A stretch of DNA of 64,000 nucleotides from an uncultured Planctomycetales bacterium (GTDB taxonomy: Bacteria; Omnitrophota; Gorgyraeia; Zapsychrales; Fredricksoniimonadaceae), in contig CAZNDZ010000001.1 of assembly GCA_964572155.1 (NCBI GenBank), positions 412,630-476,629 of the forward strand, written 5' to 3'. The position numbers and the translations under genes were made by a program. The notes beneath the pieces are model-generated. The model was not told the origin of the DNA, ran no database searches, and saw nothing but the letters and a program-made list of their open reading frames with translations. Below, piece after piece: positions 1 through 64,000 of the stretch. Every line of letters begins with the position of its first letter. Positions within the stretch are counted from its first letter, which is position 1.

Positions 1-425
1 AAGGGGCTTTGGAAGCTAAGGGCAAGTCGATTGGTTTAAATATTGATTTACCTTTTGAACAAAAATCGAATCCCTATATCAATCATTTGATTAATTTTCA
101 TTATTTCTTTTGCCGCAAGGTGTGTTTTGTTAAATACGCCAAGGCCTTCGTTATCTTCCCAGGCGGTTATGGGACATTGGATGAACTTTCAGAGAGCATC
201 ACCTTGATTCAAACGCAGCGCATGGATCGTTTTCCTGTAATTTTATTTGGTTCGAAATATTGGCAACCCCTGTTGGATTGGTTTGAAGGGCAAATGTTGC
301 ATGAAGGTTGCATCGACGCCAAAGATTTGGATTTGATCCAATTGGTCGATACACCCGAAGATGTTATCAAAATCATTCAGAAATTTTATCAAAAGAAAAA
401 GATAGGTCATGCCAAAAAAAGTTAA
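1..425 (+). CDS. LOG-family (TIGR00730) cytokinin riboside 5'-monophosphate phosphoribohydrolase-like protein, 5'-truncated by window edge
   Basis: PGGYGTLDE signature and Rossmann-like LOG fold in the translated ORF 9..425. The reading frame is open to the window start. Confidence 0.7.
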   Translation, partial: GALEAKGKSIGLNIDLPFEQKSNPYINHLINFHYFFCRKVCFVKYAKAFVIFPGGYGTLDELSESITLIQTQRMDRFPVILFGSKYWQPLLDWFEGQMLHEGCIDAKDLDLIQLVDTPEDVIKIIQKFYQKKKIGHAKKS

Positions 426-1200
426 TGTCATTGTGGTGCGTACTGCTGGAACCAACTGTAACGAGGAGACGGCGTATGCCTTCAAATATTTTGGTGCACA
501 TGTAAACCAAGTGCATATTGATGCGTTGTGCCGCGGCGACGTGAAACTTAATGATGCGCACATCTTGGCGCTTCCAGGTGGGTTTAGCTATGGCGATGAC
601 ATTGCCTCTGGCCGCATCTTAGCCAATGAATTACGTTTGAAATTAGCAGACCAAATCCGCTTTTTTTTAGAGCAGGGAAAATTGATCATTGGCATTTGCA
701 ATGGTTTTCAAATTTTAGTTAAGGCGGGGATTTTGCCTGGCATTCAAATGATGGGCGCTCAAGAGGCGACGCTGTATCACAATGATTCAGCAAAATTTGA
801 ATCCCGCTGGACGCATTTGACGGTCGAAGAAAGCAAGTGTGTGTGGACCAGAGGAGTACAACCTCAAATTTATTTACCTGTCGCGCATGGCGAAGGTAAG
901 TTCATGGTTGACGATCAAGGCATCATGGAACAAATGCAAAGCAATGGTCAAATTGTCTTTCGTTATTGCGGCAATGATGGCCAAGCCCCTCTGTATCCAG
1001 ATAACCCCAATGGTTCCATCGATCATATCGCTGGTATCTGTGATCCAACAGGCAGGGTCTTAGGGCTTATGCCACATCCAGAACGTCATTTATTATTTGA
1101 ACAACACCCATTTTGGACAAGGCTTGCGCGCAGCAGTGACGTCGGAGACGGTGCTGCCATCTTTGCCAACGGGGTTGATTATATCCGAAAGAATTTTTAA
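409..1200 (+). CDS. purQ: phosphoribosylformylglycinamidine synthase subunit PurQ (glutaminase)
   Basis: 263 aa with the GICNGFQIL catalytic Cys motif and a class I GATase fold. Immediately followed by purM and purD. Confidence 0.85.
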   Translation: MPKKVNVIVVRTAGTNCNEETAYAFKYFGAHVNQVHIDALCRGDVKLNDAHILALPGGFSYGDDIASGRILANELRLKLADQIRFFLEQGKLIIGICNGFQILVKAGILPGIQMMGAQEATLYHNDSAKFESRWTHLTVEESKCVWTRGVQPQIYLPVAHGEGKFMVDDQGIMEQMQSNGQIVFRYCGNDGQAPLYPDNPNGSIDHIAGICDPTGRVLGLMPHPERHLLFEQHPFWTRLARSSDVGDGAAIFANGVDYIRKNF

Positions 1201-1202
1201 TT

Positions 1203-2207
1203 ATGGCCAAACACTTAACCTATAAAAAAGCTGGTGTCGATATTGCCAAAGCCAATCGTTTTGTCAATGAGATCAAGGGCTTAACCCAAAAGACGTTGAC
1301 GAAAAATGTGCTCAATCGCCCTGGCTCATTTGGGGCTTTGTTTGGTTTGGATTTAAAAGGTATTAAAGATCCTGTCTTGGTCTCATCGACCGACGGGGTT
1401 GGGACAAAATTATTGGTGGCCAATTTGGTTGGCAAGCATGACACGATTGGTATAGATCTTGTGGCCATGAATGTTAATGACATCTTATGCACCGGTGCGC
1501 GACCATTGTTCTTTTTGGATTATATGGCAACGGGCAAGTTAAATACCACGACCATGAAAAATGTCATGAAGGGCATTGTTAGTGGTTGTCACATGTCGGG
1601 TTGTGCGTTGATCGGCGGAGAAACCGCTGAGATGCCTGATATGTATAAGGGCGAAGAATATGATTTGGCTGGTTTTGTCGTCGGTGTTGTTGATCGCTCA
1701 AAGATCATTGACGGCACCACATTAAAATCAGGCGACGTGCTCATTGGTTTGCCCTCATCGGGCTTACATTCCAACGGGTATTCCTTAGCACGCAAAGCAT
1801 TGTCAGCTAAAGAACAAAAAGACTATGCCACCATCTTGCTTAAACCAACAAGCATTTATGTAAAGCCTGTGTTGGATTTGATCTCAAAAGTTCCTGTCAA
1901 AGGCATGGCGCATATGACGGGCGGCGCATGGTATGAAAAATTAACCAAGATGTTACCCAGCGGCTGTGCGTTTGAAGTTAAAAAAGGCAGCTGGCCTATC
2001 CCACGCATTTTTACATTGATTGCTGACAAAGGCCGCGTGCCTGAGCATGACATGTATCGCACCTTTAATATGGGCGTTGGTTTTGCCATTGTCGTCGAGG
2101 AAGAACATGTGGCAGACGTGCATGCCCAATTGCTCAAACATCACGTGGACTCTTTTGTCATCGGCCGCGTGGTCAAAGATTCAAAAAATAAAGTCATTTT
2201 CGTTTAA
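1203..2207 (+). CDS. purM: phosphoribosylformylglycinamidine cyclo-ligase (AIR synthetase)
   Basis: 334 aa with the typical PurM N- and C-domains (GLDLKGIKDP..., HSNGYSLARK). Lies inside the purine operon context. Confidence 0.9.
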   Translation: MAKHLTYKKAGVDIAKANRFVNEIKGLTQKTLTKNVLNRPGSFGALFGLDLKGIKDPVLVSSTDGVGTKLLVANLVGKHDTIGIDLVAMNVNDILCTGARPLFFLDYMATGKLNTTTMKNVMKGIVSGCHMSGCALIGGETAEMPDMYKGEEYDLAGFVVGVVDRSKIIDGTTLKSGDVLIGLPSSGLHSNGYSLARKALSAKEQKDYATILLKPTSIYVKPVLDLISKVPVKGMAHMTGGAWYEKLTKMLPSGCAFEVKKGSWPIPRIFTLIADKGRVPEHDMYRTFNMGVGFAIVVEEEHVADVHAQLLKHHVDSFVIGRVVKDSKNKVIFV

Positions 2208-2215
2208 AGGAACAC

Positions 2216-3493
2216 ATGAATATTTTAGTTATTGGCGCCGGCGGACGTGAACATGCGATCTGTTGGAAGCTTAAACAATCACCTAAAGTAGAGCGCCTCT
2301 ATTGCGCTCCAGGCAATGCTGGCATTGATGCGATAGCCCAATGCGTGGCCATTGATGTTACCGATGTAGAGGCTTTGCTTAAGTTTGCTTTAGAAAAGAA
2401 AATTGATTTAACCGTCGTCGGACCAGAAGTGTCTTTGGTGGCGGGCGTTGTTGATGCGTTCTCCAAAAAAGGCTTAAAGATTTTTGGACCATCCCAAGAA
2501 GCTGCTCAATTGGAAGGCAGCAAGGTGTTTTGTAAGGATTTCATGCATCGCCGCAATATCCCAACCGCGGTGTATAAAGTCTTTGATAATCCTAAAGCTG
2601 CCATTGAATTTTTACATCAAGCCCAGTTTCCCATCGTGGTTAAAGCCGATGGTGTCGCAGCAGGCAAAGGTGTCTATGTCTGTAAGGATTTAAAAGAGGC
2701 AGAAATCGCGGTTGATGATATGATGGTAAAGAAGCTTTTTGGTGCTGCAGGTAACCGCATTGTCATTGAAGAATGTTTAGAAGGTCAAGAAGCATCGGTC
2801 TTAGCGATCTGTGATGGTAAGCATTTTTTAGTTTTGCCAACTGCTCAAGACCATAAGCGTATTTTTGACGATGATTTAGGGCCAAACACCGGCGGGATGG
2901 GAACATTTTCACCTAATCCATTGGTCACAGCCGCTGTTTTAGATCAGATCATTGCGCGCATCATTGAACCAGCGGTGCGGGGGATGTATCAAGAAGGTAT
3001 GCCGTTTAAAGGTGTGTTATACGCCGGCATCATGTTGACCAAGGATGGGCCTAAGACGTTAGAATATAACGTGCGTTTTGGTGATCCTGAAACGCAATGC
3101 ATTTTACCGCGACTAACATCGGACTTAGTCGATATACTCCTTGCTTCTTGTGAAGGAACATTGGATCAAATTAAAGTAAAGTGGGATGATCGTGCTTGTG
3201 TTTGTGTTGTCATTGCATCTGGCGGGTATCCTGGGAAATATCAAAATGGTTATGCCATTATAGGGCTAGATGCGGCAAACAGTGACGATACAGTGGTATT
3301 TCATGCAGGGACGAAAAATGAAGGTGGAAACATCGTTACCAATGGCGGTCGTGTTTTAGGGGTTGTTGGTTTAGGCAGGAGTTTAACCAAGGCGCGTGAT
3401 ATAGCCTATGGGGCTGTTGAGAAAATACAGTTTGAACATATATTTTTCCGTCGTGATATTGGGGTTAAAACGTTAAAGGCCGTTAAAGTATGA
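2216..3493 (+). CDS. purD: phosphoribosylamine--glycine ligase
   Basis: 425 aa, MNILVIGAGGREHAI N-terminus, ATP-grasp. Confidence 0.9.
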   Translation: MNILVIGAGGREHAICWKLKQSPKVERLYCAPGNAGIDAIAQCVAIDVTDVEALLKFALEKKIDLTVVGPEVSLVAGVVDAFSKKGLKIFGPSQEAAQLEGSKVFCKDFMHRRNIPTAVYKVFDNPKAAIEFLHQAQFPIVVKADGVAAGKGVYVCKDLKEAEIAVDDMMVKKLFGAAGNRIVIEECLEGQEASVLAICDGKHFLVLPTAQDHKRIFDDDLGPNTGGMGTFSPNPLVTAAVLDQIIARIIEPAVRGMYQEGMPFKGVLYAGIMLTKDGPKTLEYNVRFGDPETQCILPRLTSDLVDILLASCEGTLDQIKVKWDDRACVCVVIASGGYPGKYQNGYAIIGLDAANSDDTVVFHAGTKNEGGNIVTNGGRVLGVVGLGRSLTKARDIAYGAVEKIQFEHIFFRRDIGVKTLKAVKV

Positions 3494-4560
3494 GCTTTAA
3501 GACCAAGATCTTAACCATTAATTCCGCGGTGCCCGAAGCTGATCGTATTGCTGAGGCAGCACACGTCATCCGTCGTGGTGGTTTGGTGATTTTTCCGACG
3601 GAAACGGTCTATGGGATTGCCGCTGATGCCAATAATCCTAAAGCAATTGAGCGGCTTAACGCAGTTAAACAAAGATCGACAGAGAAAAGATATTCCGTCT
3701 TGGTTGCGCATCGCAGCGTTGTTGATAATTACAGCTGTTATACGGAGCCAAATTTATATAAGTTAATTGATAAGTATTGGCCAGGTCCTTTAACGGTCAT
3801 TGTTCCCTCACGAGATCCCATCGAGGAAACCATTGGAATTCGTATGCCGGATCATACGATTGCTTTGCGTCTTGTTGAAGAGTCAGGATGTACGATAGCC
3901 GCACCTTCAGCAAATATTGAAGGCAAGAAGCCGCCGACCAATGTGACGCAGGCCTTGGAAGATTTAGATGGTTTGGTTGATTTGGCCATTGATGGCGGAC
4001 CTGTTGATTTTGGCATCTCATCGACGATTGTTGATTTTACCAAGGCGTCCCCGACGGTTATCCGAGACGGGGTTATTTCTCAGCAAGATGTGGATCGCAC
4101 CGTTAATCGCAAATGCGTGTTATTTGTTTGCACGGGCAATAGCTGTCGATCGGTGATGGCAGAATATTTATTGAAGGCAAAGTTGATTGGTCGAGAAGAT
4201 GTGGAAGTTATCTCAGCAGGGACCAATGTGTATTTCAAATCACCCGCTAGCCATGAGACCATGACGGTGTTGCGTGAACAAGGTATTAATGCCAATATGC
4301 ATATGTCTAGGCAATTGGGGCGCGTGATGTTGCGCAAAGCAGATTTAATTTTTGCCATGACCCGCGGGCATCGCACCCAGATTTTAGATTTGGTGCCATC
4401 CGTCGAGAAACGGGTGTATTTGCTCAAAGAATTTTGTGAGAGCCGTGCGTATGAAACAGAGCCAGATGTTCCGGATCCAATTGGGCAAGGCCACGGCGAG
4501 TATCAAGATTGTTTGTTAACCATCAAAGAAGCGGTTGAAAAGATTGAAGGGTTATTGTAG
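3490..4560 (+). CDS. tsaC: bifunctional L-threonylcarbamoyladenylate synthase (YrdC/TsaC domain) fused to low-molecular-weight protein tyrosine/arginine phosphatase (YwlE-like)
   Basis: N-terminal YrdC fold (VIFPTETVYGIAADANNPKAIERL). C-terminal LMW-PTP P-loop (VLFVCTGNSCRSVMAEY, CX5R). Confidence 0.75.
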   Translation: MSFKTKILTINSAVPEADRIAEAAHVIRRGGLVIFPTETVYGIAADANNPKAIERLNAVKQRSTEKRYSVLVAHRSVVDNYSCYTEPNLYKLIDKYWPGPLTVIVPSRDPIEETIGIRMPDHTIALRLVEESGCTIAAPSANIEGKKPPTNVTQALEDLDGLVDLAIDGGPVDFGISSTIVDFTKASPTVIRDGVISQQDVDRTVNRKCVLFVCTGNSCRSVMAEYLLKAKLIGREDVEVISAGTNVYFKSPASHETMTVLREQGINANMHMSRQLGRVMLRKADLIFAMTRGHRTQILDLVPSVEKRVYLLKEFCESRAYETEPDVPDPIGQGHGEYQDCLLTIKEAVEKIEGLL

Positions 4561-4562
4561 TT

Positions 4563-5018
4563 ATGGACATTTATGTTGGCGCGGATCACCGCGGTTTTGA
4601 GTTAAAGAAAAAAGTCTTAGATTATATCAAGCAACTTGGGCATAACGCGCATGATGTGGGCACGTTCGTTGCGGATGTTGGTTGCGATTATCCGCTAATT
4701 TCAAAAGATGTGGCTAAGGCCGTTGTCAAAGCAGGCACCAACGCGCGGGGCATTTTATTGTGCAACACAGGCATTGGGCATTCAATTGCGGCTAATAAAA
4801 TCCCAGGTGCGTATGCCGCATTGGTATATAATAAGGAAGCTGCTGCTTTATCCCGTCAGCACAATGATTCCAACATTTTGGTGTTAGGCTCCAAATTTGT
4901 CAACGATGCATTGATGATGGATATCATCAGCACATGGCTATCAACGGATTTTGAAGGCGGACGACATTTGCGCAGAACAGAACAGATCAAAGCGATCGAA
5001 AAAGAATTTTCCAAATAA
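4563..5018 (+). CDS. rpiB: ribose-5-phosphate isomerase B
   Basis: 151 aa RpiB/LacAB fold with a CNTGIG motif. Follows the tsaC/ywlE-like gene as in Bacillus ywlC-ywlE-rpiB-glyA. Confidence 0.85.
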   Translation: MDIYVGADHRGFELKKKVLDYIKQLGHNAHDVGTFVADVGCDYPLISKDVAKAVVKAGTNARGILLCNTGIGHSIAANKIPGAYAALVYNKEAAALSRQHNDSNILVLGSKFVNDALMMDIISTWLSTDFEGGRHLRRTEQIKAIEKEFSK

Positions 5019-5035
5019 TAGACGAAAGGTAATCC

Positions 5036-6277
5036 ATGAAGCACTTACAACAATCAGATCCAGAAATTTTTGATGCGATACAACATGAGTTAAAACGCCA
5101 AAAGAATAACTTGGAGTTAATAGCGTCGGAAAATATTGTTTCTCAAAGCGTGCTCGAAGCTGCGGGCAGTGTCTTGACCAATAAATATGCTGAAGGTTAT
5201 CCAGCAGCCCGTTGGTACGGCGGTTGTGAATACGTCGACGTGGCAGAAAGCCTAGCCATCGCACGTGCAAAACAATTATTTGGCGCAGAGCATGTTAATG
5301 TGCAACCACATTCTGGTTCACAAGCAAATACGGCTGTCTATTTAGCAGTCTTAAAGCCTGGTGATGTTGTTATGGGTTTAGATCTTGCATGTGGTGGGCA
5401 TTTAACGCATGGGTTAAAGATTAATATCTCAGGGCGTTTGTATAATTTTGTTTCCTACAAGGTTAATGAGAAGACTGAATTGATCGAAATGGAGGAAGTA
5501 GAGCGCATTGCCTTGGAACATAAACCTAAGATGATCGTCGCTGGTTATTCAGCTTATTCAAGGGTTTTAGATTTTAAGCGTTTCCGTGCGATTGCCGATA
5601 AAGTAGGTGCTTACCTTTTTGTCGACATGGCCCATTTTGCTGGTCTTGTGGCCGCAGGTTTATATCCAAACCCTGTGCCAGACGCACATTTTGTAACGAC
5701 CACCACCCATAAAACATTACGTGGTCCTCGTGGCGGGATGATTTTATGTAAAGCGGAATTTGCTAAGAAAATTGATAGCGCGATTTTCCCAGGCATACAA
5801 GGCGGACCTTTGATGCACATCATCGCGGCTAAGGCAGTGGCATTCAAAGAAGCGTTAAGTCCATCATTTAAAAATTATCAAAGCCAAGTCATCACCAATG
5901 CCAAGACCTTAGCCGATGCCTTAACGGCAAAAGGGTTTCGCATCGTTGCTGGTGGTACAGATAATCATTTGTTCATGGTGGATTTGCGCCCTAAAAATAT
6001 TGCTGGTAAAGATGCATCGGAAGTCTTAGATAAAGTGCAGATCACGGTCAATAAGAACTTGATCCCGTTTGATACAGCAGCACCGACAGTGACGAGCGGT
6101 ATTCGCATTGGTACACCTGCTGTCACATCACGTGGCATGAAAGAAACAGAAATGCGTGAAATTGCTGGGTTAATCGATGAGGCCATTGTGCATCACAAAG
6201 ATGCTGCAAAATTAGAAGCAATCCGTGTGCAAGTGCAGCGTCTAGCAGATGCTTTTCCAATTTATAAAGAATTATAA
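5036..6277 (+). CDS. glyA: serine hydroxymethyltransferase
   Basis: 413 aa, canonical SHMT sequence including the [16 protein letters not shown]-lysine region. Confidence 0.95.
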
Positions 6278-6283
6278 GGTAAC

Positions 6284-6769
6284 ATGCGCTGTCCTTCCTG
6301 CGGATATAAAGACACCAGTGTGGTTGATTCAAGATTAAATAGCGACGGTGACTCTATTCGCCGCAGGCGCAAGTGTCCAAAGTGTGAAGAGCGTTTTACC
6401 ACCTATGAATACATTGATTTAGTGCCGTTGATGGTGGTTAAGCGTGATGGCCGACGACAAAATTTTGATCGTTCGCGCATCTTAAACGGGATTATGAAAG
6501 CATGCGAAAAACGTCCCGTTAGTGTTGAACGCATTGAAGCGGTGGTTGATTCCATCGAGCATGAAATCCGCAAACGATTTGATCAAGAGGTTGATTCAAA
6601 AGAGATTGGTGAATTGATCATGAAGCGCTTAAGCTCACTCGACGAGGTGGCTTATGTGCGCTTCGCATCGGTGTATCGGCAATTTCGTGATGTGAATCAG
6701 TTTATGAATGAATTGCAGATGATCTTAGGTAAGAATAAATTAAAAATTAAGAAGAAAAAGAAGGTATAG
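6284..6769 (+). CDS. nrdR: transcriptional repressor NrdR
   Basis: MRCPSCGYKDTSVVDSR...CPKCEERFTTYE zinc ribbon plus ATP-cone; 161 aa. Confidence 0.9.
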   Translation: MRCPSCGYKDTSVVDSRLNSDGDSIRRRRKCPKCEERFTTYEYIDLVPLMVVKRDGRRQNFDRSRILNGIMKACEKRPVSVERIEAVVDSIEHEIRKRFDQEVDSKEIGELIMKRLSSLDEVAYVRFASVYRQFRDVNQFMNELQMILGKNKLKIKKKKKV

Positions 6770-6771
6770 AT

Positions 6772-7176
6772 ATGATTAAGATGGAATTATCCCGCATTAT
6801 CATCGACGAGCGCAGGCAAGATCAGGTGATTGTGCTTAAAGAAAAACAAGGGGATCGTCAAATCCCCATTGTGATCGGTTTCATGGAAGCTTCCAGCATT
6901 AAGATCAAGGTTTCCGGCGTTGATGTGCCACGCCCCATGACCCATGATTTATTTTTACAGGTCATTGATGTTTTAGGTGGCCGTTTGGAAAAGGTTATCA
7001 TTGATAAGTTGGTGAACAATACCTTTTATGCCAAGCTGGAATTAAAAGACCATGCTGGTGAAATCAGGTATATTGACGCACGCCCGTCGGATAGCATTGC
7101 CTTGGCTGTCCGTTTTAAAGCACCTATTTATGTCAGCGAAGATGTCATTGAGCAGTCAGCTGCTGTCAATCCATAA
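6772..7176 (+). CDS. bifunctional nuclease (BFN/DUF151) family protein
   Basis: 134 aa with a DUF151-like pattern (IVIGFMEASSI...MTHDLFLQVI). Confidence 0.55.
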   Translation: MIKMELSRIIIDERRQDQVIVLKEKQGDRQIPIVIGFMEASSIKIKVSGVDVPRPMTHDLFLQVIDVLGGRLEKVIIDKLVNNTFYAKLELKDHAGEIRYIDARPSDSIALAVRFKAPIYVSEDVIEQSAAVNP

Positions 7177-7177
7177 T

Positions 7178-8581
7178 ATGTCGCCGTCCATGATGTTCCC
7201 GCACTTTAATACGCTATCAGCTTTATGCAAGAAACATAAAGCTGATGTGTATATTGTAGGCGGTTATCTACGCAATCTTCGATTAAATACCCCAAGCCAA
7301 GACGTTGATTTTGCCGTCGATAAAGGTTCGTTAACCCTTGCCAAAGCTTTTGCCAAAGCCATCAAAGGTGCTTTTGTTGTATTAGATGATGCCCACGGGA
7401 GCGCAAGGGTGGTTTCGCGCGTCGAGGGGATGATCTGGACCTATGATTTTACGGATTTTCGCGGCAAGAATATCGACGCTGATCTAAAACTACGAGATTT
7501 TACCGTCAACACCTTTTGCCAATCCTTATTAACAGGGAAAGATGTCTCTCCAAAGAGTGCTTTAACGGATTTAAAATCTAAAACCATTCGCATGGTGTCA
7601 TCAACCGCATTTAGCGACGATCCGTTAAGATTGCTTAGAGCATTTAGTTTATCAGCGCAAACAGGTTTTAAAATCGCGCCTGCAACAGCCGCAGCCATCA
7701 AGCGTCAAGCACGCTTGATCATGTCTCCAGCGATGGAGCGAACTCGAGAAGAATTGTTTAAAATTTTTGAATCATCCCGCGCGCATGACACAATGCTTCA
7801 GTTAGAGAAATCTGATGTGTTGCTGCGCATCATCCCTCAACTTGAGGTGATGTTCGGGGTCAAGCAAGGTGGATATCATCATTTAGATGTATGGCGTCAT
7901 TCCATGATGGTCATGGATCAATTAGAAAAATTGTTGCTTGAGGTAAACCAAGATCCTAAGGTCGCATGCTACTTAGAAGAAGATATTGGCGGCGGCCATT
8001 CACGTCAGGCCTTGCTTAAATTTGCCGCCATCTTGCATGATATTGGAAAGCCAGCGACGAAGAAGAAAGAAAAAGACCGCATGACTTTTCATGGTCATGA
8101 AAACGTTGGTGCGGGCATCACGCGGCTTGTGGCCAAACATTTAAAGTTATCTGTTAAAGAACGTTACTGGTTAGAAGATGCGGTGCGTTGGCATTTACGC
8201 CCAGGATACCTATCTAATTTTAAACAACCATCCGCTAAAGCGGTCTTTCGTTATTTACGCGACACAAAATCAGAGGCTGTTGCCATTGCTTTGCTTGCCA
8301 TTGCAGATCAACGCTCAACCTGTGGTCCCAAAACAACAAAAACCAAGACCCGTCATCATGAAAGCATTTGCCGCATGGTGATTGCGGAATATTTCAAAGA
8401 TAAATCAAAGCCTGTTGTGCCACGTTTATTGACGGGCAATGACTTGATAAAGAAATTAAAATTAAAACCTTCGCCGTTGTTTTCTGAAATTTTAACCAAG
8501 GTTCAAGAAGAGCATGCGATTGGGAAGATCAGCACGCTAAAAGAAGCATTAGATATTGCAAAGCGGATGGCGCTAAAATGA
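7178..8581 (+). CDS. cca: CCA tRNA nucleotidyltransferase / poly(A) polymerase family with HD domain
   Basis: PolyA_pol head domain (VYIVGGYLRNLRL...DVDFAV) and HD motif (HDIGKP). The start is chosen at ATG 7178 (MSPSMMFP...) rather than the overlapping upstream extension. Confidence 0.75.
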   Translation: MSPSMMFPHFNTLSALCKKHKADVYIVGGYLRNLRLNTPSQDVDFAVDKGSLTLAKAFAKAIKGAFVVLDDAHGSARVVSRVEGMIWTYDFTDFRGKNIDADLKLRDFTVNTFCQSLLTGKDVSPKSALTDLKSKTIRMVSSTAFSDDPLRLLRAFSLSAQTGFKIAPATAAAIKRQARLIMSPAMERTREELFKIFESSRAHDTMLQLEKSDVLLRIIPQLEVMFGVKQGGYHHLDVWRHSMMVMDQLEKLLLEVNQDPKVACYLEEDIGGGHSRQALLKFAAILHDIGKPATKKKEKDRMTFHGHENVGAGITRLVAKHLKLSVKERYWLEDAVRWHLRPGYLSNFKQPSAKAVFRYLRDTKSEAVAIALLAIADQRSTCGPKTTKTKTRHHESICRMVIAEYFKDKSKPVVPRLLTGNDLIKKLKLKPSPLFSEILTKVQEEHAIGKISTLKEALDIAKRMALK

Positions 8582-9210
8582 CATTGTATCCACTCGATAA
8601 AAAAGTCTTCGTCCTTAAGGGGAACCCTGTGCAGTTGTTAAGTGGGTTAACGTCAAATACCTTAGACGCCCCCAAGAATGCATTCCTCAATATGCATGGC
8701 AGGATCATTGCCACATTCGAGCAGCGGCGTTTATCGGACGATGAATTTTTATTGGTGATCGCAACCAAAGCTGTTGATGCAGTGAAAAGTCATACGGACC
8801 GATATTTAAAACTCAATCGCTCCACACTCACCGAAACCCCACGAAAAGTTTATTTTGATTTGGAATCCAATGATCATATCCTCATCACTGATAAAGATTA
8901 CCCTGCGGATATAAGTGAGCATGAATTTACCCTGTATCGTTTAGAGCACAATATTCCGTTGCATACGATTGATTATCACGATGAAATGCTTTTAAATGTC
9001 GATGAGCACGATTTTGTTTCTTTTACCAAGGGATGTTTCTTGGGGCAAGAGATGGTGGCTAAGGTGCACAATCGTTCTAAGCCTTCTTGGGTATTAAAAG
9101 TTAAATATCAAGATGAATTATCCCCCCAAGATCAATCCAAGATGACATCCACGGTTTTAGATCCTAGAACACAGCGCGTTTTAGGTTTTGTTTTCCTGCC
9201 CAACGCCTAA
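8578..9210 (+). CDS. YgfZ/GcvT-like folate-binding protein (short form)
   Basis: TKGCFLGQE motif resembles the KGCYxGQE signature of YgfZ/CAF17; 210 aa. Confidence 0.5.
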   Translation: MTLYPLDKKVFVLKGNPVQLLSGLTSNTLDAPKNAFLNMHGRIIATFEQRRLSDDEFLLVIATKAVDAVKSHTDRYLKLNRSTLTETPRKVYFDLESNDHILITDKDYPADISEHEFTLYRLEHNIPLHTIDYHDEMLLNVDEHDFVSFTKGCFLGQEMVAKVHNRSKPSWVLKVKYQDELSPQDQSKMTSTVLDPRTQRVLGFVFLPNA

Positions 9211-9252
9211 TTTGCATATATCTATATTATATGCTACATTTTCTTCATACCC

Positions 9253-11622
9253 ATGAAGACATTATCGCTTATCCTATGTATTTGTTTATTGCCATTTTCC
9301 CAAGTCCATGCAGAGCAGCTAGTCCTGCCTGCCGGTCAGGCAGGTTTGCCTGTGCCGGGAACCATGGTGCTTTTAAGTCCTGCTCAAAATCGCCCAACAC
9401 TCAAAGGCATTAAGGTTGATGCACAAAATCCTTTGAATCTAAATTTCATTGTGGATGTTGGGCAATCTGCGAGCGTTAGCCCAGAACAAGCGAACGAATT
9501 GGTCAAATATTTCCTTGCCGCATTAACCACACCAGAACAAGACCTTTGGGTTAATTTAAGTCCTTATGAAAAAGATCGCATTGTGCCAGAAAGTTTTGGA
9601 CAAACAGCCATGGGTCGTGATTTATTAGCACAAGATTACATCTTAAAGCAAGTCACCGCGTCTTTGGTCTATCCAGAAGGAGAGTCGGGAAAAGCGTTTT
9701 GGCGAAAGATTTATGAAAATGCCCGCACTAAAAACACGCCGATCAACACCTTTAATAAAGTTTGGATTGTTCCAGACAAAGTTGTGATTTACGAGAATTC
9801 AAGAGCAGGTACTGCCTACGTTGTTGAATCATCTTTAAAAGTGCTAACCGAGCAGGATTACCTTGCAGCGTCAAAGAATCATGCCATGGAAAGTAATGAT
9901 CACATTGTGCGTGATTTGGTGATCCCACAATTGACCAAAGAAGTTAATGAAGGCGCAAACTTTGCCCAATTGCGACAAGTTTATCAGGCCTTGATTTTAG
10001 CCACGTGGTATAAGAAAAAAATCAACGATAGCATTATTGCAAATGCCTATGCTGGAAAAAATAAGATCAAAGGCGTCGAATATAACGATACGCAAGACGC
10101 AAAAGCCATCTATGCACGATACCTCGAGGCATTTAAAAAAGGGGCTTACAATTATATTAAAGAGGAACAAGATCCACAAACACAGCAAATGATCCCACGC
10201 AAATATTTCTCAGGTGGTGTGCAATTAAGTAGTCTTGCAATGACCACGGTTTCAAATCGCCCAAGCGTTAATCCTGCAAAATTAGCAATGGTTGAAGCCA
10301 AGCTGATCCCCGACGCTGCCATGAACACAGATCAAGCAGCTGAGTCCAGTCGTATTTCAAATTTGCTCATTGACCTAGCTTCAACAGATTTAAATAAACG
10401 TAAAGCAGTGGCATTTACCTTGCCAAGTGATCGCGCCAATCCAACGCTGTTAACGCAGATGCTCATTAAAAATATTGTTGAACCTATTGGGATTGAAGAA
10501 GCGAGAGCAACGTATCAAGGGGATCAATTTGATTCAGTAAGGTCTAAGCGCAATGCACAAGCGGCAACTATTTTTGCGTTAGCAAATTATGTTAAAACCG
10601 TCGACTATAATGCAAGTGTATATAAAACATCTTTCGATATTGACAAAGCCAAAACAATTCGCGCGACGATCCAACAGGAACAGATGCAAGATGCGGGATT
10701 TCGCGCTGTTTTACAAGAGTTAAACAGATTTTATTTAGAAACCAATGATGCACAATTGAAGAAAGATTATACACGTTGGTTGAAAGCCTCTCTCGATAAG
10801 GTTTTATCAATAAAAGCCAATGATGCTGCCATGGCCATTAAGAAGAAAAGTTTTATGCAATATTGGGAATCGTTAAGAGAAGTGGTTAAGGGGGTGCCTG
10901 CAAAAGATATGCCGTGGGTTATTGTGCCATATACGGAGTATTTACCGACGAGCAAGCCCGAGATTCGTATCACGCAAAAGTTTGTTATGGGATTTTCAGT
11001 TAGAACGGTTGAAATATCATTTTCTGAAGATGAGATACTCGATTTACGGATTCGCGATAGTAATCTTTTGTACAATAACACTATTCAAGATAATTTCTTC
11101 ATGCAATCTGGTCGCAGCGAACAGCTGTTGGCCATCATCTTGACGTGGCTTGGGAATAAACAGGTGTTTCCTGAATTCAAAAACCTGAACATGGTTACGG
11201 TGAGTCCGCTTGCTAGAGCGTTTTTTAAGCGGATGGTTAGCAAATGGCGCAAAGAGGGCGTTATTAAATCTCAAGTCATAAAAACAAAGAGAGGTAAGCA
11301 TTCCGAAAGGTTTAGTATTCGTCTTGATTTGTTGGATCCAAATAAGATTAAAAAGTCTATCGGCAGACCCTATATTCGAAAACCAGTTGTGCATACCGAT
11401 CATGCGATGACAAACAACGGGGGTATTGATTTAAATCCTAAGGGCATGGATATGCAGGCAGCGACGGATTCTAAAACAATTCAGTTTAAGTTGGATGCCG
11501 CAATGCTTTCACAATTGGAGGGTATGCAAGGGTTTACGCCACAGGTTTTGCGTATTGTGCCCCTGCCTTCTGGTCAAGCGGGGAGTAAGGCATTGTGGGG
11601 TTTTCTTGAAAGTCAGCCATGA
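9253..11622 (+). CDS. large secreted protein of unknown function (paralog A)
   Basis: 789 aa with a signal peptide (MKTLSLILCICLLPFSQVHA|EQ). The N-terminal ~330 aa and the C-terminal GGIDL-containing ~60 aa are clearly homologous to ORF 34175..36523. No known domain recognised. Confidence 0.6.
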   Translation: MKTLSLILCICLLPFSQVHAEQLVLPAGQAGLPVPGTMVLLSPAQNRPTLKGIKVDAQNPLNLNFIVDVGQSASVSPEQANELVKYFLAALTTPEQDLWVNLSPYEKDRIVPESFGQTAMGRDLLAQDYILKQVTASLVYPEGESGKAFWRKIYENARTKNTPINTFNKVWIVPDKVVIYENSRAGTAYVVESSLKVLTEQDYLAASKNHAMESNDHIVRDLVIPQLTKEVNEGANFAQLRQVYQALILATWYKKKINDSIIANAYAGKNKIKGVEYNDTQDAKAIYARYLEAFKKGAYNYIKEEQDPQTQQMIPRKYFSGGVQLSSLAMTTVSNRPSVNPAKLAMVEAKLIPDAAMNTDQAAESSRISNLLIDLASTDLNKRKAVAFTLPSDRANPTLLTQMLIKNIVEPIGIEEARATYQGDQFDSVRSKRNAQAATIFALANYVKTVDYNASVYKTSFDIDKAKTIRATIQQEQMQDAGFRAVLQELNRFYLETNDAQLKKDYTRWLKASLDKVLSIKANDAAMAIKKKSFMQYWESLREVVKGVPAKDMPWVIVPYTEYLPTSKPEIRITQKFVMGFSVRTVEISFSEDEILDLRIRDSNLLYNNTIQDNFFMQSGRSEQLLAIILTWLGNKQVFPEFKNLNMVTVSPLARAFFKRMVSKWRKEGVIKSQVIKTKRGKHSERFSIRLDLLDPNKIKKSIGRPYIRKPVVHTDHAMTNNGGIDLNPKGMDMQAATDSKTIQFKLDAAMLSQLEGMQGFTPQVLRIVPLPSGQAGSKALWGFLESQP

Positions 11623-12437
11623 TCAAAGATGTTAGGATTTTGAATTTCGACGATAGCGTTGCCTATCAAAAAGATTTTGTAACAAAGTTTAGCCCTGCCA
11701 TTGTTGATTTAAAGCATTTAAATCAGCCCGCACGCATGTGGGCATCGGATCAAACGGTGCAAGATATCAGCGCCTGCTTGCAACCATCCAAACGCCACGC
11801 CTTAACATTTATCGGCAGCAGCGACTATCATCATGTTTCTAGCATTTTGCTTAAGCAATTCATTCATCCCATCACCTTGATTGTTTTTGATCACCGTCCA
11901 GACTGGAATGTTTTTTGGCCGAAGGTTGCGTGTAATTCTTGGATTAGTCGGGAAATTGAGACGGTCAATGTCATCAATGTGATTGCTTTTGGTGTTGGTA
12001 AAGATGCCATGCATCCACCGTGGCGGATTGTAGGTAATTTTCGTGCGGCTAAAGGCGGACGTTTAAAACTATATGGGCCATATCCTATGCCATTGTTACC
12101 AAAAATCATGAAGCAAATTTATACTGAGGACATTTATATCAGCTTGGATAAAAGCTGTTTGAGGGAAAGTGAATGTTTAAGTAATTGGGAATCGGGGCGC
12201 ATGAATTTAGCGACTGTGTTGCAGATCATCGATGCCATTGGTAAGGAAAAAAATATTATTGGGATGGATGTGACGGGTGAGTATTCAACGCCTGTTTACG
12301 AACATATATTAAAGAAGGTCTTTGCGGGCATTGCTCGTCCAAAGGACTATTCTGCACGCAACAAAAGTCTTCCAGAAATTGACGCTATTAATGAAGACGT
12401 CAATATCCGCATTGCAACAGCCTTGTTAGCAAAATAA
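11619..12437 (+). CDS. arginase/deacetylase-fold-like protein with degenerate metal-binding motifs (hypothetical)
   Basis: 272 aa. FDHRPDW and ISLDKSCL...GMDVTGEYSTP align loosely to the ureohydrolase DAHAD / SxDxDxxDP regions. The ATGA start-stop overlap indicates translational coupling to the upstream secreted protein. Confidence 0.3.
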   Translation: MIKDVRILNFDDSVAYQKDFVTKFSPAIVDLKHLNQPARMWASDQTVQDISACLQPSKRHALTFIGSSDYHHVSSILLKQFIHPITLIVFDHRPDWNVFWPKVACNSWISREIETVNVINVIAFGVGKDAMHPPWRIVGNFRAAKGGRLKLYGPYPMPLLPKIMKQIYTEDIYISLDKSCLRESECLSNWESGRMNLATVLQIIDAIGKEKNIIGMDVTGEYSTPVYEHILKKVFAGIARPKDYSARNKSLPEIDAINEDVNIRIATALLAK

Positions 12438-12502
12438 TTGGCTTTTTAGCCAGTTGTGCTAGAATTACTAACCAAATTAAAAAAAACGTTTTAGGAGTCA
12501 GC

Positions 12503-13645
12503 ATGAATATCCGTACTAAATCGGTGCATACCGGCGTCAACATTGATAAAACTTTTAATTCTGTCATCACGCCCATCTATCCAACATCGACCTTTTATTT
12601 CGATGAAATTGGCAAGAATAAGGGCTATGACTATACCCGCAGTGGTAACCCAACACGTGCGGCCTTAGAGGCGAATATTGCTGCCCTCGAAGGTGGGGTC
12701 AATTGTTCAGTTACAGCGACGGGAATGGCTGCGATCACCGCGACCATGTTCTTCTTAAAGCCTGGGGATCATATTGTTGCAGGCGACGATATTTATGGCG
12801 GCACCTACCGTTTATTTAATGCGGTCTTGCGCCCCATGGGTTTTAATTTTTCATTCGTCAATATGCGCGATTTAGGTTTAGTCAAGCGGTCCATCACGGC
12901 TAAAACAAAAATGATTTGGATTGAAACACCGTCGAATCCTTTGCTTAATATCATTGATATTGAGGCCATTGTGAGTTTGGCTAAGAAACGCAAGATTTTA
13001 ACGGTTGCGGATAATACCTTTTTGTCACCATACTTCCAAAAGCCATTTGAATTTGGTGTGGATATGGTCGTGCATTCAACAACCAAATATATCAATGGTC
13101 ATAGCGATGTTGTTGGTGGCGCCATCATTTATAGCAATAAAGAAACCCAAGAGCGTGGCCGTTATTTGGTCAATGCCTTAGGTGTTTCTCAATCACCTTT
13201 TGATTCATGGTTGGTATTACGAGGGGTCAAGACATTGGCACCGCGCATGGAAATTCATCAAAGCAATGCCATGAAGGTGGCGCGTTTTTTAGAGGGTCAT
13301 GGCAATGTGAAAAAAGTATATTACCCAGGACTTAAAAGCCATCCTCAACAAGACTTGATTCAAAAACAAATGAAAGGTTTTGGTGGCATGTTGGCCTTTG
13401 AACTAAATACCAAGCGCGTGCCATTAAATACATTCTTTAAAAAATTAAAATATTTTGCCTTGGCGGAATCATTGGGTGGGGTCGAATCATTGACGGAAGC
13501 CCCATGGTTTATGAGCCATGCCTCGATGGGCGAAGCGGGATTAAAGAAGTCAGGGATAACCAAAGAGACGGTGCGTGTTTCTTTAGGGATCGAAGATGCC
13601 GATGATTTAATTGCTGATTTAAGTGAAGCGTTAAAAGGAAAATGA
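12503..13645 (+). CDS. Cys/Met-metabolism PLP-dependent enzyme (cystathionine gamma-synthase/gamma-lyase family)
   Basis: 380 aa; TRSGNPTR and HSTTKYINGHSD (PLP-lysine) motifs. Confidence 0.8.
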   Translation: MNIRTKSVHTGVNIDKTFNSVITPIYPTSTFYFDEIGKNKGYDYTRSGNPTRAALEANIAALEGGVNCSVTATGMAAITATMFFLKPGDHIVAGDDIYGGTYRLFNAVLRPMGFNFSFVNMRDLGLVKRSITAKTKMIWIETPSNPLLNIIDIEAIVSLAKKRKILTVADNTFLSPYFQKPFEFGVDMVVHSTTKYINGHSDVVGGAIIYSNKETQERGRYLVNALGVSQSPFDSWLVLRGVKTLAPRMEIHQSNAMKVARFLEGHGNVKKVYYPGLKSHPQQDLIQKQMKGFGGMLAFELNTKRVPLNTFFKKLKYFALAESLGGVESLTEAPWFMSHASMGEAGLKKSGITKETVRVSLGIEDADDLIADLSEALKGK

Positions 13646-14394
13646 TGAGACTATTTGTAATTTTATTAATGCTGATTATGCCTATAAAAGCAAATGCGGA
13701 TATGATCGGTGATGTTGAAGCGGCTGTTTTAGATAAAAATTATGCACAAGGTCGTGACTTAGCTTCCAAGATTTTAAAAAGTACGGCTGATTCTAAAGCT
13801 CGCATCAATGCAGAATATTATTTGGGCTTATGTCAATTACGCTTGGGTCAATATGCGCAAGCTCGCAGCGCGTTTCAAATTGTCATGGGTGCAGCAACAG
13901 CTCAAGATCTTTATGAGAAAGCCGCCTTAGGTTTGATCGAAGGGTTGTATATGGGCAGCTTTTATAGTGATGCTCTTAAAGAAGGCAAGAAACTCCTGAG
14001 TCGATATCCGAATTCTCCCTCAAAGAGTTTGATTTATTTGAAAATAGCCCGCACAAATTTGAAGTTGATGAAATGGGAAGAAGCGAAGAGTTATTTAAAT
14101 AAAGTCATCAACGAATTCCCGCAAAGTTTTGAAGCGCCCATTGCTAGAAGTTTACTTGAAGAAAAAGAATTTTTTGCCGTACAGGTTGGTTCATTCTTAG
14201 ATAAAGACAAAGCCATGCATTTGGTGGAAGATTTGAAAGCTAAGAATCAATATGCTTACATTGTTGAAACCATCATGCCAGACGGCAAGAAATTCTATCG
14301 CGTGCGTGTTGGACAAATTTCAGCGCTTGATCAAGCTCAAAGCGTGCAAACTCAATTATCCCGTCAGGGATACCCGTCTCTCATTTATCCTTAA
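13642..14394 (+). CDS. periplasmic TPR-repeat protein with C-terminal SPOR (peptidoglycan-binding) domain
   Basis: Signal peptide, TPR-like helical repeats, and a C-terminal FFAVQVGSF...YRVRVGQ SPOR-type fold. Confidence 0.55.
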   Translation: MMRLFVILLMLIMPIKANADMIGDVEAAVLDKNYAQGRDLASKILKSTADSKARINAEYYLGLCQLRLGQYAQARSAFQIVMGAATAQDLYEKAALGLIEGLYMGSFYSDALKEGKKLLSRYPNSPSKSLIYLKIARTNLKLMKWEEAKSYLNKVINEFPQSFEAPIARSLLEEKEFFAVQVGSFLDKDKAMHLVEDLKAKNQYAYIVETIMPDGKKFYRVRVGQISALDQAQSVQTQLSRQGYPSLIYP

Positions 14395-15284
14395 TGTCAC
14401 AAAAAATTATTTTCATCGTTGGTCCAACGGGTGTGGGTAAGTCAGCCCTAAGTCTTGCCATGGCACAACAATGCCAAGGCGAAATTGTTTCATGTGATGC
14501 CATGCAGGTGTACCGTGAGGTTAACATTGCCTGTGACAAACCGACCCTTGAAGCGCGGGCGGCAATACCGCATCATATGATCGATGTTGCGTCCGTCGTT
14601 GATGAATACGATGTGGCCCAGTTTGCAAAGGCCGCTAATAAAGCCATCCTTGAAATTTTGTCTAGAAATAAAACGCCCTTGGTGGTGGGCGGCAGTGGCA
14701 TGTATGCGACAGTGCTGCTTGATGGGATCTTTGACGCGCAATATCGCGACGAAGATTTACGCAAGAAATTGTTTGAGAAAGAATCAAGTCAATTGCATGC
14801 AGAGCTTGTAACAAAAGACCCCGTTGCTGCGAGTAAGATTCATCCCAATGATGCTATGCGTTTAGTGCGTGCGTTAGAAGTGATATATTTATCAGGCCGC
14901 CCCATCTCAGAGCTGCAGCAAAAACGTGAGGGGTTGTGGGGTAAGTATGCTATAACCATGGTAGGGTTAGATCGTAAGCGGTCGTTGCTTTATGAAAAGG
15001 CGGAAGCCCGAATTGAGGAAATGTTTCATAAAGGATTAGTTGAAGAAATACGCGCCGTGTCCCCATTACCAATTAGCCGAACGGCTGCAACGTTAATTGG
15101 CATACCTGAGGTTCGGGGATATATCGATGGAACACATGATTTAGAGCGCGCGAAATATTTGATGAAGTTATATACCAGACGGTATATCAAGCGTCAGCTC
15201 ACATGGTTTAGACGAGACAAGCGCATTACTTGGTTTGATGTGGATCAATACAGCTCGCAAGAAATCATTAAAAGGGTGTTATGA
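14394..15284 (+). CDS. miaA: tRNA dimethylallyltransferase
   Basis: GPTGVGKS P-loop and an overall MiaA sequence; 296 aa. Confidence 0.9.
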   Translation: MSQKIIFIVGPTGVGKSALSLAMAQQCQGEIVSCDAMQVYREVNIACDKPTLEARAAIPHHMIDVASVVDEYDVAQFAKAANKAILEILSRNKTPLVVGGSGMYATVLLDGIFDAQYRDEDLRKKLFEKESSQLHAELVTKDPVAASKIHPNDAMRLVRALEVIYLSGRPISELQQKREGLWGKYAITMVGLDRKRSLLYEKAEARIEEMFHKGLVEEIRAVSPLPISRTAATLIGIPEVRGYIDGTHDLERAKYLMKLYTRRYIKRQLTWFRRDKRITWFDVDQYSSQEIIKRVL

Positions 15285-16552
15285 GAGAAAAAATTTTATT
15301 ATGTGTGGTGCAGTTAACCAATCGCAGTGCGTGGACACCAGAAGATGAAGACAATGAAATGCGTGAACTCATCCAGTCCTGCGGCGGGGAAGTCATTGAA
15401 ACAATTTTTTGCAAAGCATTGCCGCCAACCCCGTCACATTTATTGACCAAGGGTAAGGTTGAAGAAATTGCTGTGCGTTGTCGGGAAGGTGACATTGATG
15501 CAGTCGTTGTGACCGCGGATTTAAAAGGCAGTCAACAGCGCAACCTCGAGGAGGATTTTGGGGTCAAGACCTTAGACCGCACACAGGTCATCTTAGATAT
15601 TTTTGCCAAGAATGCCACGTCGCTCGAGGGTAAAATGCAAGTTGAACTAGCGCAATTGCAATATATGTTGCCAAGGCTCGTTGGTAGCAATGATCAATTG
15701 TCGCGTTTAGGTGGTGGTATTGGTACCTCAGGTCCTGGGGAAACAAAATTGGAAGTTGACCGCAGGCGTATCAGCATGCGTGTTGCAAAATTAAAAAAAG
15801 AACTCAAAGAAATCACCTTAAGCCGCGAGGTTAAACGTAAGAAACGTCACGAGCATGAAATACCGACGGTGGCACTCGTAGGTTATACCAATGCGGGTAA
15901 GAGCACCTTGCTCAATGCCTTGACAAATGCGGGCACCAAGACGCATGACGGTTTATTTACAACCTTAGATTCGCTCTCACGGCAATGTGATTTGCCTAAT
16001 CATCATAAAGTGGTATTCTCAGATACCGTCGGATTTATGCATGATTTGCCTCATGGGCTGATTGAAGCATTCAAAGCTACGCTCGAAGAAGTGTCGCATG
16101 CCGATTTGTTGCTCCATGTCATTGATATTAGCAATCCCAATTACCGTAATCTATACGCATCGGTAAATGCTGTCTTGGAAGAATTAAAAGTTTTAGATAA
16201 GCCAACCATCTTGGTTTTAAATAAAATTGACCTCTGCGAAGATCGTAGCCGATTCGACACCTTTGTGCCGACAAACAAAGCCGATCAACCGCGGGTTGAA
16301 CATATTGGCATTAGCGCAGCCAAAGGCGAAAACATTCATTCGTTGTTGTTGATGGTTGAAGAGCATTTAACGTCGGGTAGTGTGGCCGTTGATGTGGTGG
16401 TGCCGGCTGGCCGTATGGATTTAGTTAATCTGGCGCACTCCAATGGTCAAGTTGAAGATGTGAAGTTTTTAGCTAAGGGCATACGCATCAAGGCGCTATT
16501 GCCAGCTAAGACGGCAGCCATCATCAACCGCGGCGCACTTAAGTCCAGTTAG
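15281..16552 (+). CDS. hflX: GTPase HflX
   Basis: HflX N-domain (GTSGPGETKLEVDRR) plus G-domain; 423 aa. Confidence 0.9.
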   Translation: MREKILLCVVQLTNRSAWTPEDEDNEMRELIQSCGGEVIETIFCKALPPTPSHLLTKGKVEEIAVRCREGDIDAVVVTADLKGSQQRNLEEDFGVKTLDRTQVILDIFAKNATSLEGKMQVELAQLQYMLPRLVGSNDQLSRLGGGIGTSGPGETKLEVDRRRISMRVAKLKKELKEITLSREVKRKKRHEHEIPTVALVGYTNAGKSTLLNALTNAGTKTHDGLFTTLDSLSRQCDLPNHHKVVFSDTVGFMHDLPHGLIEAFKATLEEVSHADLLLHVIDISNPNYRNLYASVNAVLEELKVLDKPTILVLNKIDLCEDRSRFDTFVPTNKADQPRVEHIGISAAKGENIHSLLLMVEEHLTSGSVAVDVVVPAGRMDLVNLAHSNGQVEDVKFLAKGIRIKALLPAKTAAIINRGALKSS

Positions 16553-16558
16553 CGTCGA

Positions 16559-16587
16559 TTGACAATATATATAAACTGTGTTAAATT
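16559..16587 (+). promoter_or_regulatory. sigma70-like promoter (TTGACA-17-TAAATT with TGn extended -10) upstream of the BamD-like gene
   Basis: TTGACA at 16559-16564 and TAAATT at 16582-16587, with a 17-nt spacer. The -10 sits only ~6 nt before ATG 16594, so the mRNA is possibly leaderless. Confidence 0.35.
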
Positions 16588-16593
16588 GACCAA

Positions 16594-17553
16594 ATGAAAC
16601 GCACTTCAAAACTACTTGCCGCATTTGTATTCTTTGCATTTTTATTTCCCAATATAAGCCATGCCGTGTGGATTTGGACACCGCAAACGGGTAAGTTTGT
16701 TAACCCTAAGATGGCAGTTAAATCAACCCCTCGTGAGCAATTGGAATATGCCTTGGCGTTCATGGATGGTAAAAAGTACCCTCAGGCCATGTCCGAGTTA
16801 AAGAAGTTAGTTAAGAATTATCCGCGCGCCAAAGAAGCCCCTGAAGCTCAATATTACATTGGACAAATATTAGAGGACACCAATAAACCTTATGATGCGT
16901 ATAAAGCCTATCAAATTGTTATTGATAAGTATCCTTTCAGTGAACGTGCTGCAGAGATCGTAGGTTTGCAATTTAACATTGCAAATCAGTTATTGGTTGG
17001 TAAGGATAAAAAAGGCAAATGGGTGCAAGCCATCGTAGGTGGGGATGATCGTATTATTGAGATATATCGCTCGGTGATTAAAAATGCACCATACGGCAAA
17101 TATGCGGCTGAAGCGCAATATAAGATTGGCTTATATTTAAAAGAGCGTGAATTGTATCAAGAAGCCCGTGATGAATTTGAAAAGACCTTAGGAGATTATC
17201 CTAATACCGAATGGGCTAAGGCCGCTAAATTTCAGATTGCCATGGCAGACACTGATCGTTCAGGCAGCATTCAACATGAACAAAAGACCACCAGCATTGC
17301 CTTGGAAGAATTTAAAGAATTCGTTAAGTCTCATCCTGACAGTGACTTAACACCCGAAGCAAAAAAACAAATTGCTCTATTGCGTGATAAGGAAGCACAA
17401 AGCGCCTTTGTGGTTGCGCAATTTTATGAAAAACAAAAGAATTATAAGTCCGCCGCAGTTTATTATCAGAATATCGTTAGCTATCATGCCGATACCGCAT
17501 GGGGTGCCAAAGCCCTTAAACGGTTACGCGCCATTGGTGGGTTCCTCAAATGA
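16594..17553 (+). CDS. TPR-repeat BamD/YfiO-like outer-membrane assembly protein
   Basis: Signal peptide and TPR-like repeats similar to BamD/YbgF. Followed by LptE-like and HolA-like genes. Confidence 0.4.
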   Translation: MKRTSKLLAAFVFFAFLFPNISHAVWIWTPQTGKFVNPKMAVKSTPREQLEYALAFMDGKKYPQAMSELKKLVKNYPRAKEAPEAQYYIGQILEDTNKPYDAYKAYQIVIDKYPFSERAAEIVGLQFNIANQLLVGKDKKGKWVQAIVGGDDRIIEIYRSVIKNAPYGKYAAEAQYKIGLYLKERELYQEARDEFEKTLGDYPNTEWAKAAKFQIAMADTDRSGSIQHEQKTTSIALEEFKEFVKSHPDSDLTPEAKKQIALLRDKEAQSAFVVAQFYEKQKNYKSAAVYYQNIVSYHADTAWGAKALKRLRAIGGFLK

Positions 17554-18065
17554 GAAAGATCTTTTTGATGTTGGTCTTGGCCTTAAGCGGTTGTGGGTAT
17601 ACCACAGGGTCTTTATTGCCGAGCAATTATCACACCATTCATATCGACGCTTTTAAAAATAAAATCGGGTATTTAAATGAAAGCACACGTGAATTATATA
17701 TCCCGTTGCTTGAAAATAAGGTGCACGATGCAATTGTTCAACGTTTCCAAAATGATGGTCATATCAAGGTGGAACGTAATGGGCAAACAGATTTGCTCTT
17801 AAAGGGTGAATTGATCCGCTTTGAACGCGAAGAATTACGCGTGGATAATGATCAAAATGTAACGGAATATCGTTTACGTGTGACGGTCAATATTGCCTTG
17901 ATCGATGCCTCTGATGATAAAGAGATTTGGAAAGAAGATTCATTCGCAGGTGAGGCAACGTACTATCTTTCTGGTCCTCAATCCAAGTCCGAAAGCGAAG
18001 CGATAGAAGATGCTTTAACCGATTTATCCCGCCGTGTCGTGGAACGGACTTTGGAAAATTGGTAA
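17550..18065 (+). CDS. LptE-like lipoprotein (LPS-assembly)
   Basis: Lipobox LALSGCGY and a size of 171 aa. Conserved lptE-holA gene order. Confidence 0.4.
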   Translation: MRKIFLMLVLALSGCGYTTGSLLPSNYHTIHIDAFKNKIGYLNESTRELYIPLLENKVHDAIVQRFQNDGHIKVERNGQTDLLLKGELIRFEREELRVDNDQNVTEYRLRVTVNIALIDASDDKEIWKEDSFAGEATYYLSGPQSKSESEAIEDALTDLSRRVVERTLENW

Positions 18066-18071
18066 TTTTCT

Positions 18072-18731
18072 ATGGTTTATTTATTGCTTGGGGAAGATCT
18101 AAAAGCAAAAGATGCCAAGATCGCTTCGATCAAATCCGCTGCATTTAAAAATCCTGAAGCATTAGTCTTTGACTTTGAACTCCTCGACGCTAATGGCATA
18201 GCACCAGATGCCCTTAAAAAAGCACTCATCACCTTGCCTGTCATCAATCAAAAACGTTTGGTCATTGTGCATAATGTGCATAAGTTAAAAGCCAATGATG
18301 TGGCGGCATTAAGCCAATTCATGCAGAAATCGGCTATTGTCATTGATCTTATTTTAGAATCTAGTGAAGCATCTCTAAAAGCAGAATGGAAGGATATTAT
18401 CACGTTATGCCAGACGCAAACATTTGCTTTGCCGCCTAAACCAAATGTTTTCGACATGACCAAACTCATGACAGCTGGTCGCTCAAAAGAAGCGCTTAAT
18501 ATGTTAAGCGGATTTTATCAAGACGGCACGCATCCGTTACAGATCTTAGGTGGATTGGCTTGGTTTTGGGGTAAAGATGGACGCAGACTAGCGCCGGCAG
18601 GTTTTGAAATGGGACTTAAAGCATTAGAGGAGGCTGACGTTAATATTAAACGCAGCCGCCTCGATGCAAATTATGCTGTTGAAAAAGTTGTTGTGGAACT
18701 AAGCGGTTTTCTTGCTAGTAGTCGCCGATAA
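18072..18731 (+). CDS. DNA polymerase III delta subunit-like (short HolA)
   Basis: N-terminal MVYLLLGEDLKAK...LVIVHNVHKL resembles the HolA N-domain. Synteny with LptE supports the call. Confidence 0.4.
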   Translation: MVYLLLGEDLKAKDAKIASIKSAAFKNPEALVFDFELLDANGIAPDALKKALITLPVINQKRLVIVHNVHKLKANDVAALSQFMQKSAIVIDLILESSEASLKAEWKDIITLCQTQTFALPPKPNVFDMTKLMTAGRSKEALNMLSGFYQDGTHPLQILGGLAWFWGKDGRRLAPAGFEMGLKALEEADVNIKRSRLDANYAVEKVVVELSGFLASSRR

Positions 18732-18974
18732 CATCTTGGCGAAACGGGATTTGCGTCTTGCAGCAGTCTTTTTGTGCATGACTTTGCGCTTGGCAGCTTT
18801 ATCAAACTTCTTATAAAGTGTCTTTAACAAATCTTTAGAATCTTTTTGTTTGCCTTCAACAGCGACGACAAAAGATTTCAAAGTCTTTTTAAGGTCGGTC
18901 TTGATGTCCAGATTTTGCATGCGTCTGGTGTGAGCTTTACGTGTTTCTTTAATGGCATTACGACGTTGTGGCAT
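18699..18974 (-). CDS. rpsT: 30S ribosomal protein S20
   Basis: 91 aa, basic and helical, with an S20-like pattern (NAIKE..R.R.). Confidence 0.8.
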   Translation of the reverse strand: MPQRRNAIKETRKAHTRRMQNLDIKTDLKKTLKSFVVAVEGKQKDSKDLLKTLYKKFDKAAKRKVMHKKTAARRKSRFAKMLSATTSKKTA

Positions 18975-19037
18975 TTTTTAAATCTCCATGTTTCTTTAGT
19001 TGTTTTAAGTGCGATAATATAGCAAAGAGCTCATTTT

Positions 19038-20396
19038 ATGTCAACTGATAAATCCAACACCCCCCATTCGGGCAAAACCCTCCTAAAGCAAGGTAGTATC
19101 GTGTCTCTAGGGGTATTAAGTTCGCGCGCGTTGGGTTTTTTTCGTGATGTGTTGCTTGCTCATTTCCTAGGAACAGGGCTAGTTGCGGAAGCTTTTTTAG
19201 TGGCTCAGCGTATTCCCAATTTATTACGTGATTTGGTTGGGGAAGGGGCTGCTAATGCGGCGATTGTGCCGGTTGTGGCGCAATATCAGGAGAAACATTC
19301 CAAAGAAGAGCTGCTGAATTTGATCAATGTGATCATGGCATGGGGTATTATCATTTTGGGCGTGATCACGGTATTGGGTGTGTTGTTGGCAGGGCCTATT
19401 GTTCATCTCATGGCCCCTGGTTTTACCCATGATGCACAAAAATATGCCTTAACCGTAGAGCTCACCCGCATCATGTTCCCGTATTTAATTCTGATTGCCT
19501 TAACCGCGTTTCAAACTGGCATCTTATATGCCATGCGGTCTTTCTTTGCACCAGCCTTTGGGCCTTGTTTGCTTAATATTGCTATGATCTTAAGCGTATG
19601 GGTGGCCTGTATCTTTAATAAAGACATGGCTTATATTTTATCATTAGGTGTTTTGGTTGGTGGCGTTTTGCAATTTGGCGCACAGTGGTTGGCGCTAAAA
19701 CGTTTAGGGGTCAATTGGACATGGCCTAAGTTGCTTCATCACGATGGGGCTAAGAAAATTTTAACGTTATTGCTGCCCAGATTATGGGGCAGTGGGGTGT
19801 ATCAGGTTAATTTGATCGTCGACACTTTTTGCGCATCCTTGGCTATGATTGTAGGCGAGGGGGGCGTGGCGGCCTTGTATTATGCGAACCGCATCATTTT
19901 ATTTCCCTTAGGCGTGTTTGGTTATGCGGCAACCTCAGTTAGTTTGCCGTCGCTGTCTAAGATTGCTGCCAGTGGGGACATGGTTAAATTTAAGAATACG
20001 GTGTTATTTGCATTGCGTAATTTGACGATTGTGCTGGTCATTTTTGCAGCGATTTTTTTAATGTTTTCGCAATGGATCATCCATACGGTTTTTGAACGCG
20101 GCGTCTTTGATGCGTATTCTACACATATCACGGCGCAGGTTCTATTTTATAGCGCGATTGGTTTGCCGTTTTATGGCATGGCCCGCATTTTAGCCTCCGC
20201 GTTTTATGCCTTGCATGACACCAAGACCCCCGTGAAAGCTGCGGCGATATGTTTGGTGATTAATGTCACACTCAATGTCATCTTAATGTTTCCTCTAAAA
20301 GTTGGCGGCATCGCCTTGGCGAGCAGCATCGCCAGCATGGCCAATACATGGATATTATGGACACAATTAAACAAAAAGTTAAAAGTCTCCCCTTAA
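19038..20396 (+). CDS. murJ: lipid II flippase MurJ/MviN
   Basis: FFRDVLLAHFLGTG...AFLVAQRIPNLLR N-terminal signature; polytopic membrane protein, 452 aa. Confidence 0.85.
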   Translation: MSTDKSNTPHSGKTLLKQGSIVSLGVLSSRALGFFRDVLLAHFLGTGLVAEAFLVAQRIPNLLRDLVGEGAANAAIVPVVAQYQEKHSKEELLNLINVIMAWGIIILGVITVLGVLLAGPIVHLMAPGFTHDAQKYALTVELTRIMFPYLILIALTAFQTGILYAMRSFFAPAFGPCLLNIAMILSVWVACIFNKDMAYILSLGVLVGGVLQFGAQWLALKRLGVNWTWPKLLHHDGAKKILTLLLPRLWGSGVYQVNLIVDTFCASLAMIVGEGGVAALYYANRIILFPLGVFGYAATSVSLPSLSKIAASGDMVKFKNTVLFALRNLTIVLVIFAAIFLMFSQWIIHTVFERGVFDAYSTHITAQVLFYSAIGLPFYGMARILASAFYALHDTKTPVKAAAICLVINVTLNVILMFPLKVGGIALASSIASMANTWILWTQLNKKLKVSP

Positions 20397-21601
20397 CCAG
20401 CGGCGTTTATATTTACAAAGACAGCAACGGCCAGATCATTTATATTGGCAAGGCTGTTAATCTGCGTCGTCGGGTGGAATCGTATTTTCGCGGCAAAACC
20501 AAGTCGCTAAAGACGGATTTATTAGTTGAGCATATTGCTGACATTGAGATCATGGAAACATCCTCTGAAGCCGAGGCCTTGATCTTAGAAGCCAGCTTGG
20601 TTAAGAAGCATTTACCTAAATATAATATTGAACTCAAAGATGGTAAGACCTATCCGTATATTCAAATCACCAAGGAAGAATTTCCGCTTGTATCCGTTGT
20701 ACGCATCAATCATCGCAAATTCAAAGATATCCCAACAAATTTATATGGTCCTTATGTAAATCCATTCTTAATCCGTGAAGCCTTAGGGATTATCCGCAAA
20801 ATTTTCCCGTTTCGCAGTTGCGAGCCCTATGTCAATAAACTCTGTCTGGATTTTCATATTGGTTTATGTTCTGGACCATGCGAGGGAAAAATAAGTAAAG
20901 AGGATTACAATCGCAATATCCGCAACGTCCGCTTGATCTTAGAGGGCAATAAAGACGCGCTGTATCGCAATTTGCGTAGCGAAATGGAAAGCTTGGCCAA
21001 AGATAAACAATATGAAGCTGCCTCCGTCGTACGTGATCAAATCCGCGCGATCGGTGCGCTGTATTCAGGCACAAAAGACATCAATTATTTTAAAGAAGCC
21101 GAGCAATTGCAACGCGCGTTGGGTATTGATAAAGCCATTAACCGCATCGAATGTTTTGACATTTCAAACATCATGGGCAATCAGGCTGTGGGCTCGATGG
21201 TGTCATTTTTAAACGGCAAGCCTGATAAGAAAAATTACCGCAAGTTTCGCATCAAAACCGTGCAAGGCATCGATGACTTTTCCATGATGGCTGAAGTCGT
21301 TCGCCGACGTTATACAAGATTAAAAAACGAAGGCACTCTTTTCCCTGATTTAATTCTCATTGATGGCGGCAAAGGCCAATTAGGTGCCGCGACCGAAGAG
21401 CTAAAGAAATTAGGCATACACATCCCTATTGTGTCCTTAGCCAAGAGGGAAGAAGAGCTTTTTCTACCCAACAAACGCAACGCCATCGTCTTACCCAAAG
21501 AATCTCTAGGTCTTAAACTGGTCATGCGTGTCAGAGACGAAGCCCATCGTTTTGCGGTGAGTTATCATCGGTTGTTAAGGTCAAAGGCGGTTATAGGTTA
21601 G
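20357..21601 (+). CDS. uvrC: excinuclease ABC subunit C (short form lacking C-terminal HhH domain)
   Basis: GIY-YIG domain (GVYIYKD...IYIGKAVNLRRR), UVR motif, RNase H-like endonuclease domain ending DEAHRFAVSYHR. Start chosen at MDTIKQ. Overlaps the murJ 3' end. Confidence 0.8.
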   Translation: MDTIKQKVKSLPLTSGVYIYKDSNGQIIYIGKAVNLRRRVESYFRGKTKSLKTDLLVEHIADIEIMETSSEAEALILEASLVKKHLPKYNIELKDGKTYPYIQITKEEFPLVSVVRINHRKFKDIPTNLYGPYVNPFLIREALGIIRKIFPFRSCEPYVNKLCLDFHIGLCSGPCEGKISKEDYNRNIRNVRLILEGNKDALYRNLRSEMESLAKDKQYEAASVVRDQIRAIGALYSGTKDINYFKEAEQLQRALGIDKAINRIECFDISNIMGNQAVGSMVSFLNGKPDKKNYRKFRIKTVQGIDDFSMMAEVVRRRYTRLKNEGTLFPDLILIDGGKGQLGAATEELKKLGIHIPIVSLAKREEELFLPNKRNAIVLPKESLGLKLVMRVRDEAHRFAVSYHRLLRSKAVIG

Positions 21602-21605
21602 ATTT

Positions 21606-21642
21606 AAAAGGATGCGTACAATTTGTACATACCCTTTTAAAT
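21606..21642. terminator. hairpin (AAAAGG-atgc-GTACAAtTTGTAC-atac-CCTTTT) followed by a T/A run; probable uvrC terminator
   Basis: Inverted repeat read directly. Lies immediately after the uvrC stop. Confidence 0.4.
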
Positions 21643-21752
21643 AAAATTATGTCGATAAAGTTGTTATTTAAAGTGTCCGATAAAATCGGACGGTTGTCGA
21701 CATTGTTTCGACAATTGAAATTAATTTCGAATTTATAAAAGATTTGCGCATG

Positions 21753-21770
21753 TGTACGCATAATGGTACA
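21753..21770 (+). promoter_or_regulatory. palindromic candidate operator TGTAC-N8-GTACA upstream of phd/relE
   Basis: 18-bp dyad ~20 nt upstream of the antitoxin RBS (GGGAGG). Its half-site ATGCGTACA is repeated in inverted orientation at 21612-21620. Confidence 0.35.
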
Positions 21771-21790
21771 CTCTAAATGGGAGGAATAAT

Positions 21791-22063
21791 ATGGTAAATA
21801 CGATATCGGTTAGAGAATTACGGCCGCAGTTGGCGCATGTGATTAGCAATATTCATGATAAGTTTGATCGTTATGTGATCACGAAGCGGGGTAAGCCTGA
21901 GGTTGTTATGATGAGCATTGAAGATTATGAGGGGCTTTTAGAAACGTTGGATATTCAAAGTGATAAAGAATTGATCAAAAGATTAAAACAGGCCGAAAAA
22001 GACGTTAAAGCAGGCAAAGTTAAATCTTTAGAGGATATTAAAAGAGAGTTAAAGCTTGTATAA
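21791..22063 (+). CDS. type II antitoxin, Phd/YefM family
   Basis: 90 aa with a YefM-like N-terminus (VNTISVRELRPQLAHVI). Overlaps the toxin gene by 8 nt. Confidence 0.8.
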   Translation: MVNTISVRELRPQLAHVISNIHDKFDRYVITKRGKPEVVMMSIEDYEGLLETLDIQSDKELIKRLKQAEKDVKAGKVKSLEDIKRELKLV

Positions 22064-22325
22064 AATTGCGTTGGCAAAGAAAGCTGAATATTTTTATTTA
22101 AAACTATATTCTTCTGATCGGGAGCATTTCAAAAGGATTAGTGTTGCTTTAGAGGGTTTAAAAACGGATCCTTTTCAGGGAAAACCGCTTAAGTTTGAAT
22201 TAAAAGGGCACTATTCGCTTCGCGTTGGATTTTATAGAATCATTTATACAATTGAGCGTCAAGAAGTCATGATCATTGTTTTAGATATTGGACATCGGCG
22301 AGAAATATATAAAACAAGATCTTGA
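22056..22325 (+). CDS. type II toxin, RelE/ParE superfamily
   Basis: 89 aa RelE/StbE-like sequence (LKGHYSLRVGFYRIIYTIERQEVMIIVLDIGHR). Confidence 0.8.
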   Translation: MYKIALAKKAEYFYLKLYSSDREHFKRISVALEGLKTDPFQGKPLKFELKGHYSLRVGFYRIIYTIERQEVMIIVLDIGHRREIYKTRS

Positions 22326-22415
22326 TTCAAATAAATAGTCGACAATCCCATCATTTACGTCTAATATACACTCTTTATTACTGGATCATTTTGGCGTTAT
22401 TTTAGAAAGGTTTTC

Positions 22416-23489
22416 ATGGATATTGGAATTGTCGGTTTGCCTAATGTGGGTAAATCATCGTTATTTAATGCGTTAACTGGTGCGGCAGCAGCGGCGGAAA
22501 ATTTTCCTTTTACGACCATTGAACCCAATATTGGGGTTGTGCCCTTGCCTGATGAGCGCATGGAAGTTTTTGCTAAGGAATGGGGTTCTCAAAAGATCGT
22601 TCCTTCAGGTATTCGTTTTGTGGATATCGCAGGGATTGTTAAGGGCGCTTCGCAAGGGGAAGGGTTGGGTAATAAGTTCTTGGCCAATATTCGCAGCGTC
22701 GATGCCATTGCGCATGTCGTGCGTTGTTTTAAAGATGACAATGTGGTCAATGTCATGAGTGAACTTAATCCTCAAAGTGCCGCGGATATCATTGAAACAG
22801 AATTATTGCTCGCGGACATCCAACAAGCCCAAAAAGGCATTGAGAAGTGGACGAAGACAGCTAAGGGTGGGGATGCGGAAGCGAAAAAGCGTGTAGAAAT
22901 TTTAAATGTATTGATCCAAGGATTTAATGATGGTAAACCTGCCCGTAATCAAGGCTTACCGCTTGAAGATTATGCAGAGTATCAATTCTTAACCGGCAAG
23001 CCATTGCTCTATGTGGCCAATACCGACGAGGGTGAACCTGATCCTGTGTTGCTAAAGCCTTTGCAAGAACGCGCGGCTAAAGAGGGCGCATCATTAATCA
23101 CCTTATGTACAAAGATCGAAGCAGAAATTGTACAGCTGCCTAAAGAAGAGCGTGAAGAATATTATGCGTCGGCTGGCATTGAAACCCCAGGGTTGGCGCG
23201 TTTGGCTAAAGCAGGCAAAGATTTATTAGGCCTCATTTGTTTCTTTACCGCTGGGCCGCAAGAAGTGCATGCATGGCTAATCCCTAAAGGCACGCGTGCG
23301 ATTAAGGCGGCAGGAAAGATTCATAGTGATATCGAACGCGGGTTTATTCGCGCGGAAATTTATAAGTACGATGATTTAGTCAAGCATGGCACTTACAAAG
23401 CCTTACAAGAAAAGAATTTGGTTACCCTTGAAGGCAAGGATTATGAAATGAAAGACGGGGACGCGGCGTATTTTCGCTTTAGCGTGTAA
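22416..23489 (+). CDS. ychF: ribosome-binding ATPase YchF
   Basis: [10 protein letters not shown]-loop and a TGS C-domain; 357 aa. Confidence 0.9.
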
Positions 23490-23492
23490 TTT

Positions 23493-24627
23493 ATGAATGA
23501 AGTCATTAATAAACAATTACAAGATGTAGCCCAAAGGCTGGCTGGCCTAAGGGGGTATCTTTGACATTGCTAATAAAGAACGCTCCATCGTCGACATTCA
23601 AGCGCAGATGAATGAAGGTGACTTTTGGGATGATCAGACAAAAGCCAACCGTATCATGCAGGAATTAAAGTCGCTTAAAAGTGTTGTTGAGCCTTTCAAT
23701 GAATGTATCAAGCGCACGCAAGATGCGCAGGAACTCTTAGAAATTTCCAGCGACGATGCCTCCATGGTCGCCCAGATTGAAACAGAAATACAAGAACTAA
23801 ACGCGTTGATTGAGAAAACAGAATTGCAGGCCATGTTGGCAGGGCCGTATGATAATAGCAGTGCGCTGTTGGGTATTAACGCTGGCGCAGGCGGTACCGA
23901 ATCTTGTGATTGGGCCATTATGCTGTTTCGCATGTATAATCGCTGGGCGGAAAGCAAGGGTTACAAAATTGATGTGATTGATTATCTCGAGGGTGAAGGC
24001 GCGGGTATTAAGAATGCCATGTTGCGCATCCAAGGAGATAAAGCTTACGGATATTTGAAATCAGAAAAAGGGGTGCATCGGTTGGTGCGCATTTCACCGT
24101 TTGATGCCAATAAACGTCGACATACGTCATTTGCGTCTGTCGAAGTGATCCCTGAGATCGAAGATGATATTGTGATTGCGATCGACCCATCGGAACTACG
24201 TATCGATGTTTTTCGTGCCTCTGGCCCTGGCGGACAGAGTGTTAATACAACGGACTCCGCGGTGCGCATCACCCATTTACCGACGGGATTAGTCGCGCAG
24301 TCGCAAAAAGAACGTTCGCAGTTGCAGAATAAAGCACAGGCCATGAAAGTCTTGCGCGCACGTTTGCATGAGATTAAAATGCGTGAGCAAGAAGCAGTGC
24401 TTAATAAAGAAGTTGGGGACAAACAAAAGATTGAATGGGGCAGTCAGATCCGCTCCTATGTGTTGCAGCCATACATCATGGTCAAAGACCATCGCACCGG
24501 CGTAGAATCCGGCAATGCCCAAAAGGTGCTCGATGGTGAAATCGACCAGTTCATTGAAGGGTATTTGAAAACAAAGCCCGAAGATCGTGATAAGCGATTG
24601 AAAAATAAAGGAAACGACGATGTTTGA
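23493..24627 (+). CDS. prfB: peptide chain release factor 2, expressed via programmed +1 ribosomal frameshift
   Basis: ORF0 runs MNEVINKQLQDVAQRLAGLRGYL and ends at CTT TGA C (TGA at 23562-23564). It is preceded by the internal SD AGGGGG. The +1 frame continues from 23563 into the 339-aa ORF with the GGQ motif. Confidence 0.9.
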
Positions 24628-27583
24628 TTTTCTAATCCGTAACACGGTGGTGAAATCCGCTCAGAATCATATCAATCGATTAGCTCCAAAAGTTCAGGTG
24701 CATGTTCATCCAGAAGCGCCATTGCCATCGATTAGCTTGGTTAAGAAGCTCGCTAGCCGTGCTGCTGCCATCTGTGCCCTAGAATCAAAGATCAGCGCTT
24801 TATCTGACGAGCAATTAAAAGCAAAGACCGCTGAATTTAAAGCCAAGATTGCACAAGGCATATCGAAGTTAAAGGCAGAATATAATCAATTAGAAGAAAA
24901 TCATCGTCGTGCTCATAGCGCTCAAGAACGTGAAGATATTTCCGTTCAATTAAAACGCGTATCCAAAGAATTATTTGAAGCTAAGCAAGTGCAATTAGAT
25001 GAGATATTAAATGAAGCTTTTGCCGTCGTGCGTGAAGCAGGTAAACGCGTGCGTGGTATGCGCCATTTTGATGTGCAGTTGGTTGGTGGTATGGTTTTAC
25101 ATAATGGTGGTATTGCAGAAATGACGACAGGGGAAGGTAAGACTTTGGTGGCTACATTGCCAGCCTACACCAATGCCTTAACGGGGGACGGCGTGCATGT
25201 GGTAACTGTGAATGATTATTTAGCACATCGTGATCGCAATTGGATGGGGCCCATTTATGAATTTTTAGGATTGACCGTTGGCTGTATTCAGCATGATATG
25301 AATCCCCGCCAGCGTCAAGAAGCGTACAATTGTGATATCACCTACGGAACCAACAATGAATTTGGTTTTGATTATTTGCGCGACAACATGGTGTCGTTTA
25401 AGGAAGAAATGGTGCAACAGAAAGGCCATGCGTTTGCCATTGTCGACGAAGTTGATAGTATCTTGGTTGATGAAGCTAGAACTCCACTTATCATTTCTGG
25501 TCCTGCAGAAGAAAGTACTGATAAATATTACACCGCCTTTAAAATCGTTCGTGAACTCAAAGGTCGTCGTGTGACGGAAGCGCAAGAAATTGATGCCAAG
25601 CATAAGGGTGAAGATTTGTCTGTTGGTTTTGATTATGTAGCGGATGAAAAGAATAAATCTATCTCCATGACGGAGCAAGGCGAGAATAAAGCCGCGGCCA
25701 TTTTTGGGGTCAAGAACTTGCACGAGATTGATACCGTCGAATATCGCCATCATGTGATTTGTGCATTGCGTGCCAAAGAATTTTTCAAGGTGGATGTGGA
25801 TTATGTGGTTAAAGATGGCAAGGTCATCATTGTTGATGAGTTTACAGGGCGCATGATGGCAGGTCGACGCTGGTCAGATGGGTTGCATCAAGCGGTTGAA
25901 GCCAAAGAAGGCATTCGCATTGAACGCGAAAATCAAACCTTGGCCACGATTACTTTCCAGAATTATTTTCGCATGTACAACAAATTAGGCGGGATGACAG
26001 GTACAGCCTATACAGAAGCCAATGAGTTTAAACAAATTTATAATCTAGACGTGGTTGTTATTCCAACCAATCGTCCTTTGGTTCGCAAGAACTATCCTGA
26101 CTGCATTTATAAGACCGAAGCTGAGAAATACAATGCGGTTGTTGAAGAGATTGCGGCAGCGCATGCCAATGGTCAGCCAGTACTTGTTGGTACGATCTCG
26201 ATTGAAAGATCCGAAGTCATTTCTACCTTATTGCGCAAGAAGGGCGTGCAGCATCAAGTGCTTAATGCCAAATATCATGAAATGGAAGCGCATATTATCG
26301 CGCAAGCAGGGCGTTATAAGGCGGTCACCATTGCCACCAACATGGCAGGTCGTGGTACAGATATTATGCTCGGTGGTAACGCGGAATATTTAGCGCGCGC
26401 CATGGCTGAAGAAAAAGGCAAAAACGTCAACGACGAAGAACGCGCCGCCATGATCACCAAATTCATTGATCAATTCAAAGCTCAAGTGGCCAAAGAAAAA
26501 GAACAAGTGTTGGCCGCCGGTGGTTTGCTTGTTTTAGGGACAGAGCGTCATGAGAGCCGTCGTATAGACAATCAGTTGCGCGGTCGTTGCGGTCGTCAGG
26601 GTGACCCAGGTGGATCGCGTTTCTTTGTGTCCCTGCAAGATGATTTGATGCGTTTGTTTGCGTCGGACCGCATCATGTTTGTCATGGAAAAGATGGGTAT
26701 GGAAGAAGGTCAAGTCATTGAGTCGCGCATGGTATCTGGTGCGTTGGAAGTTGCCCAGAAACGTGTTGAAAATTATAACTTTGAAATCCGCAAACAATTG
26801 CTCGAGTATGACAATGTCATGAACAAACAACGTGAGGTCATTTATACTTTGCGCCGTTCTATCCTCGAGGGTGAAAATTTAAAAGATGTGGTCTTAGATG
26901 CGATAGCTTCCGCCTCGGATGAATTAGTCGCGCAATATGTTGAGTTAAGTGCGCAAGGCGAAGGGAACTTTGAAGGTTTGGCCGAACAAATTGTTAGCCG
27001 ATTTAATTGTGATATTCGCCCGACAATTGATCATTTAAAAGCGCTGCCTGTGTCGCAAGTCAAAGACGATATTTTAGACATGCTCTATAAGGCCTATGAA
27101 GCCAAAGAAGCGCAACTAACAACGGATTTGATGCGTCGTATGGAGCGCATGGTGTTATTACATGTCATCGACACCAAATGGAAAGATCATTTGCATACCA
27201 TGGATCATATCAAGGATGGTATCTCGCTACGTGCCTTGGGTCAAAAAGATCCATTGGTCGAATATAAAAAAGAAGGCTTTGCCATGTTTAAGAACATGTA
27301 TGCAACCATCCATCAAGAGGTTGCGTCACTCATGTTTAAGTTGGAACCGCCACCAGAAGCCGATCGCCCACGTTCAGTGTTTAGCGGCATCACCCAAAAA
27401 GCCATTCATCAAGAAGTTGGTCCAATGCCAACCATTAGGCCTCAAGCAGGAGAGCAACCTGCGCAACCTCAAGCGTCAGTTACTCCGACGGTCATGCCGG
27501 TACGCAGTGGAGAAAAAGTTGGACGTAATGATGATTGCCCTTGTGGTAGCGGAAAAAAATATAAAAAATGCTGCGGACGATAA
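24620..27583 (+). CDS. secA: preprotein translocase ATPase SecA
   Basis: 987 aa with DEAD motor, PPXD, HWD and a C-terminal zinc finger (CPCGSGKKYKKCCG). It has a ~50-aa insertion between KTAEF and EAFAVVREA relative to typical SecA. Confidence 0.95.
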   Translation: MFDFLIRNTVVKSAQNHINRLAPKVQVHVHPEAPLPSISLVKKLASRAAAICALESKISALSDEQLKAKTAEFKAKIAQGISKLKAEYNQLEENHRRAHSAQEREDISVQLKRVSKELFEAKQVQLDEILNEAFAVVREAGKRVRGMRHFDVQLVGGMVLHNGGIAEMTTGEGKTLVATLPAYTNALTGDGVHVVTVNDYLAHRDRNWMGPIYEFLGLTVGCIQHDMNPRQRQEAYNCDITYGTNNEFGFDYLRDNMVSFKEEMVQQKGHAFAIVDEVDSILVDEARTPLIISGPAEESTDKYYTAFKIVRELKGRRVTEAQEIDAKHKGEDLSVGFDYVADEKNKSISMTEQGENKAAAIFGVKNLHEIDTVEYRHHVICALRAKEFFKVDVDYVVKDGKVIIVDEFTGRMMAGRRWSDGLHQAVEAKEGIRIERENQTLATITFQNYFRMYNKLGGMTGTAYTEANEFKQIYNLDVVVIPTNRPLVRKNYPDCIYKTEAEKYNAVVEEIAAAHANGQPVLVGTISIERSEVISTLLRKKGVQHQVLNAKYHEMEAHIIAQAGRYKAVTIATNMAGRGTDIMLGGNAEYLARAMAEEKGKNVNDEERAAMITKFIDQFKAQVAKEKEQVLAAGGLLVLGTERHESRRIDNQLRGRCGRQGDPGGSRFFVSLQDDLMRLFASDRIMFVMEKMGMEEGQVIESRMVSGALEVAQKRVENYNFEIRKQLLEYDNVMNKQREVIYTLRRSILEGENLKDVVLDAIASASDELVAQYVELSAQGEGNFEGLAEQIVSRFNCDIRPTIDHLKALPVSQVKDDILDMLYKAYEAKEAQLTTDLMRRMERMVLLHVIDTKWKDHLHTMDHIKDGISLRALGQKDPLVEYKKEGFAMFKNMYATIHQEVASLMFKLEPPPEADRPRSVFSGITQKAIHQEVGPMPTIRPQAGEQPAQPQASVTPTVMPVRSGEKVGRNDDCPCGSGKKYKKCCGR

Positions 27584-29037
27584 TTAGCGTTTTAATTTCT
27601 GCCGTCTTATTGATTGTTGCTTTTCCTCAACTCCATTGGTCTATCCTTGCATGGTTCGGCCTTGTGCCGTGGCTCTTACTGCTTGAAACAAAAAGCCTGC
27701 GCGCCGCTTTTGGTTGGTCTTACCTTGTTGGTTTTCTTTTCTTTGCAGGAACTCTGGGCTGGTTTGTTTATGTGACCTATGCCGGCGCCATTGTTTTAAT
27801 CGCGTATTTATCGTTATATTTTGCTGTCTTTGGTTTAGCCTACCGTTACTTTAAAAATTATCCCACAGTATGGCGCATCCTTATTTTATCGTCGGTGTGG
27901 GTGGTGTTAGAATTTATCCGCGCACATCTTATTTCAGGTTTTAGTTGGGGATCATTGGCGCATAGTCAATATAACAATACCTTTCTCATTCAAATATCTG
28001 ACATCACAGGATTTTATGGCGTTTCATTTTTGATCGTGGCGGTTAATTTGCTCATTGTCTTTAGCATCAAACGCTCTCAAGCCATTGCACAAGCACAAGT
28101 CATCATCATGGCGTTGCTGTTCTTAACACTAGCCTATGGCCTTTGGCGGGTGTACACATTTCCCAAATACATCACTCAAGTTACCGTCGGTGTTGTTCAA
28201 CCCAATATTAATCAAGACATGAAATGGGATACACGGCTTCAACCATGGATTGTGCAAAAGACCATTAATTTAAGCGAGCCATTAGCTAAAGAGCGCTTAG
28301 ATCTGATTGTTTGGCCTGAAACATCTTTGCCGGGTGTGGTGAGTGAAGTGCCGCATTTGGTGGATGTGATCAGCCGCAGCGCTATTCAAATGAAGACGCC
28401 CATTTTAATGGGGGCAATCACCGACGATCATCGTCAATATTATAATTCAGCATATTTGTTAAATGAAGCAGGACAGATGCAAAGCCGATACGATAAAATT
28501 CATCTTGTGATGTTTGGGGAATATATCCCGTGGCGATTTATGTTGGGTTGGCTTGCCAACATTGTGGGCTTAGAAGATTTTACGGCGGGCAAGACATATA
28601 CATTAATGCACGTTGGTCAAACGCAGGTTCCGTTTGGGGTGTTGATTTGTTTTGAAGATTCGCTAGGGTATTTGTGGCGCAATTTTACCAATGCAGGCGC
28701 TCAATTTATGGTTAATATGACCAATGACGCATGGTTTAAAGACACCAAGGCGCCATTTATCCATATGTCCGCAAGCATTTTTGCCAGCGTCGAGAATAAA
28801 CGAGCTTTGGTGCGCGCCGCAAATACGGGGGTTAGTGTTTTTATTGACCCCTTCGGTCGTGTATTATCTGGCGTTGAAAATGCCGTTCATAAGCGCACCT
28901 TTATTGCGGGTAGCGCGTGGAACAGCATTCCTGCGGTGACGACGAAGACGATCTATACAAAATATGGAGATTTTTTTACATATGCCTGTTTCTTGGCTAT
29001 ACTAGTTGGGTTAGCTCAAAGGAGAAAATATGTCTAA
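27568..29037 (+). CDS. lnt: apolipoprotein N-acyltransferase
   Basis: N-terminal multi-TM region plus a CN-hydrolase domain (LICFEDS); 489 aa. Confidence 0.85.
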   Translation: MLRTIISVLISAVLLIVAFPQLHWSILAWFGLVPWLLLLETKSLRAAFGWSYLVGFLFFAGTLGWFVYVTYAGAIVLIAYLSLYFAVFGLAYRYFKNYPTVWRILILSSVWVVLEFIRAHLISGFSWGSLAHSQYNNTFLIQISDITGFYGVSFLIVAVNLLIVFSIKRSQAIAQAQVIIMALLFLTLAYGLWRVYTFPKYITQVTVGVVQPNINQDMKWDTRLQPWIVQKTINLSEPLAKERLDLIVWPETSLPGVVSEVPHLVDVISRSAIQMKTPILMGAITDDHRQYYNSAYLLNEAGQMQSRYDKIHLVMFGEYIPWRFMLGWLANIVGLEDFTAGKTYTLMHVGQTQVPFGVLICFEDSLGYLWRNFTNAGAQFMVNMTNDAWFKDTKAPFIHMSASIFASVENKRALVRAANTGVSVFIDPFGRVLSGVENAVHKRTFIAGSAWNSIPAVTTKTIYTKYGDFFTYACFLAILVGLAQRRKYV

Positions 29038-29398
29038 TAAAAAAGTGTTGATTATTGATGATGATGATACAGTTCACATGATTGTGACCAAAATCTTGTC
29101 GGAATCTGGCTATTTGGTTGTATCAGCCAAGAATGGCGAGCAAGGCTTTCAACTAGCTTTAAAAGAACGCCCCGATTTAATCATCTTAGATGTGATTATG
29201 CCAGGCATTAAAGGGCGTGATTTGTGTGTGAAGATTAAATCATATGATGTTATCAAAGAAATCCCTGTTATTTTCTTAACAGCCAAGAATTCACAAGATG
29301 ATGTGCAGGCGGAATTAGAGGCAGGCGCGGTATCGCATTTAACAAAGCCCATCGACGCTAAAGAAGTGCTCGCGACGGTTAAATCAATCATTGGATAG
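29030..29398 (+). CDS. single-domain response regulator (CheY-like receiver)
   Basis: 122 aa with DDDD...D...T...K receiver residues. No output domain. Confidence 0.8.
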   Translation: MSNKKVLIIDDDDTVHMIVTKILSESGYLVVSAKNGEQGFQLALKERPDLIILDVIMPGIKGRDLCVKIKSYDVIKEIPVIFLTAKNSQDDVQAELEAGAVSHLTKPIDAKEVLATVKSIIG

Positions 29399-29401
29399 GC
29401 G

Positions 29402-30322
29402 ATGAATAAGGAATTTATTAAAAAGTTTAAAAGGGCTATTGCTCGCTACGCGTATTACTTCTTCTTCTTTCTTTTTAAGTATTTGCCATATCCCGTTATA
29501 AAAGCGATTTCAGGATTTTTAATCCCGATAGCGTTTTTTATATTGAAGAAGCTACGAAAGAATGCGCTTGAAACATTGCGCATGGCTTTTGGTCATGAAA
29601 AATCAGCAGAAGAACTAGAGAAGATCTGTAAGGATTGTTTTTATAATGCCGGCAGGTCTGCCATTGAGGTGGGGGTATTTAATACACGGCCAAAACAACT
29701 TGTTGAACATTTTCATTTCGACGCTGATTCTCGTCGGAATCTAGATAATGCTTTAAAAGAAAATAAGGGCGTTGTGGCTGTTTCAGCTCATTTTGGAAAT
29801 TTTCCATTGATGTTGCTCTATTTCGCTCAAATTGGCTATCCAACTAATGCCATCATTCGTCCTAGTCGAGATGAGAAAATTGAAGTAAGTTTCCAAGAGG
29901 CGCGTCTTCGTCTTGGTCTTAAGACCATTCATAGTTATCCACGTGAATCATGTGTGCGTCAATCGCTTAAATGTTTGCGTCAGAAAGAATTGTTGATTGT
30001 TTTGATGGATCAAAATACGGGCAGCAAATCTGGCGTTTTTGTTAACTTTTTTGGTCAAAAAGCAGGAACCCCGACGGGGGCTGTTATCTTTGCCATGCGC
30101 ACCCAATCACCCATTGTGCCCATGTTTACGATCCGAGACGGATACGATACACACAAGGTTGTTGTCGAGCCACATTTCTATATTGAAACAAAAGATACCG
30201 ATGAAGAAACCGTGGCGCATAATGTCCAGCGCATCACCAGCATCATCGAGCGCTACATTCGCCAATACCCGTCGGAATGGGGTTGGATGCATAAACGCTT
30301 TAAGAGTAAGCCCAATGAATAA
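29402..30322 (+). CDS. lipid A biosynthesis acyltransferase (LpxL/HtrB family)
   Basis: N-terminal TM segment, SAHFGNF (HX4D/E-type) motif, 306 aa. Confidence 0.6.
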   Translation: MNKEFIKKFKRAIARYAYYFFFFLFKYLPYPVIKAISGFLIPIAFFILKKLRKNALETLRMAFGHEKSAEELEKICKDCFYNAGRSAIEVGVFNTRPKQLVEHFHFDADSRRNLDNALKENKGVVAVSAHFGNFPLMLLYFAQIGYPTNAIIRPSRDEKIEVSFQEARLRLGLKTIHSYPRESCVRQSLKCLRQKELLIVLMDQNTGSKSGVFVNFFGQKAGTPTGAVIFAMRTQSPIVPMFTIRDGYDTHKVVVEPHFYIETKDTDEETVAHNVQRITSIIERYIRQYPSEWGWMHKRFKSKPNE

Positions 30323-30482
30323 AACCGTATTATTTATCGTAGGTTTTTTGGTTGTCATCGTAGGCGTTGCTTTAGTGCTACGCTATTGGGATGATACGGT
30401 CATCGTCTTTCGAGGGACTGTTCCTGCGGCGATTGCCGTCTTGGGGCTTGTCCTCATGTTTGCTGCGAGTTTAAAAAAATGA
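30315..30482 (+). CDS. small membrane protein (two predicted TM helices), hypothetical
   Basis: 55 aa, MNKTVLFIVGFLVVIVGVALVLRYW..., overlapping the lpxL-like stop. Packed between two genes with 4-nt overlaps. Confidence 0.3.
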   Translation: MNKTVLFIVGFLVVIVGVALVLRYWDDTVIVFRGTVPAAIAVLGLVLMFAASLKK

Positions 30483-31132
30483 TCAAGCTTGTCATGTTTG
30501 ATTTAGATGGCACCTTGGTCAATGCCTACCACGCGGTTACCGCCAGTGTTAATTACACCTTAAAACAATTTGATTTGCCCAAACGCACTTACGCCGATGT
30601 CAAAGCCGCGGTGGGTATGGGTGATACACATTTGCTCGCGCATTATGTAGGGGAAGCGCGCAAAGAAAAAGCCGTGCGTTTTTATCGGGCGCATCATGCC
30701 AAAGCACTTGTGGCCAAAGGCGGCCTGCGATTTTTGCCACAGGTAAAAAGTTTGCTTAATTATTTGCAAAAGCAAGGGTATTGTTTAGCCATTGTCACCA
30801 ATCGCCCTCAAAAGTTTACAAAAGTCGTTTTAAAAAAGTTAGATATGGCCCATTATTTTGACATGGTGCTTTGTGCCGACACGACCAAGATGCCAAAACC
30901 CGATCCAGGGATGTTACGTTTGGCTTTAAAGCGGAAAAAACTAACCGCTAAACAAGCTATTTTTGTGGGGGATATGGATATTGATGTTCATACAGGAAAA
31001 AATGCAGGGATTTTGACCGTAGCCGTGGCCACTGGCTCTACTCCCTTTGCAAAATTAAAATTATTGCATCCTGACCGAATTATCTCTAGAATAGGCAAAC
31101 TAAAAAACATCATTAAGGAGTTAGAGTCATGA
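30479..31132 (+). CDS. HAD-superfamily hydrolase (phosphoglycolate phosphatase-like)
   Basis: MFDLDGTL motif I plus motifs II-IV; 217 aa. Confidence 0.75.
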   Translation: MIKLVMFDLDGTLVNAYHAVTASVNYTLKQFDLPKRTYADVKAAVGMGDTHLLAHYVGEARKEKAVRFYRAHHAKALVAKGGLRFLPQVKSLLNYLQKQGYCLAIVTNRPQKFTKVVLKKLDMAHYFDMVLCADTTKMPKPDPGMLRLALKRKKLTAKQAIFVGDMDIDVHTGKNAGILTVAVATGSTPFAKLKLLHPDRIISRIGKLKNIIKELES

Positions 31133-31209
31133 GTAAGCGTTTAAAGAAGGGTAGAATGCGTTGGCGTTCTAAGAAAGCAAATCACGGTACAAAACCCGGC
31201 AGAGGGTAA
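31129..31209 (+). CDS. 26-aa highly basic peptide (MSKRLKKGRMRWRSKKANHGTKPGRG); possible small ribosomal-type protein (bTHX-like?)
   Basis: Perfect AAGGAG RBS 8 nt upstream. ATGA overlap with the HAD stop. Sits below the ORF-track size threshold. Confidence 0.25.
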   Translation: MSKRLKKGRMRWRSKKANHGTKPGRG

Positions 31210-31212
31210 TAC

Positions 31213-31590
31213 ATGTTTAAATTGGTTTTGTCCTTGCTGTTGGTGGGTAGTTTAACCGGCTGCGTTGCCGCTCCAATCATTTTGGTTGGCGCTGGTGCCG
31301 TCGGTGGTTATGCTATTTCGCGTGACACATTTGAAGGCAATACCAATAAATCCCAAGATGAGCTTTGGGATAGTGCCAATAAAGTTTTGAGCATCATGGG
31401 TTCGATCGATCATAGTGATCGCAAACGCGATGAATTAGACGGCCATGTCAATGGCGCAACCGTATGGATCACCGTTATTCCTGTCAATGCATCGACGACC
31501 AAGTTACGTATCAAAGCCCGCAAGAACTTACTTCCTGCAATTGGCATAGCTCAAGATGTATATGCCAAGATCATTAACTTAACAGAATAA
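31213..31590 (+). CDS. small lipoprotein of unknown function
   Basis: Lipobox LTGCVAAP and a glycine-rich segment; 125 aa. Confidence 0.45.
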   Translation: MFKLVLSLLLVGSLTGCVAAPIILVGAGAVGGYAISRDTFEGNTNKSQDELWDSANKVLSIMGSIDHSDRKRDELDGHVNGATVWITVIPVNASTTKLRIKARKNLLPAIGIAQDVYAKIINLTE

Positions 31591-31626
31591 TGATATTGGG
31601 TTGTGGATCGAGGCTGTTGACATTTG

Positions 31627-31654
31627 TTCTTTTTTAAGTAGAATAAGCATCTCT
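31627..31654 (+). promoter_or_regulatory. sigma70-like promoter for tRNA-Phe (TTGACA-16-TAGAAT)
   Basis: Hexamers read ~5 nt upstream of the tRNA 5' end. Confidence 0.35.
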
Positions 31655-31659
31655 TTTAT

Positions 31660-31732
31660 GCCGAGATAGCTCAGGTAGTAGAGCGCGGGCCTGAAAAGCC
31701 CGGCGTCGACAGTGCAAGTCTGTCTCTCGGCA
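31660..31732 (+). tRNA. tRNA-Phe (anticodon GAA) with non-canonical T-loop UGCAAGU and D-loop A18
   Basis: Cloverleaf folded by hand: acceptor GCCGAGA/TCTCGGC, anticodon loop CTGAAAA, 73 nt, near-identical to E. coli tRNA-Phe apart from the elbow. No encoded CCA. Confidence 0.75.
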
Positions 31733-31830
31733 CTTTTTTCCTCCCATCACAAATTCTTCAAAAAATAGTGAAACTTTTAAGCGCCTGTCCTTGTCTAAAT
31801 GATTGAAACAATCAAACCAAGGAGATTAAC

Positions 31831-32325
31831 ATGGTGCCCCAAAAAGCTTTAGTTCTTACTACAATTGTTTTAGCTGGGATTGTCTTACTCCAACCCAATG
31901 TTTCTTATGCCCGCGATAGTCATCGCGATTACAGACATGATGATCGGTATGAAGATCGTCATGCGTATCGGTATCATGATGCCCCACGTAACGGTTTTTC
32001 GATATCTTTTGGTGGAACACGTTTTTGGTATAGCGAAGGGCGATATTATCGATTCGAAAAGCCCTGCGTTGTGTATCGACCTCCCGTGACGTATGTGCAA
32101 GTGCCAAGCCATGTGCTGGTTGCTGGACCGACGGTAATCCATGAATCGACACCGGTTGTACTTCAAGAAGATGGTTTTTATACGGTCAATATCCCTAATG
32201 AAAAAACAGGGGGCTATACCGAGGTTACATTGAAGCGTACGGATAAAGGATTTTTAGGACCACAAGGTGAGTTTTATCCAGACTTCCCCAAGGTGGCACA
32301 ATTAAAAGCCATGTATGTTAAATAG
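31831..32325 (+). CDS. secreted His/Arg/Asp/Tyr-rich protein, hypothetical (possible metal-binding)
   Basis: Signal peptide, then SHRDYRHDDRYEDRHAYRYHD repeats; 164 aa. Confidence 0.4.
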   Translation: MVPQKALVLTTIVLAGIVLLQPNVSYARDSHRDYRHDDRYEDRHAYRYHDAPRNGFSISFGGTRFWYSEGRYYRFEKPCVVYRPPVTYVQVPSHVLVAGPTVIHESTPVVLQEDGFYTVNIPNEKTGGYTEVTLKRTDKGFLGPQGEFYPDFPKVAQLKAMYVK

Positions 32326-32351
32326 AAAATATTCTAAAATAGGACTAAGAT

Positions 32352-32456
32352 ATGATTAAAATAATATTAACCGTGGTGGTGTTAGGAAGTTTTTTGTTAA
32401 TCCCAGCCATAGCAGCGCATATATTGCAAGATGGCAATGAGAATGAAACTATTTGA
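32352..32456 (+). CDS. 34-aa hydrophobic peptide upstream of the ECF sigma gene (possible small membrane protein)
   Basis: MIKIILTVVVLGSFLLIPAIAAHIL... has weak RBS support. Confidence 0.15.
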   Translation: MIKIILTVVVLGSFLLIPAIAAHILQDGNENETI

Positions 32457-32492
32457 TCGTTATATGTGTCTAAGTTAGTAGAAGAGGGTTTG

Positions 32493-33041
32493 ATGGATTT
32501 AGTCAGTGATGACATTTTGAAGAAAGCAGCGGCAGGGGATGTGGATGCCTTTGAGCAAATTTATCGTGCCTATGCCCCGTTTGTTTTTAATGTGGCGCTG
32601 CGGATGTTACAAAAACGTGAAGATGCTGAGGAAATTGTGCAGGAGGTTTTTGTGATGGTGCATGGTAAGCTCAATGGGTTTATGTTCCGTTCATCCTTAA
32701 AGACATGGGTGTATCGCATCACGGCTAATCAATGCTTAAACTATTTAGAAAAGCATAAACGTCACAACAAAGGTCGCGTTGATTTTGAAGATGTGAGCGG
32801 GTCCTTAAGCACAGCTAACGAAACACATGTTAGTATAGAGAAAGAAGATCAGGCGCACAGGGTAGAACAATTGTTGAGTTTGCTTAACCCCGATGAGAAA
32901 GCTTGCGTGGTGTTGCGTAGCATTGAGGGTTTAAGCTATGAAGAAATCTCCAAAAGTTTAAATGTCAATATCAATACGGTCAGAACCAGACTAAGAAGAG
33001 CACGTGAAAAAATGATGGACCAGCGTGTGGAGGTGATTTAA
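32493..33041 (+). CDS. ECF-type RNA polymerase sigma factor (sigma-70 family, group 4)
   Basis: Regions 2 and 4 are present (VALRMLQKREDAEEIVQEVFV...; C-terminal HTH). ATG 32493 with a GAAGAGGG RBS is preferred over GTG 32466. Confidence 0.8.
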   Translation: MDLVSDDILKKAAAGDVDAFEQIYRAYAPFVFNVALRMLQKREDAEEIVQEVFVMVHGKLNGFMFRSSLKTWVYRITANQCLNYLEKHKRHNKGRVDFEDVSGSLSTANETHVSIEKEDQAHRVEQLLSLLNPDEKACVVLRSIEGLSYEEISKSLNVNINTVRTRLRRAREKMMDQRVEVI

Positions 33042-33464
33042 ATGAACTGTGAACAATCCCAAGAAATGCTATTATCCGATTACCATGACGGACGTCTAAG
33101 TGCGCATCAGCGTCGAGAGATTGATCAACATCTAACCGTTTGCCCAGCGTGCAAGCTTTTATCCGAGCGTATTTATGATCAAACAATTAAGCCATTTAAT
33201 CAAACCGAACATGCCATGCCAGATGATTTTTGCTGGAGCCAGATCAAACGCCGCATTGCTCAAGTGCCAGCACCTGCTCCAAAGCCATTTTGGCTGTTGC
33301 GCCCAGCATTGGTTTTTTCTAGTTTGTGTGTGATGTTAATGATCGGGGGCGTTATCTTTAAGCAATATACAATCAGTCAAACACCGTCGATTGCGTATAT
33401 GCTAAGCAGTGACACGGACACCAATGATGAAGTCAGTGCAAGCATCGAAGAGTATTTTTTATAA
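33042..33464 (+). CDS. anti-sigma factor (zf-HC2 type) with a single TM segment
   Basis: H-x3-C-x2-C motif (HLTVCPACKL) and a TM segment (ALVFSSLCVMLMIGGVIF). Starts directly after the sigma gene stop. Confidence 0.65.
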   Translation: MNCEQSQEMLLSDYHDGRLSAHQRREIDQHLTVCPACKLLSERIYDQTIKPFNQTEHAMPDDFCWSQIKRRIAQVPAPAPKPFWLLRPALVFSSLCVMLMIGGVIFKQYTISQTPSIAYMLSSDTDTNDEVSASIEEYFL

Positions 33465-33483
33465 AAACAACAAGGAGTATTCT

Positions 33484-33933
33484 ATGAAAAGAGCATTAAC
33501 AGCCGTTTGTTTGAGCATGGTTTTAGCAGCACCCATGGCCCACGCCAAGATGGATGGGGGCATGTCCCACGAACGTGGCATGCGCATGGAAAAGCGCATC
33601 GATGAAATGTTTTCTCAATTAGATCTTACTGCAGAACAAAAGAAATTGATCGAGGCCAATAGAGCAAAAAATAAAGAATCACGACGAGCCATTATGCAAG
33701 AAATGAAAAATAGCATGAAGGCAACAGGTGATGAATTAAAAAAGACCGATTTAGATATGGCAAAAATCACGGCCTTGCATGAAGAACAAAAGAAATTATT
33801 TAACAAGATGTCCGACGATCGCTTCAAGTCAGTGTTGGAAGTGCGCAAGATTTTAACCAAAGAGCAATTCATTAAGTTCTTAGAAATGATGGAAAAACGG
33901 GTTAAGCATGACAATCCTTTTAAAGAGCAATAA
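33484..33933 (+). CDS. periplasmic Spy/CpxP/ZraP-like (LTXXQ) stress protein
   Basis: Signal peptide MKRALTAVCLSMVLAAPMAHA and repeated LTAEQKKL / LTKEQFIKF LTXXQ motifs; 149 aa. Confidence 0.55.
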   Translation: MKRALTAVCLSMVLAAPMAHAKMDGGMSHERGMRMEKRIDEMFSQLDLTAEQKKLIEANRAKNKESRRAIMQEMKNSMKATGDELKKTDLDMAKITALHEEQKKLFNKMSDDRFKSVLEVRKILTKEQFIKFLEMMEKRVKHDNPFKEQ

Positions 33934-33952
33934 TCGATAAATCCTAAAGCTT

Positions 33953-33968
33953 CCTGCCTGCCGGCAGG
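33953..33968. terminator. GC hairpin CCTGCC-tgcc-GGCAGG after the Spy-like gene
   Basis: Inverted repeat read directly. It has no strong T-run, so its terminator function is uncertain. Related in sequence to the palindrome at 43530-43568. Confidence 0.3.
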
Positions 33969-34027
33969 GACGCTTCTATATAAGCTTCTTGACCTCCGAT
34001 TGAAAATCAAGTATAAAAGACTCTCGT

Positions 34028-34100
34028 GCTGGCGTAGCTCAGTTAGTAGAGCAGGGCATTCGTAATGCTCAGGCCGGGGGTGCAATTCCTCTCGCCAGCT
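34028..34100 (+). tRNA. tRNA-Thr (anticodon CGU) with non-canonical T-loop UGCAAUU and D-loop A18
   Basis: Hand-folded cloverleaf: acceptor GCTGGCG/CGCCAGC, anticodon loop TTCGTAA, 73 nt. Preceded by TTGACC-17-TATAAA. Confidence 0.65.
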
Positions 34101-34174
34101 TTTCTAAGAAATCGCTTTCCCATAAACCACCTGCAGACCTTGTTTCTTCTCTATATATCACGCATACTTTAAGC

Positions 34175-36523
34175 GTGAAATCAATACGATGTACGATCCT
34201 TATCCTTGTTGCATTTGTGGTCAACACGTTTGGCCCTATGCCTGTTTTTGCCGGTGAAGTTGTTGTCCCCGTCATGCCAACACCTGGGACAATGGTTTCT
34301 TTAAGCCAAGCATTTACCCCAGCACATTTAAAAGGCATTGTCATTCATCCAGATAATGCGTTGCAATTTGATTTCTTAATTCACAAGGGCGACGGAAATC
34401 TAACAGTGGATCAGAAATCAGAAGAGTATAATAAGCTCATCAAATATTTCTTGGCCTCATTGACGGTTGCGGATAAAGACCAATGGGTGAACCTCTCCCC
34501 ATATGAAAAGAATCGCATTGTCGAAGACAATTTTGGTAAGACCGAAATGGGCCGTGACTTGCTCGCCCAAGATTACTTGCTTAAACAAATCACCTCGTCG
34601 CTCATGTATCCTGAAAGCGGACTGGGTAAATCATTTTGGGATAAAGTTTATGCAAAAGCATACCAAGAACTCGGTAATACAAATATTCCAGTCAACACCT
34701 TCAATAAAGTTTGGATCGTCCCAGATCAAGCCGTCATCCACGAGAGTGGCAACACCGCCTTGATCGTCAAGAGTCACTTAAAGGTCATGTTAGAAGAAGA
34801 TTATTTAGCCATCGAAAAAAATAAGGTAATCCCCACTGATTTGCATCAAAAAACAGATGCAAATCAAAGCGCGGGGACCGCTCAAGCTATTCGGCAAATT
34901 ATACTCCCAGAGCTTGAGCGTGAAGTCAACGAAGGCAAAAACTTTGCCCAATTACGTCAAGTCTTCTCAGGGATGATTTTAGCGACGTGGTATAAGCGCG
35001 CCTTAAAAGAATCACTATTAGGCAAAGTCTATGCCGATAAAGCCAAGGTCAAAGGCATTGATCAGAATCCTGAAAACAATGAAAAGATCTACCAACAATA
35101 CCTACAAGCCTTCAAGAAAGGCGTTTACAACTACATTAAAGAAGACAAAGACCGCTACACCAACCAACTAATCCCCAGAAAATATTTCGCGGGTGGGGTG
35201 CAAAATATTACTGACAAGATTATGGATAGAGCAATTGTTAGTAAAGAGATTATTCAACGTGATATTTTTAATAATAGCCCAACGTTAGATGCGGCAATGA
35301 CAAATGTTTCAGTTAGAACTGCTGTCTTAGGTGGATTTCAAGCAGCAAAAAAACAAGCGCAGAATGAAAAGCTAAATCAACCGGTGCAGGATCAGAATAA
35401 TCAATCGAGTAAGAATGAGGCGATGATGAGTCGTAACATGCCAAGGTTTGCCGCCGCAACGCTTGCGTTTGGACTTTTCTTTCAAGGTCGATTATATGAT
35501 CCTCAAGCCACAGTATCGAATCCCGTTGCAGGGATTTATAGTGTCATTTCGCCAAAGAGTTTCTCAAAGTTTGAGAATATGATCGACAAGATGCCAAATG
35601 ATTCAAGAAAAAAAAGATTTAGTATGTTTAAGGGTAAGTTCAGGCAAAAATCCATTATGAGTGTTATTGATAAGATCATCGACGAAGAAGATGGTCGTGG
35701 AAGAGGGGCCACAACCAAAGTAATATTTGAACGATTAAGAAATGATTATCTTGGTCCATTAGGATTTGATAGGTTTACTGACGAAGAAAGTAAACAAACT
35801 GAAATCAATGCTTTGGTTGATGCGTTGAGGCCGGATGTTGAAGCATATCTGACCATACGTAATCTTTTATTAAATAGATATGTAACATCAGATGCAGCCA
35901 TGAGTGGCAATAAAACATTAAATGCTATCATAGTAGCAGCCTTTGCTATGAGCATTGGCCTTGGTTATGCGATTTATGATATAAGAACAACTCCTGAGGA
36001 ACAAAATTCTGTAGCAACCATAAAGGGATTATTTGGTTCAAAATACATTTCTTCTAATATTTTAGAAACGGTCCAGATGGATGGGAGTTATATATATTCT
36101 GTCGAGAATAAAATGGCTAAAACAGAGCAAGAAAATAGGTTTATAAAGTTTATGGGAGATGTAAGGGATAATAAAATTAACCCTGCAGAAATAGATGAAT
36201 TTATTAAAGATAACAACATTGACATAAATGGTGATTTTGGGAAAGCTGTATTAAGATTAAGAAACAGCAATGCTCGTGGGGTGATCGTAGGGATTAATCC
36301 GGATGGTTCCATTAGCATCAAAGAAGATAAAGCAATGACTAAGGGTGGTATTGATTTGGATGGGGCTAATTTGGATTTGTTGATTAAGCGGGATGGGAAG
36401 GGTGTGCCGTTGCCGTTGGCTCAACAAGATATATCACAATTAAATGAGATTGAAGGGTTTGTGCCGCGGATTATTGAGATTCGTCCTGCCATGAATTTAT
36501 CTGTTTTTTCAAAGGGTAATTAA
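34175..36523 (+). CDS. large secreted protein of unknown function (paralog B)
   Basis: 782 aa with a signal peptide. The N-terminal ~330 aa (VNLSPYEKNRIV...FNKVWIVPD...NEGKNFAQLRQV...IPRKYFAGGVQ) and the C-terminal GGIDL region are homologous to 9253..11622. The middle is low-complexity and divergent. Confidence 0.6.
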   Translation: MKSIRCTILILVAFVVNTFGPMPVFAGEVVVPVMPTPGTMVSLSQAFTPAHLKGIVIHPDNALQFDFLIHKGDGNLTVDQKSEEYNKLIKYFLASLTVADKDQWVNLSPYEKNRIVEDNFGKTEMGRDLLAQDYLLKQITSSLMYPESGLGKSFWDKVYAKAYQELGNTNIPVNTFNKVWIVPDQAVIHESGNTALIVKSHLKVMLEEDYLAIEKNKVIPTDLHQKTDANQSAGTAQAIRQIILPELEREVNEGKNFAQLRQVFSGMILATWYKRALKESLLGKVYADKAKVKGIDQNPENNEKIYQQYLQAFKKGVYNYIKEDKDRYTNQLIPRKYFAGGVQNITDKIMDRAIVSKEIIQRDIFNNSPTLDAAMTNVSVRTAVLGGFQAAKKQAQNEKLNQPVQDQNNQSSKNEAMMSRNMPRFAAATLAFGLFFQGRLYDPQATVSNPVAGIYSVISPKSFSKFENMIDKMPNDSRKKRFSMFKGKFRQKSIMSVIDKIIDEEDGRGRGATTKVIFERLRNDYLGPLGFDRFTDEESKQTEINALVDALRPDVEAYLTIRNLLLNRYVTSDAAMSGNKTLNAIIVAAFAMSIGLGYAIYDIRTTPEEQNSVATIKGLFGSKYISSNILETVQMDGSYIYSVENKMAKTEQENRFIKFMGDVRDNKINPAEIDEFIKDNNIDINGDFGKAVLRLRNSNARGVIVGINPDGSISIKEDKAMTKGGIDLDGANLDLLIKRDGKGVPLPLAQQDISQLNEIEGFVPRIIEIRPAMNLSVFSKGN

Positions 36524-36557
36524 TTAAAAATTCTTATCATTCCTGGGCAATGGGCAT

Positions 36558-37514
36558 TTGCATATGTTATACTTTTCCAATATGAGAATGTTTTTGCTCC
36601 CCATGTTGCTTGTTTTAAGTCTGCCTGTTTATGCGGATACGTCCCGTTTGGATGCTGTTTCTAATGCGTTAGACGCATTTGACCGTAAATTAGATAAAGC
36701 CTTTGCTGCCTTTGATCGCGCTGACACAAATTCTAAACAAAATCTTGGATCCCGTAAGATTCAAACACTAGACATGGGTTTTGAAACCTACATGTATAAA
36801 TATTGGGAAGATATTCCAATCACCAATAAAGGTACGATGAATGGGTATTTTATCAATTATACGTATCGCCCGCCGGAAGATAATGTTTTAAACAATCCCA
36901 TTTTAAATGCCTATTTATTAGAATTTCGTTATGCCTCGGGTAGTTTGGATTACGAAGGTTCTGGCACCATTGACGGTAAGAAGAATAATAACTTAGAATT
37001 GCGCATGTTGTTTGGTAAGGAATATGGTTTGGATGTGAATGCCAATGCCATGCCTTATTTTGGGTTTGGCTATCGCACGTTGTTTGATGAAGGCAATGGC
37101 AAGTTATCAAGCACAAATGCCTATGGTTATGACCGACGCTCGACCTATTATTATTTACCCCTCGGTGCTCGATTTAATGTGGGCATGAATCATTGGAAAC
37201 ACACCATGGGGTTGGAGTATGATTTCTTATTGGAAGGTATTCAAATCAGCGATTTGAGTGCAGGGTTCCAATGGAATGCTATTCCAAATCCAAATGTGCA
37301 TAATCACCAACGTAAAGGCTATGGTGCGCGAGCCACATATCGTTTGGCGTATTCGACACCAAAAGTTGATTTCTTTGTAGAGCCATTTTTCCGTTATTGG
37401 AATATTGAAGCATCGAATGTGGTTAATGCGGATATTGATGGGAGTAACGTTGATCTGGTCGAACCTCACAATACGACTAAAGAATTTGGTTCTAAAATCG
37501 GTCTGCAGTTTTAA
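36558..37514 (+). CDS. outer-membrane beta-barrel protein (porin-like), hypothetical
   Basis: Signal peptide, alternating amphipathic beta-strand pattern rich in Y/G/N, C-terminal ...GLQF. Confidence 0.5.
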   Translation: MHMLYFSNMRMFLLPMLLVLSLPVYADTSRLDAVSNALDAFDRKLDKAFAAFDRADTNSKQNLGSRKIQTLDMGFETYMYKYWEDIPITNKGTMNGYFINYTYRPPEDNVLNNPILNAYLLEFRYASGSLDYEGSGTIDGKKNNNLELRMLFGKEYGLDVNANAMPYFGFGYRTLFDEGNGKLSSTNAYGYDRRSTYYYLPLGARFNVGMNHWKHTMGLEYDFLLEGIQISDLSAGFQWNAIPNPNVHNHQRKGYGARATYRLAYSTPKVDFFVEPFFRYWNIEASNVVNADIDGSNVDLVEPHNTTKEFGSKIGLQF

Positions 37515-37535
37515 ATCCTCTGTTATAATATCCGC

Positions 37536-38957
37536 ATGTTTCTTACGCGGGCACTCTTGCTGATAGTCCTAACCTTGTCGATTTATTCTGTCATGTTGTC
37601 TTCGTGGTTTAAAACCATGGATGACCAGTTCTCTATTGTCAGCAATGAGACCATCCAAGATAGTGCCCAGTGGCCTCAGTTATTTAAAGAAGGATATTTT
37701 CGCGACCATTCCTATTACCGCCCACTCGTTAACGTTAGTTATGCGTTGGAATATAAAACATTTGGTTTAAATCCTTTTTATTACAATTTAGATAATGTAT
37801 TGATTCATATTCTAAATGTATTCTTAGTATGGATGTTGGTCGCGATCCTCATAGATATCCAAGTAGGTTTTTGGGTTGCATTGTTGTTTGCGATTCATCC
37901 GGTGCAGTGGGAGGCGGTTGCGAATATCTCAGGCAGGGCGATTTTGCTTAGCGCCTTCTTCTCATTGCTCACGTTCATCTTTTATGCCAAACGCCGTTAT
38001 ATCCCGTCGCTATTATGTTTTTCAGTAGGGTTGTTGTGCAAGGAGTCAACGGCCATCATGCCAGGGATTATATTGCTTTATGCGGTTTCTTTTAAGAAGA
38101 AGATAAGCCCAATTTTTTGGTTTGTGCCGGTTGTGCTTGCGTATATTTATGTCAGGCATCATTTGGGGATCAATGAGTTCTTTGCGTGGCGCAACATGCA
38201 GGAAGGATTGCTTGGGTTTGTAACATTCTTGCGTTCCGTGATCATGTATATCAGGGTCATGGTCTTACCCGTCGATATGCATTTTGATCGATCGTTGAAA
38301 TTGTTTAGCAGTTTAACTCAGACGGGTGCGGTCATGACAGTTGTTTTTTGGGGCATTATCATTGGTGGACTTGCAGCATGCAAGAGGGCCTTAACACCGC
38401 TACATTGGTTGGCATTGGGTTGGTTTGTTTTAACATTGCTGCCTATTTCTCAGATTGTTACGACTATTGGCGTTCAGCCTGGGTATATATCATGCGCCGA
38501 GCATTTCTTATACATGACCTGCATTCCTGTGTTCATGGTCGCTGTGCTGCATTTATATAAAATTCATTCAACGCTCGTTCGGGTGTGTTTATTAGGTTTG
38601 TTATTCTTCTTTGGCGCAACAACAGTCGAGCAAAATATTTATGCTACAAGTGAATTGTCTATGATGACCCGTTCGTTATCGTATCAACCACATAATGCCC
38701 GACTTAATTCCAGCGTCGGATTAATCCATGCTATTAATGGACGCTTTACAAAAGCTGAAAATTATTTTCGTATGGCCGTTGCGGATGATCCAACTAATCC
38801 ACGCTATTTAATATCCTTAGGTAAGTCGGTGTGTGATCAAGGGCGGTATCAGGAATGCATACAAATTTATGATAGTATTCCAAATCCGGCGGGTTATGCT
38901 AAGATTCTAAATGAAAATAAGGCTGCTGCACAGAGGCTCATGAAAGAAAAATTATAA
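37536..38957 (+). CDS. polytopic membrane protein with C-terminal TPR repeats (PMT/TMTC/ArnT-like GT-C glycosyltransferase candidate)
   Basis: About 10 TM helices; YYRPLVNVSYALEY and HPVQWEAVANISGR motifs resemble DUF1736/TMTC; TPR-like C-terminus. Confidence 0.35.
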   Translation: MFLTRALLLIVLTLSIYSVMLSSWFKTMDDQFSIVSNETIQDSAQWPQLFKEGYFRDHSYYRPLVNVSYALEYKTFGLNPFYYNLDNVLIHILNVFLVWMLVAILIDIQVGFWVALLFAIHPVQWEAVANISGRAILLSAFFSLLTFIFYAKRRYIPSLLCFSVGLLCKESTAIMPGIILLYAVSFKKKISPIFWFVPVVLAYIYVRHHLGINEFFAWRNMQEGLLGFVTFLRSVIMYIRVMVLPVDMHFDRSLKLFSSLTQTGAVMTVVFWGIIIGGLAACKRALTPLHWLALGWFVLTLLPISQIVTTIGVQPGYISCAEHFLYMTCIPVFMVAVLHLYKIHSTLVRVCLLGLLFFFGATTVEQNIYATSELSMMTRSLSYQPHNARLNSSVGLIHAINGRFTKAENYFRMAVADDPTNPRYLISLGKSVCDQGRYQECIQIYDSIPNPAGYAKILNENKAAAQRLMKEKL

Positions 38958-40207
38958 TGTGGCGTTTTTTTACACGTAGAGAAAATTGGCCGTTTTTGCG
39001 TTTTGGATTAGCGCAACTGGTGTCCCAGTTTGGAGATCGGGTGCATCAAATGGCCTTGGTGGGATTAATTGCCCAGCGTTGTCCGGGGTCGTCCTTTGAG
39101 CTGGCAAAATTATTAGCATTTACCATCATCCCTGTTTTTATCATTGGCCCCATCGCCGGTGTTTATGTCGACCGATGGGATCGTAAGACCACACTTTTTG
39201 TTTGTGATATCTTAAGAGGCTGTGTTGTTTTATTGATTGCCTTCTTTTTAATGGATGCTAAATCCATCATTCCGCTATATGCCGCAGTTTTTGCCATCTT
39301 TGCTTTTAGTCGTTTTTATGTGCCAGCCAAAATGGCTTTTGTGCCCCAGATGGTGGCAAAAGGGGATTTGCACATAGCCAATTCTTTAGTGACGGTTACA
39401 GGTATGATTGCCTTGGTGTTGGGAGCATTGTTTGGTGGCATCATTGTGGAACAAAATGGACCCCGCGGCGGATTTTTCTTTGACGCTGTAACGTTCTTCG
39501 TCTCAGCAACGTTGGTTTTTACAGTTTCCAGATTGCGACAATGGCAGATTAGCAAACAGCAAATCGTTGCCGCTGGACGCAAGGCCGTGGCCGCGCACAA
39601 GGATGTCTGGCAAGAAATTAGCGACGGGATAAAATATATACAATCTCAGCAGCGCATCCGTTTTATCTTTCTGATGATGTCGGTGTTATTCTCAGCTGCA
39701 GGTGCTGTGTATGTAGTTATCATCGTGTTTATCCAGCAGGCTTTTGGTTCTGTCACCAAAGATTTAGGGTTTATGGCGGTGCCACTCGGCATTGGTTTGT
39801 TCTTAGGCAGCATGGTCTATGGCCGTTATGGCAAGCGTGTTTCGCGCTTTAAAACAATTTTCTGGTCGTTGATCTTGGGTGGACTCATGATTAGTGTCTT
39901 TGCTGCGGCAGTGAGCACAACGCATGATCGCACATTGGCTGCGTTACTAGCTGCCATATTGGGATTTGTCGTTGGGCCTATTATGATTGCAGCTAATACC
40001 GTCATTCATAGTGTGTGTTCGGAGGAGATGAGCGGTAAGGTTTTCGCGGCGCTTGAATTTGTCATGCACTTAGCGTTTTTAGCGGCGATGTTGCTAAGTT
40101 CCTATGTGGCTGAGTTTGTCGGACGTCAGTGGATTTTAATGGCTGTGGGTGTTATATTCTTAATCGTAGGCATTATCAGCCTCATTAAATTTAAAGAAAT
40201 CAAGTAA
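38957..40207 (+). CDS. MFS transporter
   Basis: 12-TM MFS architecture; 416 aa. Confidence 0.8.
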   Translation: MWRFFTRRENWPFLRFGLAQLVSQFGDRVHQMALVGLIAQRCPGSSFELAKLLAFTIIPVFIIGPIAGVYVDRWDRKTTLFVCDILRGCVVLLIAFFLMDAKSIIPLYAAVFAIFAFSRFYVPAKMAFVPQMVAKGDLHIANSLVTVTGMIALVLGALFGGIIVEQNGPRGGFFFDAVTFFVSATLVFTVSRLRQWQISKQQIVAAGRKAVAAHKDVWQEISDGIKYIQSQQRIRFIFLMMSVLFSAAGAVYVVIIVFIQQAFGSVTKDLGFMAVPLGIGLFLGSMVYGRYGKRVSRFKTIFWSLILGGLMISVFAAAVSTTHDRTLAALLAAILGFVVGPIMIAANTVIHSVCSEEMSGKVFAALEFVMHLAFLAAMLLSSYVAEFVGRQWILMAVGVIFLIVGIISLIKFKEIK

Positions 40208-40215
40208 AGGTCTTT

Positions 40216-40821
40216 ATGAAGAATTTCGCAGTATTTGCTTCCGGTCATGGCGGTAATCTCCAAGCCATCATTAATGCGTTAAAAGCCAAGAAAATCCATG
40301 CGTCTTTGAAGCTCGTGTTTTCTAACAAGCAAGAAGCATATGCTTTGGTGCGTGCGTATAAAGCGGGTATTCCGACGCTATTTATAAATCCACATGATTT
40401 TAAAACACGCGAAAGTTATGATCAGGCCATTTTAGTAGAACTCAAGAAACATAAAATTGATTTTATCGTCTTGGCAGGGTATATGCGTTTGATTTCCCCA
40501 GACTTGATTGACCATTATCCAAATAAGATCTTAAACATTCACCCATCATTGATCCCAGCGTTTAAAGGGGCTCATGGGATTCGTGACGCGTATGATTATG
40601 GCGCGAAGGTAACAGGCGTGACAGTTCATTTTGTCGTTGAAGAAATGGATGCGGGCGCCATCATTGCGCAAGTGCCGGTTAAGATCGACGATAAAGACAC
40701 GTTGCTCTCCCTTGAAGATAAGATCCATAAAGCAGAACACCGCATTTACCCGAAGGTCGTTGATCTATTTGCCAAAGGCAAATTAAAGATCAAAGGCCGT
40801 AAGGTCATTACTGCATATTAA
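40216..40821 (+). CDS. purN: phosphoribosylglycinamide formyltransferase
   Basis: FASGHGGNLQAI and NIHPSLIPAFKG motifs; 201 aa. Confidence 0.85.
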   Translation: MKNFAVFASGHGGNLQAIINALKAKKIHASLKLVFSNKQEAYALVRAYKAGIPTLFINPHDFKTRESYDQAILVELKKHKIDFIVLAGYMRLISPDLIDHYPNKILNIHPSLIPAFKGAHGIRDAYDYGAKVTGVTVHFVVEEMDAGAIIAQVPVKIDDKDTLLSLEDKIHKAEHRIYPKVVDLFAKGKLKIKGRKVITAY

Positions 40822-41806
40822 CTTTACCGTTATCGAATTGAATGTGAATCAATCGCCCAGCAGGGAAGGCGGGCTTTGTTGCATCTTCGCCAAAAGTGGC
40901 TAATTGGCCGCGGTCAAAGATGAATTTCTTGTTCTGTCTAAGGTTAGAGAGTTGCACTTGAGCAAAGTGTTCAAAATTATAATAGCGGGCGGTGTCAGCC
41001 ACAATCCCCACAATCGTATCATCATAATCTTCCGGCGGTGTAAAGTCGCTGCGTTCAAACTTAAAGCGGATGCGGTTGACCATTTGACGGCTTAAGAAAT
41101 CGGTCATGCTCACATCTTCATATTTGATGTGCGTCCCTGTTTCATCGCCGATAAAGTTTTGACCACCCTTGGTATCTGCGATAAAACGTTTCATATATTC
41201 TTCGTAAGGCAGATCCCCAGACATGTAGCGTTTAAAGTCGTCTAAATAAAAGGTGGCGCGGGTTTCAATGCCTTTTTTGATGTCGGTGACAACCATCACA
41301 AAGAATTTTGGTGAATTATCCGTGATCTCATTATTAAAAAACACGTCGCTGATGCAAACAAAGAGATTATTTTGAGCTTTGATGTAGCTGTCCGTATAAG
41401 AAGAATTGTAGCCGTAATCTTCCGATTTAACCTTGGTCCGTTTGATAATGTCGTATTCTAATGCAAAGCGATTTTCTTTAAAGATGCCTTCGGCAAATTG
41501 AACAGTGAAAGGGGAAGGTTTTTTATCTGTTTGTGCTCCGGCTGTTTCTTTTTGGGCTTCGTAATCAAAGATGGGCTCTTGCGTCGGTAAATAGATCCAG
41601 AATGTTTTACCAACCATCTTGGTTGTCACATGCAGGTCATAATTCTCGCGGGCTTTTTGTTCGAATTTCTTTTGTACGTCAGACAAGGGCACCTTAGGCG
41701 CAGGTTTTTGCGCACTTGTGCCACAACCGATCAGAGCCCCTAGGCAAAGCAATAAAACCCAAAAGGGTTTATGCAATGGATGGGCGAGCGGCTGGTTGTA
41801 AACCAT
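40808..41806 (-). CDS. lipoprotein of unknown function
   Basis: Lipobox LIGCG after a signal peptide. No recognisable domain. Its 5' end overlaps the ftsH-like 3' end. Confidence 0.4.
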   Translation of the reverse strand: MVYNQPLAHPLHKPFWVLLLCLGALIGCGTSAQKPAPKVPLSDVQKKFEQKARENYDLHVTTKMVGKTFWIYLPTQEPIFDYEAQKETAGAQTDKKPSPFTVQFAEGIFKENRFALEYDIIKRTKVKSEDYGYNSSYTDSYIKAQNNLFVCISDVFFNNEITDNSPKFFVMVVTDIKKGIETRATFYLDDFKRYMSGDLPYEEYMKRFIADTKGGQNFIGDETGTHIKYEDVSMTDFLSRQMVNRIRFKFERSDFTPPEDYDDTIVGIVADTARYYNFEHFAQVQLSNLRQNKKFIFDRGQLATFGEDATKPAFPAGRLIHIQFDNGKVNMQ

Positions 41807-43448
41807 ACTTTTGGAAAATGGCTTCAATTTCATCATAGTCTAACTCTTCTCTGGTATAGAGTTCTTCCGCAAAGAATTCAAATAGATCGCGGTGCTTCGT
41901 TAGAATTTCTTCAACTTCTTTGATGCATGTGTTTAAGATGTCTTGTATATCGCTGTCGATGATCTCTTTATATTTTTCAGAGATTTGGAAATTCCCGCCG
42001 TAATTTGCTTGGAAATAATTAAAGTCACCGAGTAATCCAGATTTACCCATACCTAAACTTTTGACCATGTAAGAACAAATGGACATGGCTTGATAAAAAT
42101 CTGAACCTGGTGCGCCACCGACGCCGGTTCCTGTTGTTCCAAACTTAAGGCGTTCGGCAACGAAGGCGGCGATGCTAACTTTAATATCTGCTAACAACTC
42201 AACTTTGGTTTTGCCATGTTGTTCTTCCGCAGGTCTTGAGAAGATCATCCCTAATGAACCTCGACGTGGGATGATGGATGCCTTGATGACGTCATCTGTC
42301 GGGTGAATCAAATACCCGATGATCGCATGGCCAGCTTCGTGATATGCCGTCCAGCGGCGTTGTTTATCGGTGACGATGATATTAGACTTCATCCCAAACA
42401 CGATGCGGTCATATGCTTCGGATAAATCTTTCATGATGATCTTATCACGGGTTGAGCGATTGGCGATTAAGCTTGCCTCACGGATCATATTCTCAATATC
42501 TGCCGGTGAGAAATGCAATGTTTTCTTGGCCAACACGGTGCTATCGAGTTCTTCGTGCTTGACCTTGCCGACATAATAATCAAAAAGCAACTTACGTTCT
42601 TTTAAGTTAGGACGGGTGACATAAATCTTACGATCAAAACGTCCTGAACGCATGACAGCAGAATCAAGTTCATCTTCACGCACATTGGTGGCAGCAAAGA
42701 CGACGATATTGTTTTCTTTTTGGCGTAAACCATCAAGCTCGGTTAAGAATTGATTGATGGTGGCATTATTACTCATGGTACCGCCAAAGCCCATATCTTG
42801 AGCGCGAGGGCGGGCAAACGAGTCGATTTCGTCGATAAAGATGATGCATCCGCCGTGCAATTCTGCTTGAGCGCGGGCTTGTTTAAACAAGGATTTCATT
42901 TGAGATACACCTTGTCCGACGAACATCCCAATAAAATCACTACCGACAGCGGGGATTAATGGAAAACCACATTCGGTGGCAATTGCTTTCGCTAAATATG
43001 TTTTACCGCATCCTGGAGGCCCCATCATCATGACGCCCTTAACGATTTTCCCTCCGATGGATTGAACCAAGTTGCGATCTTTGAGCAATTTCACAATTTC
43101 CCAAGCTTCTTTCTTAGCGCCTTCCATCCCAATGACTTCATCCCACTTGGTATTGACCTTGGCGGCTTTCATCTTGCTGTTGCCTAAGTTGAACATAGCG
43201 CCAGAATAGATGAAATAATACATCACAAACATCATGGGCATTTGAATAAACGCAGAGAAAATACCAATGAGCAAGAAATAACCCATTTGGGCAGATAATT
43301 GACGACGACTAAAGGATTCGAGTTGGGCAAAGTCGCTAAAAGCTGCAGTCATGAATACTGCCATCCATGTGAACATGGCAACAGCGGCAACAGCTAATAG
43401 AATTTTAATCCAATGAAGACGCAGGAAGATCCAGGCTTTTCTAAACAT
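41769..43448 (-). CDS. ftsH: FtsH-family ATP-dependent zinc metalloprotease (atypical short form)
   Basis: Walker A GPPGCGKT, SRH, and an M41 HEAGHAI zinc site. The N-terminal TM region is non-canonical; 559 aa. Confidence 0.8.
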   Translation of the reverse strand: MFRKAWIFLRLHWIKILLAVAAVAMFTWMAVFMTAAFSDFAQLESFSRRQLSAQMGYFLLIGIFSAFIQMPMMFVMYYFIYSGAMFNLGNSKMKAAKVNTKWDEVIGMEGAKKEAWEIVKLLKDRNLVQSIGGKIVKGVMMMGPPGCGKTYLAKAIATECGFPLIPAVGSDFIGMFVGQGVSQMKSLFKQARAQAELHGGCIIFIDEIDSFARPRAQDMGFGGTMSNNATINQFLTELDGLRQKENNIVVFAATNVREDELDSAVMRSGRFDRKIYVTRPNLKERKLLFDYYVGKVKHEELDSTVLAKKTLHFSPADIENMIREASLIANRSTRDKIIMKDLSEAYDRIVFGMKSNIIVTDKQRRWTAYHEAGHAIIGYLIHPTDDVIKASIIPRRGSLGMIFSRPAEEQHGKTKVELLADIKVSIAAFVAERLKFGTTGTGVGGAPGSDFYQAMSICSYMVKSLGMGKSGLLGDFNYFQANYGGNFQISEKYKEIIDSDIQDILNTCIKEVEEILTKHRDLFEFFAEELYTREELDYDEIEAIFQKYGLQPAARPSIA

Positions 43449-43529
43449 CTTAAATCCTTGACTTTTAATAGTTTAAGTAAAATGACATTATAAAAGAGTA
43501 ACATATAAAATGGCCATAGTCAATCAGTA

Positions 43530-43568
43530 GGGAATGGTTCCTGCCTGCGGCAGGCAGGAACCATTCCC
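43530..43568. repeat. 39-bp perfect palindrome (19-bp arms GGGAATGGTTCCTGCCTGC / GCAGGCAGGAACCATTCCC) in the ftsH-eno divergent intergenic region
   Basis: Read directly. Ends 10 nt upstream of the eno -35. Shares a CCTGCCTGC core with the hairpin at 33953. Confidence 0.55.
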
Positions 43569-43578
43569 TAGGAACATC

Positions 43579-43607
43579 TTGACGGCAAAATTAAACTGTG
43601 TTATTTT
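43579..43607 (+). promoter_or_regulatory. sigma70-like promoter for eno (TTGACG-17-TATTTT, TGn extended -10)
   Basis: Hexamers plus an AAACTGTGTTA block identical to the one in the promoter at 16559. Confidence 0.4.
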
Positions 43608-43648
43608 TATCAACTATTGCAAGCAAAGGCATTTACAAGATTCTTTAA

Positions 43649-44943
<1,295 letters not shown>

Positions 44944-44944
<1 letters not shown>

Positions 44945-45261
44945 TGCTTAAAAACGCCATCTGGCTGTTTGGTTTTGCCGTTGTCATGTTGTTGGCATTC
45001 CTGCCTTCGTATACGAAGATGCAGGATTTGAAACTCAAGAATTACGAATATGCTGGGCGGATTTCCGAATTAACCAAACGCAATGCCCAGCTGGAACAAG
45101 AAATGCGTTTGTTGACAACGGATCCAGATTATCTGGAAAAAGTGGCAAGGCAGAAAATGGGCCTGATCCGTGCCGGTGAAAAAGTATACCGCATGGTGCC
45201 ACAACAGCAGAAGGCAGCGACGCCAACAAATACTGCGGCTAAGAAGACTTCGAAGCCGTAA
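44944..45261 (+). CDS. ftsB: septum formation initiator FtsB/DivIC family
   Basis: N-terminal TM segment plus coiled coil; 105 aa; follows eno. Confidence 0.6.
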
Positions 45262-45333
45262 AGATTTTTAGGTTGTGTTTTTAAAAAGTTGTGTCATACT
45301 ACGTGAACATTTTTGAAGTCACCGGAAGAATAT

Positions 45334-45653
45334 CGCGGGGTGGAGCAGCCCGGTAGCTCGCCAGGCTCAGCACGTAACATGGGCGTCTAGTTGAGAAATC
45401 AATTAGAAGATTATCTGTCAAAGTCGGTGAAGCCTGAAAATGGTAATACCGAGCCAAGTTCCGATTACCTCAGAAATATTTAGGAAATCGGAAAAGGTGT
45501 AGAGACTAGATGGCAGACGTCCTCCTCGAAAGAGAGGATGAAGGTATAGTCCAGACCACAAACCGTGAACCCAACGTGGTTCATGGGCGGCGAAAGTCGT
45601 AGATGGTACGCATAACCTGGAGGTCATAGGTTCAAATCCTGTCCCCGCAACCA
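45334..45653 (+). tRNA. initiator tRNA-fMet (anticodon CAU) interrupted by a group I intron; exons 45334..45367 and 45611..45653, CCA encoded
   Basis: Exons join to CGCGGGGTGGAGCAGCCCGGTAGCTCGCCAGGCT|CATAACCTGGAGGTCATAGGTTCAAATCCTGTCCCCGCAACCA. This is almost identical to E. coli tRNA-fMet and has the C1xA72 initiator hallmark. Confidence 0.8.
45368..45610 (+). ncRNA. group I self-splicing intron (243 nt) in the anticodon loop of tRNA-fMet
   Basis: R-like element GTGTAGAGACTAGA (45497-45510). S-like element AAGGTATAGTCC (45541-45552) forming P7 (GACTA/TAGTC). P8-like hairpin CCTCCTC-GAAA-GAGAGG. The 5' exon ends in U and the intron ends in G (45610). No ORF inside. Confidence 0.65.
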
Positions 45654-45697
45654 ATAAAAACAGACAGTTCCTTTTGGGGCTGTCTGTTTTTATTTTG
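45654..45697 (+). terminator. rho-independent terminator after tRNA-fMet
   Basis: AAAAACAGACAG-ttccttttgggg-CTGTCTGTTTTTATTTTG stem-loop plus T-run. Confidence 0.7.
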
Positions 45698-45803
45698 TTA
45701 TGTAAGCAGGATTTGAGTGAGCCCTGTTTAGAACTCCGACGAATAGGAGGAGTTCTAGGGCGAGTGGCTGACCCGCAGAGAGCCGGAGGCGAACGAAGGG
45801 CAC

Positions 45804-45864
45804 CAAATCCTGTTCCCGCAACCAATAAAACAGCAGTCCCTTTTGGGGCTGCTGTTTTATTTTG
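45804..45864 (+). repeat. near-identical direct repeat of the tRNA-fMet 3' end plus its terminator (copy of 45633..45697)
   Basis: CAAATCCTGTTCCCGCAACCAATAAAACAGCAGTCCCTTTTGGGGCTGCTGTTTTATTTTG versus the first copy, with only a few mismatches. Confidence 0.6.
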
Positions 45865-45914
45865 TTTCTAAGAAAGATCTTTTCAAATGACTCAAACGAT
45901 ATCAAAATACATTT

Positions 45915-46334
45915 ATGGATACAAAATTAAAAGCTGATATTGCTGAATCTGCTGTAGTGACAGAGCTGTTATCAAGAGGGTTTGTTGTGTTGCGTCCTGT
46001 TGGTGATAGGTTGGCGTATGATTTGGCGGTTGAAGTTAATAAGAAATTGATTCGCATTCAGGTAAAACATGCATGGTTTAATGTAAAAGATAATGTTTAT
46101 GTTACTGATGCGCGTAGGACAAAAACAAATCGTAGGGTAATGTTACGAAAGAAATATTCCGACGATGATTTTGATTTCGCCATTGTATATTTAGGGGATA
46201 AAAAAGTTTTTTACGTGATTCCAAGTAAGGTATTTAATGGTTTTGCTAGTTCAATAAGTTTTGTAGAAGATGAAAAAAGGCAACGTGCTCCCAAGACAGC
46301 GATCTATAGAGAATGTTGGAAATTATTGAAATAA
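45915..46334 (+). CDS. PD-(D/E)XK nuclease-fold protein, Hjc/restriction-endonuclease-like (hypothetical)
   Basis: ESAVVTELLSRGFVVLRPVGDRLAYDLAVEVNKKLIRIQVKH matches the Hjc-type E...GF.V.R...D(L)...(I)(Q/E)VK catalytic pattern; 139 aa. Confidence 0.45.
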   Translation: MDTKLKADIAESAVVTELLSRGFVVLRPVGDRLAYDLAVEVNKKLIRIQVKHAWFNVKDNVYVTDARRTKTNRRVMLRKKYSDDDFDFAIVYLGDKKVFYVIPSKVFNGFASSISFVEDEKRQRAPKTAIYRECWKLLK

Positions 46335-46363
46335 TGTAAGGTTACGATAGAAAAAGGATTTAG

Positions 46364-46651
46364 ATGAATAACATATTTGTAAAAAATCTTAATTTTAAAA
46401 CGACCAATGAGGAATTGGCTAATCATTTTGCGCCTTTTGGTGTCGTCGCTAGCGCGTCGATTGTTATGAATAAGGGTAAGTCCTTGGGATATGGTTTTGT
46501 GGATATGCCCAATCTTGAGGAGAAAGATAAAGCTATTTTGGAATTAGATGGCAAAGAATTAATGGGGCGTGCTTTAGTGGTTACTGTCGTGGTTGAGAGG
46601 ATAAAGCATAAGAAAAAGGCTAAGAATAGAAAACCTATAGGAAAAAAATAA
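46364..46651 (+). CDS. RNA-binding protein with RRM domain
   Basis: RNP-2 IFVKNL and RNP-1 LGYGFVDM motifs; 95 aa with a basic C-terminal tail. Confidence 0.75.
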   Translation: MNNIFVKNLNFKTTNEELANHFAPFGVVASASIVMNKGKSLGYGFVDMPNLEEKDKAILELDGKELMGRALVVTVVVERIKHKKKAKNRKPIGKK

Positions 46652-46653
46652 GC

Positions 46654-49137
46654 ATGAATCGCAATTCTTTGCGTGTTAGTTGTGTGGTGGTGTTTTGGAT
46701 TTCGTTGTTGTGCATCAGCCTCGAACTGTTTCAAACCCGCATCTTGAATCTTAAAGCATGGAACCATGTCGTCTATACCATTATCCCTTTTGCCATGTTG
46801 GGTTATGGGATTGGGGCGAACTTGGTTTTTATTTTTAGCGCGCAATTAAAGAAGATTAATTTTGAGAAGTTATTGGCGTTGTTGTTATTAGCAACAGCGT
46901 TTTCAAGTTTAGCGACGGCATATTGGATCAAAGATCTGCCACTCAACGTCGAATACATCACCACCATCTTTAGCAATGTTAAGTCTGTGGGCATGTTGTT
47001 GCTAGCCTACAGTGTTTTTATGATCCCCTTTATCATCATCGGCTTTATGATTGTGCATATTTTTATGCATAGCCCAGCACATACGCACCGCCTGTATTTC
47101 TGGGATTTGTTGGGCGCGGGGGCGGGGGCATTTTTATTTTTTATTTTGATCAATCATTTAGCTGTTTTTCATTCGTTGATGCTTTTAGCATGCATTAGCG
47201 TGTTAACGGCGTTGTGGATTTGGCGGCCTAAGTTTCATTTGGTGTTATCAGCGGCGAGTATTTTGATTTTCTTAGGAGCGTTGACGTTCCTGCCAGAACC
47301 AAGTCATTATGCCATTGATCCAAATAAAGGATGGAAGTTGATCCCTGGGACATATGATTCAAAAGACTGCGAACAATTGGTGTCTCGTTGGCATCCATTG
47401 GGACGGACAGATATTTTTTGGGTTAAGAGCGACGCTGCACGTGAGCGCATGTTTGCCTCAAACCGAGGCACCTTTGAAATCAATGTTGATCCAGCACCGG
47501 ATGTTGCATATATCTCGACTAATTTCTTAGCGGGTAGTCCCATTTATGATTTATCGCCCTCAGGAATTGCCAAACGCAATTCAACCTTAAAGCTTTTTAG
47601 TCAAGACATGGAAGTGGCCTATACTTTGGTCAAAGATCCTAAGGTGGTGATCATTGGCGCTGGTGGTGGTCGTGATATTTTCATGGCACGCTCTCATGGG
47701 GCAACCAATATTTTAGGCGCTGAGATTAATCCTGGGATTTATAACGAGATGATGCCAGGCGGCAAGATGTATGATTTTTCCGGCCGCGTTTACACAAGCC
47801 CAAATTCAAAGATTTATAACATAGACGGAAGAAATTTAATTAAGAGTTTGCCCTCAGCCAGTCAAGACATTGTGATTTTAAACGGGGTAGATACATTTTC
47901 AGGATTGTCGTCAGGGGCTTATGCATATGCCGAAAGTTATTTATATACCCAAGAAGCAGTGGAAGATTATTTGCGGGTGTTAAATGACAAAGGCATCTTA
48001 AATGTGTATCGCTGGACTTTTGATGACATGCCACGGGAAGAATTGCGATTGCATGCGATCGTGATTGCTGCCTTAGACAAGATGGGTATTAAGAATCCAG
48101 AAGATCACATTATGATTGGGTTAGCAGGCTGGTCGATCTTTTTAGTTAGAAAAGAGCCTTTCACGCTGCAAGAGCGCAACATGGTTTTCGATTATTTTAA
48201 ACATCATCGGGTGGTGCCTGCATTTCCTGCGGAGGAGTGGCTTAAAAAAAGTGGCTCATTGGGCCTTGTGTTTGATGACTATGCGCAATTGTTTAAACAG
48301 CATCGGCAACACTTGCTGGAAGAAGCTTATAAGTATGACATCAGCGTCGTCAATGATGATAAGCCCTTTTTTTATAAGTATTACAAACTCAATTTGTTTA
48401 ATCCCTTTAAACCAGTAGCATATCATTACACAGGCACGGTGATTTTCTTTACCCAAGGGATGATTTTCCTTGAGGCATTGATTTTTATCACCCTCTTTGT
48501 CTTTTTGCCGTTGGTGGTATTTAAAAAAGATGGCGTCGCGGCATTGCCTAAAAACCGTCTAAAGCCTTTTATTACCTATTTTGCTTGTTTAGGCATTGGG
48601 TATATGTTTATTGAAATTGCCTTGATGCAGCGCTTCACCATTTTATTAGGAAGTCCAATTTATTCGATTAGCTTGGTGCTTGCAGTCTTGCTTGTGGCCA
48701 GTGGTTTAGGTAGTTTTGCTATACCATGGTTTGATAAAATTTCTAAAAACGATCATCAACAACTGATTCAATGGGTCACAGGGGTGATGGTTGTTTATGT
48801 ATTAGGCTTGGTGATTTTAGGAACAAGGGTTTTTGATATGTTCATGCCGTTAAATGTTGCATGGCGCATGTTTATCGTCGCTGTTCTAACATTTCCTCTG
48901 GGATTCTTGTTGGGTGTTTATTTCCCCTATGGGTTACGCGCTTCAAGCGCGCATCATGCAGGAACAATCCCTTGGGGCTGGGGCATTAATTGTGGGTTTA
49001 GTGTTTTGGGATCGATTGCCGTTATCATGATCGCGCAATTCCAAGGATTTAATAATGTATTGATTTTATCATGTGTGATCTATTTGATAGCCGCCTTGGC
49101 CTTTAAAAGGCTCGCACAGTCAGGAGCAGGTTCATGA
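46654..49137 (+). CDS. membrane-anchored spermidine synthase-like (polyamine aminopropyltransferase fold) protein
   Basis: N- and C-terminal multi-TM blocks flank a VVIIGAGGGRDI...ILNGVDTF SpeE-like methyltransferase-fold core; 827 aa. Confidence 0.55.
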   Translation: MNRNSLRVSCVVVFWISLLCISLELFQTRILNLKAWNHVVYTIIPFAMLGYGIGANLVFIFSAQLKKINFEKLLALLLLATAFSSLATAYWIKDLPLNVEYITTIFSNVKSVGMLLLAYSVFMIPFIIIGFMIVHIFMHSPAHTHRLYFWDLLGAGAGAFLFFILINHLAVFHSLMLLACISVLTALWIWRPKFHLVLSAASILIFLGALTFLPEPSHYAIDPNKGWKLIPGTYDSKDCEQLVSRWHPLGRTDIFWVKSDAARERMFASNRGTFEINVDPAPDVAYISTNFLAGSPIYDLSPSGIAKRNSTLKLFSQDMEVAYTLVKDPKVVIIGAGGGRDIFMARSHGATNILGAEINPGIYNEMMPGGKMYDFSGRVYTSPNSKIYNIDGRNLIKSLPSASQDIVILNGVDTFSGLSSGAYAYAESYLYTQEAVEDYLRVLNDKGILNVYRWTFDDMPREELRLHAIVIAALDKMGIKNPEDHIMIGLAGWSIFLVRKEPFTLQERNMVFDYFKHHRVVPAFPAEEWLKKSGSLGLVFDDYAQLFKQHRQHLLEEAYKYDISVVNDDKPFFYKYYKLNLFNPFKPVAYHYTGTVIFFTQGMIFLEALIFITLFVFLPLVVFKKDGVAALPKNRLKPFITYFACLGIGYMFIEIALMQRFTILLGSPIYSISLVLAVLLVASGLGSFAIPWFDKISKNDHQQLIQWVTGVMVVYVLGLVILGTRVFDMFMPLNVAWRMFIVAVLTFPLGFLLGVYFPYGLRASSAHHAGTIPWGWGINCGFSVLGSIAVIMIAQFQGFNNVLILSCVIYLIAALAFKRLAQSGAGS

Positions 49138-49604
49138 AACATCAATTTGTTTTAGAGCAAACACAGGATTTGCCCATCACCTTGGCGCAAGCATGGGAAT
49201 TTTTCTCAAGCCCTAAGAATTTATCAAAGATCACGCCACCATCGCTTGGATTTGTGATCAAGTCCAATCCACCGGAAGATATGGTTGAAGGCTTGCAAAT
49301 CACATACACCGTAAAACCGTTGATGGGTATTCCTATGAAATGGGTGTCTTTGATCAAGGAAATCGAAAAACCATATCAGTTTGTTGACCAACAGCTTGTT
49401 GGCCCTTATGCCTATTGGCATCATTTGCACCGCTTTAAGGAAATCCCAGGGGGCGTGCGTTGTGATGATATTGTCACCTATGCCTTGCCCATGGGCTCGG
49501 TGGGTGCCATGATGCAGCCTTTCTTAGTTGCGCCCCGCTTAAAGGAAATCTTTGATTTCCGTCGTAAAGTCTTGATTGAACGTTTTGGGGTCATTACCAC
49601 ATAA
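49134..49604 (+). CDS. SRPBCC (Bet v1/START-like) ligand-binding domain protein
   Basis: 156 aa. The fold-level resemblance is weak. Confidence 0.35.
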   Translation: MKHQFVLEQTQDLPITLAQAWEFFSSPKNLSKITPPSLGFVIKSNPPEDMVEGLQITYTVKPLMGIPMKWVSLIKEIEKPYQFVDQQLVGPYAYWHHLHRFKEIPGGVRCDDIVTYALPMGSVGAMMQPFLVAPRLKEIFDFRRKVLIERFGVITT

Positions 49605-49625
49605 AGCCCGCTAGAAACTCAGCGT

Positions 49626-49674
49626 TTGACAAATTCCACGCCGTCAGGTATACTTTGAAAGTTGCATATGCAAC
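49626..49674 (+). promoter_or_regulatory. consensus sigma70 promoter (TTGACA-17-TATACT) followed by a 14-bp perfect palindrome GTTGCATATGCAAC (candidate MarR operator)
   Basis: Hexamers at 49626-49631 and 49649-49654; palindrome at 49661-49674 between the -10 and the marR start. Confidence 0.5.
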
Positions 49675-49683
49675 CAAAAATTT

Positions 49684-50127
49684 ATGCCAAACAGACCATG
49701 TATCATTGAAGAGTCGTTAGGGTATGCCATGGGCCGTGCCACGAGGGCACTTGGGGCTTTGGTGAACCATAATTTTGCGGCTGCTGGGTATGATGTGACC
49801 TGTGAGCAATGGTCTGTGATTGTTAATTTGGGTAAGAAAAATGGCTTAAGCCAACAAGAGTTGGCAGGGTTAACCTGTAAAGATAAAACCAGCATGACCC
49901 GTTTGATTGATAATATGGAAAAGCACAGCTTGGTTGTGCGCATCCCAGATAAAAGTGATAAACGCCAGAAATTGATTTATCTGACGAAGAAAGGCCAAGA
50001 TTTACAGGCAAAATTGGTCGTGGTGATCAAAGATACATTAGAAGAAGCTCAAAAAGGCATTAAAATCAAGGACTTAGAAACATGTAAACAAGTCCTGCAT
50101 CACATTTATGAAAACACAAAACTATAA
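49684..50127 (+). CDS. MarR-family transcriptional regulator
   Basis: Winged HTH (GLSQQELAGLTCKDKTSMTRLIDNMEKHSLVVRIPDKSDKRQKLIYLT); 147 aa. Confidence 0.8.
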   Translation: MPNRPCIIEESLGYAMGRATRALGALVNHNFAAAGYDVTCEQWSVIVNLGKKNGLSQQELAGLTCKDKTSMTRLIDNMEKHSLVVRIPDKSDKRQKLIYLTKKGQDLQAKLVVVIKDTLEEAQKGIKIKDLETCKQVLHHIYENTKL

Positions 50128-50145
50128 CCCTAGAACAAGAAATGG

Positions 50146-51327
50146 TTGAATATGCAACTTCCTAAGTCTCTGAAATTCATGATGTTACCAGTGTTGGTCG
50201 CAAGCTTTATTGGTTGCGAGCAAAAACATACCGCGCAGCCTTTTGCCATGCCACCCGCCGAGGTTGGGGTTGTTACGGTTACAGCACAAACGTTACCTGT
50301 CACAACAGAATTTCCAGGACGCTTGGATGCTGTTCGTACAGCTCAAGTTAGAGCTCGGGCAACAGGGATATTATTAAAGCAGTCATTTAAAGAAGGTGCA
50401 GATATTAAAGCAGGGGATGTGTTATTTGAAATTGACCCAGCCCCTCTAAAAGCAAACGTGTCGAGTGCTAAGGCTAATTTAGCAAAGGCAGAAGCATCGC
50501 TGGCCCAAGTGCAAGCGCGTGCTGATCGTTATAAAGCATTGGTTGATATCAATGCGGTGAGCAAACAAGAATATGATGATGCAACATCTGCAGTATTACA
50601 AGCCAAGGCGACCATTGAAGCAGCAAAAGCAGCGATGGAAACGGCTGAGCTTAATTTAGGTTATGCCACCGTTTCAGCGCCCATCGATGGTCGCATTGGA
50701 CAAGCGAAGGTTACCGAAGGAACGTTGGTTAGTCAAGCGGAAGCGACACAATTGGCGGTGATTCAACAATTGGATCCTATCTATTTCGATTTTACCCAAT
50801 CAACGACGGAAATGTTGCGTTTAAGACGCTTGCTTGATTCAGGGAAATTGCAAAGTTTAGATGCAGGTACAGCGAAGGTAACATTGATTTTAGAAGACGG
50901 CACAACTTACCAATACCCAGGTAAGTTGTTATTCTCTGATGTGACGGTAAATCCTAGTACTGGCATGATCACGTTGCGCAGTGAATTTCCTAATCCAGAT
51001 CATTTATTATTACCCGGCATGTTTGCGCGCGGTCAACTTCAAGAAGCAGTTAATAATGATGCCATCACTGTCTTGCAACGCGGAGTTGCATTAGGTGCTA
51101 ATGGAACAGCAATAGCCATGATTGTAGGTAAAGATAATAAGGTAGAAGCTAGAACAGTGAAGTTATCAACAGCGGTTGAAGACAAGTGGATTGTTAGTGA
51201 AGGATTAAAGCAAGGTGATCGTGTCATTGTTGAAGGATTGCAAAAGATTCGTCCTGGGGCTGAGGTAAAGCCAGTGCCATTTAAATCAACAGAGCCTGCG
51301 ACAGCAGCTGCGCCACAGGGGAAATAA
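50146..51327 (+). CDS. RND efflux periplasmic adaptor (membrane fusion protein, AcrA/MexA family)
   Basis: Lipoprotein signal, with coiled-coil, lipoyl and beta-barrel adaptor domains; 393 aa. Confidence 0.85.
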   Translation: MNMQLPKSLKFMMLPVLVASFIGCEQKHTAQPFAMPPAEVGVVTVTAQTLPVTTEFPGRLDAVRTAQVRARATGILLKQSFKEGADIKAGDVLFEIDPAPLKANVSSAKANLAKAEASLAQVQARADRYKALVDINAVSKQEYDDATSAVLQAKATIEAAKAAMETAELNLGYATVSAPIDGRIGQAKVTEGTLVSQAEATQLAVIQQLDPIYFDFTQSTTEMLRLRRLLDSGKLQSLDAGTAKVTLILEDGTTYQYPGKLLFSDVTVNPSTGMITLRSEFPNPDHLLLPGMFARGQLQEAVNNDAITVLQRGVALGANGTAIAMIVGKDNKVEARTVKLSTAVEDKWIVSEGLKQGDRVIVEGLQKIRPGAEVKPVPFKSTEPATAAAPQGK

Positions 51328-51333
51328 TTAGCC

Positions 51334-54300
51334 ATGCCAAAATTCTTTATAGATCGTCCAATTTTTGCGTGGGTTGTTTCAATATTGATCGTCTTGATTG
51401 GTATTGTATCAATCACTCAACTACCCGTAGCTCAGTATCCAAGTGTTGCACCTCCTTCTATTTCAGTTAACGCGTCTTACGCGGGTGCATCTGCAGAAAC
51501 ATTACAAAATACCGTCACGTCTATCATCGAGCAGCAATTAAATGGGATTGATAATTTACTGTATGTGTCGTCAAGCAGTAATTCAAGTGGTCAAGCCACC
51601 ATTTCTTTGTATTTCTTACCTGGGACAAATGCCGACGTGGCTCAAGTGCAGGTGCAAAATAAATTACAGTTAGCCATTCCGTCGTTGCCGCAAGTTGTTC
51701 AGCAATCTGGGGTCACGGTTACAAAGTCCACGCGTAATTATTTGATGTTCTTTACCTTATCGTCAACCGACGGTAGCATGGACGAAATTGAGTTGGGTAA
51801 TTACATTTCCTCAAGTGTTTTAGATCCTATTCGTCGTGTGACAGGTGTTGGGGAAGCCTTGCAGTTTGGTACTGAAAACGCCATGCGCATTTGGCTTAAT
51901 CCTCAGAAACTTTTTAGCTATAACATGACATCCAATGATGTTATTACGGCGATCCAAGCTCAAAATGTGCAAGTGCCCATTGGTCAATTGGGTGGACGTC
52001 CATCCATTGAAGGGCAGCAGTTAAATGTTACGATGCAAGGGCGATCGACGCTGCATAATACAGATGAATTTGGGAAAATTATATTGCGTGTTAATAACGA
52101 TGGCTCTCGTGTGTTTTTACGTGATGTTGCCACGATTAGTTTAGGCGGCGCGGATTACACCACCCAGGCACGTATTAATGGTAAGCCTGCATCAGCAGTA
52201 GCGATCAAGCTTTCTCCAACGGGTAATGCGATTAAAACCGTTGATGCGGTCAAAGCAAAGATCGAAGAGTTGTCGAAGTTCTTCCCACCAAATACACGGG
52301 TGGATTATCCTTTAGATCAAAGTGCGTTTGTGCGCATCTCGATCGAAGAAGTTGTTAAGACCTTGTTGATTGCCATCTTCTTGGTGTTCTTGGTCATGTA
52401 TTTATTTTTACAGAATATTCGCACCACCTTAATTCCAACTATCGTTGTGCCGGTGGCTTTAATGGGTACATTTGCTGTCATGAAAGCCTTTGGTTTTTCA
52501 ATCAATGTGCTCACCATGTTTGGGATGGTTTTAGCCATTGGTATTTTAATTGACGATGCCATCGTCGTCGTTGAAAACGTCGAACGGATCATGCGGGAAG
52601 AAGGTTTGTCGCCTAAAGAAGCAAGTCATAAGGCGATGCAGCAAATTACCGGCGCTTTGATTGGCATCACCTTGGTGCTGACGGCGGTGTTTATCCCCAT
52701 GGCCTTTTTTGGGGGTTCTGTTGGGGCGATTTATCGTCAGTTTTCCATGTCGCTTGTAGCCTCGATGATATTTTCAATCTTCTTAGCCATGACCTTAACA
52801 CCAGCGCTGTGTGCGTCGATGTTAAAGCCAATTACCAAAGGCCATCATGATGAGAAGAAAGGTTTCTTTGGTTGGTTTAATCGCAGTTTTGCAACTGGCA
52901 CAACACAATATCAAAACATCGTTGCGCGCATGCTTAAGACGCCATTACGTTATTTGGTGATTTATGCAGCCATCATTGTTGGGGTTGGTTTCTTATACAC
53001 GCGTTTACCGTCGTCGTTCTTGCCCGAAGAAGATCAAGGGTACTTTATCACCAACATTCAACTTCCGGTTGGCGCAACGCAAGCAAGAACGCTCGAAGTT
53101 TTAAAGCAAGTGGAAGGTTTCTTTCTAGCTCAGCCTGAAACAGATAAAGTTATTACCGTTGCAGGTTTTAGTTTTAATGGCCGTGGGCAAAACTCTGCGT
53201 TGTCATTTATTCGTTTAAAAGATTGGAATGAACGTAAAGGCAAAGAGCATAGCGTGCAGAATATCATTGGTCGTGCATGGGGAGCATTTTCTGGCATCAA
53301 GGATGCCATCATTTTCCCCATCAATTTGCCGCCGATCCCTGAACTTGGGACATCGTCGGGTTTTGACTTACAATTGGAAGATCAATTGGGCTTAGGGCAT
53401 GAGAAGTTGATGGAGGCAAGCAAACAGTTATTAGCGTTAGCCGCAAAAAATCCTAATGTCGTTGGTGTGCGCATGCAAGGTCTCGAAGATGCCGCGCAAT
53501 TGAAGGTTGATATTGACGAGGATAAAGCGAGTGCCATGGGCGTGTCCTTGGCAGATATCAATAGCGCGCTACAAGCAAACTTCGGTTCTTATTATGTGAA
53601 CAATTTTGTTAACGGCAACCGTGTGCAGCGGGTCATTGTGCAATTAGATGCGCCATATCGCATGTTACCCGACGACATTGGTAAGGTTTATTTAAGGAAC
53701 AATCAAGGTCAAATGGTTGCCTTATCAGGGTTGTTAAAGTTAAATTGGACTTTTGGTTCGCCGCAAGTGCAGCGCTATAATGGTTTCCCATCCGTTGACA
53801 TCGTCGGTAGTACAGCTCCTGGAAAAAGTACAGGCGATGCCATGAAGGCGATGGAAGCAATGATTAAAGAATTACCAGCAGGCATTGGCTATGAGTGGAC
53901 AGGGCAATCTTATGAAGAACGTTTATCAGGTGCACAAGCGCCCATGCTCTATGGTTTATCACTCATTGTTGTTTTCTTAGCATTGGCAGCCTTATATGAA
54001 AGTTGGTCCATTCCATTTGCAGTTATGCTGGTCGTTCCGCTTGGTATCTTAGGTTCTTTGCTTGCAGCCACATGGCGCGGCATGCCGAACGACGTATATT
54101 TTAAAGTTGGTTTGCTTGCCATCATTGGTTTGTCGACGAAAAATGCGATCTTGATTGTAGAATTTGCAAAAGATTTGCAGGCCCAGGGCAAGGGATTGAT
54201 CGAAGCTGTATTAGAGGCAGTGCATTTGCGGTTACGCCCAATCCTCATGACATCTTTCGCTTTTATTCTAGGTGTGCTGCCTTTAGCGATGGCAACAGGT

Positions 54301-54444
54301 GCAGGTTCCGCTAGCCAACACGCCATTGGTACTGGGGTTGCCGGCGGTATGTTTACCGCAACCGTGTTAGCTATTTTCCTTGTGCCAATATTCTTTGTGG
54401 TTGTGCAACGCATATTTACTAAACAGAAGGATAAAAAGCAATGA
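51334..54444 (+). CDS. RND multidrug efflux permease (AcrB/MexB family)
   Basis: 1036 aa with 12 TM helices plus large periplasmic loops; [15 protein letters not shown]-terminus. Confidence 0.95.
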
Positions 54445-55835
54445 GGCAAATATTATGCTTGATGTTGTGTGTGTTACTATCTGGCTGTTCGATGATACCA
54501 CGTTATGATCGTCCATCGTCGCCTGTATCTAAAGTATGGCCCACACAAGGTGATGATCCATCGCTTGTTATTTCTGGCTTAAAGAGCCGTAAATTTTTTA
54601 ATGATCCAAGATTACGCAAGATCATTGAAATTGCTTTAACAAATAATCGTGATTTACGTTTAGCGGCATTAAATGTCGACTTGTTACGCGCCCAATATAA
54701 TGTTGGTCTGTCTCGCGGCATCCCAAATTTAGATGGTATCGGCAGTGGTCAACGACAAAAAGATGTGACCGGTGATGGCGGTGAAGGTGAAACAACAGGT
54801 AAATATAGTTTAAAGGTTGGCGTCACATCGTATGAGCTCGATTTGTTTGGCCGTGTCCGTAGTTTACGCGCACAAGCGTTACAAACATATTTGGCCTCAC
54901 AAGAGACAAAGCGCAGTGTGCAATTGTCATTGATCGCTCAAGTCGCCATCTCCTATTTAACCCAACGCGCGCTTGAAGAACAATTAATCCAGACGCAAGA
55001 TACGTTAAAGTCTGTCGAAGCATACGCTCAATTGATCAAGCGTAGTTATGATATTGGTAATACAACGGAATTGGATTTACGCTCTGCACAGGCACAGGTG
55101 GAAACTGCAAAAGCGAATGTGGCCATCTTTGAGCGACAGTTATCTCAGGCGGAAAATGCATTGGTATTTTTAATCGGTGAACCCATGCCGAAAGATTTAC
55201 CAGACGCTGAACCATTTAATACACAACGCGTATTGTCAGATATCCCAGCTGGTTTACCGTCGGATATCATCGCACACCGTCCTGATATTTTAGCCGCAGA
55301 GCATCAATTAAAAGGTGCCAATGCCAACATCGGCGCTGCACGTGCTGCATTCTTCCCTAAGATTTCATTAACCGCGGCAGGGGGTATTGCTAGTGTTAAA
55401 TTAACCGATTTGTTTTCAGGGGTAGGTGTATGGAATTTTGCACCACAAATCACAATGCCTATTTTTGATGGTGGAGCTAATAAAGCTGCTTTAAATATGT
55501 CGAAGATATCTAAGTCGATTGAAATCGCACAATATGAAAAGACCATACAAAATGCTTTTCGCGAAGTTGCCGATGCTTTAACGGCACGCACGCCGCTGGA
55601 AGATCAAATCCAAGCACAAACAGATTTGGTAAAGGCTCAGCAACAACGTTACGATTTAGCCGATGTGCGCTATCGCAATGGGGTTGACAGTTATTTGACG
55701 GTCTTAGTAGCACAACAAGAGTTGTACAGTGCTCGACAAGCGTTGATTCAGTCGCAATTGCTTCGCTTTTCTAACCTGATCACCCTCTATAAAGCCTTGG
55801 GTGGTGGTTGGGATGAATACGCCCTAAGCCCCTAA
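54441..55835 (+). CDS. efflux outer-membrane factor (OprM/NodT/TolC family) lipoprotein
   Basis: Lipobox LLSGCS and duplicated OEP repeats; 464 aa. Confidence 0.85.
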
Positions 55836-56746
55836 TGAAGATTAATTTTAAAACCATCGTCGCTTTTTTTGGCATTTATGTCATTTGGGGATCGACATAT
55901 TTGGCGATTCGTTTCACCATTGAGACATTGCCACCATTAATTAGCGGCGGCCTACGCTTTCTCGTTGCAGGGATCATCCTGTATCTTTTTATCCGTCTAA
56001 AAACTAAAACACCACATCCAACAAAAGTTCAATGGCGATCCGCTGCTATCATTGGTGGATTTTTAATCTTAGGCGGTAACGGCAATGTTGTGTTGGCAGA
56101 ACAAAGTGTTCCGTCAGGTGTTGCCGCGCTTATCATTGCCACCATCCCTGTTTGGATGGTCATCCTAGAATGGTTATGGTTAAAACAACGACGACCATCC
56201 GTGACCACTTGGGTGGGGATTGGTTTAGGTTTTCTTGGTGTATCATTATTGATCGTTCCTGATTTAACATCCAAGGCCTATCATTTGCCCCCGATTGGTG
56301 TTCTGGGATTATTGTTAGGGGCATTGTTATGGTCGATTGGTTCGTTGTATGCCAAGCGGCTGGATTTACCAAGCTCGGCCATTTTAGCAACGAGCATGGA
56401 AATGATGTTGGGTGGGATATTTCTGATCATGGCAGGTTTCATGCGAGGGGAATGGGCCTCAATTCATCCGGAAAACTTTAGCACGAAATCTATCTTGGCT
56501 TTGGTTTATTTAACATTATGCGGATCGTTGTGGGGATTTACAGCGTATATTTGGTTACTTAAAAATGTGGGCGCTGTGCGCGTATCTTCCTATGCCTTTG
56601 TTAATCCTGTTGTGGCCATTTTCCTTGGATGTTTACTTGCCGGTGAACGTTTAAATGCGCAAATATTAACTGCGGCCATGATGGTGGTGGCGGCTGTTTG
56701 CATCATTACATTTTATAAAGATAAAACTAAAACAGCGATAAGGTGA
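55835..56746 (+). CDS. EamA/DMT-family transporter
   Basis: 10-TM protein with duplicated EamA domains; 303 aa. Confidence 0.8.
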   Translation: MKINFKTIVAFFGIYVIWGSTYLAIRFTIETLPPLISGGLRFLVAGIILYLFIRLKTKTPHPTKVQWRSAAIIGGFLILGGNGNVVLAEQSVPSGVAALIIATIPVWMVILEWLWLKQRRPSVTTWVGIGLGFLGVSLLIVPDLTSKAYHLPPIGVLGLLLGALLWSIGSLYAKRLDLPSSAILATSMEMMLGGIFLIMAGFMRGEWASIHPENFSTKSILALVYLTLCGSLWGFTAYIWLLKNVGAVRVSSYAFVNPVVAIFLGCLLAGERLNAQILTAAMMVVAAVCIITFYKDKTKTAIR

Positions 56747-57359
56747 GCGTTACATCTAGCGGTGCTTGACCTGTTTGCAGGGCATAGGCAGTGGCTTTGA
56801 TCGCCAATTGATTTTTTGCCAAACTTTCTTCAACATGCTGTTGCATGTTAAAGGCTAAGCCCTTAGCCTTACGCATCAAATCCCCACAAATCTTCGACGA
56901 CATAATGCTTTGAATGTTGAGGCGCATATCTGTGGCAGCCGCTTCTTTAAAAAAGCCTAAGGCCTTAGTGTAATCTTTTTGTCGGTAGTAAATCACCCCA
57001 AGGTTATAGGCGTAAGACCAAGCGTAAGGGTTGATGCTCTGTGCTTTCAAGAAGGCGCGAATGGCTGTGGCATCATTTCCGAGTGTGGCTTGATAAAATC
57101 CTTCTAAACCATGTGCGTCTGCAAGGTTAGGGGCATAGGCGATGATGCTCGTCGCATATTTATGCCATTGCGTAAGCCAATACGTTGAACATGGGGTTTG
57201 GTTGCCACGTTCAAGGCTAAACAGGTCTTGAGATTGTAAGAAGTTTGAACGTTCATTAAGTGTGTTGATGGCATAATGTCGACGACGATCCATGAAGCTA
57301 AGAATGATGATGGCACATAAAAGGATATTGAGGCATATGAGGGCTATTTTCTTTACCAT
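56727..57359 (-). CDS. membrane-anchored TPR-repeat protein
   Basis: N-terminal TM segment plus TPR repeats. Start chosen at the internal Met to limit overlap with the upstream gene. Confidence 0.45.
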   Translation of the reverse strand: MVKKIALICLNILLCAIIILSFMDRRRHYAINTLNERSNFLQSQDLFSLERGNQTPCSTYWLTQWHKYATSIIAYAPNLADAHGLEGFYQATLGNDATAIRAFLKAQSINPYAWSYAYNLGVIYYRQKDYTKALGFFKEAAATDMRLNIQSIMSSKICGDLMRKAKGLAFNMQQHVEESLAKNQLAIKATAYALQTGQAPLDVTLTLSLF

Positions 57360-58417
57360 AGGCGTTGCAGCACAACCAAGGTGCGCCAACCTCCCATCAT
57401 CAACACAAAAACGAGAACTTGATACAAAGCGATTTTGCTCCACACTTCTTTAGATGCGTTGAACAGTTGTTGCCAGATAACATTAAAGAAGATGATGCCC
57501 GTGGGCATTAAAAATAATAAATAGCGTGCGGATAGTTCAAAGCCAGCATTGTTTGTCGTGTGTTGCAAATATACAGAGAGTATTAATAAGCCGGAAAATC
57601 CCAAGAGAACGGAAATCCATAAAGTTAGCGGCAATACCCGACGCATAATGAATGTGCCCACTCCCAAGAACAAGATATTTTCGATTGAAACATTAGTTAG
57701 AATTAATCCAAGCCATTGATCTGGCAGTCGAAATGGGTATCTGGGTGCGTGCATGGCATAAAAAATGCCAATGACGATTGGCAAAATAAACGGGATGAAG
57801 AACTTTTTTCGAATAAACACCAATGTGAGTAACGTTTGAATCAAACCAAAACCTGAACATAAGCATAGTAGCCAGTGGGTTAAGGTAAGTTTCAGCCAAA
57901 AGCTTTTACTGTGATTTTTGAAGATAAAATATTCTAATAAGAGTAGGGTTTGCGCGCAGGTTAATAAGATCCATAAACTATACGGCCTATCTTGAGTCCA
58001 ATAGATCCACGTCGGAGTTGATGTTAAAAAGAGGCACAAGCTAAGTAAAGCGGCATAGATGTTGAAACGTTTCAGGAAATAATAAAAGCATAGGGTTAGG
58101 CTAAGCGCCATAAACACGACAGGCAGCAAGCGCATCCATATTTGGCTGTATGTTTCACATACATATTGTTCTTGCACCCACGCCGTTTTAAATTGAAAAC
58201 TTGTGATTTGACCTAAGGCTTTTTGCAACGTGTAAAACAGTGGAGCATTATTACCTTCATTGACTTTGCCACGGAGAATATCTATGTAGGAAATGTTTTG
58301 GACGCTTTGATGTTGACTGTAACTCTCGTCGTTTTCTATTGGGTTCTTGATGCTTAAAGTAAGCCCAAGCGCGCAAGACAAGACGAAGACGAAAAACGAC
58401 AGTAGGTAATGACGCAT
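57353..58417 (-). CDS. polytopic membrane protein, hypothetical (possible GT-C / polymerase-like)
   Basis: 354 aa, about 10 TM helices, no clear motif. Confidence 0.35.
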   Translation of the reverse strand: MRHYLLSFFVFVLSCALGLTLSIKNPIENDESYSQHQSVQNISYIDILRGKVNEGNNAPLFYTLQKALGQITSFQFKTAWVQEQYVCETYSQIWMRLLPVVFMALSLTLCFYYFLKRFNIYAALLSLCLFLTSTPTWIYWTQDRPYSLWILLTCAQTLLLLEYFIFKNHSKSFWLKLTLTHWLLCLCSGFGLIQTLLTLVFIRKKFFIPFILPIVIGIFYAMHAPRYPFRLPDQWLGLILTNVSIENILFLGVGTFIMRRVLPLTLWISVLLGFSGLLILSVYLQHTTNNAGFELSARYLLFLMPTGIIFFNVIWQQLFNASKEVWSKIALYQVLVFVLMMGGWRTLVVLQRLW

Positions 58418-59101
58418 TTATAAAGCCCTTATGTGAAGCGTAAGTTCCTGTAATGAAATATTGGGATTGCTTTCTAGACGTTTTAAAGTTTCTGCCAGTG
58501 CGGCGTAGTCTTGCTGTAAGCTTGCGATGACATTATACGACGGGTTAGCGCCTAAAATGTCTTGGTAAATCTTTGATGTGGCGATGAATTGAAGGGTTTG
58601 CTTAGGATCTTCGGCTAAAGTAATTTGCATGAGCTTGACCGCTTGGGTGATCTGATGTGCTTCCAAATACATGAGGCTAAGGCTGACATTGTTATAAAAA
58701 TACGTCGGGTTTAAATAAAATGACTTTTGAAAACTATCAAAGGCTTTTGCCCGATCGCCCTGTTTGTAATAACAAAATCCAAGCAGCGTATAACTTTCTG
58801 CCATCCAAGGCATGGCTTCGCTTAATTGTTGGTAATAATCGACGAGCTCGGGTGATTGAAAAGGGGTTTGTGCGTTTATGTTTGCATCCATAAATGTTTG
58901 ATACATTGCGGTTGTTGGCAAACTCATGTTGAGTTTTTTAATGGCGGTGTCATTCTTTTTTTCCATCAATTTGCGCGTTACTAACGAGGATGAGGTGGCG
59001 TTTGGCGCAGGCAGGGGGCGTTTTAACCAAAAAACAGCGATCACACATAAGCAGATCCAGACGAGGGGCAGCGCAATATATTTTTTACTTGGGATTTGCA
59101 T
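58418..59101 (-). CDS. membrane-anchored TPR-repeat protein
   Basis: N-terminal TM segment plus TPR repeats; 227 aa. Confidence 0.45.
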   Translation of the reverse strand: MQIPSKKYIALPLVWICLCVIAVFWLKRPLPAPNATSSSLVTRKLMEKKNDTAIKKLNMSLPTTAMYQTFMDANINAQTPFQSPELVDYYQQLSEAMPWMAESYTLLGFCYYKQGDRAKAFDSFQKSFYLNPTYFYNNVSLSLMYLEAHQITQAVKLMQITLAEDPKQTLQFIATSKIYQDILGANPSYNVIASLQQDYAALAETLKRLESNPNISLQELTLHIRAL

Positions 59102-59124
59102 ATTTCTTTTTATAATACCACCAT

Positions 59125-60498
59125 ATGAAACGACCGTGGGTTTGGACAGTGCTGTGTTTAAGTGCCGTGTGGGTTTTTTACAACGCTGTTTTTTCTGGCA
59201 CTATCCTTTATTTTGATGCGTTTAGTTATGATAGCTTGGGGCATTTAATAACTCAAGGAAAGTTTGCCGACTATTTGAGGCATGGGCCAACCCGCGAGCC
59301 ACTTTATCCCATCTTTGTAGCTCTTAACATGTCCTTGGCACAGTTCCTTCATCTGCCCTACACACAAATTTTGTTATTAACCCAAGGTTTGATTTTATTG
59401 ATCACGCAACTGATGTTGGCTCGCATTTTTGAGCGCATCAAACTTGCCGATGCGGCAGCGGCATTGTTGCTTGCCTATTTTGTGATATCTCCGACGGTGA
59501 TAAGATCATCGCTAATCGTTTATTCTGAAATCATCACCTACCCGTTGATGGTCTTGGTCTGTTGGGTATCGATCAACGCATGGCAAAGTAAGATCAACAT
59601 ACAAGCAAAGCACGCAGCATATCTGGGCTTTAGTTTCTTGCCGTTGGTTTTTACAAAAGGTATCTTTGAAATCATCGCCCCACTGTATATTGTTCTATTT
59701 TTCTTATGTCTAAGCCGTCGTTGTTCTCCAAAACGCACGATGATCTTTGCTATCATTGCGCTCGGATGTTTTTTAATCCCTGTAAATGCCTATAAGCTCC
59801 TAAATAAAATGTCACATGGTCATTTTACCTTTACCAGCCGCGGCAGTGCTGCCCTATACGGATCTGCATCCCGACGAGTTTTACCGACTAGTCCCCAAGA
59901 AGATTTAGCTCAAAAGCTTTATGTCTTCCCAGATAAATTATTTTGCCAAGCACGCGTTGGTCAGGCCGCGTGTGATCATTGGTTTTATGCATTGTCAGAT
60001 CAGCTAGGCGGTGTCAAAGAGGTGGCTTTGCGACAAATCTATACCTCGACGGCAGCGGTAGATAAGGCATTAACACATCAAGCTCTTCATTTAATGTTGC
60101 AGCATCCTATTAAAACGATCAATGGCATGTTCTGGGAGGGAGCTAAATTATTATTCTGGGAATATCCGTCGTGGGGTATGGTGATCTTGCCGCGCGATGT
60201 TAGGCAATTTTATGACCAGCCAATCTTATACCCAATGTTCCTTTATGGTGTAAATGGTATGAGCGTATTGTTTTTCTTGAGCGCTTTTATTTGTGTTGTT
60301 TTTAATTGGCGTAAATTTTTGAGTGCCAAAACAGAGGCTTTAAATTTTTTAGTATTGTCATTTGGTTTGAGCTTTATTTATATCGTGATGCATTCGCTTT
60401 TCTTTTTAAACGAACGCAATGCCTTACCCCTTGTACCTGTCTTCCTATTAATGTATGGCGCTTTCATAAAAAGTGCATTTCAAGCAAGGTCCACATGA
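59125..60498 (+). CDS. GT-C-fold glycosyltransferase (ArnT/PMT family 39/83-like) membrane protein
   Basis: About 12 TM helices; the first periplasmic loop with FDAFSYDSLGH...REPLYPIFVAL resembles the PMT/ArnT signature region. Confidence 0.45.
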   Translation: MKRPWVWTVLCLSAVWVFYNAVFSGTILYFDAFSYDSLGHLITQGKFADYLRHGPTREPLYPIFVALNMSLAQFLHLPYTQILLLTQGLILLITQLMLARIFERIKLADAAAALLLAYFVISPTVIRSSLIVYSEIITYPLMVLVCWVSINAWQSKINIQAKHAAYLGFSFLPLVFTKGIFEIIAPLYIVLFFLCLSRRCSPKRTMIFAIIALGCFLIPVNAYKLLNKMSHGHFTFTSRGSAALYGSASRRVLPTSPQEDLAQKLYVFPDKLFCQARVGQAACDHWFYALSDQLGGVKEVALRQIYTSTAAVDKALTHQALHLMLQHPIKTINGMFWEGAKLLFWEYPSWGMVILPRDVRQFYDQPILYPMFLYGVNGMSVLFFLSAFICVVFNWRKFLSAKTEALNFLVLSFGLSFIYIVMHSLFFLNERNALPLVPVFLLMYGAFIKSAFQARST

Positions 60499-60770
60499 AC
60501 CCTTTAAAAGCGTATGAAGCGTGGCAGCAAAAACAGCATGAACAATGGGAAGCCAAGTGCGGTCGCTGTGGTGCTTGTTGTGGAGCATTCGACGGCGACC
60601 CTTGTGAACACTTGCGCAAAGGGGATCAAGGCTATTTTTGTCAAATATACGACACCCGTTTTGGCTTACACAAGACCGTGAGTGGGAAAGACATCAACTG
60701 TGTGCCTATTCGAAAGATTTTACATTCAAAATGGCCTGGGGACGAGTGTTGTAGATATAAAAAGACATGA
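60495..60770 (+). CDS. small Cys-rich protein, CxxCxxCC (YkgJ/UPF0153-like) putative Fe/Zn-binding
   Basis: CGRCGACCG...C...C pattern; 91 aa; translationally coupled to the GT-C gene. Confidence 0.45.
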   Translation: MNPLKAYEAWQQKQHEQWEAKCGRCGACCGAFDGDPCEHLRKGDQGYFCQIYDTRFGLHKTVSGKDINCVPIRKILHSKWPGDECCRYKKT

Positions 60771-60780
60771 TCATAACGTA

Positions 60781-60830
60781 CCGGGGATTGTGTTGTGTAA
60801 TGGGGTTCTTCGTAAAGGAAGGTTTAATCA
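60781..60830 (+). pseudogene. orphan fragment homologous to the 3' end of the LamG gene (copy of 61739..61789)
   Basis: CCGGGGATTGTGTTGTGTAATGGGGTTCTTCGTAAAGGAAGGTTTAATCA versus CCGGGGATTGTGCTACGTAATGGGGTGGTTCGGAATGGGAGGATTAATCA. In frame it encodes PGIVLCNGVLRKGRFNQ. Confidence 0.4.
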
Positions 60831-60928
60831 ATTATTCCGTCAATTAATATGAACGATTCATCAACCGTAGCATTGACAATGGGCATACAATGTAGGAAGC
60901 TTGCGAAGATTTATTTAGGATGTGAGCA

Positions 60929-61792
60929 ATGAAAAAATCTATGCCTAACCAACCAACCAATGTAGATTTTGTAATACAAAAAACCATCTGTAGAGACGCG
61001 ATTTCCGCCGGAGAAGGATCAGCCTTTCGCTGGTATCGTGTCTTTCTTATGGTGGCCCTTTTGGTGAATATTATTTTTTGTCGTATTCCCAATGCCCATG
61101 CAGATTTGCGTAACGGTTTGGTTGGGTGGTGGAAGTTTGACGAGGTAAGCGGAAATGCCATTGATTCTAGTGGGCAGAGTAATACGGGGACACCGAATGG
61201 AACAACAATAGCTTCTAATTGCAAAAAGAGGGGATGTCGTCAGTTTAATGGGACTAGTGATTATATCAACTTGGGCACAATACTCCCGTCTACGCAATCA
61301 ACGATGTCAATTTCTGCTTGGATAAAATGGGATGGTGGTGGCAGCGGGTTAATGCGCGTGATAGGTCGAAAGAACAATGCCCAAATCAATTGGGCGTATG
61401 GTTTAGTCGTAAACACTGCAGGAAGCATTACTTTTGAGCGAGCTAGAAATACCTTAGCTGTTGGGGATAATTCTATAACCAGCTCAGAAACTCTTGTTGC
61501 TAATCAGTGGTTTCACATCGTATGTGTACAGCAAAGCGACACTGCTTTAAGTATTTTTGTGAATGGTACGCGTACGGATAAAGTGGTAACAACTGGAACA
61601 TGGACACCAGATGCAGGTGAATCGCTTTATATAGGAAGATTTAGTTCGTCAATAACACAATATTTCTCTGGATTTATGGACGATGTCCGAATTTACAACC
61701 GCGCGTTGACCGCTCAAGAGGTGTATGATCTTTATATCCCGGGGATTGTGCTACGTAATGGGGTGGTTCGGAATGGGAGGATTAATCAGTAA
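60929..61792 (+). CDS. LamG-like (concanavalin A-like lectin/glucanase) domain protein
   Basis: LVGWWKFDEVSGNAIDSSG...WFHIV...DDVRIYNRAL matches the Laminin_G_3 pattern; N-terminal TM/signal. Confidence 0.65.
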   Translation: MKKSMPNQPTNVDFVIQKTICRDAISAGEGSAFRWYRVFLMVALLVNIIFCRIPNAHADLRNGLVGWWKFDEVSGNAIDSSGQSNTGTPNGTTIASNCKKRGCRQFNGTSDYINLGTILPSTQSTMSISAWIKWDGGGSGLMRVIGRKNNAQINWAYGLVVNTAGSITFERARNTLAVGDNSITSSETLVANQWFHIVCVQQSDTALSIFVNGTRTDKVVTTGTWTPDAGESLYIGRFSSSITQYFSGFMDDVRIYNRALTAQEVYDLYIPGIVLRNGVVRNGRINQ

Positions 61793-61884
61793 AAGAATAC
61801 AGTTTTTAGATAGCGCTACCTTGAAAAGTGCTAAAAATAGGATATACTTCAAGAGTAGTCAGAAAACGCTCTTTTTAGCAGTTA

Positions 61885-61975
61885 AACGATAAAGGCAAAC
61901 CCAGAGTAATCTGGGGACGCAAAGCCATGGATCCTTATAAGTCTCAAGGACAGCCAGGTTACCGAAACCGCAAGC
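61885..61975 (+). promoter_or_regulatory. c-di-GMP-I (GEMM) riboswitch aptamer
   Basis: GGCAAACC-[CCCAGA GTAA TCTGGG hairpin with GNRA loop]-GACGCAAAGCC-[P3 hairpin TCCTT...AAGGA]-GCCAGGTTACCGA. Matches the GEMM consensus blocks GGCAAACC / GGACGCAAAGCC / CC.GGUUACCG. About 70 nt of expression platform precedes ATG 62043. Confidence 0.75.
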
Positions 61976-62042
61976 TTTTTATGCCCCTTGGGTTTGTAAG
62001 GTAATCCCTGCTGTCTATGAATGGACCTGGCAGGAGAGGGAT

Positions 62043-63560
62043 ATGAAAAGTTTCGTTGCAGGTTTAATTGTTATCACAGTGCTGATTGTTGACATCTTTC
62101 CATTACGCGCTCAAGTTCAACCTGGATTTAACGTTGACCCCGCGGTCATCAAATGGTTGGATCACAACGTAAGTCCTGTTACCAAACTTCCTTATAGTTT
62201 CTATATCCCCAAACAACATCAGCATCAAATCTTTCAACAAATGGATGATGGTGGTCTCGTCAATGGCATCATCGAACGCATGATCACCCATAAAGGCCTC
62301 GATATTTACGACGGGGCTGTTTATCAAATTGTTCAAACCATGCTTGCAGGTGTTAACAATATTAAGCAAGCACAACTACCTTTAGAATATTATTGGGATG
62401 GCGCTGTTGGTGAGATGTGGAATGTGCGCGCCGGTTATCCAATTAGCAATTACATTTATGATGCTGCCAATCCAAGCCGCGTGAGCTCAAATATTAATGC
62501 ATTGGGACAACGTGGTTTCATCTTTCGTATTATTAATGCGGATGGTGAGTATTTAGTTACCGACCCCAAGAATGGTCAAAAGACATTTGCTGGTTTCCCC
62601 CAAGAAGATCGTTTGCACTGGGTTGATTGGAAGCCCGTTGCCGGTGAAAATGCGTGGGTCGCCATTGCTGCCATGCAGTTATATCACCAAAAATATTTTG
62701 ATAAGGAAAAAGGTGTTTATGTTTCTAATCCCCAGAGCGTTGAACTGAAACTAGCCAAAGAAATAGCCCGTGCAGCCATGATCTTGCAAGCTGATTGCGG
62801 CGGCATCCGTATGGCGCCATTGGGAACATTTCGTAATTTAGACGCAAGCGAGGCAAGAGATTTTACAACCACCAATTGGTGGTTTAATCATATCTCAACA
62901 GAAAACAACATTTCATGGTACGCTGCCTTTCGCATGTTGTATCAGGTGACAGGTGATGAGGTATATAAGAAAGCCATGCAAGGCATTGAAAAATATATGC
63001 TTTTTGTCTGGGATAAAGATAAAGGATACTTTCATCAAGGTGCGTATCAAGTTTCAGGGTGGTGGAAGAAAAGCACAGAGCAATTTGCTTTAGATGTGCA
63101 AACATGGGCGATTTGCGCGTTTGGACCTGGGCAAATTGATGCGTGGTTGGGTGAAGGAGCAGCAATGCGTTTGTGGCAAATCTCGAAAGAGCGCTCAGGA
63201 GTTTTTAATGCACAAGGCCAAATTCAAGGAGTTGGTTTTACCGATGAACATGATCGTTTATCTGTGGAGTGGACCGCAGGTGCAATGACAGCGTTGGATG
63301 CGATGAGCAAGTATTATCAAGAAAGCAGCCCTGAATTATCGCAACTTGCTCAAAATGATCGATTAAGCATGCGCCGTAGCATTGAAGCACTACGTGCAAC
63401 GCTGCCAGAGGGTCAAGCGGCGTATAGCTATTCCTCAAAACGCGGATGGATTCCATTTGGCTGGAATTCACACGTTCCCGAAGTCATGAGCCTTGCATCA
63501 ACGGGCTGGATGGTCTTTGTTGATGCGGGGGTCAATCCATTCTGGTTATTAAAAAATTGA
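62043..63560 (+). CDS. secreted protein of unknown function (possibly alpha/alpha-toroid glycoside-hydrolase-like)
   Basis: Signal peptide; 505 aa; aromatic-rich helical repeats (ENAWVAIAAMQLY, NNISWYAAFRML, QTWAICAFG). The functional call is speculative. Confidence 0.45.
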   Translation: MKSFVAGLIVITVLIVDIFPLRAQVQPGFNVDPAVIKWLDHNVSPVTKLPYSFYIPKQHQHQIFQQMDDGGLVNGIIERMITHKGLDIYDGAVYQIVQTMLAGVNNIKQAQLPLEYYWDGAVGEMWNVRAGYPISNYIYDAANPSRVSSNINALGQRGFIFRIINADGEYLVTDPKNGQKTFAGFPQEDRLHWVDWKPVAGENAWVAIAAMQLYHQKYFDKEKGVYVSNPQSVELKLAKEIARAAMILQADCGGIRMAPLGTFRNLDASEARDFTTTNWWFNHISTENNISWYAAFRMLYQVTGDEVYKKAMQGIEKYMLFVWDKDKGYFHQGAYQVSGWWKKSTEQFALDVQTWAICAFGPGQIDAWLGEGAAMRLWQISKERSGVFNAQGQIQGVGFTDEHDRLSVEWTAGAMTALDAMSKYYQESSPELSQLAQNDRLSMRRSIEALRATLPEGQAAYSYSSKRGWIPFGWNSHVPEVMSLASTGWMVFVDAGVNPFWLLKN

Positions 63561-63610
63561 TCAAAATATTGACACCTATTAAATTATTTGTATAATCACA
63601 TGCGAATATC

Positions 63611-64000
63611 ATGTTAAGCAAAACAAGTACCCAAGTCATTAATGCGTTGGTTGAATTAGCTAAGTTGCCGGAAGGTGAGTGGGCTGGGGCAAAGAGCATT
63701 GCTCAAAAAATTCATGCCCCGCAAAATTATTTAGGAAAAGTTTTACAAAGCTTATGTGTGCATGATATTGTTATTTCACAAAGAGGTATGGGTGGCGGGT
63801 TTAGGTTAGGTCGTCCACCAGAAGAAATATCGCTCTATGATATTGTCGAACCCCTTGATAATGTGACGCTTTGGTCAGATTGTGCGATGGGTTTAAAAAA
63901 ATGTTCAGATGCATCACCATGTATGGTGCACGATGGCTGGAAACAAGTGCGCAATGCCTACTATAAGTTTTTAAAGACGACGAGCATTGCGGATTTAGTA
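63611..64000 (+). CDS. Rrf2-family transcriptional regulator (IscR/NsrR-like), 3'-truncated by window edge
   Basis: N-terminal wHTH (AQNYLGKVLQSLCVHDIVISQRGMGGGFRL) and a three-Cys cluster (CAMGLKKCSDASPC). Confidence 0.75.
   Translation, partial: MLSKTSTQVINALVELAKLPEGEWAGAKSIAQKIHAPQNYLGKVLQSLCVHDIVISQRGMGGGFRLGRPPEEISLYDIVEPLDNVTLWSDCAMGLKKCSDASPCMVHDGWKQVRNAYYKFLKTTSIADLV

Follow-up and report, generated by a model that had tools for sequence, protein, structure and literature searches.

A phylum-wide Omnitrophota protein family with conserved ends and exchanged internal domains, proposed as exported effector carriers

The 64,000-nucleotide stretch of DNA analysed here (the window) encodes two similar proteins, copy A and copy B, which an earlier note had described as secreted paralogues conserved at both ends and belonging to no recognisable family. 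This raises the question of how far such a family extends, what its conserved ends enclose, and where these proteins may act. The two genes, their signal peptides and the neighbouring tRNA gene are located as follows.

9253..11622, + strand: copy A gene, 789 aa from an ATG start, identical to P0001 (100%) and matched by the family HMMs
9253..9312, + strand: signal peptide of copy A, residues 1-20, MKTLSLILCICLLPFSQVHA followed by EQ, read from the sequence
34175..36523, + strand: copy B gene, 782 aa from a GTG start, matched by the family HMMs
34175..34252, + strand: signal peptide of copy B, residues 1-26, ending in ILVAFVVNTFGPMPVFA followed by GE and fitting the family pattern FLxNTFGPxPxA
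34028..34100, + strand: tRNA-Thr(CGT), 74 nt upstream of copy B, given for context and outside the family

Both open reading frames were recovered at the positions and lengths that the earlier note had assigned to them, and their paralogy was confirmed by BLASTP, with 50% identity over 327 aa (A 18-324, B 24-343; E 3e-104) in an alignment that contains all six N-terminal motifs quoted previously (VNLSPYEKxRIV and the others). The second conserved block, centred on MTxxGGIDL, aligns at the C-terminus with 36% identity over 58 aa (E 1e-7). HMMs built from homologues detect the N-terminal module with E-values of 3e-153 (A) and 7e-150 (B) and the C-terminal module with 1e-21 (A) and 2e-19 (B), and A and B are the only ORFs matched within the window. 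P0121 (761 aa) is 100% identical to copy B over 97% of its length; because this database version begins at Met22, without a signal peptide, the GTG start is required for copy B, whose N-terminus then reads (M)KSIRCTILILVAFVVNTFGPMPVFA followed by GE and matches the signal-peptide pattern found throughout the family. Cleavable Sec-type signal peptides, as earlier proposed for both copies, are credible from this pattern and from its fit across the family: a basic n-region and a hydrophobic core are present in 271 of 307 members, and the signal peptides listed terminate in a small-x-small site, AQA/QDF or similar (the slash marks the cleavage point). For a sequence that only directs export, the core FLxNTFGP shows unusually strong conservation.

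Copy B does lie directly after a tRNA gene, as reported. The suggestion that each copy sits behind its own promoter found no support, as a sigma-70 consensus scan was empty upstream of both starts and its totals were at or below shuffle expectation; a CTATAT box some 25-30 nt upstream of both A and B was spotted by eye only. The internal echo of copy A (LPAGQAG/LPSGQAG) exists, and a heptad of this kind occurs sporadically, at either end, in 3 more of 326 family members. The ORF at 11619..12437, which overlaps the stop codon of A, was compared with the UPF0489 cargo found in P0116; a relationship was rejected, since the two show no similarity and the ORF has no Pfam match.

The conserved ends, hereafter the N-module and the C-module, occupy the following positions.

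9313..10242, + strand: N-module of copy A, approximately residues 21-330, delimited by BLASTP against B, HMM and AlphaFold
34253..35203, + strand: N-module of copy B, approximately residues 27-343, delimited by BLASTP against A and HMM
11398..11619, + strand: C-module of copy A, residues 716-789, opening with DHAM and then GGIDL, with an internal DAAM at residues 748-751
36326..36520, + strand: C-module of copy B, residues 718-782, DKAM-TK-GGIDL at its start and GFVPRIIEIRP at its end

The N-module, of about 300 aa, defines the family, and with a median pairwise identity of 60% and a minimum of 42% its conservation is on par with that of a housekeeping protein. Modelled alone with AlphaFold, the N-module of A reached a pLDDT of 75.8 and a pTM of 0.73; this model was used in place of the full-length one, in which the module is poorly modelled (mean pLDDT 54.9), and no fold neighbours were found for it among PDB folds. 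Neither module has a match in Pfam or NCBIfam at E<=1, in PHROGs or PADLOC at E<=0.01, or among PDB sequences, and neither resembles known secretion, translocation or sorting domains in sequence or fold searches; the Pfam annotations of 240 homologues cover cargo domains only and never the conserved modules. The earlier statement that no family can be recognised, for which a confident profile hit had been named as the refutation, has thus withstood the search. A phmmer search of 1.84 billion representatives with the N-module of A returned 7,893 matches at E<=1e-3 (representative proteins at 50% clustering), 6,055 of them at E<=1e-30. In the 150 matches listed, the start of the module lies no further in than residue ~100 and usually at residue 20-45; the longest member among them has 2,975 aa. 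Every named match belongs to Candidatus Omnitrophica or Omnitrophota. At least 589 relatives were confirmed in species-representative genomes, and the best 80 of these loci lie in Omnitrophota MAGs or in TPA bins labelled 'uncultured Planctomycetales', several loci per MAG being common among them. Nine matches share with A the longest contig, of 1,344,502 bp, and at least nine paralogues appear to reside on this 1.34-Mb contig of the genome. A and B are no private pair; they are members of a phylum-wide family of thousands. No description of the family was found in a search of Omnitrophota literature that did not extend to Kizina et al. 2022 (Ca. Velamenicoccus archaeovorus), and the family is apparently undescribed and restricted to this phylum. 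A phage origin was rejected, with only 3 loci in 2.9 million viral contigs and no meaningful PHROG match, as was a relationship to SPEARE proteins, which the literature describes as giant Nanohaloarchaeota proteins and which are unrelated.

The C-module, of about 70 aa, is tightly bound to this N-module. It is single and terminal in 116 of the first 120 matches and in 67 of 86 further representatives, with GGI[DN]x lying ~60-70 aa from the C-terminus in 116/120 matches, and at 80 genomic loci nearly all ORFs with only one of the two modules are accounted for by locus ends or frameshifts. Its identity climbs from 33% to 62% as that of the N-module climbs; the two modules co-occur and diverge in step, and the cargo between them is replaced repeatedly. 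In copy A, the C-module is predicted with low confidence to consist of coil and helix (AlphaFold). That the C-terminal block serves as a sorting or secretion signal, as the earlier note had suggested, is plausible from the sequence; in ~700 kb of DNA from Omnitrophota the C-module never occurred without an N-module, and this speaks against a sorting tag of general use.

The centres of the two proteins had been described as divergent and low-complexity. Divergent they are, the centres of A and B being unrelated, but the second part of the description fails: mean entropy in 25-aa windows is 3.5 bits in the centre vs 3.6 bits in the N-module, the one short Q/N/K-rich patch in the centres of A and B is located in B, and for the central part of A AlphaFold gives folded domains with pLDDT values as high as 86. 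Rather than low-complexity filler, the centre is swappable, folded cargo, as judged from entropy, AlphaFold and cargo comparison. Copy A comprises a signal peptide, an N-module, two cargo domains and a C-module, and the central regions of both copies are arranged as follows.

10312..10323, + strand: linker motif DAAM of copy A, residues 354-357, inside a low-pLDDT linker (317-365)
10324..10821, + strand: cargo domain 1 of copy A, residues 358-523, predicted helical (AlphaFold secondary structure)
10822..10833, + strand: linker motif DAAM of copy A, residues 524-527, inside a low-pLDDT linker (513-532)
10834..11397, + strand: cargo domain 2 of copy A, residues 528-715, predicted alpha/beta, pLDDT 82-86 over 621-700
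35288..35299, + strand: linker motif DAAM of copy B, residues 372-375
35300..36325, + strand: cargo region of copy B, residues 376-717, two modules
35891..35902, + strand: internal DAAM of copy B, residues 573-576, splitting its cargo into the two modules

In local BLAST, the cargo region of A matches only P0002 (36% identity) and, partially, P0005 and P0087; its first domain has homologues only in P0002 and, partly, in P0005. The second domain has a tentatively GNAT-like predicted fold, its Foldseek matches being the ICL2/acetyl-CoA complex, the NatA complex and the TacT toxin (best E 7e-5); neither a Pfam or PDB sequence match nor a Q/RxxGxG/A motif was found to identify it as GNAT. The cargo of B has no homologue among 240 family members, where it matches only itself, and no Pfam match, and its second module begins with a hydrophobic helix (hydrophobic segment at about residue 582).

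Across the family, members carry between the N- and C-modules one to many mutually unrelated cargo domains, for which Pfam recognises GNAT, HAD, GT1, GGDEF, REC, HATPase_c, Pkinase/RIO, PP2C, LMW-PTP, PrmA and other methyltransferases, NUDIX, guanylate kinase, PGK, DnaJ, HTH, sigma70_r4, M23, M48 and GH26. Catalytic signatures are frequently intact: GG(D/E)EF in 4/4 GGDEF cargos, with the upstream RxxD I-site in 3/4, as well as the GNAT Q/RxxGxG/A motif, the guanylate-kinase P-loop, the NUDIX RExxEE box and the M23 HxxxD/HxH motifs. Even pairs with 80-100% identical N-modules show any cargo homology in just 3.1% of cases, a rate of apparent replacement that is exaggerated by the clustering of the databases at 90% or 50% identity.

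Between one cargo domain and the next lies a peptide motif peculiar to this family, [D/N]xAM. DxAM occurs 635 times vs 26.5 expected, a 24-fold enrichment that is absent from non-family Omnitrophota ORFs; it tolerates the substitutions D>N>S (E being depleted), A only and M>Q; and [D/N]xAM sites fall inside Pfam domains in 1 of 73 cases vs 9.5 expected (P=8e-4). The DAAM sites of copy A likewise sit in low-confidence linkers separating predicted domains (AlphaFold). A function of DxAM at the DNA level, as a recombination site or internal start codon, was rejected because synonymous positions vary like background with no purine-rich signal upstream, and because the residues exchanged (D for N or S, not E; M for Q) are alike as amino acids and not as codons.

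This architecture leads us to propose that A, B and their relatives are secreted, modular proteins by which predatory or parasitic Omnitrophota carry effectors, a reading to which we give about even weight. A conserved, exported head and tail around ever-changing enzyme cargo would most likely belong to an effector-delivery vehicle. Moreover, most recognisable cargo consists of enzymes and regulators needing cytoplasmic substrates (acetyl-CoA, GTP, ATP, SAM), and since this cytoplasm-type cargo, often with its catalytic motifs kept, is nevertheless exported, it most likely acts in the cytoplasm of another cell. We infer each of three steps: that the proteins are exported, that they pass beyond the periplasm and that they reach a host. 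The Sec signal peptide would export each protein from the cytoplasm of the producer; the N- and C-modules would form a constant chassis recognised by conserved, self-encoded export or translocation machinery, or might themselves form a translocation device; the [D/N]xAM linkers could serve as recognition or processing sites, allowing cargo domains to be handled or released individually; and the cargo would then act in the cytoplasm of another cell as effectors of a predatory or parasitic lifestyle. Omnitrophota have indeed been proposed as predators or parasites (PMC10066038).

Several observations speak against carriers. The modules, as noted, look like no known secretion, translocation or sorting domain, and no conserved neighbour gene accompanies them: among 616 flanking ORFs at 80 loci, searched for an immunity, chaperone or secretion gene, no family occurs in more than 5 loci, and nothing comparable to the ORFs that follow A and B occurs beside other members. 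REC, HTH, sigma70_r4 and DnaJ would be unusual cargo for toxins or effectors; the GNAT-like assignment for the cargo of A is tentative, and the cargo of B is without homologues; and M23, GH26, GT1 and M48 could have the envelope of the producing cell as their target. This last point leads to an alternative in which the N-module, possibly jointly with the C-module, anchors each protein in the periplasm, outer membrane or surface coat of the cell that makes it, whose envelope or surface the cargo remodels or decorates, with no transfer to another cell. The Sec signal peptides across the family (271/307), the typical envelope enzymes among the cargo (M23, M48, GH26, GT1), the extreme conservation of the N-module, as expected for binding to a conserved self structure, and the absence of immunity genes nearby all agree with it. 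We nonetheless consider such self-directed envelope proteins unlikely, as most recognisable cargo (GNAT, GGDEF, REC, HATPase_c, kinases, guanylate kinase, PGK, NUDIX, methyltransferases, DnaJ, HTH, sigma r4) keeps intact catalytic motifs and depends on cofactors or partners of the cytoplasm, which neither the periplasm nor the exterior offers. Cytoplasmic-type cargo would be explained without delivery to another cell if the signal peptide were non-working and the two modules targeted diverse enzymes to an intracellular structure, a scaffold role with which the unusual conservation of the FLxNTFGP core would agree; the full Sec signature, from basic n-region and hydrophobic core to the small-x-small site, and the presence of M23 and GH26 cargo, which points outside the cytoplasm, make this very unlikely.

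As many cargo domains are signalling domains, the proteins might also be conceived as extracytoplasmic sensors, with the N-module as periplasmic ligand-binding domain and the variable part as cytoplasmic output (GGDEF, HATPase, REC, kinase, HTH). This topology needs a transmembrane helix after the N-module, and no hydrophobic segment follows that module in 189 of 240 members (79%), A included; much of the cargo is unrelated to signalling, and the invariant C-terminal module is left unexplained. A sensor-membrane-output arrangement is therefore largely refuted, and we regard the sensor interpretation as barely credible.

The N-module itself may be more than a passive carrier. About 60 of its positions are invariant and many of these are polar (N101, S103, Y105, E106, R122, D128, K132, Q133, N168, K169, E181, D202, E230, N232, R241, Q242 and K254), which would also fit an enzyme; the spacing of R122, D128/Y129 and K132/Q133 would place them on one face of a predicted helix (residues 119-138, AlphaFold). 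Such an enzyme could attack the target envelope as a hydrolase or transferase, or it could be an autoprocessing peptidase that cuts the [D/N]xAM linkers in the manner of the MARTX cysteine protease domain; the substitution pattern of the motif (D/N/S, strict A, M/Q) is of the kind usual for recognition sites. We find an enzymatic N-module improbable, given that the module contains no invariant His or Cys and has no match to a peptidase or other enzyme family in sequence or fold. It would be compatible with the effector-carrier model, with which it competes over the role of the N-module only. A more specific form of the carrier model, namely that the N- and C-modules constitute a new phylum-specific delivery chassis of new fold, a hitherto unknown pair of determinants for secretion or translocation, through which sets of catalytically active enzymes and regulators of cytoplasmic type reach host or prey cells, with a [D/N]xAM linker code by which single domains are processed or handled, is put forward tentatively, as a possibility that we hold to be rather doubtful.

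Comparison with known systems helps to situate the proposed carriers. In MARTX toxins, conserved N- and C-terminal regions surround variable, unrelated effector domains that are separated at short inter-domain linkers, and cargo is swapped between otherwise similar proteins; secretion is of type I and the linker motif is Leu-X. The Omnitrophota family similarly has constant ends, exchanged internal cargo and short linkers between domains. It differs in having no sequence or fold relationship to MARTX toxins, a Sec signal peptide in place of type I secretion, members 10 to 2 times smaller, and [D/N]xAM, a putative processing site, instead of Leu-X as linker; glycine-rich RTX repeats and the C80 cysteine protease domain gave no Pfam or NCBIfam match in A, B and 13 other members. 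Cargo proteins of the type IX secretion system (T9SS), which is a Bacteroidota system, likewise combine a Sec signal with a conserved extreme C-terminal domain of ~70 aa on otherwise diverse proteins, but the Omnitrophota C-module is tied to a 300-aa N-module, and no NCBIfam or Pfam model, any for T9SS-type C-terminal sorting domains included, matches the C-module of A or B. An autotransporter (type V, including trimeric) beta-barrel or YadA-type anchor has no Pfam match here, and the C-module measures just ~70 aa. With polymorphic toxins, including the Bacteroidetes toxins with TANFOR domains (PMC3482391, PMC7073777), the family shares a conserved N-terminal domain marking a large multi-copy family, variable domains diversified by recombination and a setting of inter-organismal conflict; the trait is seen here as a conserved N-terminus (median 60%) with replaced cargo (homology in at most 3.1% of pairs in the clustered databases). 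In contrast to polymorphic toxins, the variable part is internal and the extreme C-terminus conserved, no conserved downstream immunity gene is present, the cargo consists mostly of regulatory or metabolic enzymes instead of nucleases, deaminases or pore-formers, and the N-module has no relatives among known trafficking domains.

Within the same phylum, the giant proteins of Omnitrophota (Archaeovorin and Dockerin types; 10,000 to >100,000 aa) are mostly membrane-anchored and tied to secretion or pilus loci, carry HATPase_c, GGDEF, NUDIX, HAD, HEAT/TPR, methylases, receiver domains and peptidases, and have been proposed to act on host or prey, their histidine-kinase/receiver relay proteins, methylases and peptidases being discussed under lipocone toxins and predator-prey conflicts (bioRxiv 10.1101/2023.11.21.568195; PMC12419801). 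As compared by descriptions only, the multi-domain repertoire is similar, whereas the present family is of 0.5-3 kaa, has a defined frame of N- and C-modules and lacks a conserved neighbourhood.

Omnitrophota are widespread, uncultured and ultra-small bacteria, thought to be host-dependent predators or parasites. Attention has so far been on their giant proteins. The family described here is large, with ~7,900 clusters at the 50% identity level and multiple copies per small genome, yet it is absent from Pfam, NCBIfam, PHROGs and PADLOC, and its conservation and abundance would deserve a family definition even if the effector reading were wrong. If these proteins do form a delivery chassis, everything between the N- and C-modules would become a ready catalogue of candidate effectors, with a simple sequence marker by which to find them, and the family would contribute a fold and a short linear motif, both new; the protease, chaperone or secretion component that reads the motif could then be searched for. 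Enrichment cultures that already exist and publicly available proteomes would then allow the predation hypothesis to be tested.

The two ORFs of the window considered here, as given by the ORF listing, are members of one family:

9253..11622, + strand: ORF A, 789 aa, ATG start
34175..36523, + strand: ORF B, 782 aa, GTG start

BLASTP aligned residues 18-324 of A with residues 24-343 of B (164/327 identities, 50%, E 3e-104), together with a second segment of 58 aa centred on AMTxxGGIDL (36%, E 1e-7), and no significant A/B similarity was found between these N-terminal and C-terminal segments. The alignments, which contain all motifs quoted in the earlier note, are far above chance, so that the paralogous pair, its two conserved blocks and its divergent centre are real and the original observation is confirmed. 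The description of the centre as low-complexity does not hold: its windowed entropy is 3.5 bits vs 3.6 bits in the conserved N-terminal part, folded domains are predicted by AlphaFold in the centre of A, and low complexity is limited to one short Q/N/K-rich patch in B. Nor were the proposed promoters recovered, a sigma-70 consensus scan having detected nothing promoter-like ahead of the two starts, with totals no higher than the shuffle expectation; by eye, a CTATAT box is common to both upstream regions. The echo reported within A is genuine, with LPAGQAG at 9325..9345 (aa 25-31) and LPSGQAG at 11563..11583 (aa 771-777). Among database homologues, the same string occurs in P0245 at the N-terminal position and in P0064 at the C-terminal position, P0048 having only GQAG, inside the leader, and P0002 a related PLPLGHAG at the C-terminus. 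Either chance or a small, optional insert may account for the echo.

A and B are not a private pair but two of a very large family, and the finding is thus larger than first stated, concerning a phylum instead of one pair. In a homologue search of 5.8 billion proteins, each gave >3,300 matches among 8,000 candidates scored, typically with 50-73% identity over only ~40-50% of the query, and all matches bearing a name were 'Candidatus Omnitrophica/Omnitrophota bacterium'. At least 589 relatives were confirmed when one genome per species was scanned by pattern; the best 80 of these loci lie in Omnitrophota MAGs or TPA bins labelled 'uncultured Planctomycetales', and five to eight loci per MAG are common among them. 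Searched by phmmer against 1.84 billion 50%-identity representatives, the N-terminal module of A gave 7,893 matches at E<=1e-3, 7,332 at E<=1e-10 and 6,055 at E<=1e-30. In the 150 phmmer matches listed, no more than ~100 residues precede this module, whose start falls mostly at residue 20-45; their lengths go up to 2,975 aa. Nine matches (P0001, identical to A; P0121, the database version of B; P0006, P0007, P0010, P0014, P0126, P0135 and P0217) have a 1,344,502-bp longest contig in common, from which we infer at least nine paralogues in the one small genome of A; inside the 64-kb window, the family HMM matches A and B only. Family members were carried by 3 of 2.9 million viral contigs.

The members share a conserved frame made of the two terminal modules. 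Across 240 members, pairwise identity in the N-module (~300 aa) has a median of 60% and never falls below 42%; ~60 columns are invariant, many of them polar. An enzymatic or autoprocessing N-module, a possibility compatible with effector carriage, appears rather doubtful. The C-module (~70 aa; consensus DxAM-x6-GGIDL-x4-MxLQxQNxGxxIKFHxDPAMLxQLQNAPGFVPVIINIQPxxDLxxFLG) was present in 116/120 first matches and 67/86 further representatives, always single and always at the extreme C-terminus. The C-module travels with the N-module and is no free-standing tag, since, across 640 kb of related loci, an ORF with just one of the two modules is nearly always explained by a locus end or a frameshift. 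Taken as a whole, the interpretation in the earlier note is supported in part. As that note had stated, neither module belongs to a recognisable family, with no match in Pfam-A, NCBIfam, PHROGs or PADLOC, and a 117-sequence family profile recovered nothing from the PDB sequences (best E 0.25). An AlphaFold prediction of the N-module by itself, made with 75 sequences, was usable (mean pLDDT 75.8, pTM 0.73) and shows three beta-hairpins packed with long helices; Foldseek found no neighbour for it at E<=1e-3, the top matches, colicin Ia (E 0.16) and NheA (E 0.75), being not significant. No description of the family was found in the accessible Omnitrophota literature; apparently undescribed so far, it spans the phylum in multiple copies, and both its conserved frame and its linker motif are new.

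Between the two modules lies a variable centre of ~150 aa to >2,500 aa, the cargo. In the relatives of A and B, Pfam recognises a highly varied range of domains there: acetyltransferases and other transferases (GNAT, GT1, PrmA and further methyltransferases), signalling domains (GGDEF, receiver, HATPase_c, protein kinase/RIO, PP2C, LMW phosphatase, HTH, sigma-70 region 4), enzymes acting on nucleotides or in metabolism (HAD, NUDIX, guanylate kinase, phosphoglycerate kinase), the peptidases M23 and M48, the glycoside hydrolase GH26, and DnaJ, TPR/HEAT and UPF0489. The cargo is replaceable and folded and, judged by retained motifs, often catalytically competent: GG(D/E)EF is found in 4/4 GGDEF cargos (with an RxxD I-site just upstream in 3 of these), Q/RxxGxG/A in GNAT, the P-loop in guanylate kinase, RExxEE in NUDIX, and HxxxD and HxH in M23. 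Cargo homology between members is nearly nil: even of pairs with 80-100% identical N-modules, only 3.1% show any cargo similarity, a frame/cargo contrast inflated by database clustering, which removes close full-length relatives, and C-module identity rises from 33% to 62% while N-module identity rises from 40-50% to above 80%; both observations argue for a frame that evolves as a unit while its contents are replaced. Among the other family members, only P0002 (36% identity) is a clear homologue of the centre of A, and P0005 and P0087 match it in part. The second cargo domain of A (aa 528-715; pLDDT 82-86 over residues 621-700) resembles in Foldseek the M. tuberculosis ICL2/acetyl-CoA complex, the NatA complex and the TacT toxin (best E 7e-5); with no sequence-level match and no acetyl-CoA motif, it is only tentatively called GNAT-like. 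The centre of B is an orphan among the members compared and contains two modules, the second beginning with a hydrophobic helix at ~aa 582.

The cargo domains are separated by a short, family-specific linker motif, [D/N]xAM. In the central regions of 326 members, DxAM occurs 635 times vs 26.5 expected (24-fold) and holds 11% of all methionines. At position 1, N (6.6-fold) and S (2.8-fold) are tolerated and E is not (0.4-fold), position 3 is strictly A, position 4 tolerates Q (2.6-fold) and position 5 favours T; other Omnitrophota ORFs show no enrichment (1.3-fold and 0.5-fold). Codon third positions vary like background and no ribosome-binding-like signal precedes the sites, which rules out a DNA site or an internal start and indicates selection as a peptide. 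In 12 multi-domain members, 1/73 sites falls inside a Pfam domain vs 9.5 expected (P=8e-4), and recognised domains fall between consecutive sites. Those of A (aa 354, 524, 716 and 748) delimit its N-module, both cargo domains and the C-module, 3/4 lying within low-confidence AlphaFold linkers; those of B are at aa 372, 573 and 718. The C-module itself begins with DxAM and usually contains a second copy, DPAML. The motif is best explained as a putative site at which a protease, chaperone or secretion component would recognise or process the protein.

The signal peptides assigned to A (SQVHA↓EQ) and B (MPVFA↓GE, from the GTG start) match the family pattern. Of 307 members with at least 15 residues ahead of the N-module, 271 have K/R within the first ten residues and a hydrophobic core, the c-region ending, in the sequences listed, in AQA↓QDF or a similar small-x-small site. 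At the start of B (34175..34240), the database version P0121 (761 aa) begins at Met22 and lacks the signal peptide, the upstream GTG at 34175 being backed by the family alignment; such start-codon miscalls probably hide signal peptides in many members. The leader is unusually conserved family-wide (core FLxNTFGPxP; ...FLxNTFGPxPxAQA↓QDFxLPAPGVMV; 9253..9312 and 34175..34252 in the window), which hints at a role of the leader or mature N-terminus beyond generic Sec targeting. A cytoplasmic scaffold with a non-functional signal peptide is, next to these counts, highly improbable. With 79% of members having no further hydrophobic segment, the proteins are single-compartment, and a sensor-output protein, contradicted by the absence of a second transmembrane helix, is barely tenable.

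Family genes are scattered among housekeeping genes, and clustering of 616 flanking ORFs from 80 loci found no neighbour common to >5 loci. A is preceded by a CCA-adding/poly(A) polymerase-family gene and one unannotated ORF and followed downstream by a PLP-dependent Cys/Met metabolism enzyme gene; B is preceded by a trio of ECF sigma factor, anti-sigma factor and LTXXQ protein and then, as previously noted, directly by a tRNA. No counterpart of the ORF downstream of A, or of that downstream of B, lies beside other members. Other features of the window are as follows:

11619..12437, + strand: 272-aa ORF overlapping the stop codon of A (ATGA) and so apparently translationally coupled to it; no Pfam match, no counterpart beside other members, and kinship with the UPF0489 cargo of P0116 ruled out (no similarity)
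34028..34100: tRNA-Thr(CGT), 74 nt upstream of B
36558..37514, + strand: 318-aa ORF just after B with signal peptide, alternating aromatic-rich segments and C-terminal ...GLQF, which looks like an outer-membrane beta-barrel protein; no Pfam match, not conserved beside other members
45334..45653, + strand: tRNA-Met(CAT) with a 243-nt group I intron in the anticodon loop (Rfam Intron_gpI, 45358..45569, 74.9 bits), found by ARAGORN only with introns allowed; its C1/A72 ends (CGCGGGG...CCCCGCAACCA) suggest an initiator tRNA-fMet
45915..46334: PD-(D/E)XK endonuclease ORF just downstream of this tRNA
46654..49137, + strand: 827-aa polytopic membrane protein with central soluble domain; no Pfam match at E<=1e-5
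61885..61967, + strand: c-di-GMP-I-GGC riboswitch (69 bits) directly upstream of the next ORF
62043..63560: 505-aa ORF with a signal-peptide-like N-terminal segment and no Pfam match, apparently an exported protein under c-di-GMP control

In design, the closest analogy is with MARTX toxins, whose conserved ends bracket a central effector array processed at linkers; however, no RTX repeats and no C80 protease were found in the family, and its Sec signal peptide has no MARTX counterpart. Polymorphic toxins, the TANFOR class among them, come near as well by their conserved N-terminal marker and recombining cargo, but their variable part is C-terminal whereas the family cargo is internal, and no immunity gene was found in family loci. 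T9SS cargo offers a third parallel (Sec signal and conserved C-terminal domain), yet no T9SS-type sorting domain was found. Membership in these three groups fails wherever tested; by analogy, the family would therefore work like a modular effector carrier of its own kind, and what is new would be the frame and the [D/N]xAM motif, in a design of a kind already known.

That these proteins are effector carriers, whose exported cargo acts in the cytoplasm of another cell, has about an even chance of being correct. Members would leave the producer's cytoplasm by their Sec-type signal peptide, and neither the producer's periplasm nor open water offers an obvious use for enzymes needing acetyl-CoA, GTP, ATP or SAM, or for receiver, HTH and sigma regulators, so that action in another cell's cytoplasm would be the simplest reading. 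Self-directed envelope proteins are an unlikely alternative. For effector carriers, a frame conserved like a housekeeping protein suggests that it engages conserved self-encoded machinery or a conserved target (membrane, wall) rather than variable host proteins. Such a role would fit the similar domain repertoire of Omnitrophota giant proteins and the life as predators or parasites that has been proposed for this phylum (PMC10066038).

Follow-up and report, generated by a model that had tools for sequence, protein, structure and literature searches.

The tRNA-Phe(GAA) and tRNA-Thr(CGU) genes in the 64,000-nucleotide stretch of Omnitrophota DNA analysed here (the window) are likely to be functional elongator tRNA genes that are inherited with the chromosome and whose products form the elbow with an alternative tertiary pair; we infer for them a UGNRA-like geometry, the modification status and a use in translation. 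In the elbow of a standard tRNA, the D-loop base G18 inserts between the T-loop residues R57 and A58 and hydrogen bonds to pseudouridine 55 (Psi55). Both window tRNAs have A18-G19 and U54-G55-C56-A57-A58, as an earlier, sequence-only reading had claimed and as ARAGORN, Rfam and the sequence itself confirm. From the set of conserved tertiary nucleotides (U8, A14, G18, G19, U54, U55, C56 and A58) they keep U8, A14, G19, U54, C56 and A58, and depart at positions 18 (A) and 55 (G). Reviews present G18-Psi55 as universal in cytoplasmic tRNAs and regard no other tRNA modification as being as conserved as TruB/Psi55; Psi55 has been described as "universally conserved" (PMC4810234), and G18/G19 as "virtually universally conserved" (PMC4117946). 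No description of natural A18/G55 tRNAs was found in the literature searched. A strictly covarying natural A18-G55 represents a second evolutionarily stable solution to the elbow; the tRNA-Phe of Omnitrophota and of many Patescibacteria, probably the sole one, has become fixed for it, and it is dominant in some phage tRNA sets.

Both genes lie on the forward strand, are 73 nt long and were recovered as full cloverleaves with proper anticodon loops by two independent methods, ARAGORN and Rfam. The tRNA-Phe gene occupies positions 31660 to 31732 (one call places the 3' end at 31733) and scores 61.4 bits against RF00005, and the tRNA-Thr gene, at positions 34028 to 34100, scores 59.3 bits; the gathering score is 29, and both match the model over its full length (1-71). 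According to the sequence and the ARAGORN structure string, the 8-nt D-loop of tRNA-Phe is AGGTAGTA (31673-31680), with A18 at 31677 and G19 at 31678, and that of tRNA-Thr, also 8 nt, is AGTTAGTA (34041-34048), with A18 at 34045 and G19 at 34046. The tRNA-Phe T-loop, TGCAAGT (31713-31719), places U54 at 31713, G55 at 31714, C56 at 31715, A57 at 31716 and A58 at 31717, followed by G59 and U60, and the tRNA-Thr T-loop, TGCAATT (34081-34087), places U54 at 34081, G55 at 34082, C56 at 34083, A57 at 34084 and A58 at 34085, followed by U59 and U60. Neither gene encodes CCA; tRNA-Phe has discriminator A73 and A36-A37-A38 in the anticodon loop, and tRNA-Thr has G1:C72, C2:G71 and discriminator U73. 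By established identity rules, the elements present fit the anticodons: G34, A35, A36, A73 and U20 for Phe, and G1:C72, C2:G71, G35 and U36 for Thr.

The Phe and Thr loci are under purifying selection. Gene order in the window matches that of L166 (Ca. Omnitrophota) and L172, with an amino-acid identity of 50-70%; the shared order is SecA, Lnt, LpxL-like, HAD, tRNA-Phe, tRNA-Thr(CGU), TPR protein and MFS transporter. Across 19 distinct Omnitrophota-type orthologues of tRNA-Phe, the stem cells of the alignment are 100% paired, 10 pairs exhibit compensatory changes, and A18, G19, U54, G55, C56, A57 and A58 are invariant. All four stems are likewise 100% paired in the 15 tRNA-Thr(CGU) orthologues, with compensatory changes in 13 pairs. 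At this one syntenic site, 18:55 is G:U in 10 of the 15 Thr orthologues and A:G in the other five, never mixed, and 19:56 is G:C in every one. In at least 27 species-level genomes the tRNA-Phe gene lies among housekeeping genes at a conserved locus, with no second Phe gene in any of the 8-kb loci around it, and the A18/G55 form is probably the sole tRNA-Phe of Omnitrophota.

The same covariation is seen in a pooled sample of about 1,500 tRNAs from phage and genome loci, none of which had been picked by search patterns. The 18/55 combination was G/U in 1389, A/G in 134, A/U in five and G/G in two, a total of seven discordant (Fisher p = 5e-184). When phage loci were searched for G55 with any base at position 18, A18 was present in 80 of 82, and ARAGORN calls no tRNA at the remaining two. 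Control phage loci, chosen for a canonical tRNA, had A18/G55 in just 4 of 803 other tRNAs (0.5%), and since A18 and G55 are almost never found apart, the pattern is beyond chance. In the A18/G55 tRNAs that were not pattern-selected (n=130), C56 is present in 130, U54 in 123 and A58 in 127. Because the departures at 18 and 55 covary strictly, the 18:55 pair has been replaced rather than lost. The proposal of the sequence-only reading, that A18 together with G55 is a compensatory covariation with G19:C56 retained, is therefore supported by both the unmixed Thr orthologues and the pooled counts.

How widespread is this alternative state? A18/G55 tRNAs were found in Patescibacteria, Omnitrophota, Elusimicrobia, Mollicutes, DPANN archaea and phages, the organisms being assigned from metagenome-assembled genomes, some of which may be mis-binned. 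The genome scan returned at least 120 loci, in which the dominance of Phe and Thr is partly built into the search pattern, which demanded a D-arm of GCTCAG..AGTAGAGC. Within Omnitrophota, A18/G55 occurs in Phe at all loci found and in the Thr-CGU of one sub-group. The suggestion that the unusual elbow marks a lineage-specific subset of elongator tRNAs thus holds within Omnitrophota as far as the subset is concerned, but not as to lineage, because the elbow recurs in many phyla and in phages. An initiator-like tRNA-Met of a Patescibacteria genome (L169) carries A18/G55. The window's own tRNA-fMet(CAU), at 45334 to 45653 on the forward strand (ARAGORN, introns allowed), has an encoded CCA, a C1-A72 mismatch and a group I intron (RF00028, 45358-45569, 74.9 bits), and its elbow is canonical (AGCCCGGTA in the D-loop, TTCAAAT in the T-loop), just as first read. 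Some phage tRNA arrays are 60-80% A18/G55 (20 of 31 tRNAs in L114, 17 of 22 in L104 and 22 of 27 in L100 and L121), and the phage A18/G55 tRNAs represent 47 anticodons and nearly every isoacceptor, including the class II tRNAs for Leu, Ser and Tyr. The window is one case of a widespread alternative state. In Omnitrophota, Patescibacteria, Elusimicrobia, Mollicutes and DPANN archaea this state has become fixed for particular isoacceptors, and some phage tRNA arrays have it for most isoacceptors.

Compared with the canonical elbow (G18-Psi55, G19:C56, T54-A58 and purine 57), the window tRNAs have the same cloverleaf, 8-nt D-loop and 7-nt T-loop, they retain G19, U54, C56, R57 and A58, and a purine at position 18 is available to intercalate; the difference is that 18:55 is A:G and not G:Psi. 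A18 would intercalate between A57 and A58 of the U-G-C-A-A T-loop and pair with G55, the Hoogsteen edge of A18 meeting the sugar edge of G55 in a sheared A-G pair like that of riboswitch UGNRA T-loops. The loop would keep its 7 nt and its U54-A58 reverse-Hoogsteen pair. The outer G19:C56 pair, whose flat face is what the ribosome, RNase P and processing enzymes read, would be kept as well, and the L-shape and all elbow-docking functions would thereby be preserved. Neither Psi55, the TruB product, nor Gm18, the TrmH product, can be made from G55 and A18, so both modifications are impossible in the window tRNAs, and the stability of such an elbow would not depend on them. The anticipated consequence for TruB is thereby realised, as there is no U55 to isomerise.

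The sheared A:G pair had been a guess from the sequence, and it agrees with the UGNRA motif with an intercalated adenosine described in riboswitches, from which the geometry in tRNA may be drawn by analogy (10.1101/2022.12.26.521914). The consensus of riboswitch T-loops is UGNRA/UGHAA; in 99.96% it is an A that intercalates, and two hydrogen bonds join this A to the sugar edge of the G at position 2 (bioRxiv 10.1101/2022.12.26.521914). Both window genes contain UGCAA, one of the favoured U-G-N-R-A sequences, closed by G53:C61 and followed by two nucleotides in a 7-nt hairpin loop (TGCAAGT and TGCAATT), and in the FMN and cobalamin riboswitches two bulged nucleotides follow the motif (10.1101/2022.12.26.521914). 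A18 would correspond to the partner-loop adenosine that lies between positions 4 and 5 and is bonded to the position-2 G, a role for which the case from sequence is strong, as G55 comes with A18 at every searched phage locus that ARAGORN calls as a tRNA. Unlike in the riboswitches, the receptor in tRNA is the D-loop, which also gives G19, the Watson-Crick partner of position 3. The A18-G55 pair would tie tRNA elbows to the riboswitch and rRNA T-loop class.

The same rule for positions 18 and 55 is reported from the laboratory. Doyon, Zagryadskaya, Chen and Steinberg (J Mol Biol 2004) reportedly selected functional suppressor tRNAs in vivo and spoke of a "specific purine trap", in which U55 is said to need G as purine 18 and G55 to need A18, both being functional in E. 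coli. Their suppressors were artificial, cloned from a library in which one suppressor tRNA had been randomised, whereas the natural A18/G55 state has been fixed over the long term in many isoacceptors, phyla and phages. In yeast SUP4, G18A is rescued by U20G and not by a change at position 55 (PMC4117946), so the A18/G55 swap is not universally accessible. Metazoan mitochondrial tRNAs also depart from the conserved G18, G19, U55 and C56 set, but there the contacts between D-loop and T-loop are reduced or absent and the partner machinery co-evolves (PMC4810234); in A18/G55 tRNAs the interaction is replaced by an equivalent, and the tRNA is otherwise standard. Such tRNAs are natural substrates for probing what role Psi55 and Gm18 play and what purpose TruB and TrmA serve as chaperones, and engineered tRNAs meant to bypass elbow-directed modification could be built on their elbow. 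They also caution against annotation pipelines and modification-calling methods that assume U55.

What might have driven the swap? A18/G55 is simple to recognise in a sequence and clusters by genome, and as a marker it may report host-phage conflicts over tRNA. It is doubtful, although conceivable, that the A18-G55 elbow defines a distinct natural tRNA class that works without Psi55 and Gm18, has been selected time and again in prokaryotes that are ultra-small or host-dependent and in entire phage tRNA sets, and is not a neutral equivalent but an "orthogonal elbow" that would make tRNA folding and elbow recognition independent of, or invisible to, the factors that read the canonical elbow (TruB, TrmA and TrmH as chaperones or modifiers, and host or phage tRNA-targeting enzymes). 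We regard it as unlikely that the swap is adaptive in the sense of having been selected for escaping, or no longer needing, factors that read the canonical elbow, whether TruB, TrmA and TrmH as modifiers or chaperones or host or phage tRNA-directed nucleases, so that the tRNAs would be modification-independent or "orthogonal". The strong clustering by genome, from 0.5% in control phage loci to 60-80% in some arrays, would fit such selection, as would the mostly small-genome or host-dependent cellular carriers (Patescibacteria, DPANN, Mollicutes and Omnitrophota), the unattainability of Psi55 and Gm18, and the RNA-repair and Ro60 genes that adjoin some A/G-rich arrays. However, no trans-acting factor was found that specifically accompanies A18/G55, and Ro60 also adjoins canonical arrays (L284 and L313). 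Most tRNAs of one genome stay canonical (fMet in the window; Thr, Asp and Val in relatives), and TruB is thus still needed there. We know of no elbow-specific tRNA nuclease.

It is quite improbable that the window tRNAs are specialised for a role off the ribosome, serving a Phe- or Thr-tRNA-dependent transferase in the manner of the staphylococcal non-proteogenic tRNA-Gly. That tRNA is a natural bacterial tRNA in which UGC or UGU replaces T-Psi-C, so that it has G55 and no pseudouridine in the T-loop; it binds poorly to EF-Tu and the ribosome and feeds cell-wall (peptidoglycan) synthesis, and non-ribosomal transferases are known to use Phe-tRNA (PMC7826273). There was no further tRNA in the window or in the approximately 6-8 kb recovered past either window end, and the genome could encode another tRNA-Phe beyond the 64 kb and these flanks. 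Position 19 of the staphylococcal tRNA is dihydrouridine (PMC7826273), so G19:C56 cannot form and the elbow contacts are lost. The window tRNAs differ in keeping G19:C56, and with G19 and C56 invariant and A18 covarying with G55 the elbow is preserved, so they do not belong to a class characterised by G55 with loss of G18/G19 and of the elbow contacts; the staphylococcal tRNA is itself confined to staphylococci, to Gly and to its peptidoglycan role. The conserved housekeeping locus of tRNA-Phe, with its single Phe gene, also argues against a role off the ribosome. Thr(CGU) orthologues alternate between both states at one locus and must be the same functional gene, and the A18/G55 sets of phage arrays, which are complete for all amino acids, are sensible only for translation.

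Recent acquisition of both genes from a phage or mobile element, as opposed to native genes altered in place, is very improbable. A18/G55 tRNAs are frequent on phage contigs, phage tRNA-Phe (for example in L026 and L103) has the same AGGTAGTA and TGCAAGT loops as the Omnitrophota gene, and tRNA genes often serve as integration sites. Against this, synteny with housekeeping genes is kept among relatives whose proteins are only 50-70% identical, and there are no phage or integrase genes around the two window tRNAs. The A18/G55 Thr genes have the acceptor and anticodon arms of canonical orthologues (those of L200 and the window resemble L229, and those of L166 resemble L189), which fits a change in place.

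An artefact, be it an error of sequencing or assembly, a pseudogene or a fold read in the wrong register so as to mask a canonical G18G19/U55, has nothing in its favour except the rarity of the pattern among textbook tRNAs and is refuted by identical genes in independent assemblies of the same organism (L001), by 300 distinct A18/G55 tRNA sequences from independent samples and by compensatory changes in the stems. No alternative register gives G18G19/U55 in either gene: the Thr D-loop is without any GG, the GG of the Phe D-loop is at positions 15-16, and neither T-loop has U beside C56. Neither stem decay nor loss of conservation, as would be expected of pseudogenes, was seen among the Phe and Thr orthologues. 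The first judgement that the two elbows were not sequencing noise was correct, given the stems of the orthologues and the strict covariation of 18 and 55.

A CCA-adding enzyme gene is present in the window at 7052-8581 and, together with a promoter-like site at tRNA-Phe, gives indirect evidence of expression and 3' CCA addition. A possible promoter of tRNA-Thr, TTGACC-17-TATAAA (33989-34017, forward strand), was read from the sequence and ends 10 nt upstream of the gene; it was not reported by the promoter scan because the scan rule demands T as the last base of the -10 hexamer, and its promoter role is weakly suggested. The scan did report a strong sigma-70-type promoter-like site for tRNA-Phe, TTGACA-16-TAGAAT (31617-31644, forward strand), which is a consensus match only, with 11 of 12 matches, and ends 15 nt upstream of the gene. 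On the 3' side of tRNA-Phe, the T-run CTTTTTT can be read at 31733-31739 on the forward strand.

Could another fold restore the canonical G18G19 and U55 in the two window tRNAs? The tRNA-Phe(GAA) gene (31660-31733, plus strand) and the tRNA-Thr(CGU) gene (34028-34100, plus strand) are both called by ARAGORN and match the Rfam tRNA model over its full length, at 61.4 and 59.3 bits, respectively (gathering score 29). Read from the sequence and the ARAGORN structure strings, the 8-nt D-loops are AGGTAGTA in tRNA-Phe, with A18 at 31677, and AGTTAGTA in tRNA-Thr, with A18 at 34045, each followed by G19. The 7-nt T-loops are TGCAAGT in tRNA-Phe and TGCAATT in tRNA-Thr, giving U54-G55-C56-A57-A58 in both, with G55 at 31714 and 34082. 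The sequence-only reading had described these same loops, and had allowed that an alternative fold might place GG at 18/19 and U at 55; we looked for such a register in the sequence and the ARAGORN structures, and none is possible in either gene. GG is absent from the Thr D-loop and lies at positions 15-16 in the Phe D-loop, and there is no U beside C56 in either T-loop. Neither gene encodes the 3' CCA. The promoter scan found a promoter-like TTGACA-16-TAGAAT ending 15 nt upstream of tRNA-Phe, and a putative promoter upstream of tRNA-Thr, TTGACC-17-TATAAA, was read from the sequence and falls outside the rule of the scan tool.

Positions 18 and 55 covary. ARAGORN was run on all fetched loci, and only tRNAs outside the search-pattern selection were counted. 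Phage loci picked for an A18 tRNA contain 440 canonical G18/U55 tRNAs, 120 A18/G55, and 3 and 2 of the discordant A18/U55 and G18/G55 types; the corresponding counts are 192, 10, 0 and 0 in the genome loci, and 757, 4, 2 and 0 in 120 control phage loci with a canonical tRNA-Phe. The pooled table (1389, 134, 5 and 2) has a Fisher p of 5e-184. At least one of the two G18/G55 cases, a tRNA-Ala with D-loop AACAGGA in phage locus L104, can equally be read as A18-G19. When the phage collection was searched for G55 and position 18 was left free, 82 loci came back, 80 of them A18; the remaining two are not recognized as tRNAs by ARAGORN. Matches to the A18/U55 pattern are mostly one repeated tRNA-Lys(CUU)-like sequence, CCGCCGATAGCTCAGAAAGTAGAGC...GGTTCAATCCCTGC, which recurs on 33 contigs of phages (L007, L014 and L016 among them), with sample 3300045988 as the source of many; it has an internal T-arm mismatch and is assigned no 7-nt T-loop by ARAGORN. 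Elsewhere in the T-loop, A18/G55 tRNAs have C56 in 130/130, U54 in 123/130 and A58 in 127/130, and A57 is enriched (51% vs 22% in canonical tRNAs, p = 2e-11). G18 also occurs with C55 (T-loop TCCGAxT), a third elbow state and a scarcer one, with 18 instances among the loci selected for A18 and 5 among the control loci. Its carriers are Lys, Gln, Pro, Gly, Met and Glu tRNAs in loci from phages and Patescibacteria (e.g., L114, L043, L099, L174, L176 and L196), and C55 seems to be a second tolerated alternative to U55.

How widely is the A18/G55 elbow distributed in cellular genomes? Species-representative genomes scanned for the A18+G55 pattern gave at least 120 loci. Going by the labels on the sequence records, the matches listed include about 51 from Patescibacteria/CPR, 23 from Omnitrophota plus 4 Omnitrophota-like loci labelled Planctomycetales, 6 from Mollicutes, 4 from Elusimicrobia, 4 from DPANN archaea, and scattered others. 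Phe(GAA), with 69, and Thr, with 45, dominate among the matches listed, a dominance partly built in by a scan pattern that requires the D-arm GCTCAG..AGTAGAGC; outside that pattern, A18/G55 tRNAs for Tyr, Cys, Gly and Met were also met. The Met case in L169, a Candidatus Paceibacterota locus, is a tRNA-Met(CAU) of initiator-like type, mismatched at 1:72, with D-loop AGTAGTA and T-loop TGCAATT, and therefore the alternative elbow is not strictly limited to elongators. It had been proposed from the window that the elbow is a lineage-specific feature of an elongator subset. What stands is its conservation within lineages for particular isoacceptors; the feature is polyphyletic rather than belonging to a single lineage, and the initiator-like tRNA-Met breaks the restriction to elongators. 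Of 30 tRNA-Thr(GGU) loci of 8 kb, just 2 include an EF-Tu gene; tuf as a core chromosomal context is uninformative for Patescibacteria.

On phage contigs the A18/G55 state spans 21 tRNA types (ARAGORN naming) and 47 anticodons, and clusters by genome, accounting for 0.5% of tRNAs in the control loci versus the majority of some arrays: 20 of 31 in L114, 17 of 22 in L104, 22 of 27 in L100 and L121 together, 10 of 14 in L055, and 9 of 11 in L040. These and L103 are the IMG/VR arrays with 60-80% A18/G55. The A/G-rich arrays include the class II tRNAs Leu, Ser and Tyr, and the GC content of the loci is 35-65%. Such clustering by genome, together with a bias toward reduced genomes and phages, makes it attractive to view A18/G55 as an adaptive escape from, or independence of, factors that read the elbow. 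Against that reading, cellular carriers keep most of their tRNAs canonical, and no specific companion gene accompanies the A/G-rich arrays, Ro60/TROVE and RNA-repair genes adjoining canonical arrays too. Ro60/TROVE-vWA genes lie beside large phage tRNA arrays in L104 (2857-4599), L040 (11688-13211) and L119 (6342-7961), and also in the control loci L284 and L313; at 3 of 117 loci versus 2 of 120 with canonical arrays, Ro60 is rejected as a specific companion. L104 additionally encodes a LigT-like phosphoesterase, an AAA_33 kinase-like protein and SIR2, calcineurin-like phosphoesterases occur in L040 and L043, and L043 has an ATP-dependent ligase. The LigT-like, kinase-like and phosphoesterase genes adjoin some A/G-rich arrays, and none qualifies as a specific companion. 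BLAST of the A/G-rich arrays against GenBank phages for cultured relatives returned generic tRNA similarity only, and the tRNA arrays of Gordonia phage Smoothie and Vibrio phage Achelous are wholly canonical. L104, L043 and L040 had no relatives by megablast, and the L040 portal protein has no close cultured relative, all its matches being at or below 27% identity.

What might an A18-G55 elbow look like? In the standard elbow, G18 inserts between R57 and A58 and is bonded to Psi55, and G19 pairs with C56 (PMC4810234; PMC7912444). In T-loops outside tRNA, G is common at position 2; the consensus in FMN and cobalamin riboswitches is UGNRA, with UGHAA the best performer, and adenosine fills the insertion site in 99.96% of cases, its Hoogsteen face joined by a pair of hydrogen bonds to the position-2 G at the sugar edge of the latter (10.1101/2022.12.26.521914). 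The window tRNAs, with UGCAA and A18, have exactly this riboswitch combination, from which we infer a sheared-type A18-G55 pair within an otherwise standard elbow. Because the outer elbow face, G19:C56, would be unchanged, the ribosome, RNase P, RNase Z and the CCA-adding enzyme should still be able to use A18/G55 tRNAs. Psi55 and Gm18 would be impossible in these tRNAs, and m5U54 could still be formed, U54 being present. A non-ribosomal role is unlikely. The precedent is the staphylococcal non-proteogenic tRNA-Gly, which has UGC/UGU, no pseudouridine and D19 (PMC7826273); there, D19 disrupts the elbow, whereas the window tRNAs preserve it, tRNA-Phe occupies its conserved locus, and whole A/G sets are found in phages. 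Psi55 has been called universally conserved in a review (PMC4810234) and G18/G19 virtually universal (PMC4117946), and our full-text literature search turned up no account of A18/G55 tRNAs in nature. Riboswitches are already known to combine a UGNRA T-loop with an inserted A, and G55 is known from one special tRNA-Gly. Laboratory selection has reportedly given the 18/55 rule as well: Doyon et al. (J Mol Biol 2004) are said to have selected functional suppressor tRNAs in E. coli in which U55 goes with G18 and G55 with A18. What appears to be new is that the A18/G55 elbow is natural, ancient and widespread, occurring in ordinary tRNAs across several phyla as well as in the tRNA sets of phages.

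The A18/G55 elbow is conserved among orthologues of the window genes. In 19 distinct Omnitrophota-type tRNA-Phe sequences, stem positions are 100% paired with compensatory changes in 10 pairs, and A18, G19, U54, G55, C56, A57 and A58 are invariant. The 15 tRNA-Thr(CGU) orthologues have four stems 100% paired and compensatory changes in 13 pairs. As judged from these alignments, both genes are under purifying selection and are neither pseudogenes, a status the sequence-only reading had left open, nor errors. At one syntenic site, tRNA-Thr(CGU) is G18/U55 in 10 aligned orthologues, A18/G55 in 5 (the window, L143, L166, L172 and L200), and mixed in none, and G19:C56 is invariant throughout. The supposition that A18 with G55 is a compensatory covariation that retains G19:C56 is thus borne out by these orthologues as well as by the pooled counts. 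Several A/G tRNA-Thr genes have acceptor and anticodon arms in common with canonical orthologues, which fits a tRNA-Thr elbow that switched in place. This sequence continuity contradicts a recent phage acquisition of the window tRNAs, as does synteny with relatives: two loci from the A18+G55 scan, L166 from Candidatus Omnitrophota and L172, which carries a Planctomycetales label and tRNAs of Omnitrophota-like type, agree with the window in the order SecA, Lnt, LpxL-like acyltransferase, HAD hydrolase, tRNA-Phe, tRNA-Thr(CGU), TPR protein and MFS transporter, with proteins at 50-70% identity to those of the window. The window is therefore Omnitrophota-type, with both tRNA genes in a conserved housekeeping neighbourhood, and no integrase or phage genes lie near them. 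An artefact is excluded by the compensatory changes in orthologue stems and by the presence of both genes in L001, one of several public assemblies in which exact-protein look-ups located the same contig.

The tRNAs are 0.2-1 kb apart in the relatives L200, L172 and L166. In the window the spacer is 2.3 kb and, at 31831-33933, encodes a 164-aa ORF, an ECF sigma factor, a zf-HC2 anti-sigma factor and an LTXXQ periplasmic protein; given the shorter spacing in relatives, the sigma/anti-sigma cassette looks like an insertion in the window's lineage.

With introns allowed, ARAGORN also finds an initiator-type tRNA-Met(CAU) at 45334-45653, with a group I intron inserted in its anticodon loop at about 45358-45610 (Rfam RF00028 match 45358-45569, 74.9 bits). 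It has the C1-A72 mismatch, an initiator feature, and, as first read, keeps a canonical elbow, with D-loop AGCCCGGTA and T-loop TTCAAAT. In contrast to tRNA-Phe and tRNA-Thr, it encodes its own 3' CCA. Cyanobacteria are known to carry group I introns in tRNA-fMet; here the host is an Omnitrophota-type genome.

Extension by exact-protein look-ups revealed no further tRNA genes within ~6-8 kb beyond each window end. The tRNA-maturation genes of the window are a Sua5/TsaC fused to a low-molecular-weight phosphatase domain (3490-4560), a CCA-adding enzyme with an HD domain (7052-8581) and MiaA (14394-15284); TruB, TrmA and TrmH genes are absent from the 64 kb. Three large ORFs have no Pfam match, at 9253-11622 (789 aa), 34175-36523 (782 aa) and 46654-49137 (827 aa). 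A c-di-GMP-I-GGC riboswitch aptamer (61885-61967, 69 bits, gathering score 59) lies upstream of a 505-aa ORF without a Pfam match (62043-63560) and is directly preceded by a gene for a Laminin_G_3 domain protein (60929-61792).

Follow-up and report, generated by a model that had tools for sequence, protein, structure and literature searches.

The 64-kb window (64,000 nt, the whole stretch of DNA that was analysed) carries an initiator tRNA gene, tRNA-fMet(CAU), that is split by a 243-nt group I intron, and a homing-endonuclease gene stands on its own a short distance downstream. The intron belongs to a family that is found at this eno-ftsB-tRNA-fMet site in over 60 genomes, most of them from Omnitrophota. 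The reading as a whole, namely a ribozyme-split tRNA-fMet gene and an intron family with a free-standing endonuclease, is in our judgement probably correct, with the proposed homing being less certain. The intron type itself is known already, first from cyanobacteria and then from Bacteroidota and Pseudomonadota. New here are the host, Candidatus Omnitrophota, the family context (60+ MAGs, about 50 of them with the ORF in the P1 loop) and the free-standing arrangement of the endonuclease. The 'cyanobacterial' fMet intron and its PD-(D/E)XK endonuclease are widespread in Omnitrophota.

A complete initiator tRNA split by a group I intron

In a default run, ARAGORN returned only tRNA-Phe and tRNA-Thr from the 64-kb window and missed the split tRNA-fMet, in agreement with the original prediction that standard tRNA scans may overlook this gene. 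Once the intron search was switched on, the gene was called as tRNA-Met(cat) i(35,243), and the joined exons alone gave a 77-nt tRNA-Met(CAU) cloverleaf in ARAGORN. Since default tRNA scans miss the gene, Omnitrophota genomes will seem to have no initiator tRNA at this locus. The sequence of positions 45334-45653 is CGCGGGGUGGAGCAGCCCGGUAGCUCGCCAGGCU, 243 nt, and CAUAACCUGGAGGUCAUAGGUUCAAAUCCUGUCCCCGCAACCA (5' exon, intron, and 3' exon, respectively). The joined-exon junction stretch is CGCCAGGCUCAUAACCUGGAGG, and the spliced U33/C34 junction reads ...CGCCAGGCU/CAUAACCUGGAGG..., with the slash marking the point of ligation.

The spliced tRNA shows the initiator marks C1xA72 mismatch, A11:U24, and CAU anticodon, together with the T-loop UUCAAAU and an encoded CCA. 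It had been described as an almost textbook initiator, which holds for the C1xA72 mismatch, the anticodon, the T-loop, and the CCA but not for the anticodon stem. In this stem, CCAGG pairs with CCUGG through A29-U41, G30-C40, and G31-C39, giving two G-C pairs of the canonical three instead of three consecutive G-C pairs at 29-31:39-41. The au/GC/GC stem was treated as a variant of the initiator tRNA and not as an exclusion; this form is a natural exception present in all alpha-proteobacteria and some mycoplasmas (PMC5389676). In addition, A29-U41 is the majority state among the related intron-bearing loci, and a metagenome scan found intron-less initiator genes of the A29-U41 form in at least 120 stretches. 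The initiator tRNA formed by the exons is complete and falls into the natural 'first pair A-U' type.

The claim that the fMet(CAU) gene is split by a 243-nt group I intron is borne out by the Rfam match, the ARAGORN call, and covariation in 66 homologues. The Rfam covariance search matched Intron_gpI (RF00028) at 45358-45569 with 74.9 bits (E=3.5e-17), above the gathering score of 50 bits. The CA repeated at both intron ends makes three splice junctions formally possible, an ambiguity explained by the guide sequence AUGGGC (45379-84), to which the ligated GCU-CAU is complementary. As had been argued from the group I splice-site rules, only the 33/34 junction gives both U(-1) and a terminal G, with G45610, the terminal intron base, as omega-G. 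It is extremely improbable that the insert is an assembly chimera or that the true junction lies at 34/35 or 35/36. The CA repeat permits these other junctions, and among the related contigs one (L001) breaks off within the 5' exon, but the same insert occurs in an independent assembly that is 97.6% identical (L002, SRR12901020), and homologous introns occupy the identical site in more than 60 genomes. Furthermore, U(-1).G in P1 and a terminal G are obtained only at 33/34, which is the junction of the published class. The positions of all features are given in Table 1.

Table 1. Features of the split tRNA-fMet locus, given in window positions
Feature	Positions	Strand	Basis or remark
tRNA-fMet 5' exon, tRNA positions 1-33, ending U33 (...GGCU)	45334..45367	+	34 nt; ARAGORN
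Group I intron, IC3-type, starts CA, ends ...UACG, no ORF	45368..45610	+	243 nt; Rfam RF00028; alignment
P1: GCU/CA (45365-45369) with UGGGC (45380-45384)	45365..45384	+	sequence; 5 bp
P10: AUG with 3' exon CAU	45379-45381/45611-45613	+	guide sequence AUGGGC 45379-45384
P2 hairpin, 9 bp, GAAA tetraloop	45386..45407	+	unconstrained fold; homologues
Catalytic core P3-P8	45414..45552	+	covariation
P3	45414-19/45512-17	+	pseudoknotted with P7
P4	45424-29/45447-52	+	covariation
P5, minimal	45433-34/45442-43	+	covariation
P6	45454-55/45496-97	+	
P6a/b	45459-45493	+	
P7 (GACUA/UAGUC)	45504-08/45547-51	+	covariation
P8, GAAA loop	45520-45538	+	covariation
P9 three-way junction	45555..45607	+	P9 45555-59/45602-07
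P9a	45563-71/45578-86	+	P9 three-way junction arm
P9b, GAAA loop	45587-91/45596-600	+	P9 three-way junction arm
tRNA-fMet 3' exon, C34 to encoded CCA (CAUAACC...ACCA)	45611..45653	+	43 nt; ARAGORN
Intrinsic terminator-like hairpin and T run after tRNA	45653..45694	+	
Stably folding spacer, about 105 nt	45700..45812	+	z-score -4.0; 3' arm enters duplicated tRNA fragment
Duplicated segment: tRNA positions 57-77 (45804-45824) and second terminator (45824-45861)	45804..45866	+	
Homing-endonuclease gene, 139 aa, I-Ssp6803I / PD-(D/E)XK (PF11645)	45915..46334	+	PDB 2OST, Pfam

All helices from P1 to P10 could be drawn for the intron, and the P3-P7 core folds. The P1 pairing with the internal guide, which could not be resolved by eye at first reading, is now settled as GCU/CA with UGGGC, in which U33 (45367) pairs with G45382. 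The L1 loop is 10 nt long in the window, and relatives carry the endonuclease ORF at L1. The R-like element AGAGACUA (45501-45508) and the S-like element UAUAGUCC (45545-45552) pair as P7 as originally suggested, and the GAAA-capped hairpin that had been called P8-like is indeed P8. An unconstrained thermodynamic fold of the whole precursor recovered P2, P3, P4, P5, P6a/b, P8, P9a, and P9b (z=-4.45).

Comparative evidence came from a MAFFT alignment of 66 homologous intron cores, in which 39 named pairs were scored. Standard pairing was observed in 96.7% of cells, compared with 28-42% in slid controls with the 3' partners moved by 1-3 columns. Twenty-three pairs were changed on both sides, and none of 500 shuffles reached the observed values. 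These both-side changes affect 4 of 6 pairs in P3, 5 of 5 in P8, and at least one pair each in P4, P5, and P7. P2-P9 is backed by covariation in the 66 homologous introns. With its exon bases fixed, P1 has no scope for covariation. In about 57 of 62 family members, the guide sequence (U/A/G)GGG(C/U) immediately precedes P2 (the motif was found in 61, with four of these matches mis-anchored), and a GNRA-capped P2 hairpin is present in 56 of the 62, with differing stem sequences. The window agrees with the consensus at 53 of 53 invariant core columns, and no element of a group I ribozyme is missing from its intron.

These results bear on the possibility that the split gene is a dead pseudogene, or that its intron does not splice, and that a functional initiator tRNA is encoded elsewhere. 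Our view is limited to 64 kb of the genome and A29-U41 breaks the three-G-C rule, but the exons are intact with all other initiator marks, the invariant core columns are all matched, every helix is formed, and the eno-ftsB-tRNA-fMet site is conserved. Most of these genomes also have A29-U41, which is known as a natural variant (PMC5389676), and we consider a dead gene very improbable. No second initiator tRNA gene was detected within the 64-kb window. If the split gene is the only one, all translation initiation in these small-genome bacteria rests on ribozyme self-splicing. Among the related loci, the tRNA-Met genes that adjoin in L016 and L026 were considered as intron-less initiators and ruled out, as they are of the elongator type (G1-C72).

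The window intron aligns across P3-P9, including the P9 junction, with five introns of Table S5 in PMC13011429 that are classed there as IC3, and on the basis of this alignment it is assigned to the fMet 33/34 IC3 class. Insertion at U33/C34 defines 'fMet.2Ug', which is among the four classical bacterial tRNA intron classes, all of them IC3 (10.1101/2020.01.27.920355). Introns of the fMet 33/34 IC3 class are listed for Cyanobacteriota and Bacteroidota (PMC13011429, Table S5), and 33/34 is named among the main insertion positions in Pseudomonadota (PMC13011429, text). The original prediction called bacterial tRNA group I introns rare and patchily distributed. This does not agree with the 5292 tRNA group I introns mapped in one survey (10.1101/2020.01.27.920355) or with their occurrence in 18 phyla (PMC13011429). 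In the literature searched, no report linking Omnitrophota with tRNA group I introns was found.

The fMet introns of Synechocystis PCC 6803 and other cyanobacteria resemble the window intron in the gene, the U33/C34 site, the (U/A)GGGC guide, the core, and the P9 three-way junction, and can be aligned with it end to end. In contrast, the window has an Omnitrophota host, its endonuclease gene lies outside the intron, its P1 is cut to 5 bp with a 10-nt loop, and its anticodon stem is CCAGG/CCUGG whereas that of the cyanobacteria is UCGGG/CCCGA. ORF-less forms of the fMet intron are also found in cyanobacteria other than Synechocystis PCC 6803. The introns of Azoarcus tRNA-Ile and Anabaena tRNA-Leu are likewise small IC3 ribozymes in the anticodon loop. 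They have in common with the window intron the core AAGGUGUAGAGACUAGAYGGCA, tertiary contacts through GNRA loops, and a P1 that is short. However, they reside in other tRNAs and at other insertion points (36/37 in Azoarcus and 34/35 in Anabaena, against 33/34 in the window) and differ in the P9 region. The Bacteroidota fMet 33/34 IC3 introns are ORF-less and have a non-cyanobacterial host, as in the window, but they are 303-305 nt long rather than 243 nt, with large P1/P2 extensions and no adjoining endonuclease reported (PMC13011429, Table S5).

The free-standing endonuclease gene and the segment before it

The endonuclease gene starts 262 nt past the tRNA CCA on the same strand, and its product matches PDB 2OST over residues 2-138 (E=1e-38), that is, as a full-length homologue of I-Ssp6803I. 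The match to Pfam PDDEXK_5 (PF11645) has an E-value of 2.7e-40 and 138 bits, compared with a cut-off of 26.1. I-Ssp6803I is a PD-(D/E)XK homing endonuclease encoded inside the tRNA-fMet intron of Synechocystis. Across 56 homologues, 52 columns show a conservation of 95% or more, and the 139-aa ORF of the window keeps every one of them, with E11, D36, and Q49-V-K51 among the residues retained. In the 2OST work, E11, D36, Q49, and K51 are reportedly the catalytic residues; the deposited 2OST chain has Q at position 11. The gene is not encoded inside the intron whose site its product is expected to cut, and by location an F- (free-standing) name would fit the enzyme better than I-. In a 2026 survey, PF11645 genes were reported inside only two cyanobacterial fMet introns (PMC13011429). 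The original prediction was confined to 45334-45653 and thus did not include this gene.

In the scan of one genome per species, the closest endonuclease homologue was 70-71% identical, and there was no 100% match. The free-standing proteins of the family are on long branches, and the nearest relative of the window protein (L032) is about 70% identical to it; this long branch and low identity could reflect relaxed constraint. No sigma-70-like promoter was found before the endonuclease gene. Among phages and viruses, the search for carriers of the endonuclease gave only distant matches, at 28-37% identity, from four distinct phages represented by six records. IMG/VR gave no homologues.

Two hairpins resembling terminators separate the tRNA from the endonuclease gene. 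The second belongs to a duplicated segment that opens with a diverged copy of the tRNA 3' end (about 88-91% identity), and this copy begins within the T-loop. No Rfam family matched the spacer at 45700-45812 at gathering score. Its assignment as BSnc120 was rejected (32.8 vs. 114 bits, mostly terminator similarity), and a MITE is not supported, since the window and the loci contain no second copy. The T-loop is the crossover point of many integrases. As a hypothesis only, a small element that once integrated at the tRNA T-loop may have left the segment 45654-45866 behind. With this segment subtracted, the tRNA and the endonuclease gene would be some 90 nt apart, a spacing like that of L049, L051, and L054.

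Arrangements in the intron family

With the window's endonuclease ORF as query and one genome per species, the locus scan gave 69 loci; being endonuclease-seeded, these counts do not give the frequency of introns without any endonuclease. Forty-two of the loci are from Candidatus Omnitrophota/Omnitrophica MAGs and 15 from genomes labeled 'uncultured Planctomycetia/Planctomycetales', while the rest comprise a few other labels and Nostoc sp. CCCryo 231-06. The gene order ftsH-eno-ftsB-tRNA-fMet is common to the window and most loci, and the window enolase is 83% identical to that of the Omnitrophota MAG ND2_Bin_17 (L032). Synteny and enolase identity together lead us to place the host in Omnitrophota.

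Sixty-one related loci have a recognisable tRNA, and in 50 of these the endonuclease ORF is inside the intron. The ORF-bearing introns are mostly 620-675 nt long. Their ORF occupies the P1 loop, beginning 2-9 nt past the 5' splice site, and in many cases runs into the ribozyme core, where the UAG of GUAGAGACUA serves as the stop. About 9 of the 50 in-intron ORFs are disrupted (L029, L055, L059, L061, L062, L063, L066, L067, and L071). The other arrangement, an ORF-less intron of 193-244 nt with a free-standing gene, was found in 11 loci, including the window. The free-standing gene is 54-268 nt downstream on the same strand in the window, L032, L048, L049, L051 (Nostoc), L054, and L070, about 1.1 kb downstream in L015 and L068, and adjoining on the opposite strand in L058 and L069. 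The free-standing copy of L068 is a 37-residue remnant. The side-by-side layout is intact in at least nine cases, Nostoc among them.

The endonucleases were compared in a neighbour-joining tree that is midpoint-rooted and without support values, so that long branches may be misplaced. In this tree, the window and L032 proteins are sisters, L049 is paired with an in-intron protein, and L054, L058/L069, L048, and Nostoc L051 branch near the base. The free-standing protein of L015 shares 90% identity with proteins encoded inside introns. The free-standing proteins are scattered in the tree, and therefore the switch between inside and beside the intron occurred several times. In addition, the free-standing genes of L048 and L058 are directly followed by fragments of the tRNA 3' exon. 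The tree and these relics suggest that moves may have taken place in both directions. Among all the free-standing endonuclease genes searched for tRNA or intron relics in their surroundings, only those of the window, L048, and L058 gave any. An 11-nt match to CAUAACCUUGA upstream of the L032 gene, seen by eye, was discounted, as it was not significant in the relic search.

The near-basal position of the L054, L058/L069, L048, and Nostoc L051 proteins might mean that the side-by-side layout is the ancestral state before invasion, that the endonuclease entered the P1 loop later, and that the window represents an early stage. We regard this order of events as rather unlikely. The rooting of the tree and its long branches call for caution, the free-standing genes of the window and L032, L049, and L015 are nested among in-intron ones, and the tRNA fragments after the L048 and L058 genes look like relics of a former position within the tRNA gene.

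An empty site was found in L169, one of the metagenome stretches from the scan for intron-less A29-U41 genes. It has eno (69% identical), ftsB, and tRNA-fMet in the same order, and both the intron and the endonuclease gene are absent from the syntenic site. The exons of L169 are nearly identical to those of the intron-bearing loci, and it is the single empty-site example.

Proposed splicing and homing

From group I chemistry, the primary transcript is expected to self-splice. Free guanosine would attack after U33 in the first step, and in the second the 3'-OH of U33 would attack after G45610, joining U33 to C34 and giving the mature tRNA-fMet. By homology to I-Ssp6803I, the free-standing enzyme is predicted to cleave intron-less tRNA-fMet genes at the anticodon stem-loop, where the Synechocystis enzyme reportedly cuts. 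The resident intron would split the pseudo-palindromic site CCAGG CU/CAUAA CCUGG (the slash marks the insertion point) and thereby protect the host gene. If the break were repaired from the window locus, the intron-less allele would receive the intron together with the nearby endonuclease gene, a process of trans or collaborative homing. No uninterrupted copy of the predicted target was found elsewhere in the 64-kb window. Judged from homology and layout, this scheme of cleavage by the enzyme, shielding by the intron, and co-conversion of both has a little less than an even chance of being right.

Two features expected of collaborative homing were found at the locus and in its relatives. An ORF-less intron and a free-standing gene lie 262 nt apart on the same strand in the window, with ten further loci of this arrangement, and L169 provides one example of a related allele with neither intron nor endonuclease. 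The window locus is thus a plausible chromosomal example of collaborative homing.

The main alternative is that the intron is a working ribozyme but immobile and vertically inherited, and that the downstream gene is an inactive, decaying, or re-purposed escapee late in the homing cycle. This alternative is somewhat less likely than not, and several observations are consistent with it. Decay is common in the family, as seen in the disrupted in-intron ORFs and in the 37-residue copy of L068, and the L015 protein points to movement out of the intron. The window gene itself has no predicted promoter, two terminators upstream, and a long branch. However, the window ORF is of full length and all 52 conserved columns, including E11, D36, Q49, and K51, are kept despite about 30% divergence from the sister L032, as would be expected if purifying selection has been maintained. 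The recurrence of the layout in at least nine intact cases, including Nostoc, also speaks against this alternative.

The Omnitrophota locus can also be read as presenting all stages of a mobile intron, namely the empty site, the ORF-less intron with a free-standing gene, the fused state with the ORF in P1, and the decayed state, with the window as a working case of collaborative homing. We put this reading forward tentatively. If it is true, this would be the first case of collaborative homing for the PD-(D/E)XK family, and because of the repeated moves into and out of the intron, the way in which mobile introns arise could be tested directly. Fused and side-by-side forms exist for one and the same intron and endonuclease pair, several switches have occurred between them, and an empty site is known as well. 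The pair so provides a natural test bed for the formation of mobile introns, which has so far been documented mainly in phages.

Collaborative (trans) homing is known in phages from the psbA intron of cyanophage S-PM2 with the free-standing F-CphI and from T4 mobE with the I-TevIII intron (PMC3984707). As a feature shared with these systems, the expected target of the window's enzyme is, by homology, the intron insertion site. However, the window locus is in a cellular chromosome, in a tRNA gene, and with a PD-(D/E)XK enzyme, whereas the phage introns interrupt a protein gene. Unlike in the phage collaborative systems, most members of the window's family are in the fused state, the ORF lying inside the intron.

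Endonuclease coding sequence within the ribozyme

Many of the endonuclease open reading frames (ORFs) located inside introns at the homologous loci (L003-L062) are 145-189 aa long and continue across the guide sequence and P2, some as far as P3-P6. The stop codon of these in-intron ORFs is the UAG of the conserved GUAGAGACUA. Since the ORFs reach into the ribozyme and stop at this element, coding sequence and catalytic RNA sequence overlap.

Additional ORFs were also observed at the tRNA-fMet locus. The intron of locus L063 (~1268 nt) carries a second large insertion with an ORF in the ribozyme core, located between the P7 5' strand and the P3 3' strand. In locus L068, a free-standing ORF 3' of the tRNA seems, by eye, to resemble the ORF of this second insertion, and in locus L015 an ORF with an HNH motif lies in the spacer 3' of the tRNA. 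Nuclease genes seem to accumulate at the tRNA-fMet locus. In addition, fragments of the tRNA-fMet 3' exon were found no more than 50 nt 3' of the free-standing endonuclease genes of loci L048 (positions 42-61/71) and L058 (positions 38-56), as if these genes had formerly been inside a second tRNA copy that has since decayed.

Strain variation and repeats at the tRNA-fMet locus

L002, a strain from another sample, is 97.6% identical to the window. The intron is common to both (L002:589-798 and window 45413-45616), whereas the P6 hairpin is completely different, resulting in an intron of 249 nt in L002 compared with 243 nt in the window. It looks as if two almost identical introns had exchanged a peripheral element. 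The contig L001 (SRR30545106, other sample; 99.4% identical) ends inside the tRNA 5' exon, at window position 45360. Either a repeat or heterogeneity among strains at the locus would be consistent with this break.

The tRNA 3' end and terminator are present as a diverged direct repeat (45633-45699 and 45804-45866, ~88-91% identity), with a stably folding 105-nt spacer between the copies. No further copy of this spacer was found in the window or the collected loci. The segment 45654-45866 may be what is left of the att site of an element that had inserted at the T-loop.

Tertiary pair of tRNA-Phe and tRNA-Thr

Other RNA features of the window
Feature	Position	Strand	Score
tRNA-Phe(GAA)	31660-31733		
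tRNA-Thr(CGU)	34028-34100		
c-di-GMP-I-GGC riboswitch aptamer	61885-61967	+	69 bits (gathering score 59)

G18:U55 is a near-universal tertiary pair of tRNAs. The D-loops of tRNA-Phe(GAA) (AGGUAGUA) and tRNA-Thr(CGU) (AGUUAGUA) both have A at the expected G18, and their T-loops (UGCAAGU and UGCAAUU, respectively) both have G at the expected U55/Psi55. Thus, G18:U55 seems to be replaced by A18:G55 in both tRNAs. Unlike these two, tRNA-fMet has retained the canonical sequences in its exons, with GG in the D-loop and UUCAAAU in the T-loop.

Follow-up and report, generated by a model that had tools for sequence, protein, structure and literature searches.

The homing endonuclease I-Ssp6803I is a tetramer that reads a pseudo-palindromic target of 23 bp (PMC3384342). 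Collaborative homing, the partnership of a free-standing endonuclease with an ORF-less intron, has been established in two phage systems (PMC3984707) and is also treated in passages of two further papers (PMC6083498, PMC2790892). Stand-alone genes of the Pfam family PDDEXK_5 have been counted in Jug jumbo phages (PMC12880540). Here we describe a gene of this family in a bacterial chromosome, where it lies behind a tRNA-fMet gene that carries a group I intron devoid of an ORF. Gene and intron occur once each within the stretch of 64,000 nt that was analysed as a whole, referred to below as the window. To our knowledge, no family of homing endonucleases other than that of I-Ssp6803I has the fold of restriction enzymes. 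We found no description in the literature of free-standing I-Ssp6803I homologues beside tRNA-fMet introns, an absence that does not prove novelty.

The tRNA-fMet gene spans 45334-45653, intron included (Table 1). A sequence-only reading of this DNA, made before the present analysis, had recognised the intron and found it to be devoid of a reading frame, and both statements are borne out. The intron matches the Rfam model Intron_gpI (RF00028) from end to end with 74.9 bits (gathering score 50; E 1e-18), and ARAGORN, when introns are allowed, reports a tRNA-Met(CAT) with an intron of 243 nt after nucleotide 34. With its default settings ARAGORN makes no call for the gene. No ORF lies within the 243 nt of the intron. 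The joined exons fold as a tRNA of 77 nt with a C1/A72 mismatch, a feature typical of bacterial initiator tRNAs. Traced by eye, helix P1 is formed by GCU^CA (the caret marks the splice site) and UGGGC; it has a U.G pair at the splice site and closes a loop of 9 nt, and the last nucleotide of the intron is a G. The intron is apparently competent for splicing. Its core is 70-77% identical to introns of other genomes that have the nuclease inside and to introns that have it beside them, and therefore a single intron lineage at a single insertion site is indicated.

Table 1. Features of the tRNA-fMet locus and its 3' flank, in window coordinates
Feature	Position	Strand	Description or basis
tRNA-fMet 5' exon, 34 nt	45334..45367	+	Ends ...GGCU (U33); sequence reading and ARAGORN in intron mode
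Group I intron, ORF-less, 243 nt	45368..45610	+	CAGCACG...GGUACG; Rfam RF00028
tRNA-fMet 3' exon	45611..45653	+	CAUAACC...CCA; joined exons give tRNA-Met(CAT)
Predicted intrinsic terminator of the tRNA gene	45653..45694	+	Stem of 19 pairs, then T run
Structured insert, 122 nt (about 120)	45703..45824	+	9-bp closing helix CAGGAUUUG/CAAAUCCUG; one covarying and one variable hairpin
Second predicted intrinsic terminator, near-identical to the first	45824..45861	+	Stem of 17 pairs, then T run
Weak candidate promoter	45880..45908	+	TTTTCA-17 nt-CAAAAT, 8/12; by eye; ends 6 nt before the ATG
Free-standing PD-(D/E)XK homing endonuclease gene of the I-Ssp6803I family	45915..46334	+	139 aa; ATG at 45915, stop ends at 46334; Pfam, phmmer, AlphaFold/Foldseek

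The nuclease ORF begins 261 nt past the end of the tRNA and 305 nt past the 3' splice site. This agrees with the earlier estimate of about 260 bp, and the duplicated fragment of the 3' exon that had been placed between the two genes is present at 45804-45824. The 139-aa product matches Pfam PF11645 (PDDEXK_5) at E 2.7e-40 with 138 bits (cut-off 26.1), its residues 1-137 falling on positions 1-137 of the 138 of the profile, and a phmmer search of PDB sequences finds 2ost_A at E 1e-38 over residues 2-138. Because both matches extend over the full length, the ORF is not a chance reading frame. Its AlphaFold model (pLDDT 85.5, pTM 0.82) superimposes on 2ost_A with a TM score of 0.91, an rmsd of 2.1 A and 47% identity (Foldseek, E 2e-18); the title that Foldseek gives for 2OST is 'The structure of a bacterial homing endonuclease: I-Ssp6803I'. 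The next structural matches, at TM 0.3-0.5, are Hjc resolvases, EcoRV and SPARDA nuclease domains. The structure search against I-Ssp6803I and Hjc, which had been proposed as a check, thus places the protein with I-Ssp6803I and not in an unrelated family. The PADLOC profile 'HEase', whose name stands for 'homing endonuclease', matches it at E 4e-44, no NCBIfam profile does, and NCBI names its homologues 'group I intron-associated PD-(D/E)XK endonuclease'.

The residues expected of an active nuclease are in place. The motif quoted in the sequence-only reading is present as E11, G22-F-V-V-L-R27, D36-L37 and K43-x4-I48-Q-V-K51, with one correction: five residues, not seven, separate D36-L37 from K43. 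D36, Q49, V50 and K51 are invariant in 35 sequences including I-Ssp6803I, D8 and E11 are nearly invariant across the family alignment and both kept here, and every column that is invariant across 34 aligned homologues is conserved in the window protein. We take the active site to be of the PD-(D/E)XK type, formed by an acidic residue in helix 1, D36 and Q49-x-K51. Judged by sequence, predicted fold and conserved residues, the protein is an intact, full-length homologue of I-Ssp6803I and a member of PF11645. The gene has 34.8% GC and a GC3 of 26%, against 42.7% GC for the 64-kb window.

A protein search returned 630 proteins at E <= 1e-5. The top 120 of these homologues are 64-100% identical, and most of those with a named source come from Candidatus Omnitrophota, a statement to be read with the caution that taxon labels of metagenome bins are unreliable. 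Several of the called homologues are extended at the N-terminus by '...GVEQ(P/S)GSSQGS', which is what the tRNA-fMet 5' exon gives when translated in frame, and this shows that the ATG abuts the exon in the genomes concerned. The best 80 of 388 genomic loci were sorted by exon and intron landmarks. The family is usually recognised by a gene inside a tRNA-fMet group I intron, and this is the position of the ORF in 60 of the 80 loci, where the tRNA begins 33-63 nt ahead of the ATG and the stop is followed by the intron core and the 3' exon; the window gene lies outside. Where the ORF is intron-encoded, it takes up the P1 loop, as in L042 with the sequence GGCT^CA-ATG...TCA TCG-TGGGCC; the window has GCACGUAAC at that position. 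The window protein is 64-78% identical to the listed intron-encoded copies and keeps all their invariant residues.

The layout of the window, in which an ORF-less intron of 200-330 nt interrupts a complete tRNA-fMet gene and the ORF follows 70-340 nt downstream, occurs in 13 of the best 80 loci (L009, L010, L012, L037, L039, L045, L049, L066, L069, L071, L074, L077 and L084). Two more (L026, L007) keep the same order, with the tRNA and the nuclease gene set 1.1-2.9 kb apart by other genes, and in another the nuclease gene is divergent from an intron-bearing tRNA-Met gene (L062). One copy sits among intron and tRNA fragments (L008), and three loci with less than 610 nt of upstream flank are unclassifiable. 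The co-occurrence that had been suggested for survey is therefore close to universal, an intron-bearing tRNA-fMet gene holding or adjoining the nuclease gene in at least 76 of the best 80 loci. The architecture had been called unusual; it is a minority state, but not a one-off.

Recurrence is also evident from the relationships among the nucleases. Neighbour-joining puts the 139-aa protein in a clade made up of non-intronic copies only (L007-L010, L012, L049), with a moderate bootstrap of 264/500. Five further loci that extend this clade were reached by way of P0002, P0019, P0020 and P0023, four close homologues; in each of them the gene stands free, downstream of a tRNA-fMet gene that bears an intron. 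Elsewhere in the tree, free-standing copies turn up here and there among the intron-encoded lineages, including those of two cultured species, Arcicella rosea and A. gelida (L069, L077), and the copy of an Emticicia MAG (L085) is intron-encoded; more than one change between the inside and the beside position has therefore taken place. The tree does not show in which direction: a gene that has moved out of the intron and a gene that has never yet moved in would both be compatible with the data. The earlier proposal of an intron-associated homing endonuclease displaced from its intron is thus sound as regards the kind of gene and its position, and goes beyond the evidence as regards displacement. 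Compared with eleven relatives, dN is 0.18-0.30 and dS is saturated or above 2. With dN so far below saturated dS, the nuclease has therefore been under purifying selection. In L010, the closest host relative that has the nuclease gene, an in-frame stop stands at codon 23, as expected for the decay phase of the homing-endonuclease cycle.

The genes eno and divIC lie upstream of tRNA-fMet and are syntenic across related genomes, which gives access to the same site in genomes that lack the element. Loci were reached through DivIC, a sample with no bias for or against the nuclease, and 29 of them were informative. The tRNA-fMet gene is intronless and without a nuclease gene in 24 of the 29, and none of these 24 intronless loci has the nuclease gene at all. 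Five carry the intron: L114 has the nuclease gene downstream, L088 and L099 are without it over at least 2.4 kb, and the sequences of L094 and L110 end too early. In L095 and L105 the intronless anticodon arm is identical over 30 nt to the joined exons of the window (TAGCTCGCCAGGCT^CATAACCTGGAGGTCA). L095, with neither intron nor nuclease gene, has an enolase 87% identical to that of the window, and of all loci in the enolase tree it is the first to join the pair of the window and L010. One clade of this host tree mixes empty, intron-only and intron-plus-nuclease loci. A homing element would be expected to leave such a scattered distribution, with the potential target intact. On the downstream side, the RRM gene and the gene for a membrane protein of 827 aa were found at no fetched related locus, so that the right-hand boundary of the insertion is not definable by comparison, and the far-side homology that classical homing needs would exist only within the species.

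In the spacer between the tRNA and the nuclease gene, the insert between the two terminators folds with a minimum free energy of -50 kcal/mol (z -4.1). At its 3' end, 20 of 21 bases match the 3' end of the tRNA, and the insert starts with CAGGAUUUG, the reverse complement of the T-arm segment contained in this duplicate. Copies are present in L007, L009 and L124. Hairpin 1 shows compensatory changes among the copies (UAGAACUCC/GGAGUUCUA; UAGAAACUUC/GAAGUUUCUA; UAUAAAAUGC/GCAUUUUAUA; UAUAAAUUCC/GGAAUUUAUA), hairpin 2 is variable, and the junction UAGGGCG(G/A)GUGGC(C/U)GA is conserved. A covariance model built from three copies finds a weaker, diverged copy after the tRNA of L056 (E 0.014), where the nuclease gene is inside the intron. 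Rfam has no family for the insert at 45703-45824, and 'BSnc120' was rejected as its identity, the match covering only the terminator.

The duplicated 3'-exon fragment had earlier been offered as a possible relic of the intron invasion. We abandoned this view as the straightforward reading, and with it that of a scar left by the nuclease gene, as the same insert occurs at L056, with its intronic nuclease gene, and at L007 and L124, where that gene is kilobases away. The duplicate in the window is best assigned to a separate insert of about 120 nt, and is not demonstrably part of the nuclease gene or of the intron invasion. More relics of tRNA-fMet 3' ends or anticodon arms lie in the same flank in L099, L109 and L125; in L009 the nuclease stop is followed at once by a 3' exon that is nearly whole, and in L008 by the last 18 nt of the exon. 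Taken across the relatives, relics and inserts thus mark the tRNA-fMet 3' flank as an insertion hot spot in this group. A 3'-exon relic after the nuclease stop was also considered as a general fossil of one-sided homing and rejected, being restricted to L008 and L009 and found neither in the window nor at the other free-standing loci.

We consider it fairly likely that the nuclease and the neighbouring ORF-less intron form a collaborative, or trans-acting, homing pair. The feature characteristic of such pairs, a free-standing endonuclease gene adjoining a gene with a group I intron that holds no ORF, is present. The enzyme would recognise the pseudo-palindromic DNA of the anticodon stem-loop in an intronless tRNA-fMet gene and cut at or near the insertion site, CU^CAUAA. 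The resident tRNA-fMet gene would be immune, its two half-sites being separated by the 243-nt intron. Repair of the broken allele from the intron-plus-nuclease allele would copy the intron in, and co-conversion of about 0.7 kb of 3' flank would bring the nuclease gene along as well. Self-splicing of the intron would leave the essential initiator tRNA unharmed. In view of its homology to I-Ssp6803I and the near-universal linkage to tRNA-fMet, the window enzyme most probably has intronless tRNA-fMet alleles as its substrate and cuts them where the intron inserts; for the pair as a whole we infer expression, cleavage specificity, immunity and co-conversion. As part of this explanation, the chances are somewhat better than even that the nuclease is a functional, or recently functional, homing endonuclease. 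Nuclease and intron most likely spread together thanks to the recurrent layout.

Several observations count against a collaborative pair. Two strong terminators and an unrelated insert stand between the tRNA and the nuclease gene, and the predicted terminators should exclude read-through from the tRNA promoter into it. A promoter scan at 9/12 gave nothing on the + strand upstream of the nuclease ORF, and upstream of its ATG no Shine-Dalgarno sequence is visible; the candidate promoter of Table 1, if used, would produce a leaderless mRNA. The intron-only loci L088 and L099 show that the nuclease is not needed for the intron to persist. A patchy distribution could equally come from vertical inheritance and repeated loss, and the 3' flank is shared with no fetched relative.

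Some of these points would suit a gene that has been stranded, split from its intron by rearrangements at an insertion-prone tRNA flank, and that is still intact, no longer mobilising and heading for decay. We regard this as unlikely. It would account for the terminators and the unrelated insert before the gene and for the want of a clear promoter or Shine-Dalgarno sequence, for the copy in L010 that is already a pseudogene, for the downstream flank that is not syntenic, and for L007, L026, L124 and L127, where other genes intervene and tRNA and nuclease gene are 1-2.9 kb apart. However, the whole free-standing clade has stayed intact while synonymous sites became saturated and dN reached only 0.18-0.30, and the same layout arose in several distant lineages, among them the cultured Arcicella. 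Moreover, L009, L012 and L049 have in common a conserved promoter-like box, TTGACT...TGCAAAAT, and a leader upstream of their free-standing copies, a better candidate than that of the window.

Less probable still is a domesticated nuclease that serves exclusion or defence, with the intron as a mark of self-immunity and with incoming intronless tRNA-Met or tRNA-fMet DNA, from phages or competing strains, as the substrate. Four viral contigs carry free-standing homologues of 52-56% identity directly upstream of intronless tRNA-Met(CAT) genes, their 3' ends overlapping these genes, so that targets and nucleases do circulate on viral DNA; PD-(D/E)XK is the fold of restriction enzymes, and the gene is long-lived and under purifying selection. 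Against this, no defence genes are linked to it, the only PADLOC match is to the 'homing endonuclease' profile, and the patchy occurrence, with signs of decay, is more in keeping with a selfish element than with a host function. A changed specificity, with a new target such as the tRNA 3' flank and homing independent of the intron, would agree with the variable distances of free-standing relatives after the tRNA terminator, with the viral relatives that flank intronless tRNA-Met genes and with the tRNA 3'-end relics that litter the tRNA-fMet flank, but is very improbable: none of the 24 intronless loci of the divIC-anchored sample has the gene, and the protein is 64-78% identical to the listed intron-encoded copies, with all invariant residues in common.

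The collaborative pair thus remains the explanation we prefer, and it bears on how mobile introns are put together. At the eno-divIC-tRNA-fMet locus of these uncultured bacteria, living genomes may keep every stage of the route that has been proposed for the assembly and disassembly of mobile group I introns, namely the empty site, the ORF-less intron, the intron with an adjacent endonuclease gene, and the same gene in the P1 loop, 2 nt from the splice site, the last two states having been interconverted several times; we put the prospects of this proposal at slightly under even. If it is true, the window would be a natural intermediate, and the route would be open to study in a bacterial chromosome, for which cultured Arcicella could serve as the free-standing model and Emticicia as the intron-encoded one. 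The main value of the locus lies in this series of four states at one syntenic position, and the comparison bears on the direction of gene movement, on the reasons why the P1 loop receives genes and on the reach of co-conversion. There is also a practical consequence for annotation, as current pipelines miss the tRNA-fMet gene and name the nuclease 'intron-associated' even where it lies outside an intron.

Among the known systems, archaeal Hjc shares the PD-(D/E)XK core fold with the window protein (Foldseek probability 0.97-1.0; PMC3384342), whereas the TM scores are 0.38-0.50, the identity is 14-20%, and substrate and oligomeric state are different. Neither Pfam nor phmmer against the PDB found a relationship to Hjc by sequence. 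According to the predicted model, Hjc is a distant fold relative only, and the label of an Hjc-like nuclease given in the sequence-only reading is valid for the fold and not for the direct kinship, which is with I-Ssp6803I. The PDDEXK_5 genes of the Jug jumbo phages belong to the same Pfam family and likewise stand alone, but they reside in phage genomes, where they interrupt or flank protein genes.

I-Ssp6803I itself is similar over its full length, as the TM score of 0.91 and the identity of 47% indicate, and the D...QVK signature is found in both proteins. Both systems also have an initiator tRNA-Met as host gene, belong to one intron family and agree in the anticodon-loop position at which the intron is inserted. 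The window gene differs in its place: it is not in the intron, two predicted terminators precede it, and it starts 305 nt beyond the 3' splice site. Its host belongs to the Candidatus Omnitrophota group rather than to the cyanobacteria. The anticodon stem of the target in the window is two base pairs off the GTCGGGCT/CCCGAAGG type of several other loci, a type that is not taken from Synechocystis itself.

Collaborative homing has been argued mainly from two phage systems, and the same logic is now met with at a tRNA gene that is essential, in the chromosomes of bacteria. As in the phage pairs, the intron would supply immunity and the nuclease mobility, and the target expected from the family is the insertion site. 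The category itself is known; what differs is the setting of the proposed pair, in a bacterial chromosome, at a tRNA gene in place of a protein gene, and with a PD-(D/E)XK enzyme. Unlike the phage pairs, the family of the window combines an enzyme found both inside and beside the same intron with intron-only and empty alleles at one locus.

In L010, a relative with a free-standing copy, whose enolase is 87% identical to that of the window and pairs with it in the enolase tree, the nuclease gene is a pseudogene because of an in-frame stop at codon 23; the tRNA-fMet gene beside it is intact and contains the intron. The 3' flank of the related loci is strewn with tRNA-fMet relics (L008, L009, L099, L109 and L125). 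In L009, also a free-standing relative, a diverged, nearly whole 3' exon directly follows the nuclease stop codon and is succeeded by a terminator and flank that both also occur at the empty site of L095, an intronless locus that has no nuclease gene. The free-standing relative L008 carries the final 18 nt of the 3' exon after the nuclease stop codon, with the 3' half of the intron lying detached 0.9 kb beyond this exon relic. No tRNA-fMet relic follows the nuclease stop codon in the window. One-sided repair or integration events may have left the relics in these flanks behind as scars.

Features at the tRNA-fMet loci of the window, its relatives and viral contigs, with one further RNA element of the window
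Feature	Locus	Position	Strand	Remark
tRNA-fMet relics	L008	4417-4470, 5370-5480
tRNA-fMet relic	L009	2530-2610
tRNA-fMet relics	L099	2440-2540, 3420-3450
tRNA-fMet relic	L109	4515-4535
tRNA-fMet relic	L125	2241-2350
Structured module	window	45703-45824
Structured module	L007	1157-1268
Structured module	L009	1831-1955
Structured module	L056	4733-4909
Structured module	L124	~806-950
Small GIY-YIG-type ORFs	L007	378-764, 1326-1640		motif YVYILE...GxTxD...RRxxEH
Small GIY-YIG-type ORF	L088	~2829-3092		same motif
Nuclease gene	L010	2273-2689
Nuclease homologue (IMG/VR)	L120	3001-3500
Nuclease homologue (IMG/VR)	L121	2284-2782
Nuclease homologue (IMG/VR)	L122	3001-3514
Nuclease homologue (IMG/VR)	L123	3001-3495
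c-di-GMP-I-GGC riboswitch aptamer	window	61885-61967	+	RF03167, 69 bits (gathering score 59)

A structured module of ~105-140 nt is located directly after the tRNA-fMet terminator. It begins with CAGGAUUUG, the reverse complement of a T-arm segment, and includes a conserved junction, UAGGGCG(G/A)GUGGC(C/U)GA, as well as a hairpin for which four genomes show compensatory changes. Its 3' end duplicates the 3' end of the same genome's own tRNA, and a terminator follows. No Rfam family covers the module; an RNA gene, the remnant of an attachment site and a tRNA copy that has been remodelled are all possible identities.

The nuclease gene and the RRM-protein gene downstream of it (45915-46651) are both clearly richer in AT than the window, with GC contents of 34.8% (GC3 26%) and 35.8%, respectively, versus 42.7%. 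The RRM gene and the gene that comes next, for an 827-aa membrane protein, are absent from all the related tRNA-fMet loci fetched. The window also holds a c-di-GMP-I-GGC riboswitch aptamer, unrelated to the nuclease and intron.

Two contigs independently assembled from other samples (L001 and L002), encoding a nuclease identical to that of the window, break in the 10 nt that precede the 5' end of tRNA-fMet (window equivalents 45325 and 45331). These breaks were likely caused by a 5' exon common to co-occurring species, strain-level heterogeneity at the locus being a conceivable alternative.

In two relatives, L007 and L088, the tRNA-fMet gene with its intron has small GIY-YIG-type ORFs as neighbours, and those located after the tRNA are homologous to each other.

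Initiator tRNAs usually have three consecutive G:C pairs at the base of the anticodon stem. That of the window (45334-45653, exons joined) has two of the three, pair 29:41 being A:U, and most related loci carry CAGG/CCTG, AAGG/CCTT or TAGG/CCTA, so the putative nuclease target differs here from host to host. Among the tRNA-Met(CAT) genes on viral contigs, two show an altered anticodon stem (ACGCTCATAACGT). On these contigs (L120-L123), homologues with 52-56% identity to the nuclease end just inside the start of a tRNA-Met(CAT) gene that has no intron, and this layout, a homologue running into an intronless tRNA-Met gene, is a third architecture for the nuclease family.
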